A stretch of DNA of 53,894 nucleotides from a virus. Taxonomy: Duplodnaviria > Caudoviricetes. The DNA is taken from IMG/VR virus record IMGVR_UViG_3300010293_000478, positions 1 to 53,894 of that record. One strand, given 5' to 3'. The translations under genes and the position numbers were made by a program. Of the stretch, positions 1 through 53,894 are shown one piece after another. How positions within the stretch are numbered: position 1 is the first letter of the stretch; every line of letters begins with the position of its first letter. The notes beneath the pieces are model-generated. The model did no database searches, was not told where the DNA came from, and saw only the letters and a program-made list of their open reading frames with translations.

Positions 1-743
1 CCTTCCCAAAGGTTAAAGGTGCTTGGGTATTTATTTTTAAATTGTTCGTCTATTGTCCTTAATTCTCCAAATGGCTTTTTAAAGTACCCTGTTTTTTGTA
101 ACCTTATGTAAGCATCCTCTGTTGGCATACTGAAATACAATCTTGTTCTACATAGCATATTATAAGCCATTCCTCCGCCTCCTTCAAATGTAGTTCCTAA
201 ATAATCTCTGTTTATTTCTTTATATGTTAGACCTGTTTTTTCGTATTCAGTATAAAAGTATTCCCTTAAAGGGTGTGCCTTTTCTGTATCTTCATTTTTA
301 CTAAATATCAAAATATCCTCATAATAATTAACCATTGATTTTTTAGCAAACAAACAATTTGCAAAGTCGTTTTTCTCCCAAATAGCCCGATAAGAAAACG
401 GCACATTTGATATTGTTTCGTTTATTAACTGTGTTGTAAATGGTTCTTGACTAAATAAACACATTTTGCCGTTCTTCCTTAAAATACGGTTTGCAATTTC
501 ATAAACCTTTTTAGGCTCAATAACCGAATCCCAATGATATTCATTACTCCGAGTTTTTGAACTTGTCAATGTCGCTCCTTGAAGTGTCCCATACGGCAAA
601 TCCGTCAATATCAAATCAACCGAACCGCTTTGTATCTTATCGCTTTCAATTAAACAATCACCTAAAAAAACCTGTGCATAACACTCGCTATAAGTAATGG
701 CGGGCGTAGTTGGTAAATTATCGTTTGTGCTTTCTATTGTCAT
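1..743 (-). CDS. DNA N6-adenine/N4-cytosine methyltransferase (beta class), runs off the window edge
   Basis: Not in the ORF track. Manual translation from ATG at 743 gives MTIESTNDN...FLGDCLIESDKIQSGSVDLILTDLPYG...RILRKNG...IWEKN, with a DPPY-like catalytic motif (DLPY) and the typical GDC / WxK motifs. Confidence 0.85.
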   Translation of the reverse strand, partial: MTIESTNDNLPTTPAITYSECYAQVFLGDCLIESDKIQSGSVDLILTDLPYGTLQGATLTSSKTRSNEYHWDSVIEPKKVYEIANRILRKNGKMCLFSQEPFTTQLINETISNVPFSYRAIWEKNDFANCLFAKKSMVNYYEDILIFSKNEDTEKAHPLREYFYTEYEKTGLTYKEINRDYLGTTFEGGGGMAYNMLCRTRLYFSMPTEDAYIRLQKTGYFKKPFGELRTIDEQFKNKYPSTFNLWE

Positions 744-806
744 TTTCTGTATTTTTAAAGTGAGTAGTTCCAAAACCGCCACTACTCATAGCGGAAACGT
801 TTTATA
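676..806. repeat. attC-like imperfect inverted repeat
   Basis: CGCTATAAGTAATGGCGG (686-703) pairs with CCGCCACTACTCATAGCG (776-793), flanked by TAAC (679-682) and GTT (799-801). Confidence 0.6.
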
Positions 807-807
807 C

Positions 808-1788
808 TTATATCAATGACCAATTAATTCCACCATAAACAACAAACCACTTATTTTTTTCCGGGTCGGCTTTCAATACCAACTCACTCCCAGTTTCAGA
901 GGCAGTTATACCCGTACTGATCGAACCATCAAAATCAATTACATCACTCCCTGCTCTGACAATAGTAACTGCATAGGAATTGGAAGTGATTTTACGCACA
1001 GGAATGACCACAGGACCTACGGTCGCAGCCTCTGGTAAACCTAACTCAATGTTTTCTGTGATACTACCTGCTAATATATAGTCGTTGGCTATATTTAAAA
1101 CACCATCATTATCCATGAATCCTATAACTTTTGCGGATTCCCCGGATAAGGTAATGGATGAACTTCGAGCTTCGACCATCCAACGCCACAATAAATCGAT
1201 TTGAACAGCCCGGAGAATAACCCAATCACCAATACCCGGTAACGATAGTGAGGCGGAAGCCCTACTATCAATTACAATTGCATCGGTTCCTGTTTTAGAT
1301 ACAAGCACACTATAGTTACCGGCATATTTCCTGACTAATATGGCTGCCCCGGCATTATTCTCAGCACTCGGTAAGGTCAATTCTACCACGGCACTTTCAG
1401 CCTTCGCGTAGACGGCAAAATTAGCGGTTGTAAGGGACCCACTGGCTTCAATAAAGACATAAGCCATCCACGACTCAATCTTCGGTAACAACTCCCCTAA
1501 CGGACTTACAACGAGTTTATTCTGCTGACCAACCAAAGCTGCAAACGCCTGACTAATTACTTTACCATCCTCATCAACAGAGAATAGGTCATTAACATTC
1601 AGGTTTTTTGTTTTTAAATCAACCAACTCCACCGGTGAATCGTCCGTTGGTTTAATGGTGCCATCTGACTCCTGACTCCATAATGAGGTGAATGATGTTA
1701 AAGCCTCATACAACTCAGTGAACATAGCATTTAGTTTCCCTCTGAAACTACTACCGGAATCGCCATTATTTAAAGTTTGTTGTGCCAT
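808..1788 (-). CDS. Minor tail / tail-tip associated protein
   Basis: Lies downstream of the tape measure and hub genes; has two internally similar halves (LTLPSA...ILVRK / LGLPEA...IPVRK). Confidence 0.55.
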   Translation of the reverse strand: MAQQTLNNGDSGSSFRGKLNAMFTELYEALTSFTSLWSQESDGTIKPTDDSPVELVDLKTKNLNVNDLFSVDEDGKVISQAFAALVGQQNKLVVSPLGELLPKIESWMAYVFIEASGSLTTANFAVYAKAESAVVELTLPSAENNAGAAILVRKYAGNYSVLVSKTGTDAIVIDSRASASLSLPGIGDWVILRAVQIDLLWRWMVEARSSSITLSGESAKVIGFMDNDGVLNIANDYILAGSITENIELGLPEAATVGPVVIPVRKITSNSYAVTIVRAGSDVIDFDGSISTGITASETGSELVLKADPEKNKWFVVYGGINWSLI

Positions 1789-1794
1789 TGTTTT

Positions 1795-3714
1795 TTATAT
1801 TTCGTCCCAAATTTCAGTATCTATCCAAACCCCGTAGTCATCCCACGACCCGGTAGCCAATACCCAAGGTTTTGAGGCATATCCTATCAATTCCACCCCG
1901 TAGGAATCCTGCCTAACATCCCAACTATAACTCGCGATCAAAAAATGCTGATCTAAACCTGCCACCTCCATCTTAGTGTACGGGAATAGTATATAGTCCT
2001 CATAAGCATACAAGCGACTAAACAAAGTCCCGGAAACCCTGATTTTATTGAGGGCATAAAAGGTAATATAACGTTCCATGGTAAAGTCCGGTAATTTCAT
2101 CGGACCACCATTAGTTATGAATTTGTGATTTCTTATAACCTCGTATTCACCACTCCGTTTACATATTAGATTATTGTAGTAAATATAAGGGTCACGCGGG
2201 TTAGTTATTTCAATAGAGTCATGCCCATAATACTTCTCCAAACTGACTGACTTAGGGTTCTCGTCGTTTATACTGGTTTTCTTTTTAATATTATCGCTAT
2301 ACTCGGTTCCTGCTGAATCTTTAACAGCAATTAATTTCCAATCGGAATACTCTATATACCACAAATCATCAACAGGGTCCGGTGCCGCGGGCATCATTGA
2401 GAAAATTAATATCCCGTCGTAGTCCTTCAAATAAATAACACGTTCTATTGTTTTAGCAGAATTAAACCCAAGTATTTCCTCTGGCCAAAACACCTGCCAA
2501 TTATTAAGAAAACGAAAACCAAAATACACAGTTGCTCCCAGTCTTGTAGGATTCTCCCGGAATGAAGCTAACCGAACTTTTAAGGTCAGTTTAAAATAAC
2601 CTTTTTTGTGCGGGAAATCATTATGGAATTGAATATTAACTTGTGGTGTTCTAAAATAAGGGTTTCCAATTATTTGGTTAATATACCATGGTTTCAATAT
2701 GACCAACGAACGACTAATAACCATAGGAAAGTTATTAGGATTCCACTGACTCATTATCTCCGGGTCGAAATGAACGTACGGGGTTCTGTTTTCAAATAGG
2801 TTTTTAATTTTATCCTGTACAAAAACCAATTCTATATCCTTAGCAGGAATCTCAGCTTTCAAGTCAAGTGAGGAATTAACCTCACTATCAACACCAATTC
2901 TATGTGTTTTTTGTAAAGAAACCCCAACATGTTCAAATAATTCTCCGGTTCTCAGTATAGTGGACGCCCAAGTTACTGCCGGGTAATCCACATTCCTAAT
3001 TAGATAAGAATCTTTATAAGAACATATCTGCGCAACGTGGCTTTCTAATAAATCAGTCAAAACCTGCTGGCAATTTTTATCCCGGAACCGGTAACAATCC
3101 ACATAAGTATTAAACAAACAACCAGCATATTTATTGCCCAAATATTGAGGTCGTATTGGAATCGCATCATACCAATATTGAGAGGTCATGCCTATCTTCC
3201 ACAGAATAAAACTAATAATATCACTAATTCTATAAATACCGGTTATGTAACTATCATCGTTGTGTAAGAATTTATGATCCTTCAAGGTGCCTAAATTATC
3301 ACTAAATGAAATAGTTACAACCTGTTTTAACGCCTTGTAATGCTGCTGGTAAGTTTGAGGGGTGATATAACCAACCCCCTGTAAAATAGGGGTTTTGGAT
3401 TCTACCTTGTAAAACTTTAATAGGTATTGTTTATTGGAGGCATAACGAAGCTCATTGAACTGGTTGGTGTAGTCGCTTATGAAACTCAATTCATACATCG
3501 TGCCGGCAATTGGCCTAAATACATCACCATCAACGAAACTGTGATTAATTGTCAGGGGTTTAGTATGACCTACTAAATTAGACACAAGCCCCCCGTAACC
3601 CCTCTCAAGTATTTCCACCTGATAACGATTACCAGAGCGACTACCAAATGTTAATTGGTATTTGACCCCATAAGCGGGTAAGGCTTGTATGTTATCTAAT
3701 ATACTATAACTCAT
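1795..3714 (-). CDS. Tail hub / distal tail protein
   Basis: 639 aa, directly after the tape measure gene; called from synteny. Confidence 0.55.
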   Translation of the reverse strand: MSYSILDNIQALPAYGVKYQLTFGSRSGNRYQVEILERGYGGLVSNLVGHTKPLTINHSFVDGDVFRPIAGTMYELSFISDYTNQFNELRYASNKQYLLKFYKVESKTPILQGVGYITPQTYQQHYKALKQVVTISFSDNLGTLKDHKFLHNDDSYITGIYRISDIISFILWKIGMTSQYWYDAIPIRPQYLGNKYAGCLFNTYVDCYRFRDKNCQQVLTDLLESHVAQICSYKDSYLIRNVDYPAVTWASTILRTGELFEHVGVSLQKTHRIGVDSEVNSSLDLKAEIPAKDIELVFVQDKIKNLFENRTPYVHFDPEIMSQWNPNNFPMVISRSLVILKPWYINQIIGNPYFRTPQVNIQFHNDFPHKKGYFKLTLKVRLASFRENPTRLGATVYFGFRFLNNWQVFWPEEILGFNSAKTIERVIYLKDYDGILIFSMMPAAPDPVDDLWYIEYSDWKLIAVKDSAGTEYSDNIKKKTSINDENPKSVSLEKYYGHDSIEITNPRDPYIYYNNLICKRSGEYEVIRNHKFITNGGPMKLPDFTMERYITFYALNKIRVSGTLFSRLYAYEDYILFPYTKMEVAGLDQHFLIASYSWDVRQDSYGVELIGYASKPWVLATGSWDDYGVWIDTEIWDEI

Positions 3715-6434
3715 TACTCAAACCATGATTTTTTTTGTTCAAACCTTCTATTTGTAATGTGTATAACATCCCCGGCAATTTGTCCGTAAACATTCACATC
3801 CAACTCATCCATACCAAACCCAAACATCGAAGGAGTCAGTGCCTGCGGGGCTGGTAAAACCACCTCATTACTGGTTAAACGTGCTAAATATGAATCATTC
3901 GGAAAGCCTTCCGGAATTACACCTCCTTTAAGCAGTCCGGGAATACCCATAGTTTTACCAAACATCTTCATAAATAGACTACCAAACCCGCCACCGGCTT
4001 TACCAGTAGTAGCAAAACTGGCAGGGCCAAAGCCCCCAAATGCCGCACTTAATACAGTGGATAATACTAACGCCGCTACTGCTGCTGCTATCAATTTCTT
4101 TATTAAAGCCTCCAAACCCTGCCACAGGCTTTTGAAAAAGTTTTGACCATTAAATAAAGCTGCGGTAAACGCCTCACTTAATACTTCCGATATTAAGTTG
4201 GCAATCATTTCTGCCTGATTTATAGTAGCATCAAACTTCTCATTAATTGCGTCCATTGAAGGCATTGCAATATCCTTCAAAGTACTAAACTGGGTAGTGG
4301 TGGTACCGAGTAAGGAATACGCCTCACCAGCCGCCATGCCCATTTTAGTCAGGGTTTCTACCACTTTTGGATCGACCATTATTTGCTGAGAGGCCACACC
4401 AACCAACTCAATTTCCCGCCTAACGCTTATCATACCCCTGCGGTAATAATCATAAGCAGTGCTCATTGCCGTTATTGGGGTATGCATATCATTTGTATAA
4501 GTATTCCAAAACTCCATCGACTCCATAGCCTCTCTAATTTTTTTGTTTATCTCCCCTAATTCCCGACGAGTTGCGATCAATCCCTGAGCATTCTGCAGGT
4601 CCTCCAATTGTTTTGATAGACTCTCCAAAATACCCGGAGGTTTGGCGGGAGGGGGTTCCACTATTTCTTCAAACAATTTAAACTCTACCCCGAGCAATCT
4701 CAAAGCCTCTTGCAGGTCAGCAATAAACTGCGTAGTTTCCTTACTGGATTCGCCAAACTTCTCCACTTCTATACGGGAAGTCCTGTTGGCGGTTGCTAAT
4801 TTATCCTTCAAATAATCCGACAGGGTGCTCAATTCGTTTTGTGACATCTGCCGCATAAGACGTTGCAGATTCTCCAAGTTTAGTTTCAAACCCATAGCAC
4901 TCAGACCACCCCCTGACAAATTAACCGACAATGCTTTCCAATGTAATAAGACAGAACCCATGTCCATACCTTCAATGGCATCCTTCAATCCTAACTGCTC
5001 ATTCTTAGCCTCACGAGCACGTAAGGCAAATATTGTTAAACCAGCAGAGGCCAATGATAATAAACCAATCAGTAAACCTAACGGGGTTGTCATGATTGCC
5101 GTAGAAACCCCGTGTATTGCTATTTTAATGGCTTGTAAACCCACAATAAATTTAGGAATCAAAGTGGTTATCATAAAGCCAATAGCAGTTAACAAAGGTC
5201 CAATTGCCATTACTAACCCACCTATAACTAATACCACATTCTTCCCGGCATCCGGCAATTGAGTAAACCAAATGGAAACCGCTTTCAATAAATTACTTAG
5301 TCTGAGCAGTACCGGCATCAAGTGGTGTTGGATGGATTGACCCAGTTGGATCATCGCTGCTTGTGAGTTATGCATTGCTGTATCAAATTGAGCTTCCACC
5401 GTCTCTGCGTATGCCGCGAATGCCCGGTCAGAGTCCCCGGTAACATTTTCCAACGCCGCAAATATTTTTATATTATCCGCCACATTGCTACCCATGAGGT
5501 CCAACACCCCAGCAAGTGCCCTAATATTAGGCATGACCATCGCCATTGCCTCCTCTCCATATTCTTTAGTGACCGACCGGAGTTTCATAAGACCATCCAA
5601 CAATCCCTGCTCCCTGATAATTTTACGAAGTTCTTCGCTACTGGTTCCCATTGCTGACAACGCATCCTCCGCCTGCTTAGAGGGTTTCAGTAGTGCCGAC
5701 ATAATACCCCTCAATTGAGTGGCAGCCTGAGCAGCGTCAGTACCGGTTCTGGTCATTGCTGCCGTAGTCGCTGCTACCTGATCAAACGTGATATTCATTT
5801 CAGCAGCAATTGGTAATACCTGACCCAAACTTGCTGCTAAATCCGGGGCTTCTGCCTTACCTTCCCGGACTGCTGCCACAAGAATATCAGTTGCCTTAGC
5901 GGCTGACATGTTTTGTACACCATAGGCATTAATCGCGGAGGTTACCAAGTCAGCAATAACACCGGTGTCTCCCAAACCAGCAGCAGCCGCCCGTGTTGAC
6001 ATTTTTAAAACATCCATTGCCTCCGATGCCTTAATACCAGCGGAGGTGATAAAGTATAAAGCCTCAGCCATTTCTTTAGGACCCTTACCAAGTGCCGGTG
6101 ATAATTGAAGTATTTCCTGACCCCATGCCGCTACCTGATCCTCAGCCACGCCAACAAGACCTGATATACGTGACATAGTTAAATCAAAGTCCTTACTCAT
6201 TTTGATTGCCCCACCAGCAATACCAGCCATCGGGAGCGTCACCATCAAAGTCATTTGTTTGCCGACTTTAGTTAGTGATTTTCCAATGTCCTGAATACTA
6301 CGGTCAGTTGTTTTCAGGCTGTCACTCATCTTTTCGGATGATGTTCTCATGGACCTTTCAGCCTCTTGCAATGAAGCCTGTAGCGGTGCTAAATCCGCCT
6401 GTATTCGAGCAACTAAACTACCAAGGTCAATCAT
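3714..6434 (-). CDS. Tail tape measure protein (TP901-type core)
   Basis: 906 aa, Ala-rich and helical, N-terminus DLGSLVARIQAD, hydrophobic central segment, follows the tail chaperones. Confidence 0.9.
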   Translation of the reverse strand: MIDLGSLVARIQADLAPLQASLQEAERSMRTSSEKMSDSLKTTDRSIQDIGKSLTKVGKQMTLMVTLPMAGIAGGAIKMSKDFDLTMSRISGLVGVAEDQVAAWGQEILQLSPALGKGPKEMAEALYFITSAGIKASEAMDVLKMSTRAAAAGLGDTGVIADLVTSAINAYGVQNMSAAKATDILVAAVREGKAEAPDLAASLGQVLPIAAEMNITFDQVAATTAAMTRTGTDAAQAATQLRGIMSALLKPSKQAEDALSAMGTSSEELRKIIREQGLLDGLMKLRSVTKEYGEEAMAMVMPNIRALAGVLDLMGSNVADNIKIFAALENVTGDSDRAFAAYAETVEAQFDTAMHNSQAAMIQLGQSIQHHLMPVLLRLSNLLKAVSIWFTQLPDAGKNVVLVIGGLVMAIGPLLTAIGFMITTLIPKFIVGLQAIKIAIHGVSTAIMTTPLGLLIGLLSLASAGLTIFALRAREAKNEQLGLKDAIEGMDMGSVLLHWKALSVNLSGGGLSAMGLKLNLENLQRLMRQMSQNELSTLSDYLKDKLATANRTSRIEVEKFGESSKETTQFIADLQEALRLLGVEFKLFEEIVEPPPAKPPGILESLSKQLEDLQNAQGLIATRRELGEINKKIREAMESMEFWNTYTNDMHTPITAMSTAYDYYRRGMISVRREIELVGVASQQIMVDPKVVETLTKMGMAAGEAYSLLGTTTTQFSTLKDIAMPSMDAINEKFDATINQAEMIANLISEVLSEAFTAALFNGQNFFKSLWQGLEALIKKLIAAAVAALVLSTVLSAAFGGFGPASFATTGKAGGGFGSLFMKMFGKTMGIPGLLKGGVIPEGFPNDSYLARLTSNEVVLPAPQALTPSMFGFGMDELDVNVYGQIAGDVIHITNRRFEQKKSWFE

Positions 6435-6756
6435 TTATTTTTTTATCTTTTCTGCCAAACCGGCTGGCAATTAACTTTAATTGTCTTTTTTGCTCCTCAA
6501 TGCTTTGTAATTTTACGTTTTCTTTATCCCAAGGTAAAGGCAGTTGTTTTTGGGCATCACTGATTGGTCTTTTTAGCGACTTACCAGCGGCATTCCATAT
6601 ATGAACTGCCAAGTACCTGACACTTTCGTATTGTACCTTAATTTCGTTTTCTTGTTTTTTATTCCAATCCGCTAAAGCGAGGTAAAATTCCACCGGACTT
6701 AACTCATAAAACTCCTCCGGGGTTATACCAAACCTGCTCAATGCCAAACCAGCCAA
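6427..6756 (-). CDS. Tail assembly chaperone, frameshift extension (lambda T-like)
   Basis: FGITPEEFYELSPVEF motif; TTG start only; in the -1 frame of the upstream gene. Confidence 0.75.
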   Translation of the reverse strand: MAGLALSRFGITPEEFYELSPVEFYLALADWNKKQENEIKVQYESVRYLAVHIWNAAGKSLKRPISDAQKQLPLPWDKENVKLQSIEEQKRQLKLIASRFGRKDKKIND

Positions 6757-6776
6757 GTAATCAAAATTAAGGTGTG

Positions 6777-7112
6777 CTACTTTTTTTCAATGAACTGCTT
6801 ATCATCTCCTGCTGTGGAATTTACTGGTAAAAGCAAATCCGCGGCGTTAAAAAATTCAGGAATCAACTTGACAAAGTCAAAATAAACCTCATCCATAGCT
6901 TCCTCAATGTTTTCAAGAGTGAACGAGCACTCAACCTTCTCAATCTGAGCACCTTTCTGCAAGGAATAAAGTAACAGGTGTTCAAACAATTCGTAGTCAT
7001 CAGCCTTCATGTTACTGACATCCCTGCCTAATGTTTCCTTTACTTTCTTCAAAGCGTAATAAGAAATACGAACCGGAACCTGTTTACCATTGATTGTTAA
7101 ATACTTCACCAT
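6777..7112 (-). CDS. Tail assembly chaperone (lambda G-like)
   Basis: Between the tail tube and tape measure genes; ends GAA AAA AAG TAG. Confidence 0.75.
   Translation of the reverse strand: MVKYLTINGKQVPVRISYYALKKVKETLGRDVSNMKADDYELFEHLLLYSLQKGAQIEKVECSFTLENIEEAMDEVYFDFVKLIPEFFNAADLLLPVNSTAGDDKQFIEKK
6780..6786 (-). promoter_or_regulatory. -1 ribosomal frameshift slippery site A-AAA-AAG
   Basis: A -1 slip reads ...EKK-VAHLNFDYLAGLALSRFG with no stop into the 6427..6756 frame. Confidence 0.8.
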
Positions 7113-7172
7113 TTTATTAGAGTTTTTTGATTAATATAAAACCATGATTAGGTTGTATTTTTGGGCTACTAA

Positions 7173-7610
7173 TTAACCCCCGCTGCTACCGTCGAAGTGG
7201 TTCACCTTACCGGATAATTTGATAGTCACATCACAACTGATTTTATCATTGACCTCAATTGATAATGGTAATTCAGTAACAAGACCCTCAAACTCCAGTG
7301 TGGTTTGATCCTCATCAGGTATTACGATTTTGTAATTCTGGCGGTCATTGTCTTCAAAATCCGCTTTCATTACATCGTAGGTTTCACGCGAAAAGTTCAT
7401 GGACAATACGACCGTTCCCGGGTCGCGTAATGCTCCAATAAACTCCATGTAACCATCTTCTGTGTCAAGACTGGTTACGTCGATAGTATTGCGACTCATT
7501 CCCGGACCATTGATGCTGGTTACCTCAGCAATTGGTTCCCATGCCGCCGGGGTGGAATCAGCATTCCAACGGGAAAATATAGTCCCAACACCTGCAATGG
7601 CATTCGACAT
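7173..7610 (-). CDS. Major tail tube protein
   Basis: IAEVTSINGP...IDVTSLD...EFIGALRDPG motif, strong SD (AAAGGAGG), synteny. Confidence 0.85.
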   Translation of the reverse strand: MSNAIAGVGTIFSRWNADSTPAAWEPIAEVTSINGPGMSRNTIDVTSLDTEDGYMEFIGALRDPGTVVLSMNFSRETYDVMKADFEDNDRQNYKIVIPDEDQTTLEFEGLVTELPLSIEVNDKISCDVTIKLSGKVNHFDGSSGG

Positions 7611-7612
7611 TT

Positions 7613-8005
7613 TTACCTCCTTTGAATTTCAAAATTAATTATAAAACGTACTCGTTGATTGTTATCCCAGTCCAGTAACGCAGGTCCACTGGACACATAG
7701 ATAATAGAATAATAAGCATCATTCCACTCCTCGCCTGCCCGGCCGTGCAACAATGCCATTACCCGGTTTACAATCTCCCATCCACCCGGGTAGGTGTTTG
7801 ATCTTACGCGCACCTGAATGGATTCGTAACGGTAAGATTCCCGACTCAATGAAAGTTGTGGCGGCATGCCCGGAGTGTCAAAAATGGTAGTACATTCATT
7901 CGGTTTGTCGGGTTCCTGTCCAATGAACAGGTTTGTCCCAAAAACGAAACCGGAACCACTTTCCGCCTCTAACATATCCTTTATGTCAACCGCTACACTA
8001 TTCAT
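7613..8005 (-). CDS. Tail terminator protein
   Basis: Immediately upstream of the tail tube gene; LFIGQEPD / IQVRVR pattern. Confidence 0.7.
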   Translation of the reverse strand: MNSVAVDIKDMLEAESGSGFVFGTNLFIGQEPDKPNECTTIFDTPGMPPQLSLSRESYRYESIQVRVRSNTYPGGWEIVNRVMALLHGRAGEEWNDAYYSIIYVSSGPALLDWDNNQRVRFIINFEIQRR

Positions 8006-8501
8006 TTTTCTTTTTATTTTTTAGTTTAGCCTCCTCAGCGATCACTTTAATCATAGCATCTTTATTTCGCTTTAAAGCAGCCTCCAAAAACTTAGCACCT
8101 GAATCTGGTCTACTGAATGAAGCTCCAACCATCTCATGCACATAAGCCGCATAATTAGCAGAAAACCCAAATATAACAGTAGGCTGACCTTGTTGATTTG
8201 CTACAGATTGTGCCCGAGCTTTTACCTGAGCATGAGTCTGTCCTAATTTATTGGCATTATCTCCTTTGAAAGAAACAGGCATTAAATCAGCAATTCCATT
8301 CTTCAAACTGGTTGTAAAGAAACTTGCCCGGAGGTTCCCCAAATCAACTGGTATTTTAGGGCTGGTTTTGTCCATATCACGACGTACAATAATAACAGCC
8401 CGTATCAAACCTTTACCGGTGACCAAACCAATATTAGTAACTTCTTTCTGCAAAGTTTTCATAACATCGTCGATACCATCCAATTTAACTGTACTTCTCA
8501 T
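7998..8501 (-). CDS. Tail completion protein (HK97 gp10-like); likely start MRSTVKL
   Basis: PVDLGNLRAS, ANYAAYVHE and AKFLEAA motifs; the longer ORF-track start overlaps the upstream gene. Confidence 0.75.
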   Translation of the reverse strand: MRSTVKLDGIDDVMKTLQKEVTNIGLVTGKGLIRAVIIVRRDMDKTSPKIPVDLGNLRASFFTTSLKNGIADLMPVSFKGDNANKLGQTHAQVKARAQSVANQQGQPTVIFGFSANYAAYVHEMVGASFSRPDSGAKFLEAALKRNKDAMIKVIAEEAKLKNKKKNE

Positions 8502-8502
8502 C

Positions 8503-8871
8503 TCATAGTCCTTTCTCTCCCACATAAGCTTTCCTAACGAATGCGTTAGCTCGTTTGAATAATGGTATTTTTTCATACTGCTGAATTTCAGCAGCACCCC
8601 ACTTGTAAGGGTCATTATCATGTAACTCCTGAACATAACCAAGTTTTACCATGCTCAACTCCTTCATATCAGTTGGCGTTAGTATAGTAGCACTTATGAC
8701 CATGTCCTTACCGGTTTTGTCCTTAATGACCTCCGTCTTTTCTTCCCAACGAACCCAAACCTGAACCGGGGCTGCAAATATCGCTTTACCAAACCCGTCC
8801 AAACCGAGGCGTTCCCAATAAACAGCCGGCTGTACACAAACCTTTTTTATGAATGATTCTATACCTGCCAT
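8503..8871 (-). CDS. Head closure protein
   Basis: DGFGK motif, ~120 aa, neck synteny. Confidence 0.65.
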   Translation of the reverse strand: MAGIESFIKKVCVQPAVYWERLGLDGFGKAIFAAPVQVWVRWEEKTEVIKDKTGKDMVISATILTPTDMKELSMVKLGYVQELHDNDPYKWGAAEIQQYEKIPLFKRANAFVRKAYVGEKGL

Positions 8872-8872
8872 C

Positions 8873-9241
8873 TTATTCCCTTATTGCCATTAATTTAACC
8901 CTTTTACCAGCCATCGCAGCAAAGGTGCCGGTGGTATCCAAAAACAAAACCATCTGACCATACTGGGTGGATTTAAGACCCTCCCCAAACACTCCGGCAT
9001 ACTCCACATAAGCCCCACCGGCACCCTCTTTAGTAGTAAGCCTTTCCCGGGTAATACTTATCAAATGAGCAGCCAACCACTTTTCCAACTCCTTCAATAC
9101 GTCGGCACTGAGTTTACCAATCGGAACTATATTGGCATCAATTGTAATTCCTGCTGAATTGATATACCCGTTAACTACCGGGGTATCCAAAGTAACCCCG
9201 TCCATAATTGCTAATACTTCTGCTGCCGTTACTCGTGCCAT
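8873..9241 (-). CDS. Head-tail adaptor
   Basis: WLAAHL and GLKSTQYGQ motifs; neck synteny. Confidence 0.7.
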   Translation of the reverse strand: MARVTAAEVLAIMDGVTLDTPVVNGYINSAGITIDANIVPIGKLSADVLKELEKWLAAHLISITRERLTTKEGAGGAYVEYAGVFGEGLKSTQYGQMVLFLDTTGTFAAMAGKRVKLMAIRE

Positions 9242-9245
9242 TTCT

Positions 9246-9926
9246 TTATCTCTTATTAGTTCGACCTTTGATTAACTGATCCTCAACAATTGGTACTATT
9301 TTCTCATTCCACCGCAAGCCTAACCAATCCAACGTTTCTGCCATTTGAGCGTAATCACCCTCAATCATACGGTCAGGCCATATAACTTTTACATTTAATC
9401 CAGCTTTAATCATCTCTACCAATTGATTCTCATGCTGGTGAATCCACCACGCCCATGCTTCTCGTTCATCAACAATTCCTATTTGCTCCCGGATTTTAGA
9501 ATTTTTATAAGCCTTCATAAACCCGGTTTTCATGCAACTTTCTATTATGTCACCGCTTCGGCGCCGGACAATTAACCACTTAGCGTCCGGGTAAGCCTTG
9601 TTCATCAACGGCCATATGTGAATCAACCTGCTACTTTTCAAAAACCAATTACCCCGCACATAACCCTGTACCATCAATGACTCCTCAATATCATTTCTCC
9701 AATTGTCAGGAACAGGCATGTCATGATTGGTGGCAACTAATGGATATTGCCCGTTTGGATCGGCTTGTTGAGAAATGTAATAGTAATCCATCAACTGCCT
9801 GATTGGTTTATTCTCCATCATAACGGAACAATTACCATGCCACACCCGACAAGATTGTAATATACGGGCAACAATTGTAGTGCCTGACCGCTCAATACCT
9901 GTTAGCAGAATTGGACTTTTAATCAT
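9246..9926 (-). CDS. Sulfotransferase-fold (P-loop) protein
   Basis: N-terminal LLTGIERSGTT (PAPS-binding loop) and later YPDAKWLIVRRR...IES pattern. Confidence 0.7.
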   Translation of the reverse strand: MIKSPILLTGIERSGTTIVARILQSCRVWHGNCSVMMENKPIRQLMDYYYISQQADPNGQYPLVATNHDMPVPDNWRNDIEESLMVQGYVRGNWFLKSSRLIHIWPLMNKAYPDAKWLIVRRRSGDIIESCMKTGFMKAYKNSKIREQIGIVDEREAWAWWIHQHENQLVEMIKAGLNVKVIWPDRMIEGDYAQMAETLDWLGLRWNEKIVPIVEDQLIKGRTNKR

Positions 9927-10504
9927 AACCGCCTCCCTCTTAGTAAGTAAATCACCTGTTTTCTTACGCTGGCTTGTGGTATTACATAACTTTTGTCAAT
10001 AGACAGTACTTGAGAATACCGGGCCAAAACATCATCCAAAGTAGGAAAATACCTAACATGCGTGCTTGCCGGATAATTAGGAACCGATAAAACAACCATA
10101 CTGCCGGTTTTTAAGCGTTGTAATAGCTTAATGTCGTCCGGGATATGCTCTAATACTTCCAAAAAGAGAAAGGCGTTGTAATCGCTTAAAACAAGGTTTG
10201 AGGTAAAAGCATCCCCACACTCAACTACATTGCCCACTCTTTCACGGGCTTGTTTTATAGCTTCCGGACTAAAGTCCAAACCCTGATAATGGATTCCGGG
10301 GCAAGTTCTCAATATCAATTCAGCAAACTGACCAACACCACACCCCACATCTAATACACTAAAAACTCCGGGAACCTGCATAACTAAATTACGGGCAGCA
10401 ACCCACATTGGGTAGTACAAACTCTCATAGTAGGGTTTGAAATACTCCTTACCGGCACCACCAGTTTTATAAATGGCATCGTATGTATTAGGATCCTGAC
10501 TCAT
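9923..10504 (-). CDS. Class I SAM-dependent methyltransferase; likely start MSQDPNT
   Basis: VLDVGCGVG, GLDFS and EVLEHI motifs. Confidence 0.85.
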   Translation of the reverse strand: MSQDPNTYDAIYKTGGAGKEYFKPYYESLYYPMWVAARNLVMQVPGVFSVLDVGCGVGQFAELILRTCPGIHYQGLDFSPEAIKQARERVGNVVECGDAFTSNLVLSDYNAFLFLEVLEHIPDDIKLLQRLKTGSMVVLSVPNYPASTHVRYFPTLDDVLARYSQVLSIDKSYVIPQASVRKQVIYLLRGRRL

Positions 10505-12572
10505 ATTGCTCCACGGTTTGAATTGTTTGGTAAAACTCAAAACACTCGTCATCAACCCAACTTCTTAGTGTATTTCGTTCAGGGTCATTAGTTTCCTTAG
10601 GTATTTTGTGCGTATGTCCTGCAGACATGCCAATATTATGCTTAATGCTTACCGGAAATCCTTTCAAAAGTACCTGAACTTTATCCTCATTACCTTGCCA
10701 TAGTTTGATGTCAAAGTACAGATAATCATCAGGACATACGTTTAGATTAACATCAGAACTTACCGCTGAGCAATGAGCTGAGCAGTGTTCCAGTTGTTTG
10801 AATATATGATAATGATTCTTTAACAGGTAATAGTAACGGGTGCGACCATGACCAATTAAGGCTGGTTTACCTGATATTTCCCAAGCCTTAGTTAATTCCT
10901 CCACGTAAGTCAGCGGGTAGTAATCATCGTCTTCCATGAATATAACCAAGTCCATACCTGCCCGGAAAGCCTCATCACAACCAAGTCTATAACGTTTGGT
11001 TAAGTCCGGTTTATTAGTAAAATTAGACTCATCCTTCAAAATAAGCATATCCGGGGTGCGGGTTTGTCGGGAAAGGCGTGATAATTGAAGTTCTAAAAAA
11101 CCCCGGCGATTGGGGTCACAGGTTGGTATAATAACGGCCACTTTAGTCCGGGCAGTTAAATACCTCTTTATTTTAGCAACCAGTGGTTTATAGGGAGATT
11201 CCCGTAAGTCCAATAAACCATCCTGCTCAAACAACCAACCAACTTTATCACCTTCCCGATAATGACTTCCATGACTTTTTGGTTCACCTTTCTGCCATGC
11301 TTTTTTGCGACGATTAAAAGTCTCCAATCGTTCTACTTTGGGTTTGCAATCTCCGTAATTGACCATAACCCCAGCACCTTGTAATACCACCGGTTCAGGT
11401 ATTTTTATGAAATCCCCTTGCATACTTAATTCCGGGTGGTATTTACTAATCATTATGAACGGGGTCTTACCAATAACTCCATGATGATAATGTAAAGGCA
11501 GGGGCAACCCGGGAACTTCCCCGGTATTCTTAGCACTAAAACACTTTAATGCTATTTGATTATGTCCAGTAAACTGAGCTTCACTAATAGTCCGGAGTAG
11601 TCCGATAGGAAATACGTAATAGAGGTCAGCCGAGCTGTAGATAAACCAATCTGGTTTTTCTTTGCGCAGTGTTTTAATTATTTCCGCTTGTAGCAGCCTC
11701 AAATCAAAAGCACCACCAGTATCAACCCGGTGACTGGCTATGTTATTTTCCTGCAACCATTCCCATGTACCATCATTTGACATATTATCAATGTAGTAAA
11801 CATCAACACCCTGCTGCTTCCAATAAGAAACCATGTCAGGCAGGTATTTAATTTCGTTGAATACAGTGGCAATTGCTAATACCCGGAAAGGTTTCAATTG
11901 CAATTCCTGTAAACTCTTTTTTGGGAAGTGGTTTATAGCACTATCGGGGTTTACATTGATAATCTCTACCCCTAATTTAGCAGCCTTTTCCGCAATGTCA
12001 TCCAATCCGGTACAATGCCCGGCAAATAAGCCACGTTGAATTTGTCTTGACCCATAAGCCCGGTGCCAGTGCTGGTTGCCGGCTGAATCCAATTTCATAT
12101 CAAACCCTAACAGATAAACTTTCTTTACTCCTAAATGAATTGCCAAGTTAATAGCAGCAATTCCGCTGTTATTATTCCAACTAATTGTATTGGAATCCAA
12201 ACACAAACCATACTTAACCGGAGAACGTTTGACCTGCTTAAACCCGGGTAGTGCTTTTTTGAAACCTTTGGCGCAAGTAACTTTGATATTAGGAAATTGG
12301 TGTAGTCCCTCTTTCTCTTTGTCATAAAAACCACGGTCAGCGAAGAATGCCATATCAACCCAAGTGCCGAGTTTATATGACATATTGATACCAATTACAT
12401 GCTCCTGATGTATTTGACCCAAATACGGAGAATAGGCACTTATGTCAGATAATCCCTGCCGGACTTGTTCTACAACGCGATTAGGAATACCAAACACTTT
12501 TGCAAGTGAAGGACCCCCACCAATTATCCAGCAGGAACTATCTTCCCATAAACGTGGTATATCCCAACTCAT
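10488..12572 (-). CDS. Multidomain glycosyltransferase (N-terminal GGGPS domain plus two GT-A/GT2-like domains)
   Basis: IIGGGPS...NSG...YLLGFD (sialyltransferase/Maf-like domain), VFNE...IDNMSNDGT, and VIIPT...FMEDDDYY. Confidence 0.75.
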   Translation of the reverse strand: MSWDIPRLWEDSSCWIIGGGPSLAKVFGIPNRVVEQVRQGLSDISAYSPYLGQIHQEHVIGINMSYKLGTWVDMAFFADRGFYDKEKEGLHQFPNIKVTCAKGFKKALPGFKQVKRSPVKYGLCLDSNTISWNNNSGIAAINLAIHLGVKKVYLLGFDMKLDSAGNQHWHRAYGSRQIQRGLFAGHCTGLDDIAEKAAKLGVEIINVNPDSAINHFPKKSLQELQLKPFRVLAIATVFNEIKYLPDMVSYWKQQGVDVYYIDNMSNDGTWEWLQENNIASHRVDTGGAFDLRLLQAEIIKTLRKEKPDWFIYSSADLYYVFPIGLLRTISEAQFTGHNQIALKCFSAKNTGEVPGLPLPLHYHHGVIGKTPFIMISKYHPELSMQGDFIKIPEPVVLQGAGVMVNYGDCKPKVERLETFNRRKKAWQKGEPKSHGSHYREGDKVGWLFEQDGLLDLRESPYKPLVAKIKRYLTARTKVAVIIPTCDPNRRGFLELQLSRLSRQTRTPDMLILKDESNFTNKPDLTKRYRLGCDEAFRAGMDLVIFMEDDDYYPLTYVEELTKAWEISGKPALIGHGRTRYYYLLKNHYHIFKQLEHCSAHCSAVSSDVNLNVCPDDYLYFDIKLWQGNEDKVQVLLKGFPVSIKHNIGMSAGHTHKIPKETNDPERNTLRSWVDDECFEFYQTIQTVEQYESGS

Positions 12573-12576
12573 GTTT

Positions 12577-12963
12577 TTATGCCTCCAGTAATGAAGTTAA
12601 CAAAGCCTCTGCCTCTGACTTACGAAGGTTCTTTTCGTTGATTTTCTTGCCATCAATGTTGATCACTGTCCACCAACCAACTGCCACCTCTTTAAGTTCG
12701 TAAAGGGGTTTTACCCTCTCCAATTGCTCTACCTTTTTGTTGGCTGCCTCAGCAATCGCCTGAACATCCAAACGAATGACTACGTCACTGAACGCCTTAG
12801 GAATGTCCGATAATTTCGACCGGAAAACCTGATTAGGTTTTATAATCCGTCCGTCAACCAAGCGCATTGACCCTCCTCCAATTTTTTGGAATCTTTCCAA
12901 TGAAGGATCAGTTTCCGGAGGTGCCGGTGGGGCTTGTTGGCTTTTATTCTTAGTTCTTTGCAT
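12577..12963 (-). CDS. Hypothetical protein following the major capsid gene
   Basis: Clean 128-aa ORF in the head operon; starts MQRTK. Confidence 0.6.
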   Translation of the reverse strand: MQRTKNKSQQAPPAPPETDPSLERFQKIGGGSMRLVDGRIIKPNQVFRSKLSDIPKAFSDVVIRLDVQAIAEAANKKVEQLERVKPLYELKEVAVGWWTVINIDGKKINEKNLRKSEAEALLTSLLEA

Positions 12964-13011
12964 TTTTGTTTGATTAAAAATGAAACCATGATTAGGTTTT
13001 CAAATACTTAC

Positions 13012-14097
13012 TTACGCTGAGGCGTGGACAATACCACATTTGTTATTGTCGTCAGCCCTGATCTGTGGCACCTGAATGGTGATGACCTTGTACTTATTAA
13101 TGAAAGTTCCTTCGGTCTGCCATTGGATATTTTGAATACCCATACCGCGCACAATTCTTACCACGTCGGAAGTCATCTGTACTAACAGGACATTACCAGC
13201 AGCAAGGGTATCGTTAACTACCACGGCATTGATATTGGCAATTTTTAGAATCCTTTCACGTACGGTTGTTCCGGGAGTACCGGCGTCGTAATCAACATCG
13301 AGCTTAGTTTCGTAGGCACTCGGTACATAAAGCACATAAGGCCCGTAAAAATGAGCATCAATTGCCTCCTGTTTCATCCTGACAACATCAGCCACAATCT
13401 GAGCACCGGTCAGTCCTGACCATGCCCCAGTTAATGACATGAGGTTTCTGTGAGGGAAATTCAGGTAACTGTAGATACTACCGCCACCAAAACTATAAGA
13501 GGTGTTGGTAAACAACATGTTTTCCAACTTCTCTGCTACTTTCCGGGCAGCCCTTTCAGCACTTGTGGTATCGAGAGGATTGCCAAGTGACCTGCTGGCA
13601 GCAAGTACGCGGGCATTAATCTCGTAATCCACGTGGATGATTGGGATAGGCAGGTAGGTGGTGCCAAACTCCGGACGGTCGCCCTGTCCACGAGTAACTC
13701 CATCCATACTCAACTCAGCCTCCATAGCATCGCTAACCGTATGGCTTTCCAAAACCGTAGTGCCCATAGCATTACCAAGGTTATAAACCAGTCCACGGCT
13801 GATCAAGTCCTGTACGCCATTGAGGCGGGTTTCAGCCACGCCAATAACTGCATCGTCGAGCGCTTTCCATTCATCCCTGCGGAGAACGGTGCCGGTGGAA
13901 TTGATAGCCAACGGTTGTGTAGAGTAACTTTTCGCGTTCTTCGGGTCACCTCCGGTGAATACCGTGATATACACGCGTCCGTCCTTACCAACCCACGGCC
14001 TCATCTTTCCCGGGTCCATTGATCCGTTGACCATCATCTGTTGGGCAACCTGACCCTGCGAAACTCCTTTTCCAATAAAATCCAAAACTGGGTCCAT
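13012..14097 (-). CDS. Major capsid protein (HK97 fold, encapsulin/linocin-like)
   Basis: 361 aa, strong SD, LRRDEWKALD and PIPIIHVDY...GPYVLYV motifs, synteny. Confidence 0.85.
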   Translation of the reverse strand: MDPVLDFIGKGVSQGQVAQQMMVNGSMDPGKMRPWVGKDGRVYITVFTGGDPKNAKSYSTQPLAINSTGTVLRRDEWKALDDAVIGVAETRLNGVQDLISRGLVYNLGNAMGTTVLESHTVSDAMEAELSMDGVTRGQGDRPEFGTTYLPIPIIHVDYEINARVLAASRSLGNPLDTTSAERAARKVAEKLENMLFTNTSYSFGGGSIYSYLNFPHRNLMSLTGAWSGLTGAQIVADVVRMKQEAIDAHFYGPYVLYVPSAYETKLDVDYDAGTPGTTVRERILKIANINAVVVNDTLAAGNVLLVQMTSDVVRIVRGMGIQNIQWQTEGTFINKYKVITIQVPQIRADDNNKCGIVHASA

Positions 14098-14112
14098 TTT
14101 ATCCTCCTTTCG

Positions 14113-14556
14113 TTAAATGATTCGTACTTTAATCCTGAACCCTGTCTCCGGGAATGTCCCACTTGAGCCTGACAAGTCAAGCGCTTCAAGTGCCTGAGCA
14201 ATCGGGTGGTCACTGGAACCAGCCTCTTTTAGAGTACCATCACCGGCGCAAGTAAGGAGGTCCCCTACGGAAACATCCTCGTCCTCTGCCAGCAGGGCGT
14301 AAACTTCCTCACCTCTTTGGGCGATCATTACCTGTACAGGTTCATTGGCAGAATAGGCTGTACCAATTCCACGACCCTGCAACTCGTCCTCCAACGCAAC
14401 CATCGGAATCGCGAAAGCCCCGTCAGCAGTACACTTCTGTACTTTACCATCGGAACGCAATTCCACGAAATGACCGGGAGTGATAGCGGCGTGAGCCGGA
14501 TACTCCGCAATTACGTCGAGGTACTTCTTCAACTTAATGGTGTTTTTTGCCATCAT
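14113..14556 (-). CDS. Capsid decoration / cement protein
   Basis: Between scaffold and capsid genes; AAITPG and VGDLLTCAGDGTLK motifs; strong SD. Confidence 0.7.
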   Translation of the reverse strand: MMAKNTIKLKKYLDVIAEYPAHAAITPGHFVELRSDGKVQKCTADGAFAIPMVALEDELQGRGIGTAYSANEPVQVMIAQRGEEVYALLAEDEDVSVGDLLTCAGDGTLKEAGSSDHPIAQALEALDLSGSSGTFPETGFRIKVRII

Positions 14557-14567
14557 TTACCTCCTTC

Positions 14568-15980
14568 TTATTGAGCTGCTACTCCCGGAGGTAGCAAAAC
14601 CTCGTCAGTACCAGCAGTGTTAACATTGAATCCCCCGGCTGATAAGGTGTAATCCCCGTCAACCTTCGTAACAGATTTTGCCAGCTTTTCCAGCATTGGC
14701 GTTCCCATGACCTCCAACTCCTCTTTCGTCCAAGCGTCAGCGGTGTTAGTCATGATAGTAGTCACCATAGCATTACGACGTGCCTGATGTAGGGTCAGAC
14801 CGGATTGAAATTGATCTTTCATCTCTGCGGGAAGCAGGTTGATAAAATCCTCCGGTGTTTTAAGGCTGTTTTTCAAGGCTTGTTGAGCCTGAGCAACGAC
14901 CTGTTCAGTGTTGACCTGTGGTTCCACGGTAACCGGTTCCAGTTTTGCCAACTGGTTATCATCCAATCCCATGAGAAACTCACGGTCTGCCTCGTCAAAA
15001 CGGGTAGCCTGATTATTAATCAAAGCATCCACGCGTGACTCTTTGCATTTCGTCATTTTTGATCCTCCTTTATTAGTTCTTACAAATGAATTAACCGCGA
15101 GGTATTCCACTTTCCGTTTTACCTTCTGTGGATCACCTACATTGGACACCGTCCCCTCCTCATATTCGTACATTTGCCGCCACAACTGGGTCTCTTGTCC
15201 CTGTTTAGCCTGCTCGTATACATAATAGTCAGGTCCGACATCCAACAGATAATGGTAAAGACCATCCCGGTCTTGCGTGTACAATTGTTTCCTAACCTCG
15301 TCAATCTGACCCATCAAAGAAACATTGTTAAGTAGGGTTAAGGCAATACCCTCCCGACGAATAACGTCAGAAATTGCCTGCAAAGTTTGGAGTTGTTGTC
15401 CTTCCATTGAAGTTTCCTCCTCTTGTTGGTGATTTACTCGTATTCCGCATCCATCATCCCACGAACAAGCCCCCTGCTCGCCGGGCAGTAAAGCAAGGTG
15501 ATCCGGTCTGTAGTTTTTGGCAACTGCTAAATACTCCTCATTGTTCCACGTGCCCTGACTTTCTTCATCATCAGAAAACACGCCCACGCTTACCTCCAAG
15601 TGACGCCCCTGCGTTATATAGGCGCTCACTGTAGGAAACTGGTTCTTTAACTTATCCTTATTCAACCACGCCTCAGCTTTCAACTTAGACCCGTCCATAT
15701 AGGTGTTGTAAATAACCCCTATGTTTTTAGGGACCTGCTGCAAACTATTGGCAGATATGAAGTTCCCGGACTCGTCAGTTGGGTGGGTCACCGTGACCGG
15801 AATACCATTCCAACTTGCTTCGTATTTACCTAACTCATCAGCAAGGTGTAGGACAGGACCCCTGCTACCGGAATGAACGCCCTCAACCATCATAACCACG
15901 GGAACAACCACGTAGTCAACCCCGTTGAGTTTCTCCACCCTGACTGAGTAATTGGTTTGTTTATTACTTTGAATTTTCAT
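14568..15980 (-). CDS. Prohead protease-scaffold fusion (DUF2213-like), with probable nested scaffold start at 15056
   Basis: PVTVTHP, EVSVG and PDHLALL...GACS motifs; internal AAAGGAGG-N6-ATG. Confidence 0.8.
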   Translation of the reverse strand: MKIQSNKQTNYSVRVEKLNGVDYVVVPVVMMVEGVHSGSRGPVLHLADELGKYEASWNGIPVTVTHPTDESGNFISANSLQQVPKNIGVIYNTYMDGSKLKAEAWLNKDKLKNQFPTVSAYITQGRHLEVSVGVFSDDEESQGTWNNEEYLAVAKNYRPDHLALLPGEQGACSWDDGCGIRVNHQQEEETSMEGQQLQTLQAISDVIRREGIALTLLNNVSLMGQIDEVRKQLYTQDRDGLYHYLLDVGPDYYVYEQAKQGQETQLWRQMYEYEEGTVSNVGDPQKVKRKVEYLAVNSFVRTNKGGSKMTKCKESRVDALINNQATRFDEADREFLMGLDDNQLAKLEPVTVEPQVNTEQVVAQAQQALKNSLKTPEDFINLLPAEMKDQFQSGLTLHQARRNAMVTTIMTNTADAWTKEELEVMGTPMLEKLAKSVTKVDGDYTLSAGGFNVNTAGTDEVLLPPGVAAQ

Positions 15981-16087
15981 CCCTTTTTTTGTTTTTGATT
16001 CTTTTCATTTGAGGCTCCGGCCTGTTCTTTTTACGGACAGCCCTGATCCAATCCTCGTTGTGGTTATCATCTTCTAATTCAACTGAT

Positions 16088-16306
16088 TTACTCCCTTGCC
16101 CTCTCATAAACAATAGTATTTTGTTGATCATCCCTAATAGTTAAGTGCTTATCCTCCCCGGAGAGTATATCATTTGGTATATTATCCGGGTAGGCCTTAC
16201 AATAGTAGCGCTCTGTAGACTCATCTCCATCATTTTTAACACCAATGAAGAATTTACACTTTCTTTTATAACATATTGGTTCTGCCAGCATTTTTTTACA
16301 AATCAA
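16088..16306 (-). CDS. Small Cys-rich protein downstream of MuF
   Basis: CKFF...CKAYPDNIP...H motif; overlaps the MuF stop. Confidence 0.55.
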   Translation of the reverse strand: MICKKMLAEPICYKRKCKFFIGVKNDGDESTERYYCKAYPDNIPNDILSGEDKHLTIRDDQQNTIVYERARE

Positions 16307-17966
16307 TTCGTTTAGTAATCATTGATTCCACTAATTTTTCAATATTTTCCGGTAAATCCCCCTTTTTATACAGAGGACTTGTATAGGCGCAAAAAGCCTC
16401 AGCAAATGCCTCATACTGATCAGTTGAAGCATACACACTAATTTTTCTATCAAAGAAACTTGGATTTTTTTTGAGAGCATCCATACAAAAATCACGCCAT
16501 GGTTTTTTTGTGTCAAACTTCATAATCGACAAATGTACATAATGACCGAACTCATGCCGAAAAGAACCAGCATAATCGTTAGATACATTATGGGCGGTGC
16601 CAATATTTAAGGTGGGAGTTGAGCGCACCAATGGTTTGTTTCCCATAGAAATTAGGCGGGTGCGAGTATTATACTGGGCTAAAGTATTGACATTATTAAA
16701 AGTAGAACCTATTTCAAAAAGCACCCCTCCGGAGTAACCCTTTTTCATAACCATTTTTGCCAAAGTAGGGTTATTTTTATACATATGACTTAATTCCCTA
16801 CCTATAACATTAAGACGGACTATTTCCGAGTTTCCAAATTTGGAAACTTGTCGTTTAGTCATGTCACTCCTTACATTATACTTAGTTTGTAATTGGTCCA
16901 ATAACGAATCAACTGTATCCGACTCCTCCCAATCATACTGAGACGCGTCGTTCCAGTCAACCCCACCACCGGTTTTCTTTTTCTTCACCGGGGTCACATC
17001 CAATGGCAAAGCTATACACCGGCACTGAGGATGGACTGGTATTAAGTTTTTGACATCCTTCAAACTAAACTCCTTACCATGCAAACTGGCACAAACCGAA
17101 CAAACCTGACCATCCTCTACTGTGGCAAACTCAGCCTTAATCGTAACGCCTTCCAACGCCCAATTCTCATACTCCTGAACCATTCCCCGATGGTGACCAC
17201 GAATAACTTCTGTCCGCGCCAATATGGTTGCCCGACGTTTAGCCGGTATGAATCTTCCTAACGAATCGGACATGCTCAAATCACCACCGCCAATAGTTTG
17301 GTTTAACTTCCGGGCTAATAAAGCAGGACCATCACCATCCAATAAACCCTGAGCAAGTACCCGACTTATCTGCGTATCCATTTGACTGGTGATACCTTTC
17401 AATTCACTAAACACCCGGGAATAAACAACACCAGCCCTGTCCAAATGAAAAGGAGTTGCCATTACTGAATCAATACCCCCACTCTCTGTCAAATTAGGTA
17501 CATTGTAGCCAGCCTTTCCCATTTCATACCGGGCACGCTGGACACCTCTCTTGTAGGAATCCTGTAAGTATAGGTTGGTCCATGGTTCTTCTATTGCCAC
17601 CCCCCACTGTTGAGCCTGACCCACTTGTAATATGTCATTGTTAATCTGCTCCTGCAACCAATTCATGAAGGCCTCCACTTTGTCTGAGTTACGCGTAAAT
17701 GTGAATGCCCGAGGTTGTACATATAAACTCATTTTAAAGGCTTGTAACGAACTTTCGTTAGTTGCCTGCCCCTTTATACCAAAAACATCCAGATCTACTA
17801 TTACAACCTTTATTTTGCGCTGTAGAACCGAAAAACGACGCTTCATTTCATTGGCAAAGGCATTACGCAGGGAAGTAGTCCGGGTTGGATCATACTTCTC
17901 CGCCCGGTAAACCTTTAGAATACCGACCGGTTGCGTAAACTTATATGCCTTTAATACCATACTCAT
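16296..17966 (-). CDS. MuF/SPP1 gp7-like minor head protein with C-terminal zinc metallopeptidase domain
   Basis: LARTE, CSVC and PVHPQCRC (MuF); C-terminal HEFGH and YAST...EAFAEAF. Confidence 0.85.
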   Translation of the reverse strand: MSMVLKAYKFTQPVGILKVYRAEKYDPTRTTSLRNAFANEMKRRFSVLQRKIKVVIVDLDVFGIKGQATNESSLQAFKMSLYVQPRAFTFTRNSDKVEAFMNWLQEQINNDILQVGQAQQWGVAIEEPWTNLYLQDSYKRGVQRARYEMGKAGYNVPNLTESGGIDSVMATPFHLDRAGVVYSRVFSELKGITSQMDTQISRVLAQGLLDGDGPALLARKLNQTIGGGDLSMSDSLGRFIPAKRRATILARTEVIRGHHRGMVQEYENWALEGVTIKAEFATVEDGQVCSVCASLHGKEFSLKDVKNLIPVHPQCRCIALPLDVTPVKKKKTGGGVDWNDASQYDWEESDTVDSLLDQLQTKYNVRSDMTKRQVSKFGNSEIVRLNVIGRELSHMYKNNPTLAKMVMKKGYSGGVLFEIGSTFNNVNTLAQYNTRTRLISMGNKPLVRSTPTLNIGTAHNVSNDYAGSFRHEFGHYVHLSIMKFDTKKPWRDFCMDALKKNPSFFDRKISVYASTDQYEAFAEAFCAYTSPLYKKGDLPENIEKLVESMITKRIDL

Positions 17967-19417
17967 TACTTAGTCCTTTTCATTGTGGCTATTTCCTGCT
18001 CATCCTCTTGTTCCTGCTCATCCTCTTGTTCCTGCCCCTCCTCTTGTTCTTCCAATCCCTCATCCTCTTGTTCCTGCTCATCCTCACCCTCTGACCAATC
18101 ATCCTTCATTGCTGCCTCCATCATAGTATTGATTAAATCAATTTCATGACGTGACATTCCTAAAAAGTACTCAAAAAATGCTTCCGGTGGTACAATTTCA
18201 GTAGCAAGGGGTTGACTTACATACTCTTTCAATGCAGTTGCCCGAATCCTTCCAGTCTCTGCCCTGTCCTTATCCTTCACGTTAGTCAGGTCTGACCATT
18301 TTAAGGCATACTCAACCTCATACGTAGTTATTGCCTTGACCAACCTCAATCTGTCAATGAAAGGATGTACAATAACAGCCTCTACCAGTTCTTCCCGGCG
18401 AGTTTGTATATAGCTATTCCATTGATCGGTGTCCTGATCACTTGACAATTCGCCACGCTCTGATCCTACTAATATTCTTTTAGGAATGCCGGTTGCTGCA
18501 GAAATCATCTGTATTTGTATCTCCACGTGGTTCAGGGGGTCGGATACCTGAGTTTCTAAACTACTAACGGTCATGCCCTGATTCATAAGAAACCGGCGTA
18601 AACCATTCTCATATTCATCCAATTGTGTACGAAACGCCTCCTCATCTGCCGGGGTCATTTGAAACTCAGGATCAACCTTAGCATCGTACCCGGGTCTTGC
18701 GCCTTTCCAAAACATCTCAGCACTGCCGCCCGTCAGCTTCTCAATATCTTCCAACCGGTTAAACACCTTTTTGAGAATTGGTGTTCCATTGATTGTATCT
18801 TTCAAACAATTGTACGCCACATGAATTACCCGGGAATAATGCACCTCTACCGTTTTGGATTCGCCCATAGTAGTAAAAGTCAAATGGTAAGTCTGTGGCA
18901 GACCATACCGGGCACTGCTGGTGTTCTTATCCCACGTAGCAATTGTGGCTGTTAGTTGGGAGAATGGTTTCACATATAGTAAGGAACTACCAATCGTTAC
19001 CGGTTTATCATAAGTATCCATCTTCGCGTCTGAAAACCCGAGGTATAGCACAGAATATTCACCAATACAGGCCAATTTATCCAACCGAATGAAATTATCT
19101 TTTAACTTGAGTTTCTTAACCAACCCTTTCCAATCCTTCTCAAACGGGGTATCCTTAACATCATCCGACTCAACAACCATTAAATCCCCTTTCCAAGTCC
19201 GCTCAACCGGTCGGTCAACAATAGCACTGGCAATATCCAAACGCTCATACTTTAACCAATAGTCATCAAACACCAAGTCTTGTTTGTAACCAAGGGTTGT
19301 ATATAAGTCACGCTTTCCATTAAACGACATTCCCATTTGTCGGGCTAATGTAGAGCGTCGTAATAGCTCACCAGCCATCATAATTGCTAACTCTTTATTT
19401 GATGTCGTTCTTTTCAT
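17966..19417 (-). CDS. Portal protein (DUF1073-like) with acidic repeat tail
   Basis: After TerL; VHYSRVIH and TGIPKRILVG motifs; EDEQEQ repeats at the C-terminus. Confidence 0.85.
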   Translation of the reverse strand: MKRTTSNKELAIMMAGELLRRSTLARQMGMSFNGKRDLYTTLGYKQDLVFDDYWLKYERLDIASAIVDRPVERTWKGDLMVVESDDVKDTPFEKDWKGLVKKLKLKDNFIRLDKLACIGEYSVLYLGFSDAKMDTYDKPVTIGSSLLYVKPFSQLTATIATWDKNTSSARYGLPQTYHLTFTTMGESKTVEVHYSRVIHVAYNCLKDTINGTPILKKVFNRLEDIEKLTGGSAEMFWKGARPGYDAKVDPEFQMTPADEEAFRTQLDEYENGLRRFLMNQGMTVSSLETQVSDPLNHVEIQIQMISAATGIPKRILVGSERGELSSDQDTDQWNSYIQTRREELVEAVIVHPFIDRLRLVKAITTYEVEYALKWSDLTNVKDKDRAETGRIRATALKEYVSQPLATEIVPPEAFFEYFLGMSRHEIDLINTMMEAAMKDDWSEGEDEQEQEDEGLEEQEEGQEQEDEQEQEDEQEIATMKRTK

Positions 19418-20949
19418 TACATTACTTTTACTCGTTTCTTAGCCATCAACTTACTGAATGCTCCACCGGCACTATCAACTTGATCCTTATAAGTGGAGAA
19501 AGGGAATAATTTATGTTCATCAATAAACTCCTTATTCCATGGTGCCCGGAGCAAACTAACATTTCCATCATTGACCTGTACCGAATAAGGGTCAGCCCGG
19601 TAAACCTTATCACCAACAGGACGTTCTGCCTGCACGGTGAATCCTGCTAAATTCCGGGTAGTGGATTCTGCAGACTCTTTTCCGCCACTGCCGGGTTCCT
19701 GTTCATGCCATACCTCAACCTCACGACCATCTGCCTCAGCAGTAATACGAATTATGGACTCTCTTTCCTCTGACGACCATCTGCCGCGCTTTACATCCAT
19801 TACAATAAACCGATTGCCAGTTAATACCGCCATCTTCGTACCAACCGTGTAAGCTGGACCCCGTCCTCTGGTCTTGACTATTTCAGCAGTGCCTGCTTTA
19901 TCCCAGTACCTTACAATCCTAATGACATTAACCGGGTTAGGCATGGACTCAACTATACTAAATCGGTCAACCTTAAACATGCCTCCTGTAGGTTTGGTTG
20001 GTGATTGGCCTATTTGTCCGGCATATCCATATTGTCCTAAATCAATTTCCAATTCTTTCAGAGCAGTTAAGTTTAAACGCTCAGGGTCCAATAAACCATC
20101 CACATATTGAGCTACCAATTCCGGAGGGTTGACCCGTGATGAGTCTTCCATTATCTCACCGGGTAAACATATATGCTTAACTGCCTTACCCTTTTTCTTC
20201 AACAAATGACCGGACGGATCATCCTCGTGTAATCGTTGCATAATACCAATGGTAGGCACACTTTCCTTATCAATCTTACGAGTAGTCAGGGTTTGGTCTA
20301 ACCAACGATTAGTATTAACTAACTCTACTTCTGATACCGATTGGTGTGGGTTTAGTGGGTCATCCCACAACAATATGTGACCATGAAAACCGGTGAGAGA
20401 ACCACCCACTGATGTACTGAACCTATTGCCTCCATGCAAGACCCGGTGACGCCTTCCCGGAACTACAACTTTTTTTGTAATCCGGTAATTACTCTTAGTA
20501 TCCTTATCCTCCTTCAACTCCAACTCCGGGTAAACCATTTCAAACCTCTCACTCCTGATCAAATCCCTACTATACTCTGCTGACTCCAATGACAAGGTTG
20601 CTGAATAACTCACGGTGATAAACTTCATCCAAAACCACCGGGTCCAACACCATATCGGAAACATAACCATTACTATTGATGTTTTGGTTGTTCCGGGAGG
20701 TATATTGATTAATAGGTCGTATTCTTTGGGTAACCCTTCTGCTACTCTTTCTGCTACTTTTTGTAGTTCGTCACATAGGTATGGTATATGCCAATTTACC
20801 TTTAACTCCTCTGATGATATTTCAGGCCAAAAGAATTTGAAGAAATTAAAGAAACTTCTGTTATTTAGTGCCCGGACTATTAATAACGGGTTTTCTATTG
20901 CCTTTTGGGCAACTACCTGTTTTGCATATCTTGTCCGGGTTAATTCCAT
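19417..20949 (-). CDS. terL: Terminase large subunit
   Basis: INIPPGTTKT, LWDDP, MQRLHEDD, YWDKA and DQVDS motifs. Confidence 0.92.
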   Translation of the reverse strand: MELTRTRYAKQVVAQKAIENPLLIVRALNNRSFFNFFKFFWPEISSEELKVNWHIPYLCDELQKVAERVAEGLPKEYDLLINIPPGTTKTSIVMVMFPIWCWTRWFWMKFITVSYSATLSLESAEYSRDLIRSERFEMVYPELELKEDKDTKSNYRITKKVVVPGRRHRVLHGGNRFSTSVGGSLTGFHGHILLWDDPLNPHQSVSEVELVNTNRWLDQTLTTRKIDKESVPTIGIMQRLHEDDPSGHLLKKKGKAVKHICLPGEIMEDSSRVNPPELVAQYVDGLLDPERLNLTALKELEIDLGQYGYAGQIGQSPTKPTGGMFKVDRFSIVESMPNPVNVIRIVRYWDKAGTAEIVKTRGRGPAYTVGTKMAVLTGNRFIVMDVKRGRWSSEERESIIRITAEADGREVEVWHEQEPGSGGKESAESTTRNLAGFTVQAERPVGDKVYRADPYSVQVNDGNVSLLRAPWNKEFIDEHKLFPFSTYKDQVDSAGGAFSKLMAKKRVKVM

Positions 20950-20954
20950 TTCCT

Positions 20955-21506
20955 TTAGTTTTGGCTTACCATTTGTTCCTTTTGGGCTTTCTTTAGGCCA
21001 AGTTTTAGTAGGGCTTGTAAGTCCTCATCTGTAAACTCTTTTTCGTTGGTCAGTTGGTCGAGGTATTGAATATCAATCTGCCCCTTTATGGTATGCTCCA
21101 CCTTTGTTATGTCTGACCATAATTCCCGTTGTCGGATGTTTAGCCACTTTAATGCTGCGTAGGAGTCAGGGGGGTAATGTTTTGTGATTGGTGTTTGAAT
21201 TACCTCTGTTCTTTTTGTTTCCTGATTGTAGGCTGTGGTAATATGGGTGTCCGGGCAACTGTAGCCTACTGCTCGTTGATATAAGGCGTAAGCCACATTA
21301 GCGTCGGCCTCTGTTCTCCCTTTTTGTAATGCTTTTAGGAACTCCGGTTGGTTTTGTTTCCAGTAGTCGATTGTGGTCTGATTTACTTCAAATACTACAG
21401 TAAGCATCTTTTCCGTGACGCCCAGTAAACTCAGTTTATAGGCTTTTTCTGCAAACTCCGGTCTGTATTTACCGGTCTTTGTTTTGAAACCTTTTTTCGT
21501 GTACAT
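20955..21506 (-). CDS. terS: Terminase small subunit
   Basis: N-terminal HTH, ALYQRAVG, KHYPPD...WL; directly upstream of TerL. Confidence 0.8.
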   Translation of the reverse strand: MYTKKGFKTKTGKYRPEFAEKAYKLSLLGVTEKMLTVVFEVNQTTIDYWKQNQPEFLKALQKGRTEADANVAYALYQRAVGYSCPDTHITTAYNQETKRTEVIQTPITKHYPPDSYAALKWLNIRQRELWSDITKVEHTIKGQIDIQYLDQLTNEKEFTDEDLQALLKLGLKKAQKEQMVSQN

Positions 21507-21599
21507 AGGGGTTTTGTATTAATTTTACTGCTTTAGAGACGGTAAAATTAATATAAACCTTTCAGAGGTTCCAAATGAGGAAAGCAAATATATTTTTAA

Positions 21600-21911
21600 C
21601 TACTTAGGAATGACAAGGTTATTTTTCAACTCAGGGATTTTGCTGAGTATTTTCCAAATCTTTTTAGCAGCATTCTGTTTGTTTAATGCCGACACGTAAA
21701 ATGTGTCCTTTTTTTGATAGGCTTTCTGCACCTTTATGGTCTTGCCCTTTGTATTGGTCATTATGTTCCGGGAAACCAATTGATAATACAACTGGCGGAG
21801 GGTTAAGGTGTAACCATCCGCCATGTACTCCTCTAATATGGAGTTAACCAACTCCAGTTGTTTCTCGTTAGCACGGCTCATGCCTAATTTTGAGGTGTAT
21901 TCTATTCTCAT
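21600..21911 (-). CDS. Hypothetical protein with LTLRQLYYQLV winged-helix-like N-terminus
   Basis: ORF track plus upstream TGTATAATA motif. Confidence 0.5.
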   Translation of the reverse strand: MRIEYTSKLGMSRANEKQLELVNSILEEYMADGYTLTLRQLYYQLVSRNIMTNTKGKTIKVQKAYQKKDTFYVSALNKQNAAKKIWKILSKIPELKNNLVIPK

Positions 21912-21966
21912 GTCTTTGAATTTGTCATATTATACAAACACTAAAACACTTCCCACAAAATAAGTA

Positions 21967-22179
21967 CTAATTTTCTGCCCAAACCTCCACTACTTTGTCC
22001 TTAACTTTGTCAAAGATATGAGCCCTGAGCACTGAATCATCAATCATTTCCCGGTAACTCCGAGCCTCTTTTAAAGTCTTGACCCCTTCCATCAGAGCTG
22101 TGGTCCGGGTGTAGTCATTTAATGGGCGTGGTTGTTGTCGGAAAGCTATATACACTATGTAGCGATATTGTTTGCTCAT
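21967..22179 (-). CDS. Hypothetical protein
   Basis: ATGA overlap with the upstream gene. Confidence 0.5.
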   Translation of the reverse strand: MSKQYRYIVYIAFRQQPRPLNDYTRTTALMEGVKTLKEARSYREMIDDSVLRAHIFDKVKDKVVEVWAEN

Positions 22180-22664
22180 TTTATATGGAGTAAATCAATT
22201 AACCGGTGTATGATAGTTTGCAGGTCTTTGTAATCCTTTTGGCGGTTCATCTGACCTTTTGCTTTTATTACCCACTCAACTGTGGTGTAGTGGAATTTCT
22301 CAAACTCGTACACTACCAAACCGGGGTAGTCAGGGTTGGTGTGGGCGCAATAATCAACCGGTCCCAAATTACCAGCAGGATACTTTACCCAAACATCCAC
22401 GGAAACGCCCCTGAACTCAAATGTAAACGGCACTTCTCCGGGAGGTATGTATTTATATTCCTTCTTATTTGCCTCAGCTAAACCGCGTAGTATTGCCAGT
22501 AAACAATCATCAGGGTTTAATAATATGAGGTCAATGTCCTTTATAGTGGATTCATCCACCAGTCCCTGCACAGCCAGTGCCAAAGACCCGGTAACTATAA
22601 AACCGGAATGACGACCATTGAACAATTTCTTTAATTCCTGTAATTCGTGTTTAAACTTTGTCAT
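22176..22664 (-). CDS. Pol-beta superfamily nucleotidyltransferase-like protein
   Basis: TGSLAL...KDIDL...VDVW and C-terminal RQKDYKD motifs. Confidence 0.7.
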   Translation of the reverse strand: MTKFKHELQELKKLFNGRHSGFIVTGSLALAVQGLVDESTIKDIDLILLNPDDCLLAILRGLAEANKKEYKYIPPGEVPFTFEFRGVSVDVWVKYPAGNLGPVDYCAHTNPDYPGLVVYEFEKFHYTTVEWVIKAKGQMNRQKDYKDLQTIIHRLIDLLHIK

Positions 22665-22688
22665 TTGATTAATGATTTAATAAGTGTG

Positions 22689-22761
22689 TAGCGGGAGTGG
22701 GATTCGAACCCACGGCCTCCAGATTATGAATCTGGTGATCTGACCACTGATCTATCCCGCA
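22689..22761 (-). tRNA. tRNA with CAU anticodon (Met or Ile2)
   Basis: Cloverleaf: GCGGGA/TCCCGC acceptor, GATC/GATC D-stem, CCAGA-TTCATAA-TCTGG, GTGGG-TTCGAAT-CCCAC; no encoded CCA. Confidence 0.9.
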
Positions 22762-22766
22762 ATTTA

Positions 22767-22839
22767 ACGGAGGCGGAAGGAATCGAACCTTCATCCCAAT
22801 CACTTAGTGACGATTTTGGCCTACTAAACTACATCTCCG
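22767..22839 (-). tRNA. tRNA-like gene / pseudo-tRNA with aberrant anticodon arm
   Basis: CGGAG/CTCCG acceptor, TAG...AGTAGG D-region, GAAGG-TTCGATT-CCTTC T-arm; anticodon region is TCAC-TAA-GTGA. Confidence 0.55.
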
Positions 22840-22877
22840 AAACAACCCTACATTTTTAGTTCAAGTTGTTAGCGCTG

Positions 22878-22966
22878 TGACCGGTACAGGACTCGAACCT
22901 GTGGGGTGTCTCTAATCCGTTGACCCTACCCAATTGAAGGGGTAGTTATCGAATCAAACTCCGGTC
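22878..22966 (-). tRNA. Non-canonical long tRNA-like RNA with UCA in the anticodon loop
   Basis: GACCGG/CCGGTC acceptor, CTACCC-CTTCAATT-GGGTAG arm, long variable region, ACAGG-TTCGAGT-CCTGT T-arm. Confidence 0.55.
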
Positions 22967-23060
22967 GTAAAATAGGGAGGGAAGACTGGGGGTCTTTTTA
23001 AGTGGGAAAATTGAAATTGAAACGGAACAGAGCTACAGGTAAAACCCTCCCTAAAATCTT

Positions 23061-23101
23061 AAAAACAGGGGGCTGTGTGTTATCAAAACTTTAACCCCCT
23101 G
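23061..23101 (-). terminator. Terminator/attenuator-like hairpin upstream of the tRNA cluster
   Basis: CAGGGGG...CCCCCTG followed by TTTTT on the minus strand. Confidence 0.5.
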
Positions 23102-23177
23102 CTCAACATGGACTCACTCATAGAAAGAACGCCTTTTGCTACAATGCCCCTTATTATACAGGCCGTGACTTATTTGC

Positions 23178-23384
23178 TCAAAATTCAACAACTCTATTTA
23201 TCCAACCAATTTTTATTCGGTGACGAATCCATCCACGATTCCCCTGCAATTCCCGCCAACTAATACGACCAGCCAGATAAGTAGCATACACCTCCCACTT
23301 ATCAACGGAATTACCACTTTTATAAAGGTAAAACTCATTGCCTAAAAAAGAACGATGAAACTCGATGTATGGTATTTCACCCAT
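23178..23384 (-). CDS. Hypothetical protein
   Basis: Overlaps the upstream stop; on the coding strand. Confidence 0.45.
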   Translation of the reverse strand: MGEIPYIEFHRSFLGNEFYLYKSGNSVDKWEVYATYLAGRISWRELQGNRGWIRHRIKIGWINRVVEF

Positions 23385-23859
23385 TTTTATTGCGTTTTTG
23401 TATGGTTATTTCTTTAAGCATGCAGCTATAGTAACGTAGAGCCTTAGCAGGGTTAAGACCTAATTCCCGACATAAGGCACTGAAAGATATATCATTCAAC
23501 CTATTCCTTTGAAAAATAGCTTCATGGAGTTTGTCAAAACTTTGCCGGTCAGCTTCCGTTTGGATATTACTCCTACTGACCAAACCCCTCTTAGCAAAGA
23601 AATGATCATAATAACCTACCGGGGCTTGACTATCATTAGGTTTAAAATCAACAGACTCCTGCTTAATTGGAATTGGTTTTACCTCCCTAAACTCCTCATA
23701 CACCATACTAATCGTTGTGTTATGTAATTGCTCTAATCGGGCACGTTCCATAGCTATTTCCAATAAATTTGCCACCACTTTAGAATGATCCATGAATTTA
23801 GATTGACCATCCACCACCAAGGTGTACCCCAATATCTTTAGTTTCTTCTCATTTAACAT
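23377..23859 (-). CDS. Hypothetical protein, possible C-terminal HTH
   Basis: SFSALCRELGLNPAKALRYY resembles an HTH. Confidence 0.5.
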   Translation of the reverse strand: MLNEKKLKILGYTLVVDGQSKFMDHSKVVANLLEIAMERARLEQLHNTTISMVYEEFREVKPIPIKQESVDFKPNDSQAPVGYYDHFFAKRGLVSRSNIQTEADRQSFDKLHEAIFQRNRLNDISFSALCRELGLNPAKALRYYSCMLKEITIQKRNKNG

Positions 23860-24460
23860 AACTCACCCCTTTACGAATGCCAATAGTGAAAGTTTTATCA
23901 GCATACATAGCAAGGTCCGGTTCATGCGTGATTATCAGGAACTGTAACCCTAATTTCTGACTCAATTCCTTGATCATCTTACTGGCCTGCTCCTGATAAT
24001 TAACTGACAAAAAGCGCAAAGGTTCATCAAGTATAATTACCGCCCGGGTTTTTGGTACTTTCATTGACCAACTTGCCACCCTCAATGCAAAGGATGCTAC
24101 ATCCACAGCCCCATAGCCGGTAGAATCCAACGGGTCCAACAACTCCCCGTTCCTTTCAAAAAATAAATCACACTCAGTCTTATTACGCCTCTCAACGAAG
24201 TCAGCCACCAACCGGTAAGCATTATCTCCAAAAACCGCTTCCAACGCAAGACTGGTCACATCGCTTATATGAAACTGTAATTGTTGTTGAGTTCGTAGAC
24301 CAACTTCCCTGACGATTTCCCGGGCTTGTTCATGACGACGTAATGACTTCTTCAACTCGATTTCCCGGGTAGTTGCTAATGCTTTACGGGACCTTATGTA
24401 CTCTAATTTACCCTTGTCTTTGTTAAGACATTCCCGCAGGGCTAATACCACATCATCCAT
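23849..24460 (-). CDS. SbcC/Rad50-like ATPase, C-terminal half
   Basis: Signature variant STGYG, Walker B ILDEP, and IITH. Confidence 0.85.
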   Translation of the reverse strand: MDDVVLALRECLNKDKGKLEYIRSRKALATTREIELKKSLRRHEQAREIVREVGLRTQQQLQFHISDVTSLALEAVFGDNAYRLVADFVERRNKTECDLFFERNGELLDPLDSTGYGAVDVASFALRVASWSMKVPKTRAVIILDEPLRFLSVNYQEQASKMIKELSQKLGLQFLIITHEPDLAMYADKTFTIGIRKGVSYVK

Positions 24461-24710
24461 CTAACTGCTCATTTAAGTCAGTATAAGACTCTCGTAAATT
24501 CTGACCTAACTCTTTTATTTTCTTGTTAGCATCATCCAAGTCATTTTTGTATAATTCCAACAGGCTTTCAGCAGCTTTACGTGACGAACAATTGAAATCA
24601 TTTTTTAATTGAACCATCAATTGCTCTTGTTTACCGGTAGCACTTGCCAATGCTTTTTGTAAACGTTGCATGGCTTCTTTGATTGTGAATAATTCCTTAG
24701 CTTCCATCAT
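24453..24710 (-). CDS. Small coiled-coil protein; likely start MMEAKE
   Basis: Heptad-rich; lies between SbcD and the SbcC C-terminal half. Confidence 0.55.
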   Translation of the reverse strand: MMEAKELFTIKEAMQRLQKALASATGKQEQLMVQLKNDFNCSSRKAAESLLELYKNDLDDANKKIKELGQNLRESYTDLNEQLDG

Positions 24711-24853
24711 CCAATATAAATTAATGTTAATATGAGTGCTATCAGTATAGCAATAGCAATAGTTCCCACCAAGAAACATATACCATAGCCGACTTGCTGC
24801 TCCTGCAGAAAATCGCGCAATAAAGGGTCTGACTGTTTATTTTCTTTTTTCAT
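24707..24853 (-). CDS. 48-aa single-pass membrane peptide (below ORF-track cutoff)
   Basis: Manual translation MKKENKQSD...GICFLVGTIAIAILIALILTLIYIG*, with ATGA overlaps at both ends. Confidence 0.55.
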   Translation of the reverse strand: MKKENKQSDPLLRDFLQEQQVGYGICFLVGTIAIAILIALILTLIYIG

Positions 24854-25743
24854 GATTCCAATGCTTTATATATGATTGACTTAACTTCCGGTCTGACTAC
24901 ATTGACCTCCAAAAACCTTCTTAGATTCTCCTCAAAACTCAATACTGATTCCCAATCATCGTTCAACTTAGATATGAATGCTTGTATACGGGAATCCCTT
25001 TCCTCTTTGTCAGTTATATGTTCCCTACTAACCACACCCTGCTCAATTGGTATGTAATGAGGAACCGCCGTATTAGCCTGAGCATCATACAACCAAACTG
25101 CCGGCTTATAGTCCTGCTGATCCGCTGACTGTCTCATCAAACTTCCCGGGTTTACCAGTAAACGCCCATCCAATCGCGTGACAAAAGGTTGGTGATTATC
25201 TCCGGTAAGTATAAGATCAAATTCTTTGTTACGCATTAACAATTTAAGGGCATCCGGGGTGGTCACTCCGGGAAAAGGTGAAGAAACCGACCATGTAAAA
25301 ACATGCCAAACTAATATTTCCCGGTCAGACATACCCGGCCTAATTATTTTGTAATTTGATTTTGGTTTCTCATCTCCCCAATGACCCGAACGGAGCACAT
25401 GTAAAACCCTTGCTGCCTCCAAAACAGCAATACCACTCTTACTGGACAATTCCATATTATGCTGAGGCAGGTCATGGTTGCCATAAACCGTGTAAAAATG
25501 ATCTGGTAAACATTGTATTGTTTTAGTCAGTAGAAAGGGGCTTGGTTTCCAATGATGAAATAAATCTCCGGCATGCAAAACCGGGCAATTATACGTTTGT
25601 TGAAGTCTGCTGACATACTTAACTTTCTCAAACTGTGTGTTCAAAAAATCATCAGTCCTACAAACCGGCTGATCATCTCTTAAATGCCAGTCAGCCGTTA
25701 ATATAGCATCAACTCTATTTATTTTATTGATTGTTCTTTTCAT
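24850..25743 (-). CDS. SbcD/Mre11-like metallophosphoesterase nuclease
   Basis: ADWH, AGDLF, GNHD, GDNH and NPGS motifs. Confidence 0.9.
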   Translation of the reverse strand: MKRTINKINRVDAILTADWHLRDDQPVCRTDDFLNTQFEKVKYVSRLQQTYNCPVLHAGDLFHHWKPSPFLLTKTIQCLPDHFYTVYGNHDLPQHNMELSSKSGIAVLEAARVLHVLRSGHWGDEKPKSNYKIIRPGMSDREILVWHVFTWSVSSPFPGVTTPDALKLLMRNKEFDLILTGDNHQPFVTRLDGRLLVNPGSLMRQSADQQDYKPAVWLYDAQANTAVPHYIPIEQGVVSREHITDKEERDSRIQAFISKLNDDWESVLSFEENLRRFLEVNVVRPEVKSIIYKALES

Positions 25744-26029
25744 CTGTCCAATTATGTTGTGGAAATTCTATGTCGTTTTTACCAAACCAATTTTGTAATA
25801 AGTAGCGAGCATGCCAGTACGCCCCCCGTAGAGGCACATCCTTAACCCTGCTATCGGGCAAATTATTAATAAATAGTTTTGGTCGGAAATCAACAAAATT
25901 AAACAAAATAGGACCCTCAGTTTCCTGTAGTGTCAGAAAACGTCGTTTATTCCTGTTCAGACCATGACTCAGGACATAACGACCACACCTACTACGAACC
26001 TCAACCATACTCATAGTTGAACCTCCCAA
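25724..26029 (-). CDS. Hypothetical protein
   Basis: ORF on the coding strand; true start probably near 26014. Confidence 0.4.
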   Translation of the reverse strand: MGGSTMSMVEVRSRCGRYVLSHGLNRNKRRFLTLQETEGPILFNFVDFRPKLFINNLPDSRVKDVPLRGAYWHARYLLQNWFGKNDIEFPQHNWTDEKNNQ

Positions 26030-26189
26030 TACTTGTAAAACAATTCAAAATAAATCCTTTTTTGGATTATGGAGAAACCGAAACCTAATAGAGAGCAATC
26101 CCAGTGACCCCGGTCGATCATACCCACAGAAAAACCAATTACATTCTTTGAGAAGAAAAGATTTAGGAACCCAAACATATGTTTAATTT

Positions 26190-27239
26190 TTAATGATTAC
26201 ATAGTGGACATTGTTCCGGGAAATTATCGTGATAAATTTTTTCAAATCTTGCCAACTCCCGCTCATCTCTCACCTGATCTCGTAATACATCATCCATACG
26301 GGTCAATATAGCTGACAAATTAGAAAAGTCTTTTTGTAAAGAATCCCGGGTTTGTGCAAAAAGAACATAGGTCTCATAATCAACCATCAATTTATCCAAT
26401 TTTGACTGACTTGCTAAAATCAAATCCAATTCTACAAGACCATCCATCACAACCGTAAGTTTGTCAATATCCTGTTGAATTTGCCGCCTCTTATTATACC
26501 AATCCTCAATACTTTCAATTAAATTAATAATGGATTGTATTTGATCCCTATTGACAAGCTCCTTATCCAACTCAGTCAATTGATTTAAGATTGAAACTAA
26601 TTTAGAATTGGTCTTGCCTAATCTTTTAAAATCACCAACCATCATTTCCAATACTTCTAACTCAGCCTCAAACTTAGGTAAATGATCATAGGCGTTCATT
26701 GATTCACCTAACTGCTCAATTTCCCGGGTGGTATTCTCCAATTCCCGACCAACCGATAGTATACGACTATTCAAATTAGACAATGCGGCGTTAATTTGAC
26801 CAATATTAGCGATAGCGTTAAAATGGTTTGCCACTTCACCGGGGCTGTTTGATAATAAAAAACTCTGATCCCCCTGAAATTGATAATTGACCGGACTCAT
26901 ATTCAAAGCCCTGACCACCTCCTCGGGAACCTCAGTTTTGAATGCCGTAAAATCAACAACCTCCTCCTCTGACGCCTCCCGGAGAACATAAGAATTAACA
27001 TCACCCTTATTACGACTAATATGATAATCATCAAACTCAACCCCTACATGAGTGTTACCACCCCAGTGACTGCGAAATGCCTCACCACCAGGCCTGTTTA
27101 ATACCAACCACTTCAATGCCCTAATGATTGCCGACTTACCGGAATCAGAATTGCCAACAATAATATTAACGCCGGGGTGCAACTCCAACTCTGTGGATTT
27201 ATGACTTTGAAAATTTTTTATTGAAATGAACCTTATCAT
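26190..27239 (-). CDS. SbcC/Rad50-like ATPase, N-terminal half ending in the zinc hook
   Basis: KNFQSH, Walker A GNSDSGKS, coiled coil, C-terminal CPLC. Confidence 0.88.
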   Translation of the reverse strand: MIRFISIKNFQSHKSTELELHPGVNIIVGNSDSGKSAIIRALKWLVLNRPGGEAFRSHWGGNTHVGVEFDDYHISRNKGDVNSYVLREASEEEVVDFTAFKTEVPEEVVRALNMSPVNYQFQGDQSFLLSNSPGEVANHFNAIANIGQINAALSNLNSRILSVGRELENTTREIEQLGESMNAYDHLPKFEAELEVLEMMVGDFKRLGKTNSKLVSILNQLTELDKELVNRDQIQSIINLIESIEDWYNKRRQIQQDIDKLTVVMDGLVELDLILASQSKLDKLMVDYETYVLFAQTRDSLQKDFSNLSAILTRMDDVLRDQVRDERELARFEKIYHDNFPEQCPLCNH

Positions 27240-27315
27240 TTTTTCGCGTTTTAAAGACTTGTAAGAGCTTTTAATAAAAAACCATATATGGATACCATTT
27301 TAAAAAGAAATGCCA

Positions 27316-27852
27316 TTACAACTGAGCTTTTCGCTGAATTTTATAATATTTGAGGGTTTGAGACTGCTCCATTGCCACCAAGTAAATTGCTAACGCATCA
27401 GCAACCGCCTCGTCCCGGAACTTAACCCCAGTCCATGGTACTTTTAATTTCCTACCAACCGCCTCAATCATCTCTGCCTTAGTACATGACCGGGTTCCTA
27501 CTACAATTTTTTTGGAGTCATCCTCTGAATACATTTCCACCGGTAATTGAAGACATTGAGTCATGGTCACGACTATTCCCATCACAATACCAATCATCAC
27601 AGCTGCTTGAGCGTTTTGGCTACCGTGGGGTATTTCGCTAACCACGTAATCCACATCATACTGCTTAATTATGCCCAACAACTCCCTGACAATATCGGCG
27701 GTTCTCTCTGCCCGGTCATCTGACTTGCGTATTCTTTTCTTCTTTGCTGAGGGTTTAGTAACAATTACCCCAGTGGCGTATACTCGACCACTGACAGCCA
27801 CCACAGCCCATCCCCATGCAGTAAAACTGGGGTCATTAGTTAGTACCCTCAT
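27316..27852 (-). CDS. ruvC: RuvC-like Holliday junction resolvase
   Basis: NDPSFTAWGWA, VSE, and EAVADALAI motifs. Confidence 0.8.
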   Translation of the reverse strand: MRVLTNDPSFTAWGWAVVAVSGRVYATGVIVTKPSAKKKRIRKSDDRAERTADIVRELLGIIKQYDVDYVVSEIPHGSQNAQAAVMIGIVMGIVVTMTQCLQLPVEMYSEDDSKKIVVGTRSCTKAEMIEAVGRKLKVPWTGVKFRDEAVADALAIYLVAMEQSQTLKYYKIQRKAQL

Positions 27853-28889
27853 CTCAGCTTGTTTTTACGGGAATCCTTTTGAAATTTTGACTCAATTTCC
27901 TCCCATAGATCAATCACCTCATCCTTCAACTGACGCTCGTAACCATCCTCCTCAATCATTGCTATTGAATCCTCCATTGATACTGCCAGTTTCTGACCAC
28001 CTAAACTATAAGTAGTGTTTTTGGTGAAATCCTTAATAAATTGAAGGTTCTGCCGAATGTCGTCAATACCATAGTCAAATAATATGGTCAACGGTGCTGT
28101 ACGATAGGGTTTCCAAACACTTGACTTAAATACCTCAACCTGAGTCTCAACTCCAATAACACGCGTGACTTCTTTCCCTGCTACGGAGGCCTTTGTTTTT
28201 ATCTTTTGAGGACTTGAGGTTCTCAGTCGCAAACTGGCATAAAACCCAATTGACTCACCACCCGGACTTCTCCACCTCTGACCATAAGGACCAGCATCAA
28301 TGTTTTCCCGGACCTGATTGGATGCTACCATCAAATAGTTTTTTGCCGTAAGAACCCTGCAAGTCCTGCGCAATTCTTCACTAAACTCTTTCGCCCGACG
28401 CATTCCCATTTTATCGCCTTTATCACTTTCCATCTCCATGTCAGTGGATAATGCTGCAAGGCTGTCAGCAAACACACCATGTATCTTTTTAGAACTTGTC
28501 GGTTTCCAATCTCTGACCATTTGAAACACCTCCGGCACCGTGTCAGGGGTCCCGTAAGCAATATCATCAGTATCCAAATCAAACATACGGGCAAACTGCC
28601 TGTTCAAACGAGCCTCCGGGTCATGAAACTGAATTTCACCACCTTGTCGTTGAACCGCTCCTGCTATTTCACACAAAAGCACTGTTTTACCGGAACTGCT
28701 CGGTCCGAAAACCTCAACTAAAATACCACCGGGAATACCTCCACCCCTTTTACGACCTCCACTTATAGCAAGGTCAAGTAAGGTGCTGCCTGTGGAAATC
28801 ATTATTTCAGAATTTCCGTCGTATGGTTTCTTTTTTTCCGCTACCCGGCGTTTTATCTCCAATTTTGGAGTCTTAGTCCTTTGCATCAT
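27849..28889 (-). CDS. recA: RecA/UvsX-family recombinase
   Basis: STGSTLLD, GPSSSGKT, DPE, DSLAAL, NQVR, SPGG...FYAS motifs. Confidence 0.92.
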   Translation of the reverse strand: MMQRTKTPKLEIKRRVAEKKKPYDGNSEIMISTGSTLLDLAISGGRKRGGGIPGGILVEVFGPSSSGKTVLLCEIAGAVQRQGGEIQFHDPEARLNRQFARMFDLDTDDIAYGTPDTVPEVFQMVRDWKPTSSKKIHGVFADSLAALSTDMEMESDKGDKMGMRRAKEFSEELRRTCRVLTAKNYLMVASNQVRENIDAGPYGQRWRSPGGESIGFYASLRLRTSSPQKIKTKASVAGKEVTRVIGVETQVEVFKSSVWKPYRTAPLTILFDYGIDDIRQNLQFIKDFTKNTTYSLGGQKLAVSMEDSIAMIEEDGYERQLKDEVIDLWEEIESKFQKDSRKNKLR

Positions 28890-29185
28890 AGTAAACTATT
28901 TTCAACGCATTTTTGTAAAACAACTTTTCTCGTTATGGTGTCATCTTTTGGCCACCACCAGCCCTCATCCAAAACATGCTCGGGTTTCTGAGTTTTTAAT
29001 TCAGGCAACTCTTCAATCATCTGCTCAACCCTTGCCATGTAGAACCCTTCCCAATGATACCCCAAACTTTCACAAGTGTGTAAAAGTACATGACATAACC
29101 CTGCCCACGATCTACCACCATCGTATAGTTGGGTGGCTTTTTTATAAACTAAATAACGTTGGTATTGGTTTTTTAGTGATTTCAT
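28886..29185 (-). CDS. Hypothetical protein; likely start MKSLKNQ
   Basis: GLC...LPEL...WWWP pattern; the ORF-track start lies inside a terminator hairpin. Confidence 0.5.
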   Translation of the reverse strand: MKSLKNQYQRYLVYKKATQLYDGGRSWAGLCHVLLHTCESLGYHWEGFYMARVEQMIEELPELKTQKPEHVLDEGWWWPKDDTITRKVVLQKCVENSLL

Positions 29186-29203
29186 GACTTTTCTTTTTAA
29201 AAC

Positions 29204-29244
29204 AAAAAGGGGTGGTTTAAAAATCAATCTAAAAAACCACCCCC
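29204..29244 (-). terminator. Rho-independent terminator after the SSB gene
   Basis: GGGGTGGTTT...AAACCACCCC followed by TTTTTG on the minus strand. Confidence 0.7.
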
Positions 29245-29259
29245 GAACTAAAACAACGC

Positions 29260-30486
29260 CTACTTACCCAAACGGGCTTGTTCGTCTAAACAATCCTCCC
29301 AAACATCACAGGAATCACAATCTTTGTGTTTTTCGCAGTCATGCCCAAACTTATGACCAAAGGGGCATTTGTTAGCATCACCGGTTGATTTACCTTTCTT
29401 TATCGGAGGTGCCGCATCCTCGTCCTCATCATCCTCAACCGGAGCTGGTCTTCTGCGAATCGGGGCATCTGCTGACTTTTTACTCGGTTTTGAAGGGGGA
29501 GGTGTGTCATCCTCATCCTCATCATCCTCATCCTCAACCGGGGCTGGTTTTCTACGGATAGGTGCCGGAGGGTCTTTTTTATTAGAACGGTTGACCGGAG
29601 GCGCTTCATCCTCATCCTCATCACCCTCATCCTCATCATCCTCATCCTCAACCGGGGCTGGTTTTCTCTGACCACCAGCATCTTTTCTTTTACGGAAATT
29701 AACCACCGGTTCCTCCTCAATGGAATCGTCTTCAGTCGCTGCAGTATCAGGAGCATCCAATTCCAAAAACAATGCTTCCAATTCTTTGTACGACTTGATG
29801 GTCAACATCTCGTCCAAATTAGGAATATGTTTCAAAATGGAGTCATCAAACTGCTCCGGACGTTCTTCAAAGTCAATCCGGGTTGCCTCTGAAAATTTGT
29901 TCTTACCAATGGCTTGTTCCTCAAACCGGACTTTCAAAGTATAACCGTCCTCATGGTCGGGAAAATTGTTGAATTGTGGATTTTCCTCCAATTCTTCATT
30001 CAGTAATTTTTGAAAAAGGTAGTGGGAAATATCCCAAACCATTATCTTCTCGCCATCCTTTTTAGTCTTGACCATTATGGCATAAAGATTACGCTGACTG
30101 GGGCGTAACGGGTCAGTGACTTCCTTTGAAGCGCCTTCCTTAATCATTTTTTCCCGGGCCTCACAAATTGGACAACGTTTGCCAAAGCTACGAGGACACA
30201 CCACCGTATCATTTGCGGCACCAATATTCCGGTGAGTTTTGAATGGTAATTTATACCACAATTCTCCGGGGATAGCAATCTGCCAGTCGTCATCACGGTC
30301 AGGGTGTTTATCCATGGTCACCAAGTACGGGAGGATATCAATATGAACCCGTCCGGGTTCCTCTTTGAAAACATTTACACCACTTGGTAATTTCAGGTAG
30401 CCATAGTTAGACCCCTGACTTTTCTGACGATTTGTGTCCTTTCCCACCTTATCGCCGAACCTACTCTTTTTTTGAATTTTCTTCAT
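29260..30486 (-). CDS. gp32-like single-stranded DNA-binding protein with acidic repeats
   Basis: H...CP...CPIC zinc site, three R(K/R)PAPVED-acidic repeats, next to UvsY-like and RecA genes. Confidence 0.7.
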   Translation of the reverse strand: MKKIQKKSRFGDKVGKDTNRQKSQGSNYGYLKLPSGVNVFKEEPGRVHIDILPYLVTMDKHPDRDDDWQIAIPGELWYKLPFKTHRNIGAANDTVVCPRSFGKRCPICEAREKMIKEGASKEVTDPLRPSQRNLYAIMVKTKKDGEKIMVWDISHYLFQKLLNEELEENPQFNNFPDHEDGYTLKVRFEEQAIGKNKFSEATRIDFEERPEQFDDSILKHIPNLDEMLTIKSYKELEALFLELDAPDTAATEDDSIEEEPVVNFRKRKDAGGQRKPAPVEDEDDEDEGDEDEDEAPPVNRSNKKDPPAPIRRKPAPVEDEDDEDEDDTPPPSKPSKKSADAPIRRRPAPVEDDEDEDAAPPIKKGKSTGDANKCPFGHKFGHDCEKHKDCDSCDVWEDCLDEQARLGK

Positions 30487-30625
30487 TTGATTTTTGAATT
30501 TTAGTTTTTCTGTTAAAAGTATCCATCCACGCCGCCATCTGCATGGAAGAAAGTAAGTATGTTAAGAACATGAGTATTGGTATACCCAGTAGAATACCAA
30601 TCACATATTTCAGTATAATAATCAT
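30461..30625 (-). CDS. 54-aa membrane peptide (below ORF-track cutoff)
   Basis: Manual translation MIIILKYVIGILLGIPILMFLTYLLSSMQ...; ATGA overlap with the upstream gene. Confidence 0.5.
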   Translation of the reverse strand: MIIILKYVIGILLGIPILMFLTYLLSSMQMAAWMDTFNRKTKIQKSNEENSKKE

Positions 30626-31101
30626 CTGCCCCTCCTCATAGCCTTGCCTACAGCCTCATTTGCCCGCCTTTGGGCGGCCTCGCGAACCTCTGCCAAATCG
30701 TGTGGTATTTTAGGTCCGGCAAAGTATTGTTGTCCGTGAAGTCTGACCAAATTCTCCAATGCTGACTTCCGATGTTGGATTGCCTCAATAGCCACCTGTA
30801 ATAAATTGACCTGATACGTAGCATCCACAAATCTGCTGTAAGCAGTTTTATAATCATCCTGTTGCTGAATCATAGCAAACAATGCAGCCTCAGTTACCTT
30901 ATTAAGTCCATAGGATTCCGGATTGTTGCGAATTGCCAAATCCAACTCAGCTTTCACCAAGTTTAAATTCTCCTTTGCTAAATCCAATTCCTGACGGGCT
31001 TCGGCACTTTTCATGCCATAACGCATCATCAATGAGGGTTGTTCCAACCACTCCAAGTCAAGGTTTGATTCATCAATTCTTAAATCTGCTTCGTAATTCA
31101 T
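30622..31101 (-). CDS. UvsY-like recombination mediator
   Basis: IDESNLD.EW.EQ and KVTEA patterns; helical; next to SSB. Confidence 0.6.
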   Translation of the reverse strand: MNYEADLRIDESNLDLEWLEQPSLMMRYGMKSAEARQELDLAKENLNLVKAELDLAIRNNPESYGLNKVTEAALFAMIQQQDDYKTAYSRFVDATYQVNLLQVAIEAIQHRKSALENLVRLHGQQYFAGPKIPHDLAEVREAAQRRANEAVGKAMRRGR

Positions 31102-31107
31102 TTTTGA

Positions 31108-32028
31108 TTAATTTGAATTAACAACACTATAACAGGCATAAACCAGTCCGGGAAACCCTATATTAAAGAATGGTTCGTAAAAACATTCTATAACATAAGC
31201 CGCCTGATTACTCGACTGCTTTAATAACACACTCTGCGCATAACCAAGCACATGGCGGCGTACGCCCTCAGCGTCCTGATCCTTCAATCCATTTAGTATT
31301 GCGGAAACCCTTTTCCAATCTGACCCACTTATCAATGCCCGGCATAATTCAATGGATTGACTTTGTTCCTCTGCTGCTCTTTGGGCTGTAGCTAAACGTT
31401 GAGGGGTATCCACCCTCAACACCTGATCAAGTATTTGTAAGGCATTACGGGGGTGTCCGAGCGAGTCCTGTATAATTTGCTCGTATATGACCTTTGCCAA
31501 ACTATCCTCCTCAGCTTTTACCACCTTCCGCAAAAGTAACATCATCTCTGAATCTGTTAATAACTTAACCATGAAGGTGCTACAACGTCCTTTTATTGTA
31601 GGTAATAATTTTTGAGGATCAGTAGTACATAGAATAAAGTATACATGTTTTGGAGTATCCTCCAATGTTTTCAACAAGGCGTTTTGAGCATCATTAGTCA
31701 TCTTATGACACTCATCAATTATCCAAACACTGGCAGAACCTTCCACCGGTTTGTAGGTGACCTGCTTCCGTATATCTCGAACGGTGTCGATACCCCGGAA
31801 ATCTGCAGAATCCACCTCACGTATATCCAAACCAACTGCCCCGATTTCCTCAGCGATAATACGGGCAATTGTAGTCTTACCACATCCAGTTGGCCCGGTC
31901 AATAGTATAGAGTGCGGGAATTTCTCCCGTTGATTAGGCACTAACATAGCCTCCAATACGGAAACCAATTCGGTATTACCAAACAACCCACTCAAGGAAT
32001 CCGGTCGATATTTAAGGTACAAACTCAT
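31108..32028 (-). CDS. Clamp loader AAA+ ATPase (DnaX/RFC-like)
   Basis: LYLKYRP, GPTGCGKTT, IIDECH, AQNALLKTLE and TIKGRC motifs. Confidence 0.9.
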   Translation of the reverse strand: MSLYLKYRPDSLSGLFGNTELVSVLEAMLVPNQREKFPHSILLTGPTGCGKTTIARIIAEEIGAVGLDIREVDSADFRGIDTVRDIRKQVTYKPVEGSASVWIIDECHKMTNDAQNALLKTLEDTPKHVYFILCTTDPQKLLPTIKGRCSTFMVKLLTDSEMMLLLRKVVKAEEDSLAKVIYEQIIQDSLGHPRNALQILDQVLRVDTPQRLATAQRAAEEQSQSIELCRALISGSDWKRVSAILNGLKDQDAEGVRRHVLGYAQSVLLKQSSNQAAYVIECFYEPFFNIGFPGLVYACYSVVNSN

Positions 32029-32366
32029 GCCTTACTCCTTTCAATCAACGAAATAATACTCATAACACCACTTGGTATTGTATTCATTCGTTTAATTTTA
32101 TGCAACCAAGCATTGTTTACCAAAATAACAGCCGCCAAAAACTCAGCCGGGTCCTCATAGGCTAACAATGATTTTGCAATAAGTTCCGGCATAGCGTTTG
32201 AGTCTTCAAATAGCAAATCCAATTGCGCCTCATTATCATCTATCCATGAATCTGGTAATCCAAGGTTATTGGTAATCGATGTAGAATTTTTATTCTCCTC
32301 AAATAGAGTTAACAAACTTTTCCTGACTACCCGGAATGCATCTAAAGTTACTTCATCGGTTTGCAT
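32025..32366 (-). CDS. Hypothetical protein
   Basis: ORF preceded by the TGTATAATA motif; contains QLDLLF. Confidence 0.5.
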   Translation of the reverse strand: MQTDEVTLDAFRVVRKSLLTLFEENKNSTSITNNLGLPDSWIDDNEAQLDLLFEDSNAMPELIAKSLLAYEDPAEFLAAVILVNNAWLHKIKRMNTIPSGVMSIISLIERSKA

Positions 32367-32408
32367 TGAATAATTTTTGCTATATTATACAATATTATTA
32401 AGGTTGTT

Positions 32409-33806
32409 TTAAATTTTATAAAAACTTAAATCTGCCCAACTGGCATCAATCTCACCTAAATCAACCTCCACATCCATAGGCACGATAATCCACCGCCAAT
32501 GCTCAACTAATTCCTGAGTCATGACCTGTTTTATCAATTTAGAAACCCGGACCAATTCCGGAGGGTATATATCAAACACAATAGCATCATGAATCTGACC
32601 AATTATTTTGGATTGTAAATTTTGTAAAGAAAATAAATAATCCAACCGAATCAATGCCCACAATAAACAATGAAATGCCACGCCCTGCACCGGGTAATTA
32701 ATTATGTTGTTTGGTCTTAAAACCCCGGAACATCGGAAACCAGTGAACATATCAAAATAACCCTTTTTCTTATACTCGGCAATCCATTGCTCTTTCCATT
32801 TGGAATAAATAGGAAACCTTTTTGTCCAAAAATCATCCTCAATCACCCGAACATGCTCAATATAGTCATCCAAATTTTTAAAACCATTTGAGAGCATCAA
32901 ATCTCCCAGTGCGAAACCATCCTCAAGTGGTAAACCTTGTCCTTTTCTCCAATTACCATGGTCAGGGAGTTTCCCCCAAACAATGGCTAAATTAATAGCA
33001 CTATTCTTGTAGTAATCACCATAAAATTGAGGGAAAACAAATGAATTTTTTGCTGCTGATCTTAAAGTAGAATGAGCCGGATTGCTTTTAGTAAAATTAG
33101 ATAAACCAAATAATTGAACCGCCATATCACCATGCATGTCCGTAGTAGGATCTTTTATGTAACGTAGCATGGTTGGGTCCTTATGATAACACGCTGCTAT
33201 CCTGACCTCAATACCTTTAAAATCGACTTCCATTAATTGATGACCTACGCGTGGAAATAAAGCCCGGCGTGTTAATAACATAGCCTCTTTATCTCTTTTA
33301 GGTATGTTTTGAAAGTTAGGTGAGTCACTACTGGAACGAAAGGTCTTGACCAAATGTAAATTGTAAAACGGGTGTATAAACCCATCCACCTGCTCACGCA
33401 TAAACGCCCCCAAATAAGTATCACGAACTTTCTTTAATTTCCTTATTTGAAGCAAATCAACTAACTCCGGAATGTCCAATTGAAGTAAGGCATCCTCATC
33501 AGTGCTACCTTTACCACTCTCCGTTAGGGTGGTTGGTTTGATTTTCTTTTTATCATATAGAAATGTAGCAAGCTGGTCGTTACTATTGATATTGACCCGT
33601 CCTCCAAAACTATTATACCAGTGGCGATAAAATGAAGTTTCAAAAAACCGCTTTTCCAGTAAAGCTATTTTCCGGGTCAAATGATCATGCTTACTTTGGC
33701 AATATTCCATGTCGACCCGGATACCCTGACGCTCTGCCCTTGCCAATGCCAAAGCTCCGTCATGAAGTAATCTATAAGCCTCCCGTCGTGTTGGTTTTAT
33801 AAGCAT
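32409..33806 (-). CDS. polA: Family A DNA polymerase, polymerase subunit
   Basis: RSSSDSPNFQNIP, motif A DFKGIE, motif B RSAAK...FYG, motif C QIHD. Confidence 0.93.
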   Translation of the reverse strand: MLIKPTRREAYRLLHDGALALARAERQGIRVDMEYCQSKHDHLTRKIALLEKRFFETSFYRHWYNSFGGRVNINSNDQLATFLYDKKKIKPTTLTESGKGSTDEDALLQLDIPELVDLLQIRKLKKVRDTYLGAFMREQVDGFIHPFYNLHLVKTFRSSSDSPNFQNIPKRDKEAMLLTRRALFPRVGHQLMEVDFKGIEVRIAACYHKDPTMLRYIKDPTTDMHGDMAVQLFGLSNFTKSNPAHSTLRSAAKNSFVFPQFYGDYYKNSAINLAIVWGKLPDHGNWRKGQGLPLEDGFALGDLMLSNGFKNLDDYIEHVRVIEDDFWTKRFPIYSKWKEQWIAEYKKKGYFDMFTGFRCSGVLRPNNIINYPVQGVAFHCLLWALIRLDYLFSLQNLQSKIIGQIHDAIVFDIYPPELVRVSKLIKQVMTQELVEHWRWIIVPMDVEVDLGEIDASWADLSFYKI

Positions 33807-33807
33807 A

Positions 33808-35013
33808 TCAAAAAGGTAAAAAATCGTAATCTAATTCCTCAATCTGTTGTTCAGCAATCCTGTAGGTATATATAGCGTCCGAGGCACAATACTTCATTAA
33901 TCTTTGTAAACCATCCTCACTTTTAGTCAACTCCATGATATTATTAAATGAATTGGTATCCGGTGCCTGCAAGTAACGGGCAATCTCTGACGAATAATCA
34001 ACAATCCCGAGCCGAACATACGCTTGAAACTTTAATCCGGTAACGCCATCTCTATTGTCAAGTAAATGAGACGCCAGCATAGTGTCAAATGCCCATGACT
34101 CGACCGGCTGGCGCAACACCACATTGGACCAATGGTCCTCATACTTCATGTTTTGTGCAATCTTATATACGCCCGGGTTTGCTAATAAATCCAAAAAAGG
34201 TTTTCTACCTTCTTTAGTTACTGGCATCTTAAATACATAGCAATGAGTAGATGATGTCGCCACAGCCACGCAAACAACACGATGACCAATAGCATGAGGT
34301 TTCAAACCAGTGGTTTCATAATCAAACGCTATTGTAGACCCGGTTGGTATTGTATATAAAGGGGTTAGGTCTTCCAAAACCTGCATCGTAAAGTTTGGTT
34401 GGCGTTTCCATGGTTCTTTTAATTGATCAACCGCCTTCTTTATGTCTTGTTTAAAAAACAATTCATAGTCGGAACCCTTGGATAAAACAAGACCCGGTGC
34501 AAATGTAGGAGCAACGTAACATTTCAAATCCTGATCCGGAATGACAAAACCACGCCACTTATCTATTTTATCCATATCCTTAGAAAAACGTTGACCAATC
34601 AAAGAAATGACCGCAGGCATTCCCAGCAGTATTATCAATTTTGGTTGGTACTCTTTGATGTGAGAAAATACAATACGCCTGCAGCAATTCAATTCATGAG
34701 GTGAGGGTAAACGACCTCCCGGGTAGCAATTAATTGCGTTGATACTAATACAATCGTTATGTAAATCAATGCCCGCTGACTCCAAACTCTCCTCCAGTAA
34801 TTGCCCTGACCGGTCTTGCCAATGTTTTCCACGCGAATCATCGGCCTCGGTTGGCGCCTCCCCTATTAGCATTACATGTTTCTTAAAACCACCGGTTGGT
34901 TTCATTTTAGCGGTATGAACATCTCTATACAAACCACAGGCAAAACAAGTCAGGGACTTACCACCAACCCGGTGCAAAGATTCAGTTTCCTTTTTACTAA
35001 AAAACCCTTGCAT
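33808..35013 (-). CDS. Family-4 UDG-like domain fused to a 3'-5' exonuclease (N-terminal part of split PolA); likely start MQGFF
   Basis: CFAC, IGEAP, NAINC, PKLIILLG; then FDYETTGL, QNMKYE, DTML and YCASDA. Confidence 0.88.
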   Translation of the reverse strand: MQGFFSKKETESLHRVGGKSLTCFACGLYRDVHTAKMKPTGGFKKHVMLIGEAPTEADDSRGKHWQDRSGQLLEESLESAGIDLHNDCISINAINCYPGGRLPSPHELNCCRRIVFSHIKEYQPKLIILLGMPAVISLIGQRFSKDMDKIDKWRGFVIPDQDLKCYVAPTFAPGLVLSKGSDYELFFKQDIKKAVDQLKEPWKRQPNFTMQVLEDLTPLYTIPTGSTIAFDYETTGLKPHAIGHRVVCVAVATSSTHCYVFKMPVTKEGRKPFLDLLANPGVYKIAQNMKYEDHWSNVVLRQPVESWAFDTMLASHLLDNRDGVTGLKFQAYVRLGIVDYSSEIARYLQAPDTNSFNNIMELTKSEDGLQRLMKYCASDAIYTYRIAEQQIEELDYDFLPF

Positions 35014-35015
35014 AC

Positions 35016-36035
35016 TTAGGATGCTCTTAATATCGCAATATAGACCCAATTTTCACCTTCAAATTTAATACGAGAATCCCCTACTACAGCCTCCAACGTT
35101 TCTTTTAGAACCTCGATAAAAAGATAGGGGGTTATGGAGAAAGAAAGGGGGTTGCCGGAAAACTTCATGTTAGCATCCTCCTCAAACCAACCGGTTTCTG
35201 ACTCAGCCCGTATATTAATGCGATTGTTTGCCACGCTCACCACCACGCTCTCATCCAAGAAATGATCCCTTTTACCCATAACAGCCGCCCTCTCAAGTAT
35301 TTCCAATATGGTTTGTGGGAATTTGATTTCCGCTCCTGACACCTCAAGTAAACGGGCTATGTCCGGGAAAGACTCCTGCAAAACCCGGGAACTTATTTGA
35401 GTACCAAATTCGTTCCGGAAATGAATCCAATTATCAGCAACGGAGACCTCTGTAGGGTTGTAACGCATAATAACTGCTAAATTGGTAGCTGGTATTAAAA
35501 CCGGTTCTTCCAATTCCACCGGATCGTCAAAATAGGCAACGCCCAGTCGAAAACCATCAGAGGCGGTACAGCCACTCTGCTCAAATTTAACAGCAGTTAA
35601 TACCGGACGAGACATATCCCTCGACGCGGCACCAATAACCTTTTGTACAATGGCGTTAAAGCTCGTAGGCAAGGTAATCCAATCTTCTGCCTGACCAACC
35701 TCCTCCAACGGAAGTGTAATTTTAGCCTGTAGCGCAAAACCCGCCCGGGAACGACCGGCAGTCAATACAATTTCACTCTCTGTGACTTCCAAATCAACTT
35801 CATCCTTTTTCATTTTACTGAGCATTTTATACATCTGCTCAGCTTTGATTGCGCCCTCAAACGTCAGACCGGTCACCGGGTGACTTATGCTCAAGTCATC
35901 ATTGTAAGTCACCACACAACCATCCTTGAAAATAAAAGAATCTGTCTGCTCGATTATGTCCTTACTACCGAGTGCTGGTTTTACAATTTCCAACGCCTCC
36001 AACAAATCATTTTTTTTGATCACAACTTTTTTCAT
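35016..36035 (-). CDS. dnaN: DNA sliding clamp (DnaN/beta-like)
   Basis: 339 aa; SRPVLTAV, ASDGFRL and FPDIARL motifs. Confidence 0.85.
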   Translation of the reverse strand: MKKVVIKKNDLLEALEIVKPALGSKDIIEQTDSFIFKDGCVVTYNDDLSISHPVTGLTFEGAIKAEQMYKMLSKMKKDEVDLEVTESEIVLTAGRSRAGFALQAKITLPLEEVGQAEDWITLPTSFNAIVQKVIGAASRDMSRPVLTAVKFEQSGCTASDGFRLGVAYFDDPVELEEPVLIPATNLAVIMRYNPTEVSVADNWIHFRNEFGTQISSRVLQESFPDIARLLEVSGAEIKFPQTILEILERAAVMGKRDHFLDESVVVSVANNRINIRAESETGWFEEDANMKFSGNPLSFSITPYLFIEVLKETLEAVVGDSRIKFEGENWVYIAILRAS

Positions 36036-36210
36036 CTCTTTGCTTTTTACGGGAAACCCTCCCTATTTTAACATACTGAATTAATTCCTCATCTGTAACT
36101 TTTTGCTCCTTTATAAAATGATAACTAACCAAACGAGTATTAGCCCTCTTTTTTGTTAAGGAACGTCCTAATGTTTCATCAACCAACCACGTAGCAAAAT
36201 ACACTTTCAT
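36007..36210 (-). CDS. Small protein resembling the DpdA N-terminus
   Basis: MKVYFA...RLVSYHF aligns with MKVWFA...RLYSYHY of the upstream gene. Confidence 0.6.
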   Translation of the reverse strand: MKVYFATWLVDETLGRSLTKKRANTRLVSYHFIKEQKVTDEELIQYVKIGRVSRKKQRDEKSCDQKK

Positions 36211-37247
36211 TCAAAAAACCCTTTCATTACTTTTTTAGTATGAAATGCCCACGGCCACTCCGGCATGTTTTGTTCCAAATCCAGAAAGTAAATTATGTTA
36301 AGCTCATCACGTTGAACATAGTTGTTGGACAATCCGGGCTCCTCAATGATTTCCAATAAACGGGTTTTAATGCTTTTATCTACTGGTTTCTTCTCTGCCC
36401 ATTTTTCCCCCGGCTTTAGTTCATCATAAGTTATTGGACGTTTTTCAAATCGGGACTTACCAAGCACAAAACCCTTCTCATGGATGTAATTCATAAAAAT
36501 AGACTTTTCTACGGGAGTCAAAGTCGTTATGTGCTTACCGGCATCCTTCTGATTAGGACTGCGATTGGAAACCGCTATTTTCCACGAATTTTCATCGTAA
36601 ACCCACTCTCCACCCTTATAACGAGGAATCATAATAGACCCCAACCTCCCCGTAAGCACCCAGCTTGTTGAGTCAACAGAGTACCACGGGTAGCGTAGCA
36701 TCAGTGGTAAACTGGTCATGCCAAATGCATGTACTTTAACTTTTGGCAAACCAGTCGAATCAACTAAATAATTGGACCAAATTCTATCCAGATACAAAAC
36801 CAAGTCGGAGGTTTTTACCAAACCCCCTAAACATATGTAATCATATTTTTCCAACAAAGGAACCAAAAACTCATCAGGGTCACTTCCATGATGGAAAACA
36901 GGCAAAGGTTTCAAACCAGCCGCTTCCATTTTCTTCAAATTACGGGCACTGGCAATAGGATTACCAATGACATCCAGATTAGCATAAACAGTAAGTAAAT
37001 GCTCATGCTCTTTTATGAAGGCTATATAAGCATCAATATCAATGGAAAGACCCTGTGACTTTGCCGAAAACGCACCGGAATCCAAAAACAAATCAATTTT
37101 ATTAGTCATACAATACTGAATTAAAGTGCCCACATTAAAAAAATCAATATGAACATAATGATATGAATATAAACGACCCACACCGTATGAATGCAATACA
37201 TGCTCCCGTGATAAAGTACCAGTATTACCAGCAAACCACACTTTCAT
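36207..37247 (-). CDS. dpdA: DpdA-like DNA-guanine transglycosylase (TGT fold)
   Basis: [28 protein letters not shown] and SVDSTSW motifs; next to folE and queC. Confidence 0.8.
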
Positions 37248-37852
37248 CGCAACAAACTCATTAATTCCTGCCGAGCCTGCGACTCCGTCATAAACACCCC
37301 TCTCATACTGCTGGTGCTCATAACTGAGTTTTGTTTACCCACCCCACGCATCCGCATGCACATATGGGTAGCCTCAATTATACAGGCAGCCCCCTTTGGT
37401 TTTAGGTACTCCATAAGGGAATCAGTCACCTGATCTCCAATCCGCTCCTGAATTTGTAAACGCCGGGCAAATATATCAACCAACCGGGCAAGTTTGGAAA
37501 TACCTATAACCTTTCCGTCAGGTATATACGCTACATGAGCCTTGCCAAAGAATGGTAACATATGGTGCTCGCACATGGAATACAATTCAATATCCTTCAA
37601 TAGTACAATCTGGTCATACCCACCGGAATCAAACACAGTCAAAACATCCTCCGGTTTCTGCGAATAACCCCGGTAAAGTTCAGACCATGACTTAACCACC
37701 CTTTTAGGAGTATCCAATAAACCCTCCCGGTTAGGATCCTCCCCGATAGCAACCAGTATAACCTCAATATTGGTTTTTAACAATTTAAAATCGTCAACAA
37801 ATAACAATGAACTATCTTCTTTCATACTCCTAACTCCTTTCGTAGTAAACAA
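37244..37852 (-). CDS. folE: GTP cyclohydrolase I
   Basis: [31 protein letters not shown] and HMCMRMRG motifs. Confidence 0.97.
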
Positions 37853-38487
37853 TTATCACACCTACCACAAGGTGGTGTGAAGTAACAACTGTACGTTTTG
37901 TTGTAATCCACACCCATTTCCCGCCCACAAACAATCACATCTGTTTTATCCCAGCGCAATTCGTAAAACGGAGCCCTGACCCGGACTTGATGAGAATATC
38001 CGAGTTGACTAATTAAGTTAATAATGTCAACAAATTGGGGTGAATTATCACCCGTAAGCAATTTATAAGACCGACGGTTCATCCATTCCGCCTCACCATA
38101 TAAATAACCAAGCAACAACTCATCTATTTTATTGGCAGAACAGTAAGCAAGGGCGTATGTTAACATAATTGAATTGCGCCCCTCTACAAAGAAATCAGCA
38201 TACCGCAATTTATCCCAATCAGCCAACGGATTTACCTCATTTGGTACATAGTTTGATTGGAATAATCCCGGACGAGCCTGCCAGTCATGTATTGGTATTT
38301 TTATCACCACAAGTGGGGGTAGGCTTAACTTAGTTATATGATGATTTAACAATTCGATCTGCTTTTCAAAAACAAGCTGACCATAATCAACCGTAATTAC
38401 GGTTGGTGATAAACCCTTGTATTTGTAAAGCAAAGTGGTGGAGTCTAATCCACCTGTTGCCATTATGGCTGTTTTAGGTTTATGCAT
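37822..38487 (-). CDS. queC: QueC-like PP-loop enzyme (copy 1)
   Basis: TGGLDST, DYGQ, EGRN, DNSPQF, SCY...CGRCDNC motifs. Confidence 0.8.
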
Positions 38488-39155
38488 TTTTGTATGTCAT
38501 TAATTTCAAAACCTCGATTTTTAGTAACACTTTCTTCAAGAAAAGCAAGCAGATGATCTACAGGGTTATTAAGCCAATGACCAGACGTATCAATGCCATT
38601 AAGCTCCAAAGCCACATATTTACGTAAACAAGACCGACAAATACCACAAGGCTTATGCAACCCCTCATAACAACTAAACGAGTTAGTCAGTAGATAAGAC
38701 GCAGGGTGGTCTTTCTCAAGGTATAAAGCAACTAATTCTGTCTTAGTTAAATGCTTGAAAGGCAGATCAATAACAAAAGGACCTTGAATCAATACTTTTT
38801 GAGTATCGGTAGAAAAGTAATTCAAAACACCCTCTACCTGACTTTTAAACACATAGTCCTTATCTTTAGTCGTATCACCTAATGTAAAACCAAATATGAT
38901 ATGATTAGCGTAATTGGCGGCAACTAATGCCAAAAAATGATTACGAAAAGGTATTATGTTATTTTTCAACGAAAAAGCAGCTAAAGGCATACCCACCTTA
39001 ATAACTCCGGGAAAGTAATTATCTATTACTGACTGCTCCATTCGATTTTCAGCAGTGCCCATGTCTACGAATAAACACCTCTCATTCGGAATTTGTAGAA
39101 TAGATTTAATTAAGTAAGAATCCAAACCCCCACTAAACATCAATAAGTTGGCCAT
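38463..39155 (-). CDS. queC: QueC-like PP-loop enzyme (copy 2, divergent)
   Basis: SGGLDS, IPFRN, LTK, SCY...CGICRSC motifs. Confidence 0.75.
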   Translation of the reverse strand: MANLLMFSGGLDSYLIKSILQIPNERCLFVDMGTAENRMEQSVIDNYFPGVIKVGMPLAAFSLKNNIIPFRNHFLALVAANYANHIIFGFTLGDTTKDKDYVFKSQVEGVLNYFSTDTQKVLIQGPFVIDLPFKHLTKTELVALYLEKDHPASYLLTNSFSCYEGLHKPCGICRSCLRKYVALELNGIDTSGHWLNNPVDHLLAFLEESVTKNRGFEINDIQKCINLKQP

Positions 39156-39388
39156 CTCACTCCTCCTACATTTTTATCATCTATATAAGCATCAGCTCTC
39201 AATTTATCCATAACAAGTGCATGATATTTTATGCCCAGCTCAAATAACTCACTTTCAGTCTGCTTGCGAGTAGCAGATGATCTTGCAGTATAGATAACTA
39301 TAAAATTATTAGGATCCTCGTACAATTGACTAACTATATTTGGATTAATATTAGCAGTTCCATCAAAATCAATTGCTATAACACGCAT
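39140..39388 (-). CDS. Minimal HAD-superfamily phosphatase-like protein
   Basis: IDFDGT, YTAR, K...YIDDK (all four HAD motifs). Confidence 0.75.
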   Translation of the reverse strand: MRVIAIDFDGTANINPNIVSQLYEDPNNFIVIYTARSSATRKQTESELFELGIKYHALVMDKLRADAYIDDKNVGGVRWPTY

Positions 39389-39421
39389 CTATCACTTTTA
39401 TAAGATTAATAACTTTATTTT

Positions 39422-39463
39422 AAAAAAATGCCGGGATGCTCCCAAAAATAGGCGCAATCCCGG
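39422..39463 (-). terminator. Probable Rho-independent terminator
   Basis: CCGGGAT...ATCCCGG followed by a T7 tract on the minus strand. Confidence 0.55.
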
Positions 39464-39481
39464 AATAATCTCATAAACATA

Positions 39482-40210
39482 TTACTTCAACTTCGGGTCG
39501 TTTTCACCCATAGGTCCATAATGTTTCTCGTACAGTTTGAAACGGTTTATAGACCAACTCTCTGATTTGTCAAAGGTCTTCATCAAAGCAGCCACTAAAT
39601 CAACTGATTTCATCTTCTTTTTGATGCAATCGCGAATGAAAGCTGTTTGATTAGGTTGGTCATCTTTCTTCTTTTCAGCCGGGAGTTTAGTCTCCGTTTT
39701 TGGTTTCTCACTCCCCTTAACAGGTTCCGGGGCAACAACCACTCCCAAACATTCAAACATCTTCGTGGTCAAAACTGACACCTCAAAAATGGTCTTGACC
39801 TTGTTTTTGATTGCTTTGAACGAAACATCCTCAGCAACCATGGCTTTCAGTGCCTTAATAGCCTTGTCCGGTTTCTGCCCGGCTGCTGCCTCAATTTTGG
39901 CAATCAATTCGGCTTTAGGATCCTCGTCAGCCTCATCCTCGTCGGCATCCTCGTCAGCCTCATCCTCGTCAGCCTCATCCTCGTCGGTATCCTCGTCAGC
40001 CGCAAAAGGCCACAATTCCAACTCTTCCATGAACTGCCTGACATTATCAGCAATCTCCGGAATGTCGGACTCTTCCAACAAGTCGACCGCTTCCTTAACT
40101 TTCGCTTTCAGAGCATCCTCTTTTACACCAACTACTTTGAGTTTCGGGTCCAGTCCCAATACTTCGTTCAGGCTTTTAGCCACAATTTGCAATTTTTCCA
40201 AAGTTTTCAT
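39482..40210 (-). CDS. Hypothetical protein with acidic DEADE tandem repeats
   Basis: Has its own TGTATAATA motif and terminator; imperfect repeats at ~39920-40000. Confidence 0.6.
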   Translation of the reverse strand: MKTLEKLQIVAKSLNEVLGLDPKLKVVGVKEDALKAKVKEAVDLLEESDIPEIADNVRQFMEELELWPFAADEDTDEDEADEDEADEDADEDEADEDPKAELIAKIEAAAGQKPDKAIKALKAMVAEDVSFKAIKNKVKTIFEVSVLTTKMFECLGVVVAPEPVKGSEKPKTETKLPAEKKKDDQPNQTAFIRDCIKKKMKSVDLVAALMKTFDKSESWSINRFKLYEKHYGPMGENDPKLK

Positions 40211-40317
40211 TTTTTGTGATTTTTAATGATTAATTAGATATTGAAATCTTTTGTTGTCATATTATACAACAACTAATCCTTTTGCTAAAAAATTTGTAGA
40301 AAATTTTACTACCTTTT

Positions 40318-41163
40318 TCACACACCCGTCAGCTTGTCCCACAAAACCACGTGCTCCCGAGTACTATACCGAACATTGTACTTCAATGCCATCTGCACCA
40401 CTGCCGGGCGGTTTATCTCTAATTCAGCCAACGAACCGCCGAGGGGCATTAAAACAATCTGCTGCTTCTTAACCAAACCGGGTTTAAGGAAATCCACCTC
40501 AATTTCTTCCCACTCCGATTCATCGGACACCACAAACTTGAACCAGCTATTCGGCAATAAACTGAGACCTTTGATTATCGCCGGTCTGTATTGGCGGTGG
40601 CGTGGGTTACCGGCATTGCTCAGTTTAGGGCTATTATTCCAACAATCCACCATTTTAGAAAACAACCGGTTTGGGAGTAGGGTACATTCGTTTTCGACCT
40701 CTATATAAGGTTTGAAGGCATACCGCTCCATAAACGCCTGTAAAAAGACTAACAAAGCATTCTGCTGGTTTAAGGGACTACCTCCAGTAAACACTAAACG
40801 TTGACCATCATGCAAACGCTCCGGCAAACCAACCGAATCCATTAATGAAAGCAATTCAGTAATGGTGTACGGGTTGCCATACTTCCAAACCTGCTGCGTA
40901 TCGCACCACCGGCAATTTAGGGTACATTCCTGTAAACGTAAGAATGCTGCAGGAAATCCCACAAAGTTTTCACCCTGAATGGTGTCACAGAAAAATTCAG
41001 ACACCCGCAAAAAAACACCATCCGGGTCAGGAACCCGGACTTTTGGGTGACTCTTAATGATAGTCGTTGGAAACATACTCACAACTTGTTTTAGGGGTTT
41101 CCGACATTTCAATTGAATAAAGGTCCGGGAAGAATGGTTTGAACAATGAGTATATTCTTTCAC
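40318..41163 (-). CDS. queE: 7-carboxy-7-deazaguanine synthase (radical SAM); true start probably near 41076
   Basis: TIQGE, FLRLQECTLNCRWCDT, TGG and SPK motifs. Confidence 0.9.
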   Translation of the reverse strand: MKEYTHCSNHSSRTFIQLKCRKPLKQVVSMFPTTIIKSHPKVRVPDPDGVFLRVSEFFCDTIQGENFVGFPAAFLRLQECTLNCRWCDTQQVWKYGNPYTITELLSLMDSVGLPERLHDGQRLVFTGGSPLNQQNALLVFLQAFMERYAFKPYIEVENECTLLPNRLFSKMVDCWNNSPKLSNAGNPRHRQYRPAIIKGLSLLPNSWFKFVVSDESEWEEIEVDFLKPGLVKKQQIVLMPLGGSLAELEINRPAVVQMALKYNVRYSTREHVVLWDKLTGV

Positions 41164-41428
41164 TCATAAGCTCAACCGTAGGATTTATGTCCGGGAAAAC
41201 CTCATTAAGGTGCCTGTGATCTAAAACATCATCAACAAACGCCTTAATTGGTTTCAATTCATTGTAATCCCTGACAAAACCAACATCATCCAGTTGAAAG
41301 CCTTGCAGGGTCACCTTCAATACATAATTATGCCCATGCAGGCGACCACACGGGTGTCCATCTGCCAAACCAGTCAGTACGTGACTGGCGCTGAAATGGA
41401 ACTCTTTACTAATTCTCCAACGTTTCAT
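41054..41428 (-). CDS. queD: 6-carboxytetrahydropterin synthase
   Basis: FSASH, CGRLHGHNY, LDHRHLN, PTVE and ET motifs. Confidence 0.95.
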   Translation of the reverse strand: MKRWRISKEFHFSASHVLTGLADGHPCGRLHGHNYVLKVTLQGFQLDDVGFVRDYNELKPIKAFVDDVLDHRHLNEVFPDINPTVELMSERIYSLFKPFFPDLYSIEMSETPKTSCEYVSNDYH

Positions 41429-41452
41429 GTTTTATTATTAAAATGTTTCAGT

Positions 41453-41512
41453 AAAAAACCGGGGGTGTGTTAGGGTCCTCACCCCACCGGATTAAAAACC
41501 CGGACCCCCGGT
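41453..41512 (-). promoter_or_regulatory. Branched GC-rich leader ending in a U-tract, upstream of queD
   Basis: ACCGGGGGT/ACCCCCGGT closing stem holding two hairpins, followed by a T tract. Confidence 0.55.
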
Positions 41513-41557
41513 ATAACCAACTCAACCGCATTATTATACAACCATTAATGATTTTCA

Positions 41558-43144
41558 TTAAAAAAAACTTTGTAAATAAGGTTTACCACGTCGTAAATTA
41601 TGCAGAACCCATACGGCATTCATTGGATTGGATTCACCTTCCCTGATAACCAACTCGTTGATTCTCATTATACCGAGTTTCTTTTCCCTGCCCTGTGGGT
41701 CCTGATTCAGTCCAAACATTGCTGTAGCATGAGCGTATTTTCGTTTGTCTTCTGAAAAATTAGACATTTTTAACCACTCCCGATCATAGGCATTAGCATC
41801 CGCCTGAGTAGCTGTAATCAATAAACAATGACGTTCCTGAGTCAAATTACGTAAGGCCTTCCATATCTCATTCTGCTGATGTCTAAACTCAACCCTACTC
41901 TCTGCAACTAACAAATCAGCATAGTCCACAATGATTACGTCGGGAATAAACCCGGATTGTTTCTCCCAAACACTCAGCAACGCCTTCATATTACTTACAG
42001 ACAAAGTACCATTAGCGTGTGTTGATAAAAGGAAATTTCGTTTTTTATCCACAAAAAACTCCTTTACCAATCGGGACGCCTCTCCCGCCATCAACGGATT
42101 GGTTTGTGGTACCTGACTCAACCAAACAGCCCCCCACGCTTTAGTCTGATATTCCTTACAATTAAAACATGGTTTATATTGTGGATTGGTCTGAACCGCC
42201 TCTAATAATTTTTCGTAAGTCATTTTTTGACGTAGATAATTGGGCGACAGGCTGGCAAATGGACCAAACCGACCCTCCCGGACTGGTCTATCACAATTAT
42301 CCAATTGGTTCCAAACACAATCCCGTATCGGTTCATAATGAGCTTGTGTATACTTCTCCCGATCAGACCTCCCGGCTAAATACATGGCAATGCGTCGTAA
42401 TTGGTCACCTTCTGTCATGTCACCGGCTTGAAAAAATACCACTTTCCTACCCTGACTAATCGCCCTAATAGCAAACTCAAGTAACCAAAAGGTCTTGCCT
42501 CTTTTCTCAATTGCCATCAACGCTACAAACTTACCACGAGTTAATTGATGATTCCAAAATTCACCAAGTGCCTTTGGGAATCGCACTAAAGGTTCACCAG
42601 CCTCCTCAAAAGCCCGCTCAACCCTTTCAATAACTTCCGGGTCTGCCATATTCAGAGCCATGCCAGTTTGAGTAGCTAATAGTTTATAACTACTGGCAAT
42701 CTGCTCAGCCTTAATGACTCGTTGTTGTTCGGTTAGAGTAGCATCCAATAAAGTGGATTGAATTTGTTCCGTGAATAAGACTAAATGACGTTCATTAAAG
42801 TACGTCATTGCTGACTCGGTTAGGTAAGGCAGATTTAACCCCTCCTCTAAAAACTCATCACTCAATTCCGGAAGTAGGTCCTCCTCAATCTCCTCTGCTA
42901 ACTCCTTCGGTAACCCGTTCCTGAGTTCGTTGAAGAATATTGACTCAATGTCTTTTCCCGGAGCTTTATCAAACCGGTCGTAATAAGACAAGCACCACAC
43001 CGCCAAACGTTTTGCTACCTTACTTTCCAGTAGGCGAGTATTCCATAAGGGTTTGACCAACTTAATGAAATCGGTGGATACTATCATACCAATAACAATC
43101 CGCCTCTCTATATAACTATTATCAACTGCCATAAGGTTCTCCAT
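41558..43144 (-). CDS. DnaB-like (SF4) replicative helicase
   Basis: KRGKT, IIVDYADL, LITATQ and SED motifs. Confidence 0.85.
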   Translation of the reverse strand: MENLMAVDNSYIERRIVIGMIVSTDFIKLVKPLWNTRLLESKVAKRLAVWCLSYYDRFDKAPGKDIESIFFNELRNGLPKELAEEIEEDLLPELSDEFLEEGLNLPYLTESAMTYFNERHLVLFTEQIQSTLLDATLTEQQRVIKAEQIASSYKLLATQTGMALNMADPEVIERVERAFEEAGEPLVRFPKALGEFWNHQLTRGKFVALMAIEKRGKTFWLLEFAIRAISQGRKVVFFQAGDMTEGDQLRRIAMYLAGRSDREKYTQAHYEPIRDCVWNQLDNCDRPVREGRFGPFASLSPNYLRQKMTYEKLLEAVQTNPQYKPCFNCKEYQTKAWGAVWLSQVPQTNPLMAGEASRLVKEFFVDKKRNFLLSTHANGTLSVSNMKALLSVWEKQSGFIPDVIIVDYADLLVAESRVEFRHQQNEIWKALRNLTQERHCLLITATQADANAYDREWLKMSNFSEDKRKYAHATAMFGLNQDPQGREKKLGIMRINELVIREGESNPMNAVWVLHNLRRGKPYLQSFF

Positions 43145-44390
43145 CCATTATCTCAAAACCACAGGCAACGCATTGCTGCCTGTAAAACTTTTGAAAAAGT
43201 ACGTTTGGGAAAGAATATGCCCGGGCAGTTAAATCGTTAATCCAATCCTGCTCCGACAACCAATCTAAATAATCCATGATCAGTATATCCACCGAAGGGA
43301 TTCCCGGTTGGTTCTTAGCAATTGGTTTTTGATTATCCGAACAATATTGTAGTAAATCCAATAAAGCTAATAATACAGCCCGGTGCTCTTTTACTGGGAG
43401 TCTTGTGTCTTGTATAGCCTTACCATACAACTCCTCCTTAAACCACTTCAATCGTTCCCGACCTACTGACTTAAATACTCGTAGTAAATAGGTTGTAATT
43501 ATTACATCATTATCCTCATTAATTTCTACAACAACATCCGCCTTATGCTTCACCGGGGCAGGGTTTTCATCCAACCAACGTTTACCCTTCAACCAATTCA
43601 CAGCAAGTGGTACTAAAGTGGGGTCCTGCCATTGGTTTGATTGTTTTTGGTCCTTCAAAGCATGCCGAATTTTAGTCCATAATTCCCTACGATAAACTGG
43701 TTTAGTTTTGGTCCAAAGTATATTCCATTCTTTTTCCGTATCAAATTGGCGTTGTTTTCGTGGGTATAGTTTCCAAAATAATTGAAAGGCTGGTATTGTT
43801 TCATCAACCGGGTCGACCAATTTATTAGTATTGGATTGAGTTAACAAATCACAATTTTCTTTTTTTGTTATATTTTTTTCTTTTTTAATATTTTTATTTA
43901 ATATTATTAGGGGCTGATTTCCATAGCATGGTTCCCATATCATGGAAGCCATATTATGGTTTCCATATTGTGGTTGAGTTTCAGGGAGTTCCAAGTCGTA
44001 GTGCTCAATTCCGGGAAAACTAATTGGTTTGAAATTGTTTGGAATGTCAGTATAAGCCCACAACGTTCCAGTGAATTGTTTTGAGTTTTTGTCTTTATAT
44101 CGAATCCTCATTAAGTAACCCAGTTCTTCCAATTCTTTTAGTGACTGGTCAACTGAATTTATTCCTTCTTTCATGCTCAGCCTTAAAGTGGACTTGTAGG
44201 ATGTCCAACCTTCCCGGTTTGATAACAATATGATTAAAACCACCTTAGCTTTACTACTTATAGCGGGGTTTCTTATTAAATCGTTTGGAACCTGTGTAAA
44301 ATCTCCGGTTGGAGAAAGGTTAATACTGTCAGGTAATCGGGTTTTGGTTCTCTGCATGGTGGTGAGGTTTGGTTTTAATTTACAGACCAT
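43122..44390 (-). CDS. Replication initiator (winged HTH, lambda O-like); likely start MQRTK near 44357
   Basis: FTQVPNDLIR, LKELEELGYL and FQLFWKLYPRK motifs; internal iterons. Confidence 0.75.
   Translation of the reverse strand: MVCKLKPNLTTMQRTKTRLPDSINLSPTGDFTQVPNDLIRNPAISSKAKVVLIILLSNREGWTSYKSTLRLSMKEGINSVDQSLKELEELGYLMRIRYKDKNSKQFTGTLWAYTDIPNNFKPISFPGIEHYDLELPETQPQYGNHNMASMIWEPCYGNQPLIILNKNIKKEKNITKKENCDLLTQSNTNKLVDPVDETIPAFQLFWKLYPRKQRQFDTEKEWNILWTKTKPVYRRELWTKIRHALKDQKQSNQWQDPTLVPLAVNWLKGKRWLDENPAPVKHKADVVVEINEDNDVIITTYLLRVFKSVGRERLKWFKEELYGKAIQDTRLPVKEHRAVLLALLDLLQYCSDNQKPIAKNQPGIPSVDILIMDYLDWLSEQDWINDLTARAYSFPNVLFQKFYRQQCVACGFEIMDGEPYGS
43855..43976. repeat. Putative replication origin: four 14-bp iterons plus an AT-rich tract
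   Basis: ccatagcatggttc / ccatatcatggaag / ccatattatggttt / ccatattgtggttg in tandem at 43921-43976, next to a nearly pure A/T stretch. Confidence 0.7.
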
Positions 44391-44699
44391 TTATATATTA
44401 CAATAGGAACACCGGTTCTTTAAATTTTTAATGTTGGACTTAATTGGTAGAGGATAAACTGGCAAAATAGTACAATCACAATCCAATGGACTTTTGTGGG
44501 TCATCCCTCTGGAAATCATTTCCTTAGCAAGTAAATCATGTCGTTGTTTTATTTGATTTGGGTTTACTAATCCTTTCTTGATATAACCACTTATAGAGAT
44601 ACCTTTCTTAATGGTTCCTATAAACATATGCATTTCTACGTGCTCACCTAATAAATGACGGTCACATAATAAAGTCGGATCAATACCCCACATCCTCAT
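44391..44699 (-). CDS. Pyrimidine-dimer DNA glycosylase (DenV-like)
   Basis: MRMW...LCDRHLLGEH.E.H and EMISRGMTHKSPL motifs. Confidence 0.75.
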   Translation of the reverse strand: MRMWGIDPTLLCDRHLLGEHVEMHMFIGTIKKGISISGYIKKGLVNPNQIKQRHDLLAKEMISRGMTHKSPLDCDCTILPVYPLPIKSNIKNLKNRCSYCNI

Positions 44700-45610
44700 A
44701 GTATACTTTTTACAAGGTAATCGGCATCATCCTGTGACATGGCACCGGGGTCACCTTTTATGGTAATTCTCCATGATTTCACCCCCCTGAATCGTAATTC
44801 TTTTACTAATTCATTAGCCTTTCTAATAGCTTGTGGTTCATCGTCGAATAGCACCGGGGCTTTGTTGAAATGCCGCTTAATTTCCCGGACTTGCCGCGGG
44901 GTAAACTCGATACCAAAAGTGGCGGCGGCAATTGGTCCTAATCGCCAAACGTCGGTAATACCCTCAACTATAAGACCAACCCCTCTCCACTGAGTTTGAT
45001 CTCCATATAGTATATGTTTATGGTGGATTATCTCCCGGCTCTTTGGGCATGCCAGATACTTTAATAAGTGGCTGTCAGTAATATCCCTGCCCTGAAAACT
45101 TACATCCTGACCATTCCACTGAATCGGGGCTATTATTCTACGGGCATATGATATAGTACGACCTTCACCATCATCTAACATTGCCACGGGTCCGGCACCA
45201 ATCAAATTCCACTTATTAATAATCTTGTCAGGATCAAAATTGCGCTTTCTTAGGTAGTTTTTATGACTTTCAGTAATTCCCATCAACCCGGATGGTAATT
45301 TATAGGGAGTTTTGCCGATTACATCGGTTGTAATTGACTCTTTTATTAATCTGACCCCACCATATTCCCCGACCATTAAACGGGCGTCACGCTCGCTTAT
45401 TTTAAGCACTGAGGCTATCGCCTTAATTGGTGGTTTCCAACCACACCTCCAGCAATAGAATTGGGCACCATCAAATGTAGCTCCTAAATGAAAACCGGGG
45501 TTACCGGTACAAAAAGGACATGGGGTATTCACCCAGCCCGGACGGCAATGTTTATGCCCTTCGGTTAAGTGAATGACCCCGTTATCCTGATATAAGCTCA
45601 AAACATCCAC
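44696..45610 (-). CDS. DNA primase (zinc finger plus Toprim)
   Basis: CPFC...CWRC, FQGR, IVEGITD, LFDDE and GDPG motifs. Confidence 0.85.
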   Translation of the reverse strand: MDVLSLYQDNGVIHLTEGHKHCRPGWVNTPCPFCTGNPGFHLGATFDGAQFYCWRCGWKPPIKAIASVLKISERDARLMVGEYGGVRLIKESITTDVIGKTPYKLPSGLMGITESHKNYLRKRNFDPDKIINKWNLIGAGPVAMLDDGEGRTISYARRIIAPIQWNGQDVSFQGRDITDSHLLKYLACPKSREIIHHKHILYGDQTQWRGVGLIVEGITDVWRLGPIAAATFGIEFTPRQVREIKRHFNKAPVLFDDEPQAIRKANELVKELRFRGVKSWRITIKGDPGAMSQDDADYLVKSIL

Positions 45611-45616
45611 GACTTA

Positions 45617-46099
45617 TTATACAGAGAAATCAGTCTTTGCCAAAATTGCTGGCATGTTTTGCATAGTTGTCCAAATACTCTTCCACTGCCAGCCCCGGTT
45701 TCTTAATTCCCGGGTCAGGGCACCCCTTGCCATTTTAGGAGCAATGCTTTCCAATTCTTCAAAATTTTCCAGGATGATACGTACCAATTCCTGACACTCA
45801 GCAGGCCATGACTTGACCTCGTCCTGAAAGGTTTGGATTTTATCCTCGTAATTTTCCACTGACATTGCTGCATCTTTCAAGCTGGTGCTCTTGTGCTTCA
45901 TTTCTTGCTTGCAGTAGTTAGTCAAGTGGTTTTGCATACAACGATAAATAAAAGTGGTTGATTTCACCCCTTTTGAGGGGTCAAACCGACTCATGGCCTC
46001 AGTGTAAGCCAGCCCGGCCTCACTAATTAGCATTTCTACATCAATTCCGGTGGTTTTGTTGAATGACCACGCTACCTGATAAATAAGATTGAGTTCCAT
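45617..46099 (-). CDS. Phage sigma-70-like factor
   Basis: Region 2-like EAMSRFDPSKGVKSTTFIY. Confidence 0.7.
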   Translation of the reverse strand: MELNLIYQVAWSFNKTTGIDVEMLISEAGLAYTEAMSRFDPSKGVKSTTFIYRCMQNHLTNYCKQEMKHKSTSLKDAAMSVENYEDKIQTFQDEVKSWPAECQELVRIILENFEELESIAPKMARGALTRELRNRGWQWKSIWTTMQNMPAILAKTDFSV

Positions 46100-46118
46100 G
46101 GTATTTGTTTTAGATTTA

Positions 46119-46173
46119 ACACTGACCCGGTTTCCCGGGTTTCGTCTTAATTTTCAAAGACTCATCAGAGTGT
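46119..46173 (-). ncRNA. Type I hammerhead ribozyme (copy 1)
   Basis: ACACU-CUGAUGA-GUCUU/AAGAC-GAAA-CCCGG/CCGGG-UC-AGUGU: full catalytic core, three stems, GUC cleavage triplet. Confidence 0.92.
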
Positions 46174-46174
46174 T

Positions 46175-48223
46175 TTATTTATAGGAATCTAAAAGATCAG
46201 CGAGCAGTGATTGGTTCTGTTTGTCGTGCCCATCCAAAACCTGTCCTAAAACTACGCGTTTTTTATCTAACAATTCCGCTATTTTCTGCTCAATAGTACC
46301 CTCTGCCAATAGATAGTGGATTGTTACTGCGTTCTTCTGACCTATACGGTGGCAGCGATCTTCTGCCTGAACCAAGTCACCGGGGGTCCATGGTAATTCT
46401 AATATCGCCACGTTGCTGGCTGCGGTCAGGGTTATACCAACCCCGGCGGCTTTTATATTACCCACAAACAATTTAATATTTGGGTCTTTTTGGAACTTAT
46501 CCACAGCCGCCTGTCGGTCGCTAACCGGGGTCGAACCATCTATTTTAACAGCGGTTGGAAATTGTTTCATTAGTGCCTCAATTACAAATTTATGAGTGGC
46601 AAATATGACCAATTTTTCGTCAGTTTCTAAAAAATCCTCAATCCAACTAATAGCCTGTTTTAACTTACCGGCTACTGCTAATTGTTTTAGACCTTCGATT
46701 TCAGCAAGGGTTTGGGCATTGCTGGCTTTTTCTGCAGCAGAATTACCTTTAGTGCTTCTCACATATTGAATAAAGTCCGCTGAGGCCTTTTCATATTCTC
46801 GACGATTATCCAACTCTACCGGAATGTAATTCCAAACTTTGTCAGGGAGTTCAGTGAGCACGTCCTTCTTTAAACGGCGTATCATTATGGAGTCAGTCAA
46901 TTTTTTATGTAGTTCCTGAGTATTAGAACTTCCGTTAAAATTCCAACCATACCCGTTGTTAATTGGGTTGCAATAACGTTGAGCAAACTGCCAGAATGAA
47001 TTGAACAAGGTGGGGTTGATAATACTGATGGCATTAAACATCTCCACCGGTCTGTTTACAATCGGGGTCCCTGACAAGGCTATAAAATGAGGGATGTTTT
47101 TTGCTAACTTCTTAATAGCCTTAGTCCGGTCAGCATTGTTGTTTTTATAATAATGACACTCGTCTGTTATCACCACTTTAGGCATGACCCTTTTTAAAGA
47201 ATCAACCCATGAGGCAAGCGTATCGTAATTAATAATAACAATGTCCTCAATGATTGGTTGAGGAGTACGTCCGGAAAGGATTTGAACTTTAGTGCCCGGC
47301 ATCCACTTACCCACCTCATTTTTCCACGCTGATTTTACGCTGGCTGGTGTTATAATTACTACCGGTCTTAAAGTGGGGTTAGCGGCTAACCAAGTTAAGG
47401 CCTGAGCAGTTTTACCCAATCCCATCTCATCAGCAAGTAATGCCCTACCTTGTTGTTTCTGAATGAACTCAACCCCTTTTATTTGATAGGGTTTCAAAGA
47501 AAGTCCGTTATTGATAGAAAGTTCCTTAATTTCCGGGACTTCTGTAGGTAGTGGTTTTGGTAAGGCTTGTTCTACGTCAGGACGCAGAGTAAAACCAAAC
47601 CCTTTCAAGGCATCCACGTTTTCCTGAGTTAACGGGGCTGTCCAATATTTTACCTCACCCTCAGCATGAAAACGCCGACCTGATAAGGTTTTGACCTGCT
47701 CAACCACTTTATAATCAAAAGGGAATGTGATTTTCACACCATACTCCCCGGTGGCTTTATAAGTAGCTAAAGTCACATATTTTTCCGGTAATTTTTCAAC
47801 GAAAACCGGTTGAACAGGCGCTATCTGTTTAGCGGGATTCATTGGGTGATTGTCAGGTACGAACAATTCGCCTTCGGTGGGGGTGTTACTTTTTACAACT
47901 GATTTTGGAACCCATTGGTCAATCTTTACGTCAGTGATTTTGACTTTCAGACTTTCCAACAAGGCCTCCGAATAACCACCAATCTTATCCCAATCCCAAT
48001 AGTGGGAACCACATTCAGGACCAATACCGAGCACCACGCTTACTGGGTGGGTCAATTGCCTGCCACAAATACAACATATGTTCATTTTCTGACTCTCCAA
48101 AGTACCATGACCATAAAGATACAAGGCTTTGTGGGTCTCCTTCAAAATAATGGCTTTCACTACTACGGGTATTTTATTTTCCCGGGCAAAAACCTTTCGC
48201 AAAACAAATACTTTTGCTTCCAT
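46175..48223 (-). CDS. SNF2-family (HARP/SMARCAL1-like) helicase with N-terminal zinc finger
   Basis: ADEMGLGKT, DECH, SGTP, GVGITLT and QAEDRCHRIGQ motifs; N-terminal CCIC...GIGPEC. Confidence 0.92.
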   Translation of the reverse strand: MEAKVFVLRKVFARENKIPVVVKAIILKETHKALYLYGHGTLESQKMNICCICGRQLTHPVSVVLGIGPECGSHYWDWDKIGGYSEALLESLKVKITDVKIDQWVPKSVVKSNTPTEGELFVPDNHPMNPAKQIAPVQPVFVEKLPEKYVTLATYKATGEYGVKITFPFDYKVVEQVKTLSGRRFHAEGEVKYWTAPLTQENVDALKGFGFTLRPDVEQALPKPLPTEVPEIKELSINNGLSLKPYQIKGVEFIQKQQGRALLADEMGLGKTAQALTWLAANPTLRPVVIITPASVKSAWKNEVGKWMPGTKVQILSGRTPQPIIEDIVIINYDTLASWVDSLKRVMPKVVITDECHYYKNNNADRTKAIKKLAKNIPHFIALSGTPIVNRPVEMFNAISIINPTLFNSFWQFAQRYCNPINNGYGWNFNGSSNTQELHKKLTDSIMIRRLKKDVLTELPDKVWNYIPVELDNRREYEKASADFIQYVRSTKGNSAAEKASNAQTLAEIEGLKQLAVAGKLKQAISWIEDFLETDEKLVIFATHKFVIEALMKQFPTAVKIDGSTPVSDRQAAVDKFQKDPNIKLFVGNIKAAGVGITLTAASNVAILELPWTPGDLVQAEDRCHRIGQKNAVTIHYLLAEGTIEQKIAELLDKKRVVLGQVLDGHDKQNQSLLADLLDSYK

Positions 48224-48266
48224 TGTTTCAAATTTTATGAGGTAGTTAATTTATACCTCTGGTTTA

Positions 48267-48321
48267 ACACTGACCCGGTTTCCCGGGTTTCGTCTTAATT
48301 TTCAAAGACTCATCAGAGTGT
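48267..48321 (-). ncRNA. Type I hammerhead ribozyme (copy 2)
   Basis: Identical 55-nt sequence to copy 1; intergenic. Confidence 0.92.
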
Positions 48322-48323
48322 TT

Positions 48324-48560
48324 TTAAGTTCTTAAATTTAGGAGGACCACCTGCTCCTTATTTGACCACATTCTTACTTTACTCAGCAACTCGTCACAAG
48401 TTTCGGGAAACTGTTTTATTATGTCACTTGCTGATAAATAGGGGTGGCTTATAAAGTGGCATTGCACCTCATCACGAGATCCATTTTTGGTTTTTCTCCG
48501 AGTGGTTATCAAGGCTATGGAATAGCCCTCTGTAGTTTTGATAAACGTTTTTATTTTCAT
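48324..48560 (-). CDS. Hypothetical early protein
   Basis: Stop codon abuts hammerhead copy 2. Confidence 0.55.
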   Translation of the reverse strand: MKIKTFIKTTEGYSIALITTRRKTKNGSRDEVQCHFISHPYLSASDIIKQFPETCDELLSKVRMWSNKEQVVLLNLRT

Positions 48561-48663
48561 GGTATTTGCCCGTGTAGCCGATAGCGCAGCTTGTTGGTTA
48601 ATTATTTGTAATCATTCATATGCCATTCGGTCAGGTGTATTTCAATTCTCACCTTAGTTTCTG

Positions 48664-48924
48664 CTACCATGATTCGCCAATGTATTTAAGTTCATAATGT
48701 TTAATCAAAAAATCAATGTTCTCTCTTTTCCACTTGTCCATTGACTTGCGACTATAAGGGTGTCCATCACCCTCATACCTGATTAGTGTGGCTTCGACTG
48801 TTTTAGGCATCACCTTTCTAACAGTTATTTGAATTGATTGTGGTGGCAATGGATTTTCCATTTCGTAGGTATAGTCATTGTAGTAGATGCCTACTTTCAA
48901 ATCTATTGCTATTACTGTTTCCAT
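48664..48924 (-). CDS. Hypothetical early protein
   Basis: ATG with an A-rich leader. Confidence 0.55.
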   Translation of the reverse strand: METVIAIDLKVGIYYNDYTYEMENPLPPQSIQITVRKVMPKTVEATLIRYEGDGHPYSRKSMDKWKRENIDFLIKHYELKYIGESW

Positions 48925-48948
48925 TTTGGTTGTTTTTAAGTGTGTTAA

Positions 48949-49137
48949 TTAATTTTTAATGATTGCTTTGATTTTGAGGTGCTTTAAAACCTCTTGTAAT
49001 TCAGCATTGGTGTACTTTTCAGCCACTTCCTTGCTGACGTTATTATGACAGACAGCTATATGAACCGCCCTTGCCTTCGTGATTGATGTTCTCCGTGGTT
49101 TCATGGTCATTAAATTTGCGATCTGACACCATTCCAA
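48949..49137 (-). CDS. Hypothetical early protein; true start probably MTMKPRR
   Basis: Short ORF coupled to the upstream stop. Confidence 0.45.
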   Translation of the reverse strand: MEWCQIANLMTMKPRRTSITKARAVHIAVCHNNVSKEVAEKYTNAELQEVLKHLKIKAIIKN

Positions 49138-49601
49138 TACATTTGGACATCATTTACATCACATAGAACTCGATCAGTTGCCCAACTTTCAAACGGGGCG
49201 GTTTCCCAATCCTCCGGGATTTCCTCCTCAAAAACTAACCGACCCCTGCTCGCTATTTTGAGCATGACCAATTCCTTTTCTTTCTCAGTTAATTCATAAT
49301 CCTCAAGTATAGAGGAGTCCGAAGCCCAACCACCTCCTGATAAAATTTTACCAACAAATTCTTCAACTCTTTCAAGATTAAAAGAACAAGCATCACCTGC
49401 CTCAACCACTGGAGCTGTGTATAGGGTGGTGTCAGATTCCTCCTCATAAAAGGATTTTAACAATACCTCTTTAGGAGTGTCAGGATCAGTACCTGATGTA
49501 ATAACAATTAAGTTAGATAAGGAGCTGTTGTGTGCCCGGGCAATTTCAGCTTCTGCCAAAATCTGCTCAAGTCTTTCAATAGAAATCTCAATACGATTCA
49601 T
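49110..49601 (-). CDS. Hypothetical acidic early protein
   Basis: Starts 27 nt after the hammerhead copy 3 cut site. Confidence 0.6.
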   Translation of the reverse strand: MNRIEISIERLEQILAEAEIARAHNSSLSNLIVITSGTDPDTPKEVLLKSFYEEESDTTLYTAPVVEAGDACSFNLERVEEFVGKILSGGGWASDSSILEDYELTEKEKELVMLKIASRGRLVFEEEIPEDWETAPFESWATDRVLCDVNDVQMYWNGVRSQI

Positions 49602-49623
49602 GACTTTTAATTTTTAGGATTTA

Positions 49624-49678
49624 ACACTGACCCGGTTTCCCGGGTTTCGTCTTAATTTTCAAAGACTCATCAGAGTGT
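49624..49678 (-). ncRNA. Type I hammerhead ribozyme (copy 3)
   Basis: Identical to copies 1 and 2; a UGA in the core is the stop codon of 49670..49987. Confidence 0.92.
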
Positions 49679-49987
49679 CTGATTATACGTGTGAGTATAT
49701 AAACCTTCCACGTACATAGTTATGCTCTTTCTTTTGTTTCTTACAGCCCATTGTAGGTGTTGGAGGGCTTTGTAAACTCTACCGGCGTATTCTGCCTTTT
49801 TTGTTTCTGGATTAACCCAAACAATATCCCCTCCATTCATTTGATGAATCCTATTCAAACCCAATGTATATCCTTCATTGAGTTTTTTAAGCACCTTCTG
49901 TTGTGGTTGAGTTAGTTTTTTATCGGCCTTTAATTCATTGGCGATTGAAATAAATTCGTTTAGGCTAATTCGGTCCTCTTTTTTCAT
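49670..49987 (-). CDS. Hypothetical basic early protein
   Basis: Flanked by hammerheads 4 and 3. Confidence 0.6.
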   Translation of the reverse strand: MKKEDRISLNEFISIANELKADKKLTQPQQKVLKKLNEGYTLGLNRIHQMNGGDIVWVNPETKKAEYAGRVYKALQHLQWAVRNKRKSITMYVEGLYTHTYNQTL

Positions 49988-50009
49988 GACTTTTAATTTT
50001 TAAGATTTA

Positions 50010-50062
50010 ACACTGACCAGCCGGTCAGGCTGGTTTCGCCTCATAAAGGCTCATCAGAGTGT
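50010..50062 (-). ncRNA. Type I hammerhead ribozyme (copy 4, covariant stems)
   Basis: ACACU-CUGAUGA-GCCU/AGGC-GAAA-CCAGCC/GGCUGG-UC-AGUGU. Confidence 0.92.
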
Positions 50063-50078
50063 TTTTAAAAAACGCAGA

Positions 50079-50321
50079 TTAATATTGTACGAAAATCAAA
50101 CGTTCCAGATATGGTGAACCGTTCGGTTTGAGCTGCTTGACCCACATATGGTTTGAGCCAAAACCCCAGATAAAATATTCTGCGCGCGCACATCCAAACT
50201 CACGTCTTAACTCTGTTTCATTGTTTGCCGATTGAATACTGTTCAATATGTACGCAAACTCAATCAACAACATTTGTTTTTCAGGGATGATTCTCAAATT
50301 ACTTTCAATTGTACATTTCAT
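50079..50321 (-). CDS. Hypothetical early protein
   Basis: Carries the same 27-nt leader as 49110..49601. Confidence 0.6.
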   Translation of the reverse strand: MKCTIESNLRIIPEKQMLLIEFAYILNSIQSANNETELRREFGCARAEYFIWGFGSNHMWVKQLKPNGSPYLERLIFVQY

Positions 50322-50354
50322 GACTTTTAATTTTTAGGATTTAACACTTTTTAA

Positions 50355-50770
50355 AAAACATCGTACTGTTCCGGGACTCGAACCCGGATGTCTGCCTGTA
50401 CAGTTTTGAGCTTAACTCAAAAATTCCGCATTCGTTCAAGACGACCGCGCAACGCCTCCCTTCTCCTGTATTTAGTCTATTCTCCCCTGACGGGTGTCAT
50501 TAACTTCAAAGGTCCCGGCATATTGCCCTTATTGGAATCCCGCTCAGTAACGTGGATATGAAGGAAACCAATCCCCCCACCCCAGTGTTTTCAGGCAACT
50601 GGGATCCTGCTGAGCCACCACCGATTTCGGACGAACCTACCCTTGCGCTCTACAACCTTAGTACGACTTTCTCCACAATCTCTCAGGGTTTCAAAAACCC
50701 CCTTTTTATACTAACCCTGTGGCTCTCAAGGGATTACCTACTTTTCAGTGCTTTCAAAGAACGACTTCCA
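50355..50770 (-). ncRNA. Candidate large structured non-coding RNA / leader ending in a tRNA-like T-arm
   Basis: No ORF of 60 aa or more on the coding strand, raised GC, several complementary segments, and CCGGG-TTCGAGT-CCCGG. Confidence 0.5.
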
Positions 50771-50774
50771 TGCC

Positions 50775-50808
50775 ATAAAGATACGGCAATAAATAAAGGA
50801 TCCTAATA
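50775..50808 (-). promoter_or_regulatory. Bacteroidota-type early promoter candidate, followed by boxA-like GTTCTTTGAAA
   Basis: TTAG-N19-TATCTTTA resembles the TTTG-N19-21-TAnnTTTG consensus, with one mismatch in each box. Confidence 0.5.
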
Positions 50809-50899
50809 TTTTTTGTAAAAATTTCCTAATTTATAATGATTATAAATAATACTACTTGAGAACCAAGTAGTTAGCTGAAAAAGGGAATGAAAAATATTT

Positions 50900-51475
50900 T
50901 TAGTATGTCCACACTTGGTACCCTACCTGAAAAAGGTGAGTTTCTCCGGTACCATAACCATACCTAAATGACCATTTCCTATACTTAATTGAGGTCTGTA
51001 GTCCGGAGCTGGTAAAACTTGCAGAATTGATATGAAAGAACCCAATATCCTGACTAATCACTTTATCCTTTGTCGGGTAAATGTAATTAGTTGTAATGAC
51101 TGTAGTAGGCTTCCTAATGGCAAAGGATGGAATAATGCTATCATACCTGTTACGGCTCAAGTAAAGGTCTATACTGGCGTATAATAAAGAATCGTCACGT
51201 AACACCAATCCTTTATATGTGACTGTAGCAAGGTAATCCCTAATAATTGCAGCAGAATCAACTTCCCGGGTTATTGTGTCATAAATAACCTGTATTGAAT
51301 CTTTTGTACTTGCAATTACCGGGGGTGCCGGTTTTGGTATGGAATCTCCCGGAATAATAATAGTGATAGGTTCTGTTATAGGTTCCGGGCAGGGTTTTCT
51401 TCTGCATTGCTCAGTGGCAATGATGAATGTCAAAACCGCTATTATTATCAAACAAATGTTTAGCAAGGTTTTCAT
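50900..51475 (-). CDS. Membrane-anchored lysis accessory protein (spanin-like)
   Basis: N-terminal transmembrane helix, Pro-rich linker, beta-rich C-terminus; follows the endolysin. Confidence 0.5.
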   Translation of the reverse strand: MKTLLNICLIIIAVLTFIIATEQCRRKPCPEPITEPITIIIPGDSIPKPAPPVIASTKDSIQVIYDTITREVDSAAIIRDYLATVTYKGLVLRDDSLLYASIDLYLSRNRYDSIIPSFAIRKPTTVITTNYIYPTKDKVISQDIGFFHINSASFTSSGLQTSIKYRKWSFRYGYGTGETHLFQVGYQVWTY

Positions 51476-51490
51476 TGTAACCCCTCCTTA

Positions 51491-51862
51491 TTAGTAAGTC
51501 CATATTACTTGTCCGGGTTTATCAGGGTCGTCATCCGCGTGGATAAACGTTTGGGCAATACCAATACGGGTAAATCCTACGGCAATCAGTGCTTGCACAA
51601 TTATCCATTTCTCTCCGGAACTGATTGCTTTTATATCCATCGCCCGGCATTTCTTTGTCGGCGTAAAAACATGACTACTTGTTCCCGGACGGCCTTGTTT
51701 CTTTTCGTGCTCCGGGGTTCGAGCTGCTGAGGTTGGGATGAATGGTATTCCGGCGACTTCCCGGGCAGCATTAAACTTTCTTAATGTTTCCGAATGGATG
51801 TCATCCTTACGACAAGGGGGTGTGGTTTTGTCAAAATCTGACTGTGAAAAATAGTCCTTCAT
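51491..51862 (-). CDS. Endolysin, peptidase M15-type
   Basis: SAAR, SSH...AMD and RIGIAQTFIHAD motifs. Confidence 0.85.
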   Translation of the reverse strand: MKDYFSQSDFDKTTPPCRKDDIHSETLRKFNAAREVAGIPFIPTSAARTPEHEKKQGRPGTSSHVFTPTKKCRAMDIKAISSGEKWIIVQALIAVGFTRIGIAQTFIHADDDPDKPGQVIWTY

Positions 51863-52356
51863 TGTTCGGTGTTTTTGGTTTCTTCAATGTCGAATTGTTT
51901 ATTAGCCTTTTTTTGAAAAATGGCTACGATTTTGTTGAAAATCGGGTTGTCGGTTATTTTACTGACATTGCTGGCAATGCTTGTCAGCTCAACAAGACAC
52001 ACCAACACCGCGGCAAGGTTTGTGATACTAAAAGTATTGATTGATTCGCTGGTGATTGGTGTTATTTTTAGTATGTAAAGATCGAAAGAGTAAAAGACTA
52101 TCAAAATTAAAACATAGAAAAACATTTTTTCCAATGTCTTTTTAAGTTTTGAACTCTCAATCACCTTTATTTTAGTCACGAAACCGCCCGGTTTCTGCTT
52201 CATTTGATAGTAAATGCTGGTGAGAGCATCAACTAATAACAATACAAGCACTACATGAATGATGCTTAACAAGGGCGCTAAAAACGCTACAACAATGGCA
52301 AATGTTTTGCTCCAACCGCTCAGGTTTTGGATGTTTGTCAGTAATCTAATCAACAT
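51859..52356 (-). CDS. Holin
   Basis: Three hydrophobic segments, SSKLKKT.EK and ELTSI motifs; overlaps the endolysin start. Confidence 0.75.
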   Translation of the reverse strand: MLIRLLTNIQNLSGWSKTFAIVVAFLAPLLSIIHVVLVLLLVDALTSIYYQMKQKPGGFVTKIKVIESSKLKKTLEKMFFYVLILIVFYSFDLYILKITPITSESINTFSITNLAAVLVCLVELTSIASNVSKITDNPIFNKIVAIFQKKANKQFDIEETKNTEQ

Positions 52357-52363
52357 AACTCTA

Positions 52364-52828
52364 CTATTTTAGGTTAAAAACTAAATAAGACGTAGTTATA
52401 AACAGGACAAATTTTAACATGAAATAAGCCCAGTTTTTAAGTTTCAGAGTATCTGTTTTTGCGACGGACCCTCTATACCAAAAGGACTTGCCGGCAAACC
52501 AATTCCAACAAGCATCAAACCACAGCCAGCGTAATGACATAGCCCATATTGGGAGTAAAACCAATAACAACCAATCAACCCCAAACATAGCATAAGTTAA
52601 GGCAACAACGACCATGCCCTTAATAAAGGCATCGAGGGCATGCCATTTTTGGCTGTAACTCTTTGCCAAACGGGTGAACCTTTCCCGGGATTCGTCGCTA
52701 ATATCAGAGCGCATGGAATTAGCGTAATAGCTGCGTTCTTTTAGAACCCACACATCATGTAGGGCGTCTGCCGCAAAATAAAGCAGCAGAAACCCAAACA
52801 ACAATAATAAAATCGTTAGTGGTATCAT
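52364..52828 (-). CDS. Multi-pass membrane protein
   Basis: Several hydrophobic segments; next to the holin. Confidence 0.55.
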   Translation of the reverse strand: MIPLTILLLLFGFLLLYFAADALHDVWVLKERSYYANSMRSDISDESRERFTRLAKSYSQKWHALDAFIKGMVVVALTYAMFGVDWLLLVLLPIWAMSLRWLWFDACWNWFAGKSFWYRGSVAKTDTLKLKNWAYFMLKFVLFITTSYLVFNLK

Positions 52829-53346
52829 TCTTTTGATTTGTTAAATTCTTCAATTAGAACCTCTCTAACCATAAACTCAATGGCGGTCATAGCGGTATCG
52901 GAAATATCCGCAGGCAGGTCTTCAAAATCGACCATGAAAACCGGGATTTCCTCCTCATAGTCTTCGTTCAGGAATTTGTCGTACTCTTCCATTTTCTCTT
53001 TGTATTCGGTAAGAGTTTCAGCAAACTTTTTGTCGAGGGTTTCTTTCTTTTTGATGAACTCCGGCGCGCTCACATCCACGTCATACATTTCAGCCGGCTG
53101 TCCGCCGGGACCGGAAACATGTTTTGTTTTGCCTTTGGAAAGCTCTTCGTAAAGTTTTTGGATTTCCTTTTGATACTCCTCGTACTTTTTGTGGGTTTCC
53201 GGCATTACCTTATCAAACATAAGTGTTTCGGCAATGCTTTGGAATTTACGCCTGTTTTTCTCTTTTGCGTAAGAAACACGGACGTTTCTAATGTCCATTG
53301 GCCTGCTCAATTGGTTGGCCTTAATGATTACTTCTTTTCTTTTCAT
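52825..53346 (-). CDS. Hypothetical coiled-coil protein
   Basis: Charged and helical; sits between tail and lysis genes. Confidence 0.55.
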   Translation of the reverse strand: MKRKEVIIKANQLSRPMDIRNVRVSYAKEKNRRKFQSIAETLMFDKVMPETHKKYEEYQKEIQKLYEELSKGKTKHVSGPGGQPAEMYDVDVSAPEFIKKKETLDKKFAETLTEYKEKMEEYDKFLNEDYEEEIPVFMVDFEDLPADISDTAMTAIEFMVREVLIEEFNKSKE

Positions 53347-53367
53347 TTGATTGTTTTGATTAAAGGT

Positions 53368-53739
53368 TTATAAATCATCCTCTGCGTCTGCAAAGAAATT
53401 GGTTTCAACTGTAGTGTTTTCCTGAGTAGTAATGAACTTGCCTTCATTTTCAGGGTCAGGAATCGTAACATGATTTACCTGTTCGACCGGTGCGGGGATC
53501 TTTATTTTCTCGTATAGTTCCTCGCGAGTAAGGTCAATTCCCTCTACCCACACTTCTTTTACTTCAAGGGTGTGGGATTCCCATTCGGGGGAACCTTTTA
53601 CGCTTTCATAGTGTTCCTTATTGAGGAATAACCCGATTGTTAGGTGGGTTCTGTTGGAAAACTTATCCTCGTAGCGTTTTAAGATTGTCCAGTAATTGGC
53701 CGGAAAACCTTTGTGTAATTTTTGTTTGATTAATGCCAT
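53368..53739 (-). CDS. Hypothetical tail-fibre-associated protein
   Basis: MALIK...ANYW...LYEKIK...FFADAED pattern; follows a probable tail gene. Confidence 0.5.
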   Translation of the reverse strand: MALIKQKLHKGFPANYWTILKRYEDKFSNRTHLTIGLFLNKEHYESVKGSPEWESHTLEVKEVWVEGIDLTREELYEKIKIPAPVEQVNHVTIPDPENEGKFITTQENTTVETNFFADAEDDL

Positions 53740-53743
53740 TAAT

Positions 53744-53894
53744 TTACCCTTTCAAGTTTAATGTTTGAATGTATTGTTTTCAGGCTGTTGCCTGAGTTTG
53801 CCCATCGTGCGTTTATTACTAAAGTGTTTGATTGAGTTGTGTCGATGTCAACTTCGCTTGTTAGTGTTAGGGGGATCATAATGGGATAACCCGA
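53744..53894 (-). CDS. C-terminal fragment of a probable tail protein
   Basis: Manual translation ...SEVDIDTTQSNTLVINARWANSGNSLKTIHSNINLKG*; open to the window edge. Confidence 0.45.

Follow-up and report, generated by a model that had tools for sequence, protein, structure and literature searches.

Four type I hammerhead motifs at gene boundaries of a freshwater phage and the family of phage elements to which they belong

The window analysed here comprises 53,894 nt of an uncultured freshwater phage (Caudoviricetes; IMGVR_UViG_3300010293_000478). All ORFs of the region under study lie on the minus strand (Table 1). An initial annotation of this DNA had placed a sigma-like factor, an SNF2 helicase and two ORFs without known function downstream of hammerhead ribozymes, and these assignments were recovered in our searches (Pfam and PHROG 351 for the sigma-like protein, an E-value of 1.2e-36 for SNF2 and no family for the two ORFs). 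More generally, Pfam and PHROG searches with the small ORFs (80, 105, 163, 62, 86 and 78 aa) gave no family. Replication genes, namely SNF2 and then primase-like and DnaB-like genes, are found downstream of the predicted cuts. On the minus strand from ∼50350 to 45600, the sole terminator-like site sits within the SNF2 ORF, which makes a single transcript plausible. To call the region an early operon, with a sigma factor that drives the next stage, is a guess from gene content only.

The pattern CTGATGA..CGAAA..GTC has exactly four matches in the window, all on the minus (coding) strand, at 46124-46168, 48272-48316 and 49629-49673 (identical) and at 50015-50057 (variant). By chance, 0.01 matches are expected in shuffled sequence, and four matches occurred in none of 100 shuffles. 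The initial claim of four complete hammerheads, located at gene boundaries and on the coding strand, is borne out. The 55-nt spans first proposed correspond to elements with a five-pair stem I, ACACT/AGTGT (46119-46173 through 50010-50062); when a sixth stem I pair is counted, copies 1-4 measure 57, 57, 57 and 55 nt. Copy 2 matches copy 1 at 57/57 nt, and copy 3 deviates solely at the outermost stem I base. Copy 4 has the same stem I and core as the others, whereas its stems II and III differ yet still pair, as the initial annotation had noted. CTGATGA, GAAA and the cleavage triplet GTC (NUH type) are present in all four copies, and the core-flanking pairs 10.1-11.1, 1.1-2.1 and 15.1-16.1 are G-C, T-A and A-T throughout. 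In copy 3, the TGA of the CTGATGA box (49670-49672) is also the stop codon of the 105-aa ORF. The copies bound segments of 386, 1357 and 2148 nt, which correspond to one ORF, the small-ORF block and the SNF2 gene, respectively. As three copies are 100% identical, a recent spread is possible instead of long selection in this genome.

Table 1. Hammerhead elements, leaders and genes of the region
Feature	Position	Strand	Remarks
Sigma-70 region 2 protein, 160 aa	45617..46099	-	Pfam E 9.7e-8; PHROG 351 E 1.9e-9
24-nt leader, sigma-like mRNA	46100..46123	-	begins AGTGTTAAATC
Hammerhead copy 1 (type I)	46118..46174	-	predicted cut 46124/46123; adjoins SNF2 stop codon 46175-46177; 80.4 bits (model R1, seed member)
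SNF2-family helicase, 682 aa, N-terminal DUF6011	46175..48223	-	E 1.2e-36
48-nt leader, SNF2 helicase mRNA	48224..48271	-	begins AGTGTTAAACC; possible 6-bp hairpin
Hammerhead copy 2	48266..48322	-	predicted cut 48272/48271; begins 1 nt past stop of 78-aa ORF
Small-ORF block (163, 62, 86, 78 aa) between copies 3 and 2	48324..49601	-	no family matched
27-nt leader, 163-aa ORF	49602..49628	-	downstream of copy 3
Hammerhead copy 3	49623..49679	-	predicted cut 49629/49628; 79.0 bits (model R1, seed member)
105-aa ORF between copies 4 and 3	49670..49987	-	no family matched
27-nt leader, 105-aa ORF	49988..50014	-	97% identical to copy 3 leader
Hammerhead copy 4	50009..50063	-	predicted cut 50015/50014; 41.6 bits, E 7.9e-13 (model R1, outside seed)
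80-aa ORF upstream of copy 4	50079..50321	-	no family matched
Ribozyme-less copy of the same leader, before 80-aa ORF	50322..50359	-	ribozyme absent

A search with the Rfam hammerhead models, which had been suggested as a check, returned no window element at the gathering thresholds. The best-scoring model, RF03152 (RAGATH-1), gave 24.3-25.6 bits against a threshold of 56.3 in three of the four copies; RF00163 reached 16.6, 16.6 and 13.5 bits (threshold 34) and did not report copy 4, and RF00008 gave 17.9-24.8 bits against 48.5. Scores below the curated thresholds were also obtained for the family hammerheads in 12 family loci searched and for the five hammerheads of the closest phage relative, L138. 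Such scores test the database models and not the fold. Model R1, built in this work, retrieves exactly these four elements in the window, and its next-best match (14.3 bits) lies within an ORF and is devoid of GAAA.

Energy minimisation yields the hammerhead in just four cases, namely copies 1-3 as isolated 57-mers and copy 1 given 12-nt flanks. Once flanks are included, rival folds beat the best hammerhead-keeping fold by 0.2-4.5 kcal/mol; this applies to copies 2-4 in all flanked contexts, to copy 1 when its flanks are 30 nt long and to copy 4 even unflanked. The open stem I of the window copies (5-6 bp) has no loop or bulge, and no recognised contact between stem I and loop II could be assigned there. 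Across 134 family sequences, A occupies the position 7 nt ahead of the CTGATGA box in 94%, and a purine (A or G) the position 6 nt ahead of it in 94%; at 7 nt past the cut, A is found in 70%. Moreover, loop II (TGAAAATT) is conserved in the family while stem II covaries. Judged from these sequences, a tertiary contact between stem I and loop II, of the kind that allows rapid cleavage when Mg2+ is low, is plausible.

The 30 bases of core and stem II recur unchanged in >116 viral contigs and in the genomes of 32 bacterial species from several phyla. Among the viral matches listed, 83 unique sequences parse as type I hammerheads and 19 fail to parse; in the parsed sequences, stem I occurs in 48 different versions and stem III in 72. 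For 138 model matches (116 distinct), 95.1% of cells were paired, both sides had changed at 15 of 17 pairs and 504 cells were compensated versus 134 in shuffles (none of 500 shuffles was as high), counts that lean to structure and are little informative on stem II because the alignment of the 116 sequences was fitted to the model and most of them were gathered by an identical stem II. Slid controls paired at 34-43%. A smaller gapless alignment (n = 23) gave 96.4% of paired cells, with 83 compensated cells versus 27 in shuffles. The strong covariation in the 116 distinct sequences is that of stems I and III. One may argue from the sub-threshold scores of all Rfam hammerhead models and from the rival folds in longer contexts that the motifs only resemble hammerheads, by chance or after decay, and do not cleave. 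This is hardly credible, given four matches where 0.01 are expected, the integrity of all core positions, the pairing of copy 4 and of the five L138 copies through different sequences and the family-wide covariation, which also agrees with the structural selection that the initial annotation had read from copy 4. On sequence grounds, the four elements, located at gene boundaries on the coding strand, are genuine hammerhead motifs of type I whose structure is under selection.

In L138, whose SNF2 protein is 57% identical, five hammerheads lie upstream of SNF2 in the same module, with the stem I and much the same leader as in the window but with stems II and III of different sequence; L147, which lies outside the search of 12 related SNF2 loci, carries the same five. 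In that search, ribozymes were found only in L138, and given the 11 of 12 loci without them they look dispensable. In L138, the interval from SNF2 to the sigma-like gene is free of ribozymes. Small ORFs lying between ribozymes have no detectable similarity between the window and L138, whereas the SNF2, sigma-like and primase-like genes do show similarity. Within the window, the repeat reaches ∼72 nt though the genes on either side are unrelated, and at 50322-50359 a T-then-A run, as upstream of copy 4, is joined straight to GTGTTAAATCC and the remaining leader, the ribozyme being absent. The three identical copies, the extent of the repeat between unrelated flanking genes, the dissimilar small ORFs beside similar SNF2, sigma-like and primase-like genes, the ribozyme-less junction and the 11 loci without ribozymes could together mean that ribozyme plus leader is mainly a repeated intergenic module, which spreads and is maintained by recombination as a boundary of gene cassettes and for which cleavage is incidental or serves the element. 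Perreault et al. indeed describe self-cleaving ribozymes as common in selfish elements (PMC3088659). We consider this rather unlikely as the main explanation, since an invariant core with compensated stems in >100 phage contexts argues for selection on a working ribozyme and the constant spacing relative to stop and start codons is in keeping with a role at the mRNA level. Spread of a module and transcript processing are, however, mutually compatible.

This spacing is seen across the family. A same-strand ORF ends within 400 nt upstream in 112 of 123 distinct contexts, the gap from stop codon to ribozyme has a median of 0 nt (−10 to +9 in 90 of the 112) and the next ORF starts at a median of 40 nt past the cut. 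The layout of stop codon, ribozyme, short leader and start codon recurs in the related phage and in >100 other phage contigs. In the window, the 5' ends predicted after the GTC cut (46123, 48271, 49628 and 50014) and their distances of 24, 48, 27 and 27 nt to the next ATGs (46099, 48223, 49601 and 49987) reproduce those of the initial annotation. Its description of the leaders as uniform is correct for those of copies 3 and 4, which measure 27 nt and are near-identical, but in copies 1 and 2 it applies only to the first 9-11 nt. The window leaders are short, A-rich and without a Shine-Dalgarno sequence.

The most probable explanation of these data, in which we have considerable confidence, is that genuine type I hammerheads reside in a minus-strand polycistronic RNA and cut it into gene- or block-length mRNAs. 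This RNA would span the small ORFs, the SNF2 helicase, the sigma-like factor and, further downstream, the replication genes. Each ribozyme would fold just past, or across, the upstream stop codon and cut itself after GTC. The upstream RNA would keep almost the entire ribozyme, which would form a structured 3' end terminating in a 2',3'-cyclic phosphate, and the downstream RNA would carry a 5'-OH, only the 6-nt strand of stem I and then the short A-rich leader. The outcome would be mRNAs with leaders independent of upstream sequence, as with a ribozyme insulator. The sequences establish the motif with its conservation, covariation and placement; that it cleaves in vivo, with possible consequences for mRNA stability or translation, is our inference. 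The idea of transcript processing matches the proposal put forward by Perreault et al. (PMC3088659).

Whether 5'-OH ends would protect the mRNAs, as has been claimed, depends on the host. For the glmS ribozyme of Bacillus subtilis, a review describes the opposite effect, in which the 5'-OH end turns the downstream RNA into a substrate of RNase J1 (PMC3328962). By analogy, the cuts could lower expression, the 5'-OH downstream RNAs or the truncated upstream RNAs decaying faster, and thereby set lower, gene-specific levels within one transcript; a 2019 review likewise deems it possible that ribozyme processing of polycistronic RNAs yields differing stabilities or translation efficiencies, a question it leaves unresolved (PMC6765202). 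We find this unlikely here. Strong destabilisation would be odd for the essential replication genes (SNF2, primase-like and DnaB-like) past the cuts, and the ribosome-binding leader that follows the cut in the family suggests that the downstream RNA is meant for translation.

A further reading, which we regard as very unlikely, is that ribozyme, shared stem I and leader form a portable joint between gene cassettes, acting through re-ligation in RNA and through exchange in DNA. All copies in the phage and its relative have one stem I, so the 5'-OH end of a segment could re-pair with the ribozyme at its own 3' end or at that of another segment. A type I hammerhead that retains the cyclic phosphate and the catalytic core might then re-ligate, giving circular or re-joined mRNAs. 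In DNA, repeats of 60-90 nt might drive the exchange of small early genes, the junction at 50322-50359 being a footprint. Such cross-compatibility does not look general, since in other contigs it was seen for only 9 of 21 pairs of adjacent ribozymes, and the excess over random pairs (8.9%) may reflect duplication alone. Perreault et al. sought circular or spliced products in their own systems and report finding none there (PMC3088659).

The arrangement is not new, as phage hammerhead clusters flanking genes, and the idea of processing, were published in 2011 (PMC3088659). The window adds a clean case of four ribozymes that share stem I and leader, with a sister phage that has five. Comparison across the large phage subfamily yields rules that can be tested: the ribozyme begins at the upstream stop codon, the start codon lies ∼40 nt past the cut, loop II is invariant and an A is nearly always found 7 nt before the CTGATGA box. 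Because its scores fall below the Rfam thresholds, routine annotation of crAss-like phages, and of many genomes from the gut and the environment, misses the subfamily. The general picture of hammerheads is unchanged by this useful example and pointer to an annotation gap.

Among known systems, the closest in layout are the clusters described by Perreault et al., where several coding-strand hammerheads flank single prophage genes or short blocks of varying identity, processing of a long transcript was proposed and three tandem sets cleaved in vitro (PMC3088659). The clusters named in that text are from Clostridium scindens, Azorhizobium caulinodans and Agrobacterium tumefaciens, and, unlike these as described there, the freshwater phage has leaders without Shine-Dalgarno sequences and one stem I and one leader start in all four copies. 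In the haloviruses HF1 and HF2, the first gene of an early polycistronic transcript encodes a DNA helicase; the HHphage hammerhead precedes its start codon by 13 nt, and a 5' end has been mapped ≤3 nt from the cut (PMC3088659). The SNF2 copy resembles it in lying few nucleotides before a helicase start; HHphage, however, is a single-copy element of an archaeal virus with a variant core that needs high salt or Mg2+ (PMC3088659), whereas the window has four copies with a canonical core. The role of bacterial and phage hammerheads was still called unresolved by the 2019 review (PMC6765202). The predicted self-cleavage within an mRNA would, as in glmS, leave a 5'-OH on the coding part; glmS is ligand-dependent, its 5'-OH product being degraded by RNase J1 according to the review cited above (PMC3328962), and nothing in the window hints at a ligand.

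The elements share with RAGATH-1 (RF03152) the type I topology, a 5-bp stem I after A-rich sequence and a stem III hairpin. Membership in RAGATH-1 was rejected, the upstream hairpin being unmatched or broken in the model alignments and stem II being an ordinary hairpin with a separate loop and 5 bp (4-5 bp in copy 4), where the RAGATH-1 model has one pair. The crAss-like phage cr272_1 has both a true RAGATH-1 hammerhead (73.2 bits) and, ∼1.3 kb downstream of it, a member of the present family. Synthetic insulators such as RiboJ, engineered parts of another topology, place a hammerhead before the ribosome-binding site, where it removes upstream RNA and frees translation from upstream context. 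Unlike RiboJ, the phage element is natural, is of type I and would leave only ∼6 nt on the downstream RNA.

The window, a linear record of 53,894 bases with a CheckV completeness of ∼78%, contains exactly four minus-strand matches to the hammerhead pattern CTGATGA..CGAAA..GTC, whereas dinucleotide-preserving shuffles give a mean of 0.01 (copies, or ribozymes, 1–4 in the table). The four coding-strand motifs described in the initial annotation are thus confirmed, and its predicted 5′ ends (46123, 48271, 49628 and 50014) and cut-to-ATG distances (24, 48, 27 and 27 nt) agreed with our checks of the sequence and, for the distances, also of the ORFs. In each copy, ACACT on the 5′ side pairs with AGTGT on the 3′ side in a stem I of 5 bp (6 with the next base), whose open far end gives all four elements type I topology. 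Copies 1–3 have a stem II of 5 bp with an 8-nt loop and a GAAA-closed stem III of 6 bp; being identical, they could be recent duplicates. Stem II of copy 4 comprises 4–5 bp and its stem III 7 bp, with a sequence unlike that of copies 1–3. By eye, the flanks revealed no pairing common to copies 1–4 that would extend stem I or form a loop II pseudoknot. Thermodynamic folding favoured alternative structures by 0.2–4.5 kcal/mol for copies 2–4 in every context with flanks, and likewise for copy 4 without flanks and copy 1 with 30-nt flanks, under an energy model that takes account of neither the non-canonical core nor the order in which the RNA folds during transcription.

Features of the hammerhead array, of the tRNA region and of RNAs near related hammerheads in other contigs
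Feature	Coordinates	Strand	Basis or remark
Hammerhead pattern, copy 1 (identical trio)	46124-46168	minus	pattern match
Hammerhead pattern, copy 2 (identical trio)	48272-48316	minus	pattern match
Hammerhead pattern, copy 3 (identical trio)	49629-49673	minus	pattern match
Hammerhead pattern, copy 4 (variant)	50015-50057	minus	pattern match
Ribozyme-less junction	50322-50359	minus	leader of copies 3/4 joined directly to upstream bases
Transcript order 1: ORF-free stretch	50899-50349	minus	
Transcript order 2-5: 80-aa ORF, ribozyme 4, 105-aa ORF, ribozyme 3		minus	
Transcript order 6-7: ORFs of 163, 62, 86 and 78 aa, then ribozyme 2		minus	
Transcript order 8-9: SNF2 helicase (682 aa), then ribozyme 1		minus	Pfam SNF2-rel_dom, E 1.2e-36
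Transcript order 10: sigma-70 region 2 protein (160 aa)			Pfam E 9.7e-8; PHROG 351 E 1.9e-9
Transcript order 11a: primase-like protein, then PHROG 1183 protein			PHROG 1183: endonuclease V N-glycosylase, E 4e-10
Transcript order 11b: 422-aa protein, then DnaB-like protein		minus	
tRNA-Met (CAT)	22688-22761	minus	ARAGORN and Rfam
Second tRNA-like gene	22768-22838	minus	Rfam only, 39.4 bits; anticodon arm shortened
T-arm-like sequence	~22880-22900	minus	
Rfam-passing RNAs near family hammerheads in other contigs	L067:2806-2875, L067:3609-3678, L043:11753-11820, L005:1635-1707, L008:270-441		

When the phage collection was searched with blastn, the sole matches were to the ribozyme, in two crAss-like phages that join this core and stem II to another stem I (ATCCC/GGGAT) and other stems III. 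The 30-base core with stem II, through which most of the family was collected, was found in >116 viral contigs and in the genomes of 32 species, which bear the labels Bacillota, Bacteroidota, Elusimicrobia, Melainabacteria and Gammaproteobacteria. A parser that required only pairing adjoining the fixed core recognized type I structures in 83 unique instances among the viral-contig matches listed, with 48 distinct sequences of the 5-bp stem I and 72 of stem III. The 19 unparsed instances comprised 7 near-identical copies of one sequence, 2 at locus ends and a remainder with mostly bulged stems. One near-identical sequence, shared by seven contigs (L020, L052, L066, L072, L092, L101 and L107), has the full core and stem II but lacks, over 70 nt, any recognisable stem III, cleavage triplet or partner for stem I. 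A hammerhead interrupted by a long insertion, a split form and a dead copy are candidate explanations.

When 23 sequences of 57 nt were aligned without gaps, 96.4% of the cells were paired, a figure that is partly circular because the parser had selected these rows, and 83 cells were compensated, compared with 27 in shuffles; MAFFT alignments misplaced gaps in stems II and III and were left out of the counts. The covariance model built from this alignment (copies 1 and 3 in the seed, copy 2 identical to copy 1) recovered exactly the four copies in the window, at 80.4, 80.4, 79.0 and 41.6 bits, the E-value of copy 4 (7.9e-13) being independent because this copy is absent from the seed. The next match (22479–22519, 14.3 bits) lies inside an ORF, has no GAAA and was rejected. 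Over 100 sources the model gave 138 matches, 116 of them distinct, with 95.1% of the cells paired and changes on both sides in 15 of 17 pairs. Compensated cells numbered 504, against 134 in shuffles, none of the 500 shuffles reached this value, and slid controls were 34–43% paired, in an alignment that was fitted to the model and whose sequences were mostly gathered via an identical stem II. This comparative evidence indicates that the four elements are hammerheads.

A search with the Rfam hammerhead models, the check put forward in the initial annotation, did not recover these elements: all models stayed below their curated thresholds, and at gathering there was no subfamily hammerhead in the window, in 12 loci of the family or in 12 loci of the phage's relatives, including none of the five in L138, one of its two closest relatives. 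RF00163 (Hammerhead_1) gave end-to-end alignments with the exact limits 46118–46174, 48266–48322 and 49623–49679, at 16.6, 16.6 and 13.5 bits against a threshold of 34; three of the four copies scored 24.3–25.6 bits with RAGATH-1-hammerhead (threshold 56.3), and Hammerhead_3 reached 17.9–24.8 bits (threshold 48.5). A large subfamily of phage hammerheads thus escapes the Rfam thresholds. It may already be listed in the supplements of Perreault et al. (PMC3088659); a literature text search for the stem II sequence gave no match, which says little, since such sequences appear mostly in figures and supplements. In other phage contigs, three Pistol ribozymes, one RAGATH-1 hammerhead and one RAGATH-14 RNA pass Rfam within a few kb of family hammerheads (see the table), and the adjoining family members fall below the thresholds.

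The analysed loci provide placement rules for the subfamily. A same-strand ORF of ≥50 aa ends ≤400 nt upstream in 112 of 123 distinct hammerhead contexts, with a median gap of 0 nt between the stop codon and the first base of stem I (90 of the 112 between −10 and +9). An ORF starts ≤400 nt after the cut in 108 contexts, at a median of 40 nt (62 of them at 20–49 nt), where the start is the first ATG, GTG or TTG and some starts are therefore placed too early. By eye, many leaders (the RNA between the predicted cut and the next start codon) in other contigs contain a GGAGG-type ribosome-binding site. In the window, ribozyme 1 begins on the base right after the SNF2 stop codon, the first base of ribozyme 2 is 1 base past a stop codon, the TGA in the CTGATGA box of ribozyme 3 is itself the stop codon of the 105-aa ORF, and ribozyme 4 begins 15 nt past a stop codon. 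These rules, together with the subfamily that Rfam misses, are useful by-products of the window analysis.

Several bases outside the core are also conserved. In a set of 134 unique sequences, A occupies the position 7 nt before the CTGATGA box in 94%, and the next position holds A or G, also in 94%. An A stands 7 nt after the cut in 70%, and at the cleavage site C was counted 112 times, T 17 times and A 5 times. All nine copies of the window and L138 (four and five, respectively) have A at 7 nt before the box, followed by A or G. The 18-nt stem-loop II is letter-identical across contigs attributed to at least five bacterial phyla and across crAss-like phages (L007–L122 and L151–L182), and in rare variants the 8-nt loop, TGAAAATT (or TGAGAATT), is kept with the stem altered by compensation. 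Such conservation of stem II is unusual for a hammerhead, in a sample gathered through that very sequence. As a reasonable guess, the missing tertiary contact would join loop II to the unpaired A residues where the short stem I ends.

Every ORF in the array region is on the minus strand. No Pfam or PHROG family matched the small ORFs of the array, and the 422-aa protein reached no Pfam threshold (HTH_36, 17.7 bits against 25). Between ∼50350 and 45600, the only minus-strand terminator-like site lies within the SNF2 ORF, and a terminator-like hairpin (50871–50851) stands just past the preceding gene; this placement fits one transcript across the array. A sigma-70 promoter scan gave 20 sites where 24.6 were expected, and the Bacteroidota −33/−7 pattern occurred 4 times in the window against 3.2 expected, with none near the array; no promoter could be named. 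At ∼1610–1650 in L138, upstream of its five-ribozyme array, TTTG is followed by a spacer of ∼20 nt and TATATTTG, as seen by eye, an element that agrees with the Bacteroidota promoter consensus. A search of public sequencing runs with the window returned one freshwater metagenome DNA run, which covers it nearly completely and may be the sample it came from, and no RNA run.

The ∼550 nt upstream of the ribozyme array (50349–50899, minus strand) are free of ORFs. After the terminator-like hairpin, this stretch has an AT-rich first part and then a G+C-richer one (up to 50% G+C), which ends in a T-arm-like hairpin at 50371–50387. Rfam searches up to E 10 gave nothing credible there, no tRNA or tmRNA was detected, the phage collection contained no match, and the fold z-score is −0.68. 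L138 has a T-arm-like hairpin in a comparable place (∼2080–2110), and pairwise alignment of the equivalent stretches was unconvincing. Candidate identities for the region are a long leader, an RNA of unknown type or a phage attachment site that includes the 3′ end of a tRNA.

Relatives of the SNF2 protein are encoded in 13 viral loci, and its best phage matches are 31–38% identical, from unrelated hosts. The closest relatives (57% identity) are in L138 and L147, two near-identical loci that share with the window, in the same order, the SNF2, sigma-like and primase-like genes and one further gene. In each of the two loci, five hammerheads lie within 2.5 kb upstream of SNF2; they carry the window's stem I (including G–T variants), three different forms of stem II and two of stem III, and their leaders begin much like those of the window. 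No similarity was detectable between the small ORFs that separate these ribozymes and the small ORFs of the window, and L138 has no ribozyme between the SNF2 and sigma-like genes. In the other 11 loci (L147 being set aside as a duplicate of L138), the model found no hammerhead at E below 0.1, and no other ribozyme class reached the Rfam thresholds. This distribution, with small ORFs unlike those of L138, places the array in a variable small-gene region and argues against a fixed part of the replication module.

The ribozyme repeat may be, above all, a joint at which gene cassettes recombine. The identical copies in the window and the non-homologous cargo in the sister phage L138 favour this view, as does the ribozyme-less junction, where the 12 bases that precede stem I of copy 4 (a G, a T run and an A run) directly abut the leader. 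The segment that runs from the 5′ strand of stem I to the cut appears to have been excised precisely, or never to have been inserted there. The same junction supplies a fifth copy of the leader of copies 3 and 4, which precedes the 80-aa ORF. The 'uniform leaders' of the initial annotation hold for copies 3 and 4, whereas copies 1 and 2 share just the first 9–11 nt. In the boldest interpretation, the ends of excised segments would re-pair through the shared stem I and be rejoined by the type I ribozyme. Only type I keeps the cyclic phosphate with the catalytic core, as noted by Perreault et al. (PMC3088659), whose own systems yielded no circular or spliced products. In other contigs, 9 of 21 pairs of neighbouring ribozymes are cross-compatible, compared with 8.9% of random pairs, an excess for which duplication alone could account.

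The best reading of the array is the processing proposal published by Perreault et al. (PMC3088659), in which long phage transcripts would be cut into gene-length mRNAs. Because the cut would fall ∼50 nt past the upstream stop codon, no stop-less mRNA would be produced; stems II and III would remain on the upstream RNA as a structured 3′ end, and the downstream RNA would retain just 6 nt of the ribozyme, followed by an A-rich leader. Loss of the upstream structure could matter for translation initiation, because the phage hardly uses Shine-Dalgarno sequences: a similar word precedes 13 of 61 ORFs of ≥100 aa, against 16% at random sites, and the regions upstream of the window's ORFs are 46% A. 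This scarcity hints at a host that may initiate translation without Shine-Dalgarno pairing. The decay resistance attributed to 5′-OH ends in the initial annotation would be host-dependent, since in Bacillus subtilis RNase J1 gains access to the glmS cleavage product through its 5′-OH end (PMC3328962). Early expression of the array and a part for the sigma-like protein in the next stage, both proposed in the initial annotation, are likewise no more than guesses from gene content.

The interpretation first given to the array is the standard, still unproven hypothesis, and the arrangement itself was already described in 2011. The purpose of such hammerheads was still regarded as unresolved in a 2019 review (PMC6765202). 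Perreault et al. (PMC3088659) describe prophages in which individual genes or short gene blocks are often flanked by multiple hammerheads, and three tandem arrangements that were cleaved in vitro at all sites. They also describe the haloviruses HF1 and HF2, in which a hammerhead lies 13 nt before the start codon of a helicase and the mapped 5′ end is ≤3 nt from the hammerhead cut.

Follow-up and report, generated by a model that had tools for sequence, protein, structure and literature searches.

The window analysed here is a whole phage contig of 53.9 kb (53,894 nt) whose genes are all carried by the minus strand, as are all features located below; the phage probably infects a Bacteroidota bacterium. 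Loci fetched for comparison are designated by L-numbers (L118, L119, L127, L139, L140, L170 and so on). The early region begins after a lysis/late block, which includes an M15 endolysin-like gene (51491-51862) and is closed by a terminator-like hairpin at 50851-50871 whose 9-bp stem leads into a T-rich tail; a palindrome resembling this hairpin occupies the equivalent place in L118 and L119. The order of the early region is then a 390-nt non-coding RNA, small orphan genes, a helicase gene, a sigma-like gene and the replication genes.

The non-coding leader RNA (about 390 nt, 50405-50790) is GC-rich, contains no ORF and stands ahead of the first early gene. Non-coding stretches are found in the same place in L118, L119 and L140. 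The RNA has no Rfam match at E≤10 and folds no better than its shuffles (z -0.43), the four-sequence alignment being too poor to yield a structure. It is followed by a tRNA-like T-loop helix (50365-50404), in which a T stem of 5 bp carries a TTCGAGT loop and is joined to an acceptor-like stem, likewise of 5 bp; the helix ends 16 nt before the first copy of a 27-nt leader. At the corresponding site, the helices of L118 (position 3090) and L119 (position 4472) are stronger, their acceptor-like stems having 8 bp, and in L140 a hammerhead ribozyme (605-661) stands there instead. The helix of the window is the weakest of the three: its T arm is canonical, its acceptor-like stem has only 5 bp and there is a 1-nt offset. 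ARAGORN calls no tRNA at any of these three helices, and the Rfam tRNA model gives sub-threshold scores for L119 (16.3 bits) and L118 (18.8 bits) and no match in the window. The T-loop scanner itself returned 23 hits as compared with 2-6 in 368-kb decoys, which is a real false-positive rate.

The first three early genes are small. The 80-aa gene (50079-50321), whose ORF starts at leader copy 1, has no match in Pfam or PHROGs, and its product is 32% identical over 74 aa to that of the gene after hammerhead 1 of L170. The 105-aa gene (49670-49987) and the 163-aa gene (49110-49601, starting at leader copy 3) encode proteins with no match in Pfam or PHROGs and no usable family in the Atlas; a search of viral contigs gave no relative, and 5.8 billion protein clusters yielded nothing but the two proteins themselves, both of them also encoded in identical form by a second contig, 60,128 bp long. 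These three leader-preceded genes are indeed unrelated to one another, as the preliminary description of this DNA had it (BLASTP, best pair E 0.69). Three further small genes without a ribozyme ahead of them come next (48324-49110), encoding 53 aa (48949-49110; its start overlaps the stop of the 163-aa gene as TAATG), 86 aa (48664-48924) and 78 aa (48324-48560); the 53-aa protein is 62% identical to the product of the gene after hammerhead 4 of L170. Two conserved anchor genes follow, one for a SNF2-family helicase with an N-terminal DUF6011 domain (46175-48223), the other for a 160-aa sigma-70 region 2-like protein (45617-46099).

Hammerhead ribozymes and their leaders

Four type I hammerhead ribozymes lie within 4 kb, all on the coding strand, and together with the leaders they fill the intergenic gaps. 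Two of them had been picked up by the preliminary description: hammerhead A (50009-50063, predicted cut 50015/50014) and hammerhead B (49623-49679, predicted cut 49629/49628). It had missed the other two, hammerhead C (48266-48322, predicted cut 48272/48271), which precedes the helicase gene, and hammerhead D (46118-46174, predicted cut 46124/46123), which directly follows the helicase stop codon and precedes the sigma-like gene. Each of the four begins at most 15 nt after the upstream stop codon or overlaps that stop. The core is complete in all copies, with CTGATGA, GAA, the A-T pair closing stem III and the C at the cut site, and each copy has three helices, an open stem I of 6 bp and loop-closed stems II and III; the minimum-energy fold of C and D is a three-way junction. 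Hammerheads B, C and D are 50-51/51 nt identical (C and D 51/51, C versus B 50/51), whereas A shares 37-38/51 nt with them, its stems II and III being unlike theirs and resembling those of L170.

The scanner that detected these elements is specific: it gave 23 hits against none in 368 kb of decoy sequence, reversed or shuffled, and over 1.48 Mb the counts were 168 and one. The stems are further supported by covariation in a sequence-only MAFFT alignment of 14 hammerheads of the lineage, which includes four L170 copies and one L174 copy and leaves out three copies with a longer stem II, a duplicate L118 copy and the L132, L133 and L138 copies (a first alignment of 18 hammerheads was left unused, the three longer-stem-II copies being misaligned in it). 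All 237 cells pair, a completeness that is partly built in because the scanner that chose the sequences requires paired stems, and in 12 of the 17 pairs both partners have changed; covariation scores 0.745, compared with 0.232 for shuffles (0/500 reach 0.745) and at most 0.183 for slid partners. Rfam hammerhead gathering thresholds are not reached, either by the copies of the window (RF03152, 25.6 of 56.3 bits; RF00008, 24.8 of 48.5 bits) or by the L170 hammerheads (30.7 bits at most). The Rfam models that were matched describe other topologies or bear an extra hairpin. Inspection by eye revealed no consistent pairing partner for loop II and no sign of a stem I-loop II contact of the kind that speeds up cleavage; given also the short 6-bp stem I, cutting could therefore be slow at cellular magnesium levels. 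Judged by their sequences, the four elements most likely self-cleave.

A feature singled out earlier, namely that a core UGA of hammerhead B doubles as the stop codon of the upstream gene, holds: with the CTGATGAG core beginning at 49673 and the upstream ORF running to 49670, the stop of the 105-aa gene (TGA, 49672-49670) is the core TGA. Ribosomes terminating inside the core could unfold this ribozyme before it cuts. We considered the shared TGA as a special coupling device and rejected the idea: similar overlaps occur in 3/5 copies of L118 and 1/4 of L170, and such a rate of about one in three is what is expected by chance for ORFs that enter a ribozyme in any frame, so that the overlap reflects tight packing.

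The 27-nt leader is present, as originally reported, in three minus-strand copies that each directly precede an ATG (50322-50348 and 49602-49628 with no mismatch, 49988-50014 with one), and none of 100 shuffles gave a match (0 expected). The first copy, again as had been noticed, has no ribozyme upstream; a complete type I hammerhead stands ahead of each of the other two. The proposed unit, a gene plus a ribozyme plus a standard leader, has fared less well. A hammerhead followed by a leader is indeed what is found, but the blocks between successive hammerheads contain one, four and one genes (B and C being separated by four genes and not by one), and two of the five leaders deviate. The 48-nt helicase leader (48224-48271) matches the standard leader in its first 9 nt only and then forms a 6-bp hairpin; the 24-nt leader of the sigma-like gene (46100-46123) matches it in its first 11 nt. 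Thus, the leaders of units 1, A and B are 26-27/27 nt identical, and those of C and D differ. The leaders are mostly A/U-rich, and there is no Shine-Dalgarno sequence. Over the first 60 nt after the cut, the three standard leaders fold at -1.2 to -3.1 kcal/mol, weaker than shuffles, copy 2 being almost without structure (-1.24 kcal/mol).

Two observations, the absence of a ribozyme at leader 1 and the presence of similar A-rich motifs upstream of other phage genes that have no ribozyme, indicate that leader function does not need cleavage. Alternatively, the leader could be a binding site on DNA or RNA, either as a promoter recognised by the phage's own sigma-like factor or as the site from which a translational repressor jointly controls the early genes, with the ribozyme mainly ending and stabilising the upstream message. 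Positions 7-20 of the leader are indeed alike in this genome, L118, L140 and L170, a conservation that exceeds what stem I needs, and the phage encodes a sigma-like protein. However, a promoter that close to the ATG would produce almost leaderless messages, and the sigma-like gene itself lies downstream of ribozyme/leader units. A scan for sigma-70-type promoters, other promoter types being outside its reach, found 14 sites in the early region for 15.1 expected, no signal above chance and no site within the units. The spacing to the start codon also points away from a binding site. Over all the fetched loci, 94 of 126 unique hammerheads have the start of an ORF of 40 codons or more at a distance of 19-49 nt downstream of the cut, compared with 559 of 3360 random same-strand positions (16.6%); the rule extends to hammerheads with unrelated leaders. 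We therefore regard a binding-site function of this kind as unlikely.

Turnover of the units and the recombination question

Hammerheads arranged in a similar layout and with a related leader are found in L118/L127/L139 (five), L140 (four) and L170 (four). They are rare among the loci retrieved with the helicase, where only 4/40, corresponding to two distinct phages, carry them; the closest relative found by the helicase search, over viral and metagenome contigs, is at most 63% identical, and in an annotated phage collection only about 44 nt of ribozyme were matched, in two Crassvirales genomes. Within this set, the units turn over quickly. Homologous gene starts differ among relatives in whether a ribozyme is present: hammerhead D, for example, sits at the helicase/sigma junction in this genome only, the junction having no hammerhead in L118 and L140. 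Ribozyme and leader types are also paired differently from unit to unit, both in this genome and in L118. As the ribozymes of each relative differ, the near-identity of B, C and D suggests duplication or gene conversion among units.

That units come and go rapidly at homologous gene boundaries, that copies within the genome are near-identical and that only a small fraction of helicase-related loci have hammerheads could all be expected of selfish or neutral repeats that are tolerated between genes and bring no benefit to the phage, some copies perhaps being inactive. We find this highly unlikely. In all 13 copies of the three genomes that have the anchor helicase (this genome, L118 and L140) the core is perfect and the stems have stayed paired, with changes that compensate one another, and all copies lie on the coding strand with their cut site at a set distance before an ATG; this placement and this distance indicate selection on function.

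The preliminary description suggested that the repeats could be points at which accessory genes are gained, lost or shuffled by the phage RecA/UvsY. In support of such a DNA-level role, which is compatible with RNA processing, the phage encodes a UvsX-like recombinase (27849-28889; phrog_97, E 1.2e-46), adjoined by a RuvC-like resolvase gene (27316-27852) and near an exonuclease gene (26190-27239); the recombinase part of that proposal thus stands, and UvsY was not identified. Exact direct repeats exist as well, although they are shorter than the roughly 80 bp first claimed: units B, C and D share 59-62 nt, and units 1 and B share 32 nt. Several features of the early region fit with shuffling at these repeats, including the mixed ribozyme/leader types, the variable occupancy of gene starts and the replacement in relatives of the small genes between conserved anchors. 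In the regions of this genome, L118 and L140 that were compared, the helicase, sigma-like and primase-like anchors are the only ORFs with a counterpart in either of the other two, and in L170 other gene sets surround the homologues of the 80-aa and 53-aa genes. A precedent is offered by the PeSL (promoter-early stem-loop) repeats of T4-type phages, which shuffle genes and form mini-circles (PMC2839356).

Yet several observations argue against the repeats acting mainly as crossover points. Some replacement boundaries lack a repeat: in this genome there is none where the 163-aa gene meets the 53-aa gene (the TAATG overlap), and in L170 none after the 80-aa homologue. Recombination between C and D would remove the helicase gene, and early regions made of variable orphan genes are common in phages without such repeats. 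In addition, relatives as distant as these (helicase at most 63% identical) do not allow breakpoints to be placed at the nucleotide level. Among the sequencing runs on record, one, a DNA run, contains this sequence and none of the RNA runs does; its contigs break at the four repeats (46142/46147, 48292/48295, 49626/49649 and 50319-50346), with no joint or circle; given that contigs drop rare variants, these missing joints neither support nor refute recombination. A loose contig end at 49644 was examined as a candidate recombinant and set aside: it carries a hammerhead with the same stem II and a different stem III, and probably comes from another phage in the sample. Overall, crossover as the main function of the repeats is possible but, in our view, not the probable explanation; RNA processing provides a simpler primary role, of which recombination at the repeats would at most be a side effect.

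The two levels could also be combined. Across these phages, the hammerhead-leader units and the T-loop helices might be interchangeable, self-propagating modules, each setting the 5' end of an early message, that are copied and homogenised by phage recombination and also serve, as direct repeats, as crossover points for orphan genes. This somewhat more doubtful proposal would, if true, place the modules beside the PeSL cassettes of T4-type phages as their counterpart at the level of RNA processing. Both kinds of repeat are short and regulatory, lie amid non-essential orphan genes in a variable early region and are candidates for shuffling; as described by Arbiol et al. 2010 (PMC2839356), PeSL combine a promoter and a terminator and thus act on transcription, while the units described here combine a ribozyme and a leader with no promoter signal.

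Probable processing of the early message and known systems

We consider it likely that the hammerheads cut one long early message into pieces with near-identical short leaders. This reading presupposes that the early genes are co-transcribed and that the ribozymes cleave themselves in vivo. With the cut falling behind the C of GTC, each ribozyme in its folded form would stay on the upstream RNA as its 3' end, and the downstream RNA would start with AGTGTTAAA, the ATG following 24-48 nt further on with no Shine-Dalgarno sequence. The outcome would be separate messages that share near-identical 5' ends, three of the five leaders being predicted to be near-unstructured and the helicase leader to carry a 6-bp hairpin. 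The host probably starts translation on such open, A-rich leaders rather than at Shine-Dalgarno sites, and cleavage may affect translation or the stability of the RNA. For the first early message, which has a leader and no ribozyme, host enzymes of tRNA processing may define the 5' end by cutting at the T-loop helix.

In synthetic insulators of the RiboJ type, a self-cleaving ribozyme placed upstream strips variable RNA and leaves a fixed 5' end. RiboJ is engineered with an added hairpin, the phage units being natural and repeated, and the functional equivalence is suggested by analogy. By the same principle, with a cut just ahead of a fixed leader, we propose that the expression of each fast-exchanged gene would be freed from the influence of the sequence upstream. 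The ribozyme-plus-leader units would themselves spread and become homogenised within the genome through duplication or gene conversion.

The layout of clustered phage hammerheads has been known since 2011 (PMC3088659). As presented in that report, prophage hammerhead clusters flank single genes or short blocks of changing identity, and long transcripts are cleaved in vitro. The present array, four coding-strand copies at 46118-50063 flanking genes of which, the anchors apart, none recurs in L118 or L140, resembles those of Perreault et al. 2011 in its clustering on one strand and in its non-conserved flanked genes, and the role proposed is common to both, the conversion of long phage transcripts into gene-length mRNAs (PMC3088659). 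Compared with the arrays as they are described there, a number of differences stand out here: (i), all copies are of type I, with an open 6-bp stem I, and the cut goes with a shared leader and lies 24-48 nt upstream of the ATG; (ii), modules are mixed and homogenised within the genome, and a tRNA-like helix occupies the first position. The supplementary alignments of PMC3088659 might already include hammerheads of the present type.

Related arrangements have been described in other viruses. In the haloviruses HF1 and HF2, 13 nt separate the HHphage hammerhead from the early helicase gene downstream of it, and the mapped transcript 5' end is at most 3 nt from the cut site (PMC3088659). Hammerhead C similarly stands just ahead of an early-region helicase gene; HHphage differs in being, in that account, a single variant copy in an archaeal virus, with no array and no shared leader. 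Lopez-Galiano et al. 2026 (PMC13725137) describe type I hammerheads in the 5' UTRs of RNA viruses and link their self-cleavage to translation of the ORF that follows; the setting reported there is eukaryotic and involves cap-independent translation, in contrast to a DNA phage of a bacterium (PMC13725137). In the main texts of the literature searched, no paper mentions both hammerheads and crAssphage, and of the papers that mention crAss-like phages and ribozymes, those checked refer to group I introns only or to self-splicing introns in general.

The early region described here would provide an example of how a phage standardises the expression of fast-changing orphan genes. Given the rapid turnover of its units, this phage family is well suited to testing whether regulatory repeats drive phage gene shuffling, and its ribozymes and leaders are possible insulator parts for work in Bacteroidota.

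Leaders and hammerheads at the head of the early operon

The window is one entire contig of 53,894 bp, and all its sizeable ORFs lie on the minus strand. A lysis-type block, which includes an M15 peptidase-like gene (51491-51862, minus strand), precedes the early region and is closed by a terminator-like hairpin (50851-50871, minus strand). Then follow an ORF-free stretch of ~550 nt, a series of small genes (80, 105, 163, 53, 86 and 78 aa, in that order), the SNF2 helicase (46175-48223, minus strand) and a sigma-70 region 2-like protein (45617-46099, minus strand), beyond which lie primase, replication-initiation and DnaB-like proteins and more replication genes. The region that carries the leaders and hammerheads is the head of the early/replication operon.

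Several other features of the genome deserve mention. A cluster at 36207-41163 encodes QueE-like, two QueC-like, GTP cyclohydrolase and tRNA-guanine transglycosylase-like proteins, a 7-deazaguanine (queuosine/archaeosine-type) set that suggests modified phage DNA. The DNA polymerase (32409-35049) appears to be split over two adjacent ORFs, 33808-35049 and 32409-33806, matching consecutive parts of phrog_17 (profile positions 479-829 and 833-1233). Rfam places two tRNAs at 22689-22761 and 22768-22838, of which the latter has an unusually short anticodon region; on 22689-22930 ARAGORN calls tRNA-Met only, and a third T-arm-like element lies near 22897. In the 86-aa early gene, contigs of the sequencing run carry small variants within 48845-48924 (3-nt insertions behind 48874; G>A at 48889), which suggests strain-level diversity.

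The preliminary description reported a 27-nt leader directly before the start codons of three unrelated genes, and this holds: the copies lie at 50322-50348 (leader 1), 49988-50014 (leader A, one mismatch) and 49602-49628 (leader B), none of 100 shuffles matched, an ATG adjoins each copy, and the best BLASTP pair among the three leader-led proteins is no better than E 0.69. Its further claims, that the first leader is ribozyme-less and that a core UGA doubles as an upstream stop codon, are borne out as well: no hammerhead precedes copy 1, full type I hammerheads precede copies 2 and 3 (ribozymes A, 50009-50063, and B, 49623-49679) and, since the core CTGATGAG starts at 49673 and the 105-aa ORF ends at 49670, the core TGA is the stop codon of that ORF. 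We read this overlap as a result of tight packing. Two hammerheads of the same kind had been missed, one before the helicase (ribozyme C, 48266-48322) and one before the sigma-like gene (ribozyme D, 46118-46174).

In all four ribozymes the core is full, an A-T pair closes stem III, the cut-site base is C, stem I is open and 6 bp long, and stems II and III are closed; for C and D, the three-way junction is the minimum-energy fold. Our hammerhead scanner returned 23 matches in the window plus 40 helicase-related loci (368 kb) and none in reversed/shuffled decoys, and 168 matches versus one in decoys on a larger locus set (1.48 Mb). When 14 lineage hammerheads are aligned by sequence only (MAFFT), 237/237 cells are paired and 12 of 17 pairs change on both sides; the scanner demands paired stems, so that 100% pairing is partly built in, while the variety of pair types is not. 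The covariation score of 0.745 compares with 0.232 for shuffles (0/500 reach 0.745) and at most 0.183 with slid partners. In an Rfam search, ribozymes A-D stay below threshold, the best scores being 25.6 bits for RF03152 (threshold 56.3) and 24.8 for RF00008 (48.5). The array is a real, well-supported hammerhead-punctuated early operon.

The ribozymes start at most 15 nt past the upstream stop codon or overlap it, the intergenic gaps are filled by ribozyme and leader, and the distance from the predicted cut to the next ATG is 27, 27, 48 and 24 nt for A, B, C and D, respectively. Among the 126 unique hammerheads of all fetched loci, 94 have an ORF of at least 40 codons that begins 19-49 nt past the cut, as compared with 559/3360 random same-strand positions (16.6%); the loci were mostly picked by ribozyme pattern and hence selected for the ribozyme, not for a nearby ORF. 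A scan confined to sigma-70-type promoters gave 14 sites versus 15.1 expected, no more than chance. In the three standard-leader messages, the first 60 nt after the cut are predicted to have almost no structure, folding at -1.2 to -3.1 kcal/mol, weaker than their own shuffles. In relatives (L118, L127, L139, L140, L170 and L174), the leader likewise opens with the stem I 3' strand followed by related A-rich sequence; A-rich motifs resembling the leader also precede ribozyme-less genes elsewhere in the phage. The early genes have A-rich leaders without an AGGAGG-type site; such ribosome-binding sites occur at several late/structural genes (e.g., before 51475, 14556, 14097 and 7610).

Most likely, each hammerhead folds while the early transcript is being synthesized and cleaves behind the C of GTC. 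The RNA upstream of the cut would retain a compact ribozyme with a cyclic phosphate at its 3' end, and the downstream piece would begin with a 5'-hydroxyl followed by the fixed open leader. The hammerhead family as such is established to react in this way; for ribozymes A-D we infer it. Cleavage would be expected to uncouple neighbouring genes from one another, let stability differ between RNA pieces and create uniform start sites free of upstream context, much as synthetic ribozyme insulators (RiboJ) do.

The ribozyme-less first leader and T-loop helices

How does the first gene acquire a post-cleavage leader? Ending 16 nt ahead of leader 1 is a T-loop hairpin (50365-50404, minus strand) with a 5-bp stem, a TTCGAGT loop and, closing it, an acceptor-like stem of 5 bp. 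Clearer T-loop helices, with 8-bp acceptor-like stems and a T-stem sequence different from that of the window, occupy the same place just ahead of the first early gene in the related phages L118 and L119; in L140, a hammerhead directly follows the non-coding RNA. None of the three helices is called a tRNA by ARAGORN, their Rfam tRNA scores are below threshold, and the T-loop scanner (23 matches versus 2-6 in decoys) lacks the specificity of the one for hammerheads. It is about an even call whether host tRNA-processing enzymes cut at helix 50365-50404, making it an alternative processing signal; such cutting would explain a post-cleavage leader without a ribozyme. Moreover, the 11 nt preceding leader 1 match those preceding ribozyme A, so that unit 1 looks like unit A minus its ribozyme.

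More distant helicase relatives without hammerheads also carry T-loop helices, placed after a stop codon and ahead of the following ATG (L121 ~1337, L124 ~2379, L125 ~2783 and 3437); ARAGORN calls no tRNA among them, and they appear to punctuate genes there in the way that hammerheads do elsewhere. Separately, four related phages have, after the late terminator and before the first early gene, a GC-rich non-coding RNA of 210-470 nt (window 50405-50790, minus strand; L118 2640-3040; L119 4185-4450; L140 395-600). The four have in common one short motif near the 5' end, have no Rfam match and fold no better than shuffles.

Distribution and exchange of the repeats

The closest helicase relatives are at most 63% identical. 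Hammerheads lie upstream of the helicase in 4 of the 40 helicase-related loci; six others, whose upstream sequence spans at least 700 nt, have none. The five of L118 recur at identical positions in L127 and L139, and L140 has four, so that two distinct phages are represented. A pattern scan of bacterial/archaeal genome contigs added two loci: L170, a 2.9-kb contig with four units whose stems resemble those of ribozyme A, and L174, on a contig binned with Weeksellaceae. Hammerheads 73-129 and 2584-2640 of L170 are near-identical except that the stem III tip is reverse-complemented, which looks like a hairpin-tip inversion. In an annotated phage collection, the ribozyme itself is the sole match, in two Crassvirales genomes, and at least 116 IMG/VR contigs (4-282 kb), crAss-like genomes included, contain an exact copy of the 30 nt that make up the core plus stem II of ribozymes B-D. 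In the loci sharing this sequence (L001 3001-3060, Crassvirales cr272_1, and L002-L117), it lies within unannotated spacers. Our search of main texts in a literature library found no paper connecting hammerheads with crAss-like phages or crAssphage.

The preliminary description also proposed that the repeats could be recombination points at which accessory genes are gained, lost or shuffled. Support for this is partial: sequence is clearly exchanged among the repeats, and a role for them as crossover points of gene shuffling is a testable idea. Ribozymes B, C and D are identical at 50-51 of 51 nt and A matches them at 37-38/51, while leaders 1, A and B are identical at 26-27 of 27 nt and those of C and D are common over the first 9-11 nt only; B thus combines a C/D-type ribozyme with a 1/A-type leader. 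Modules are mixed in L118 too, where ribozymes 2 and 4 are identical and so are leaders 1 and 2. Copies are identical within a genome and stems differ in every relative, which requires recent duplication or gene conversion.

Ribozyme occupancy also varies at homologous gene starts. Ribozyme D, at the helicase/sigma-like junction, is found in the window only (L118 has a 22-nt spacer, L140 overlapping genes), and a ribozyme precedes the helicase in the window and L140, not in L118. The 80-aa gene, ribozyme-less in the window, has a 32%-identical homologue downstream of hammerhead 1 in L170; the 53-aa gene, whose start overlaps the end of the 163-aa gene as TAATG, has a 62%-identical homologue after L170 hammerhead 4. 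Gene content is replaced as well: ORFs of at least 35 aa match between the window, L118 and L140 only as helicase, sigma-like and primase-like, and for the 105-aa and 163-aa genes no relative turned up among viral contigs, 5.8 billion protein clusters or L170. A UvsX-like recombinase, a RuvC-like resolvase and an exonuclease are among the phage's gene products, and regulatory repeats that shuffle orphan genes have a precedent in PeSL cassettes, as outlined in PMC2839356. Against crossover at the repeats, some replacement boundaries are repeat-free (the 163-aa/53-aa gene junction in the window; in L170, the gap that follows the 80-aa homologue) and one to four genes make up each block between ribozymes. 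The relatives are too distant for breakpoints to be placed, and the sole sequencing run is kept as contigs, which break at the repeats.

A known kind of array

Perreault et al. 2011 (PMC3088659) describe similar prophage arrays, in which several hammerheads flank single genes or short blocks of changing identity and cleaved ~2-kb transcripts in vitro, and a halovirus hammerhead 13 nt ahead of an early helicase gene. Type I hammerheads in RNA-virus 5' UTRs enable translation, according to PMC13725137, and a 2019 review (PMC6765202) counts what such ribozymes are for among the questions still unanswered. The hammerhead-punctuated early operon of the window belongs to this already known kind of array, to which it adds evidence of module mixing, turnover of ribozyme occupancy between relatives and a T-loop helix heading the operon.
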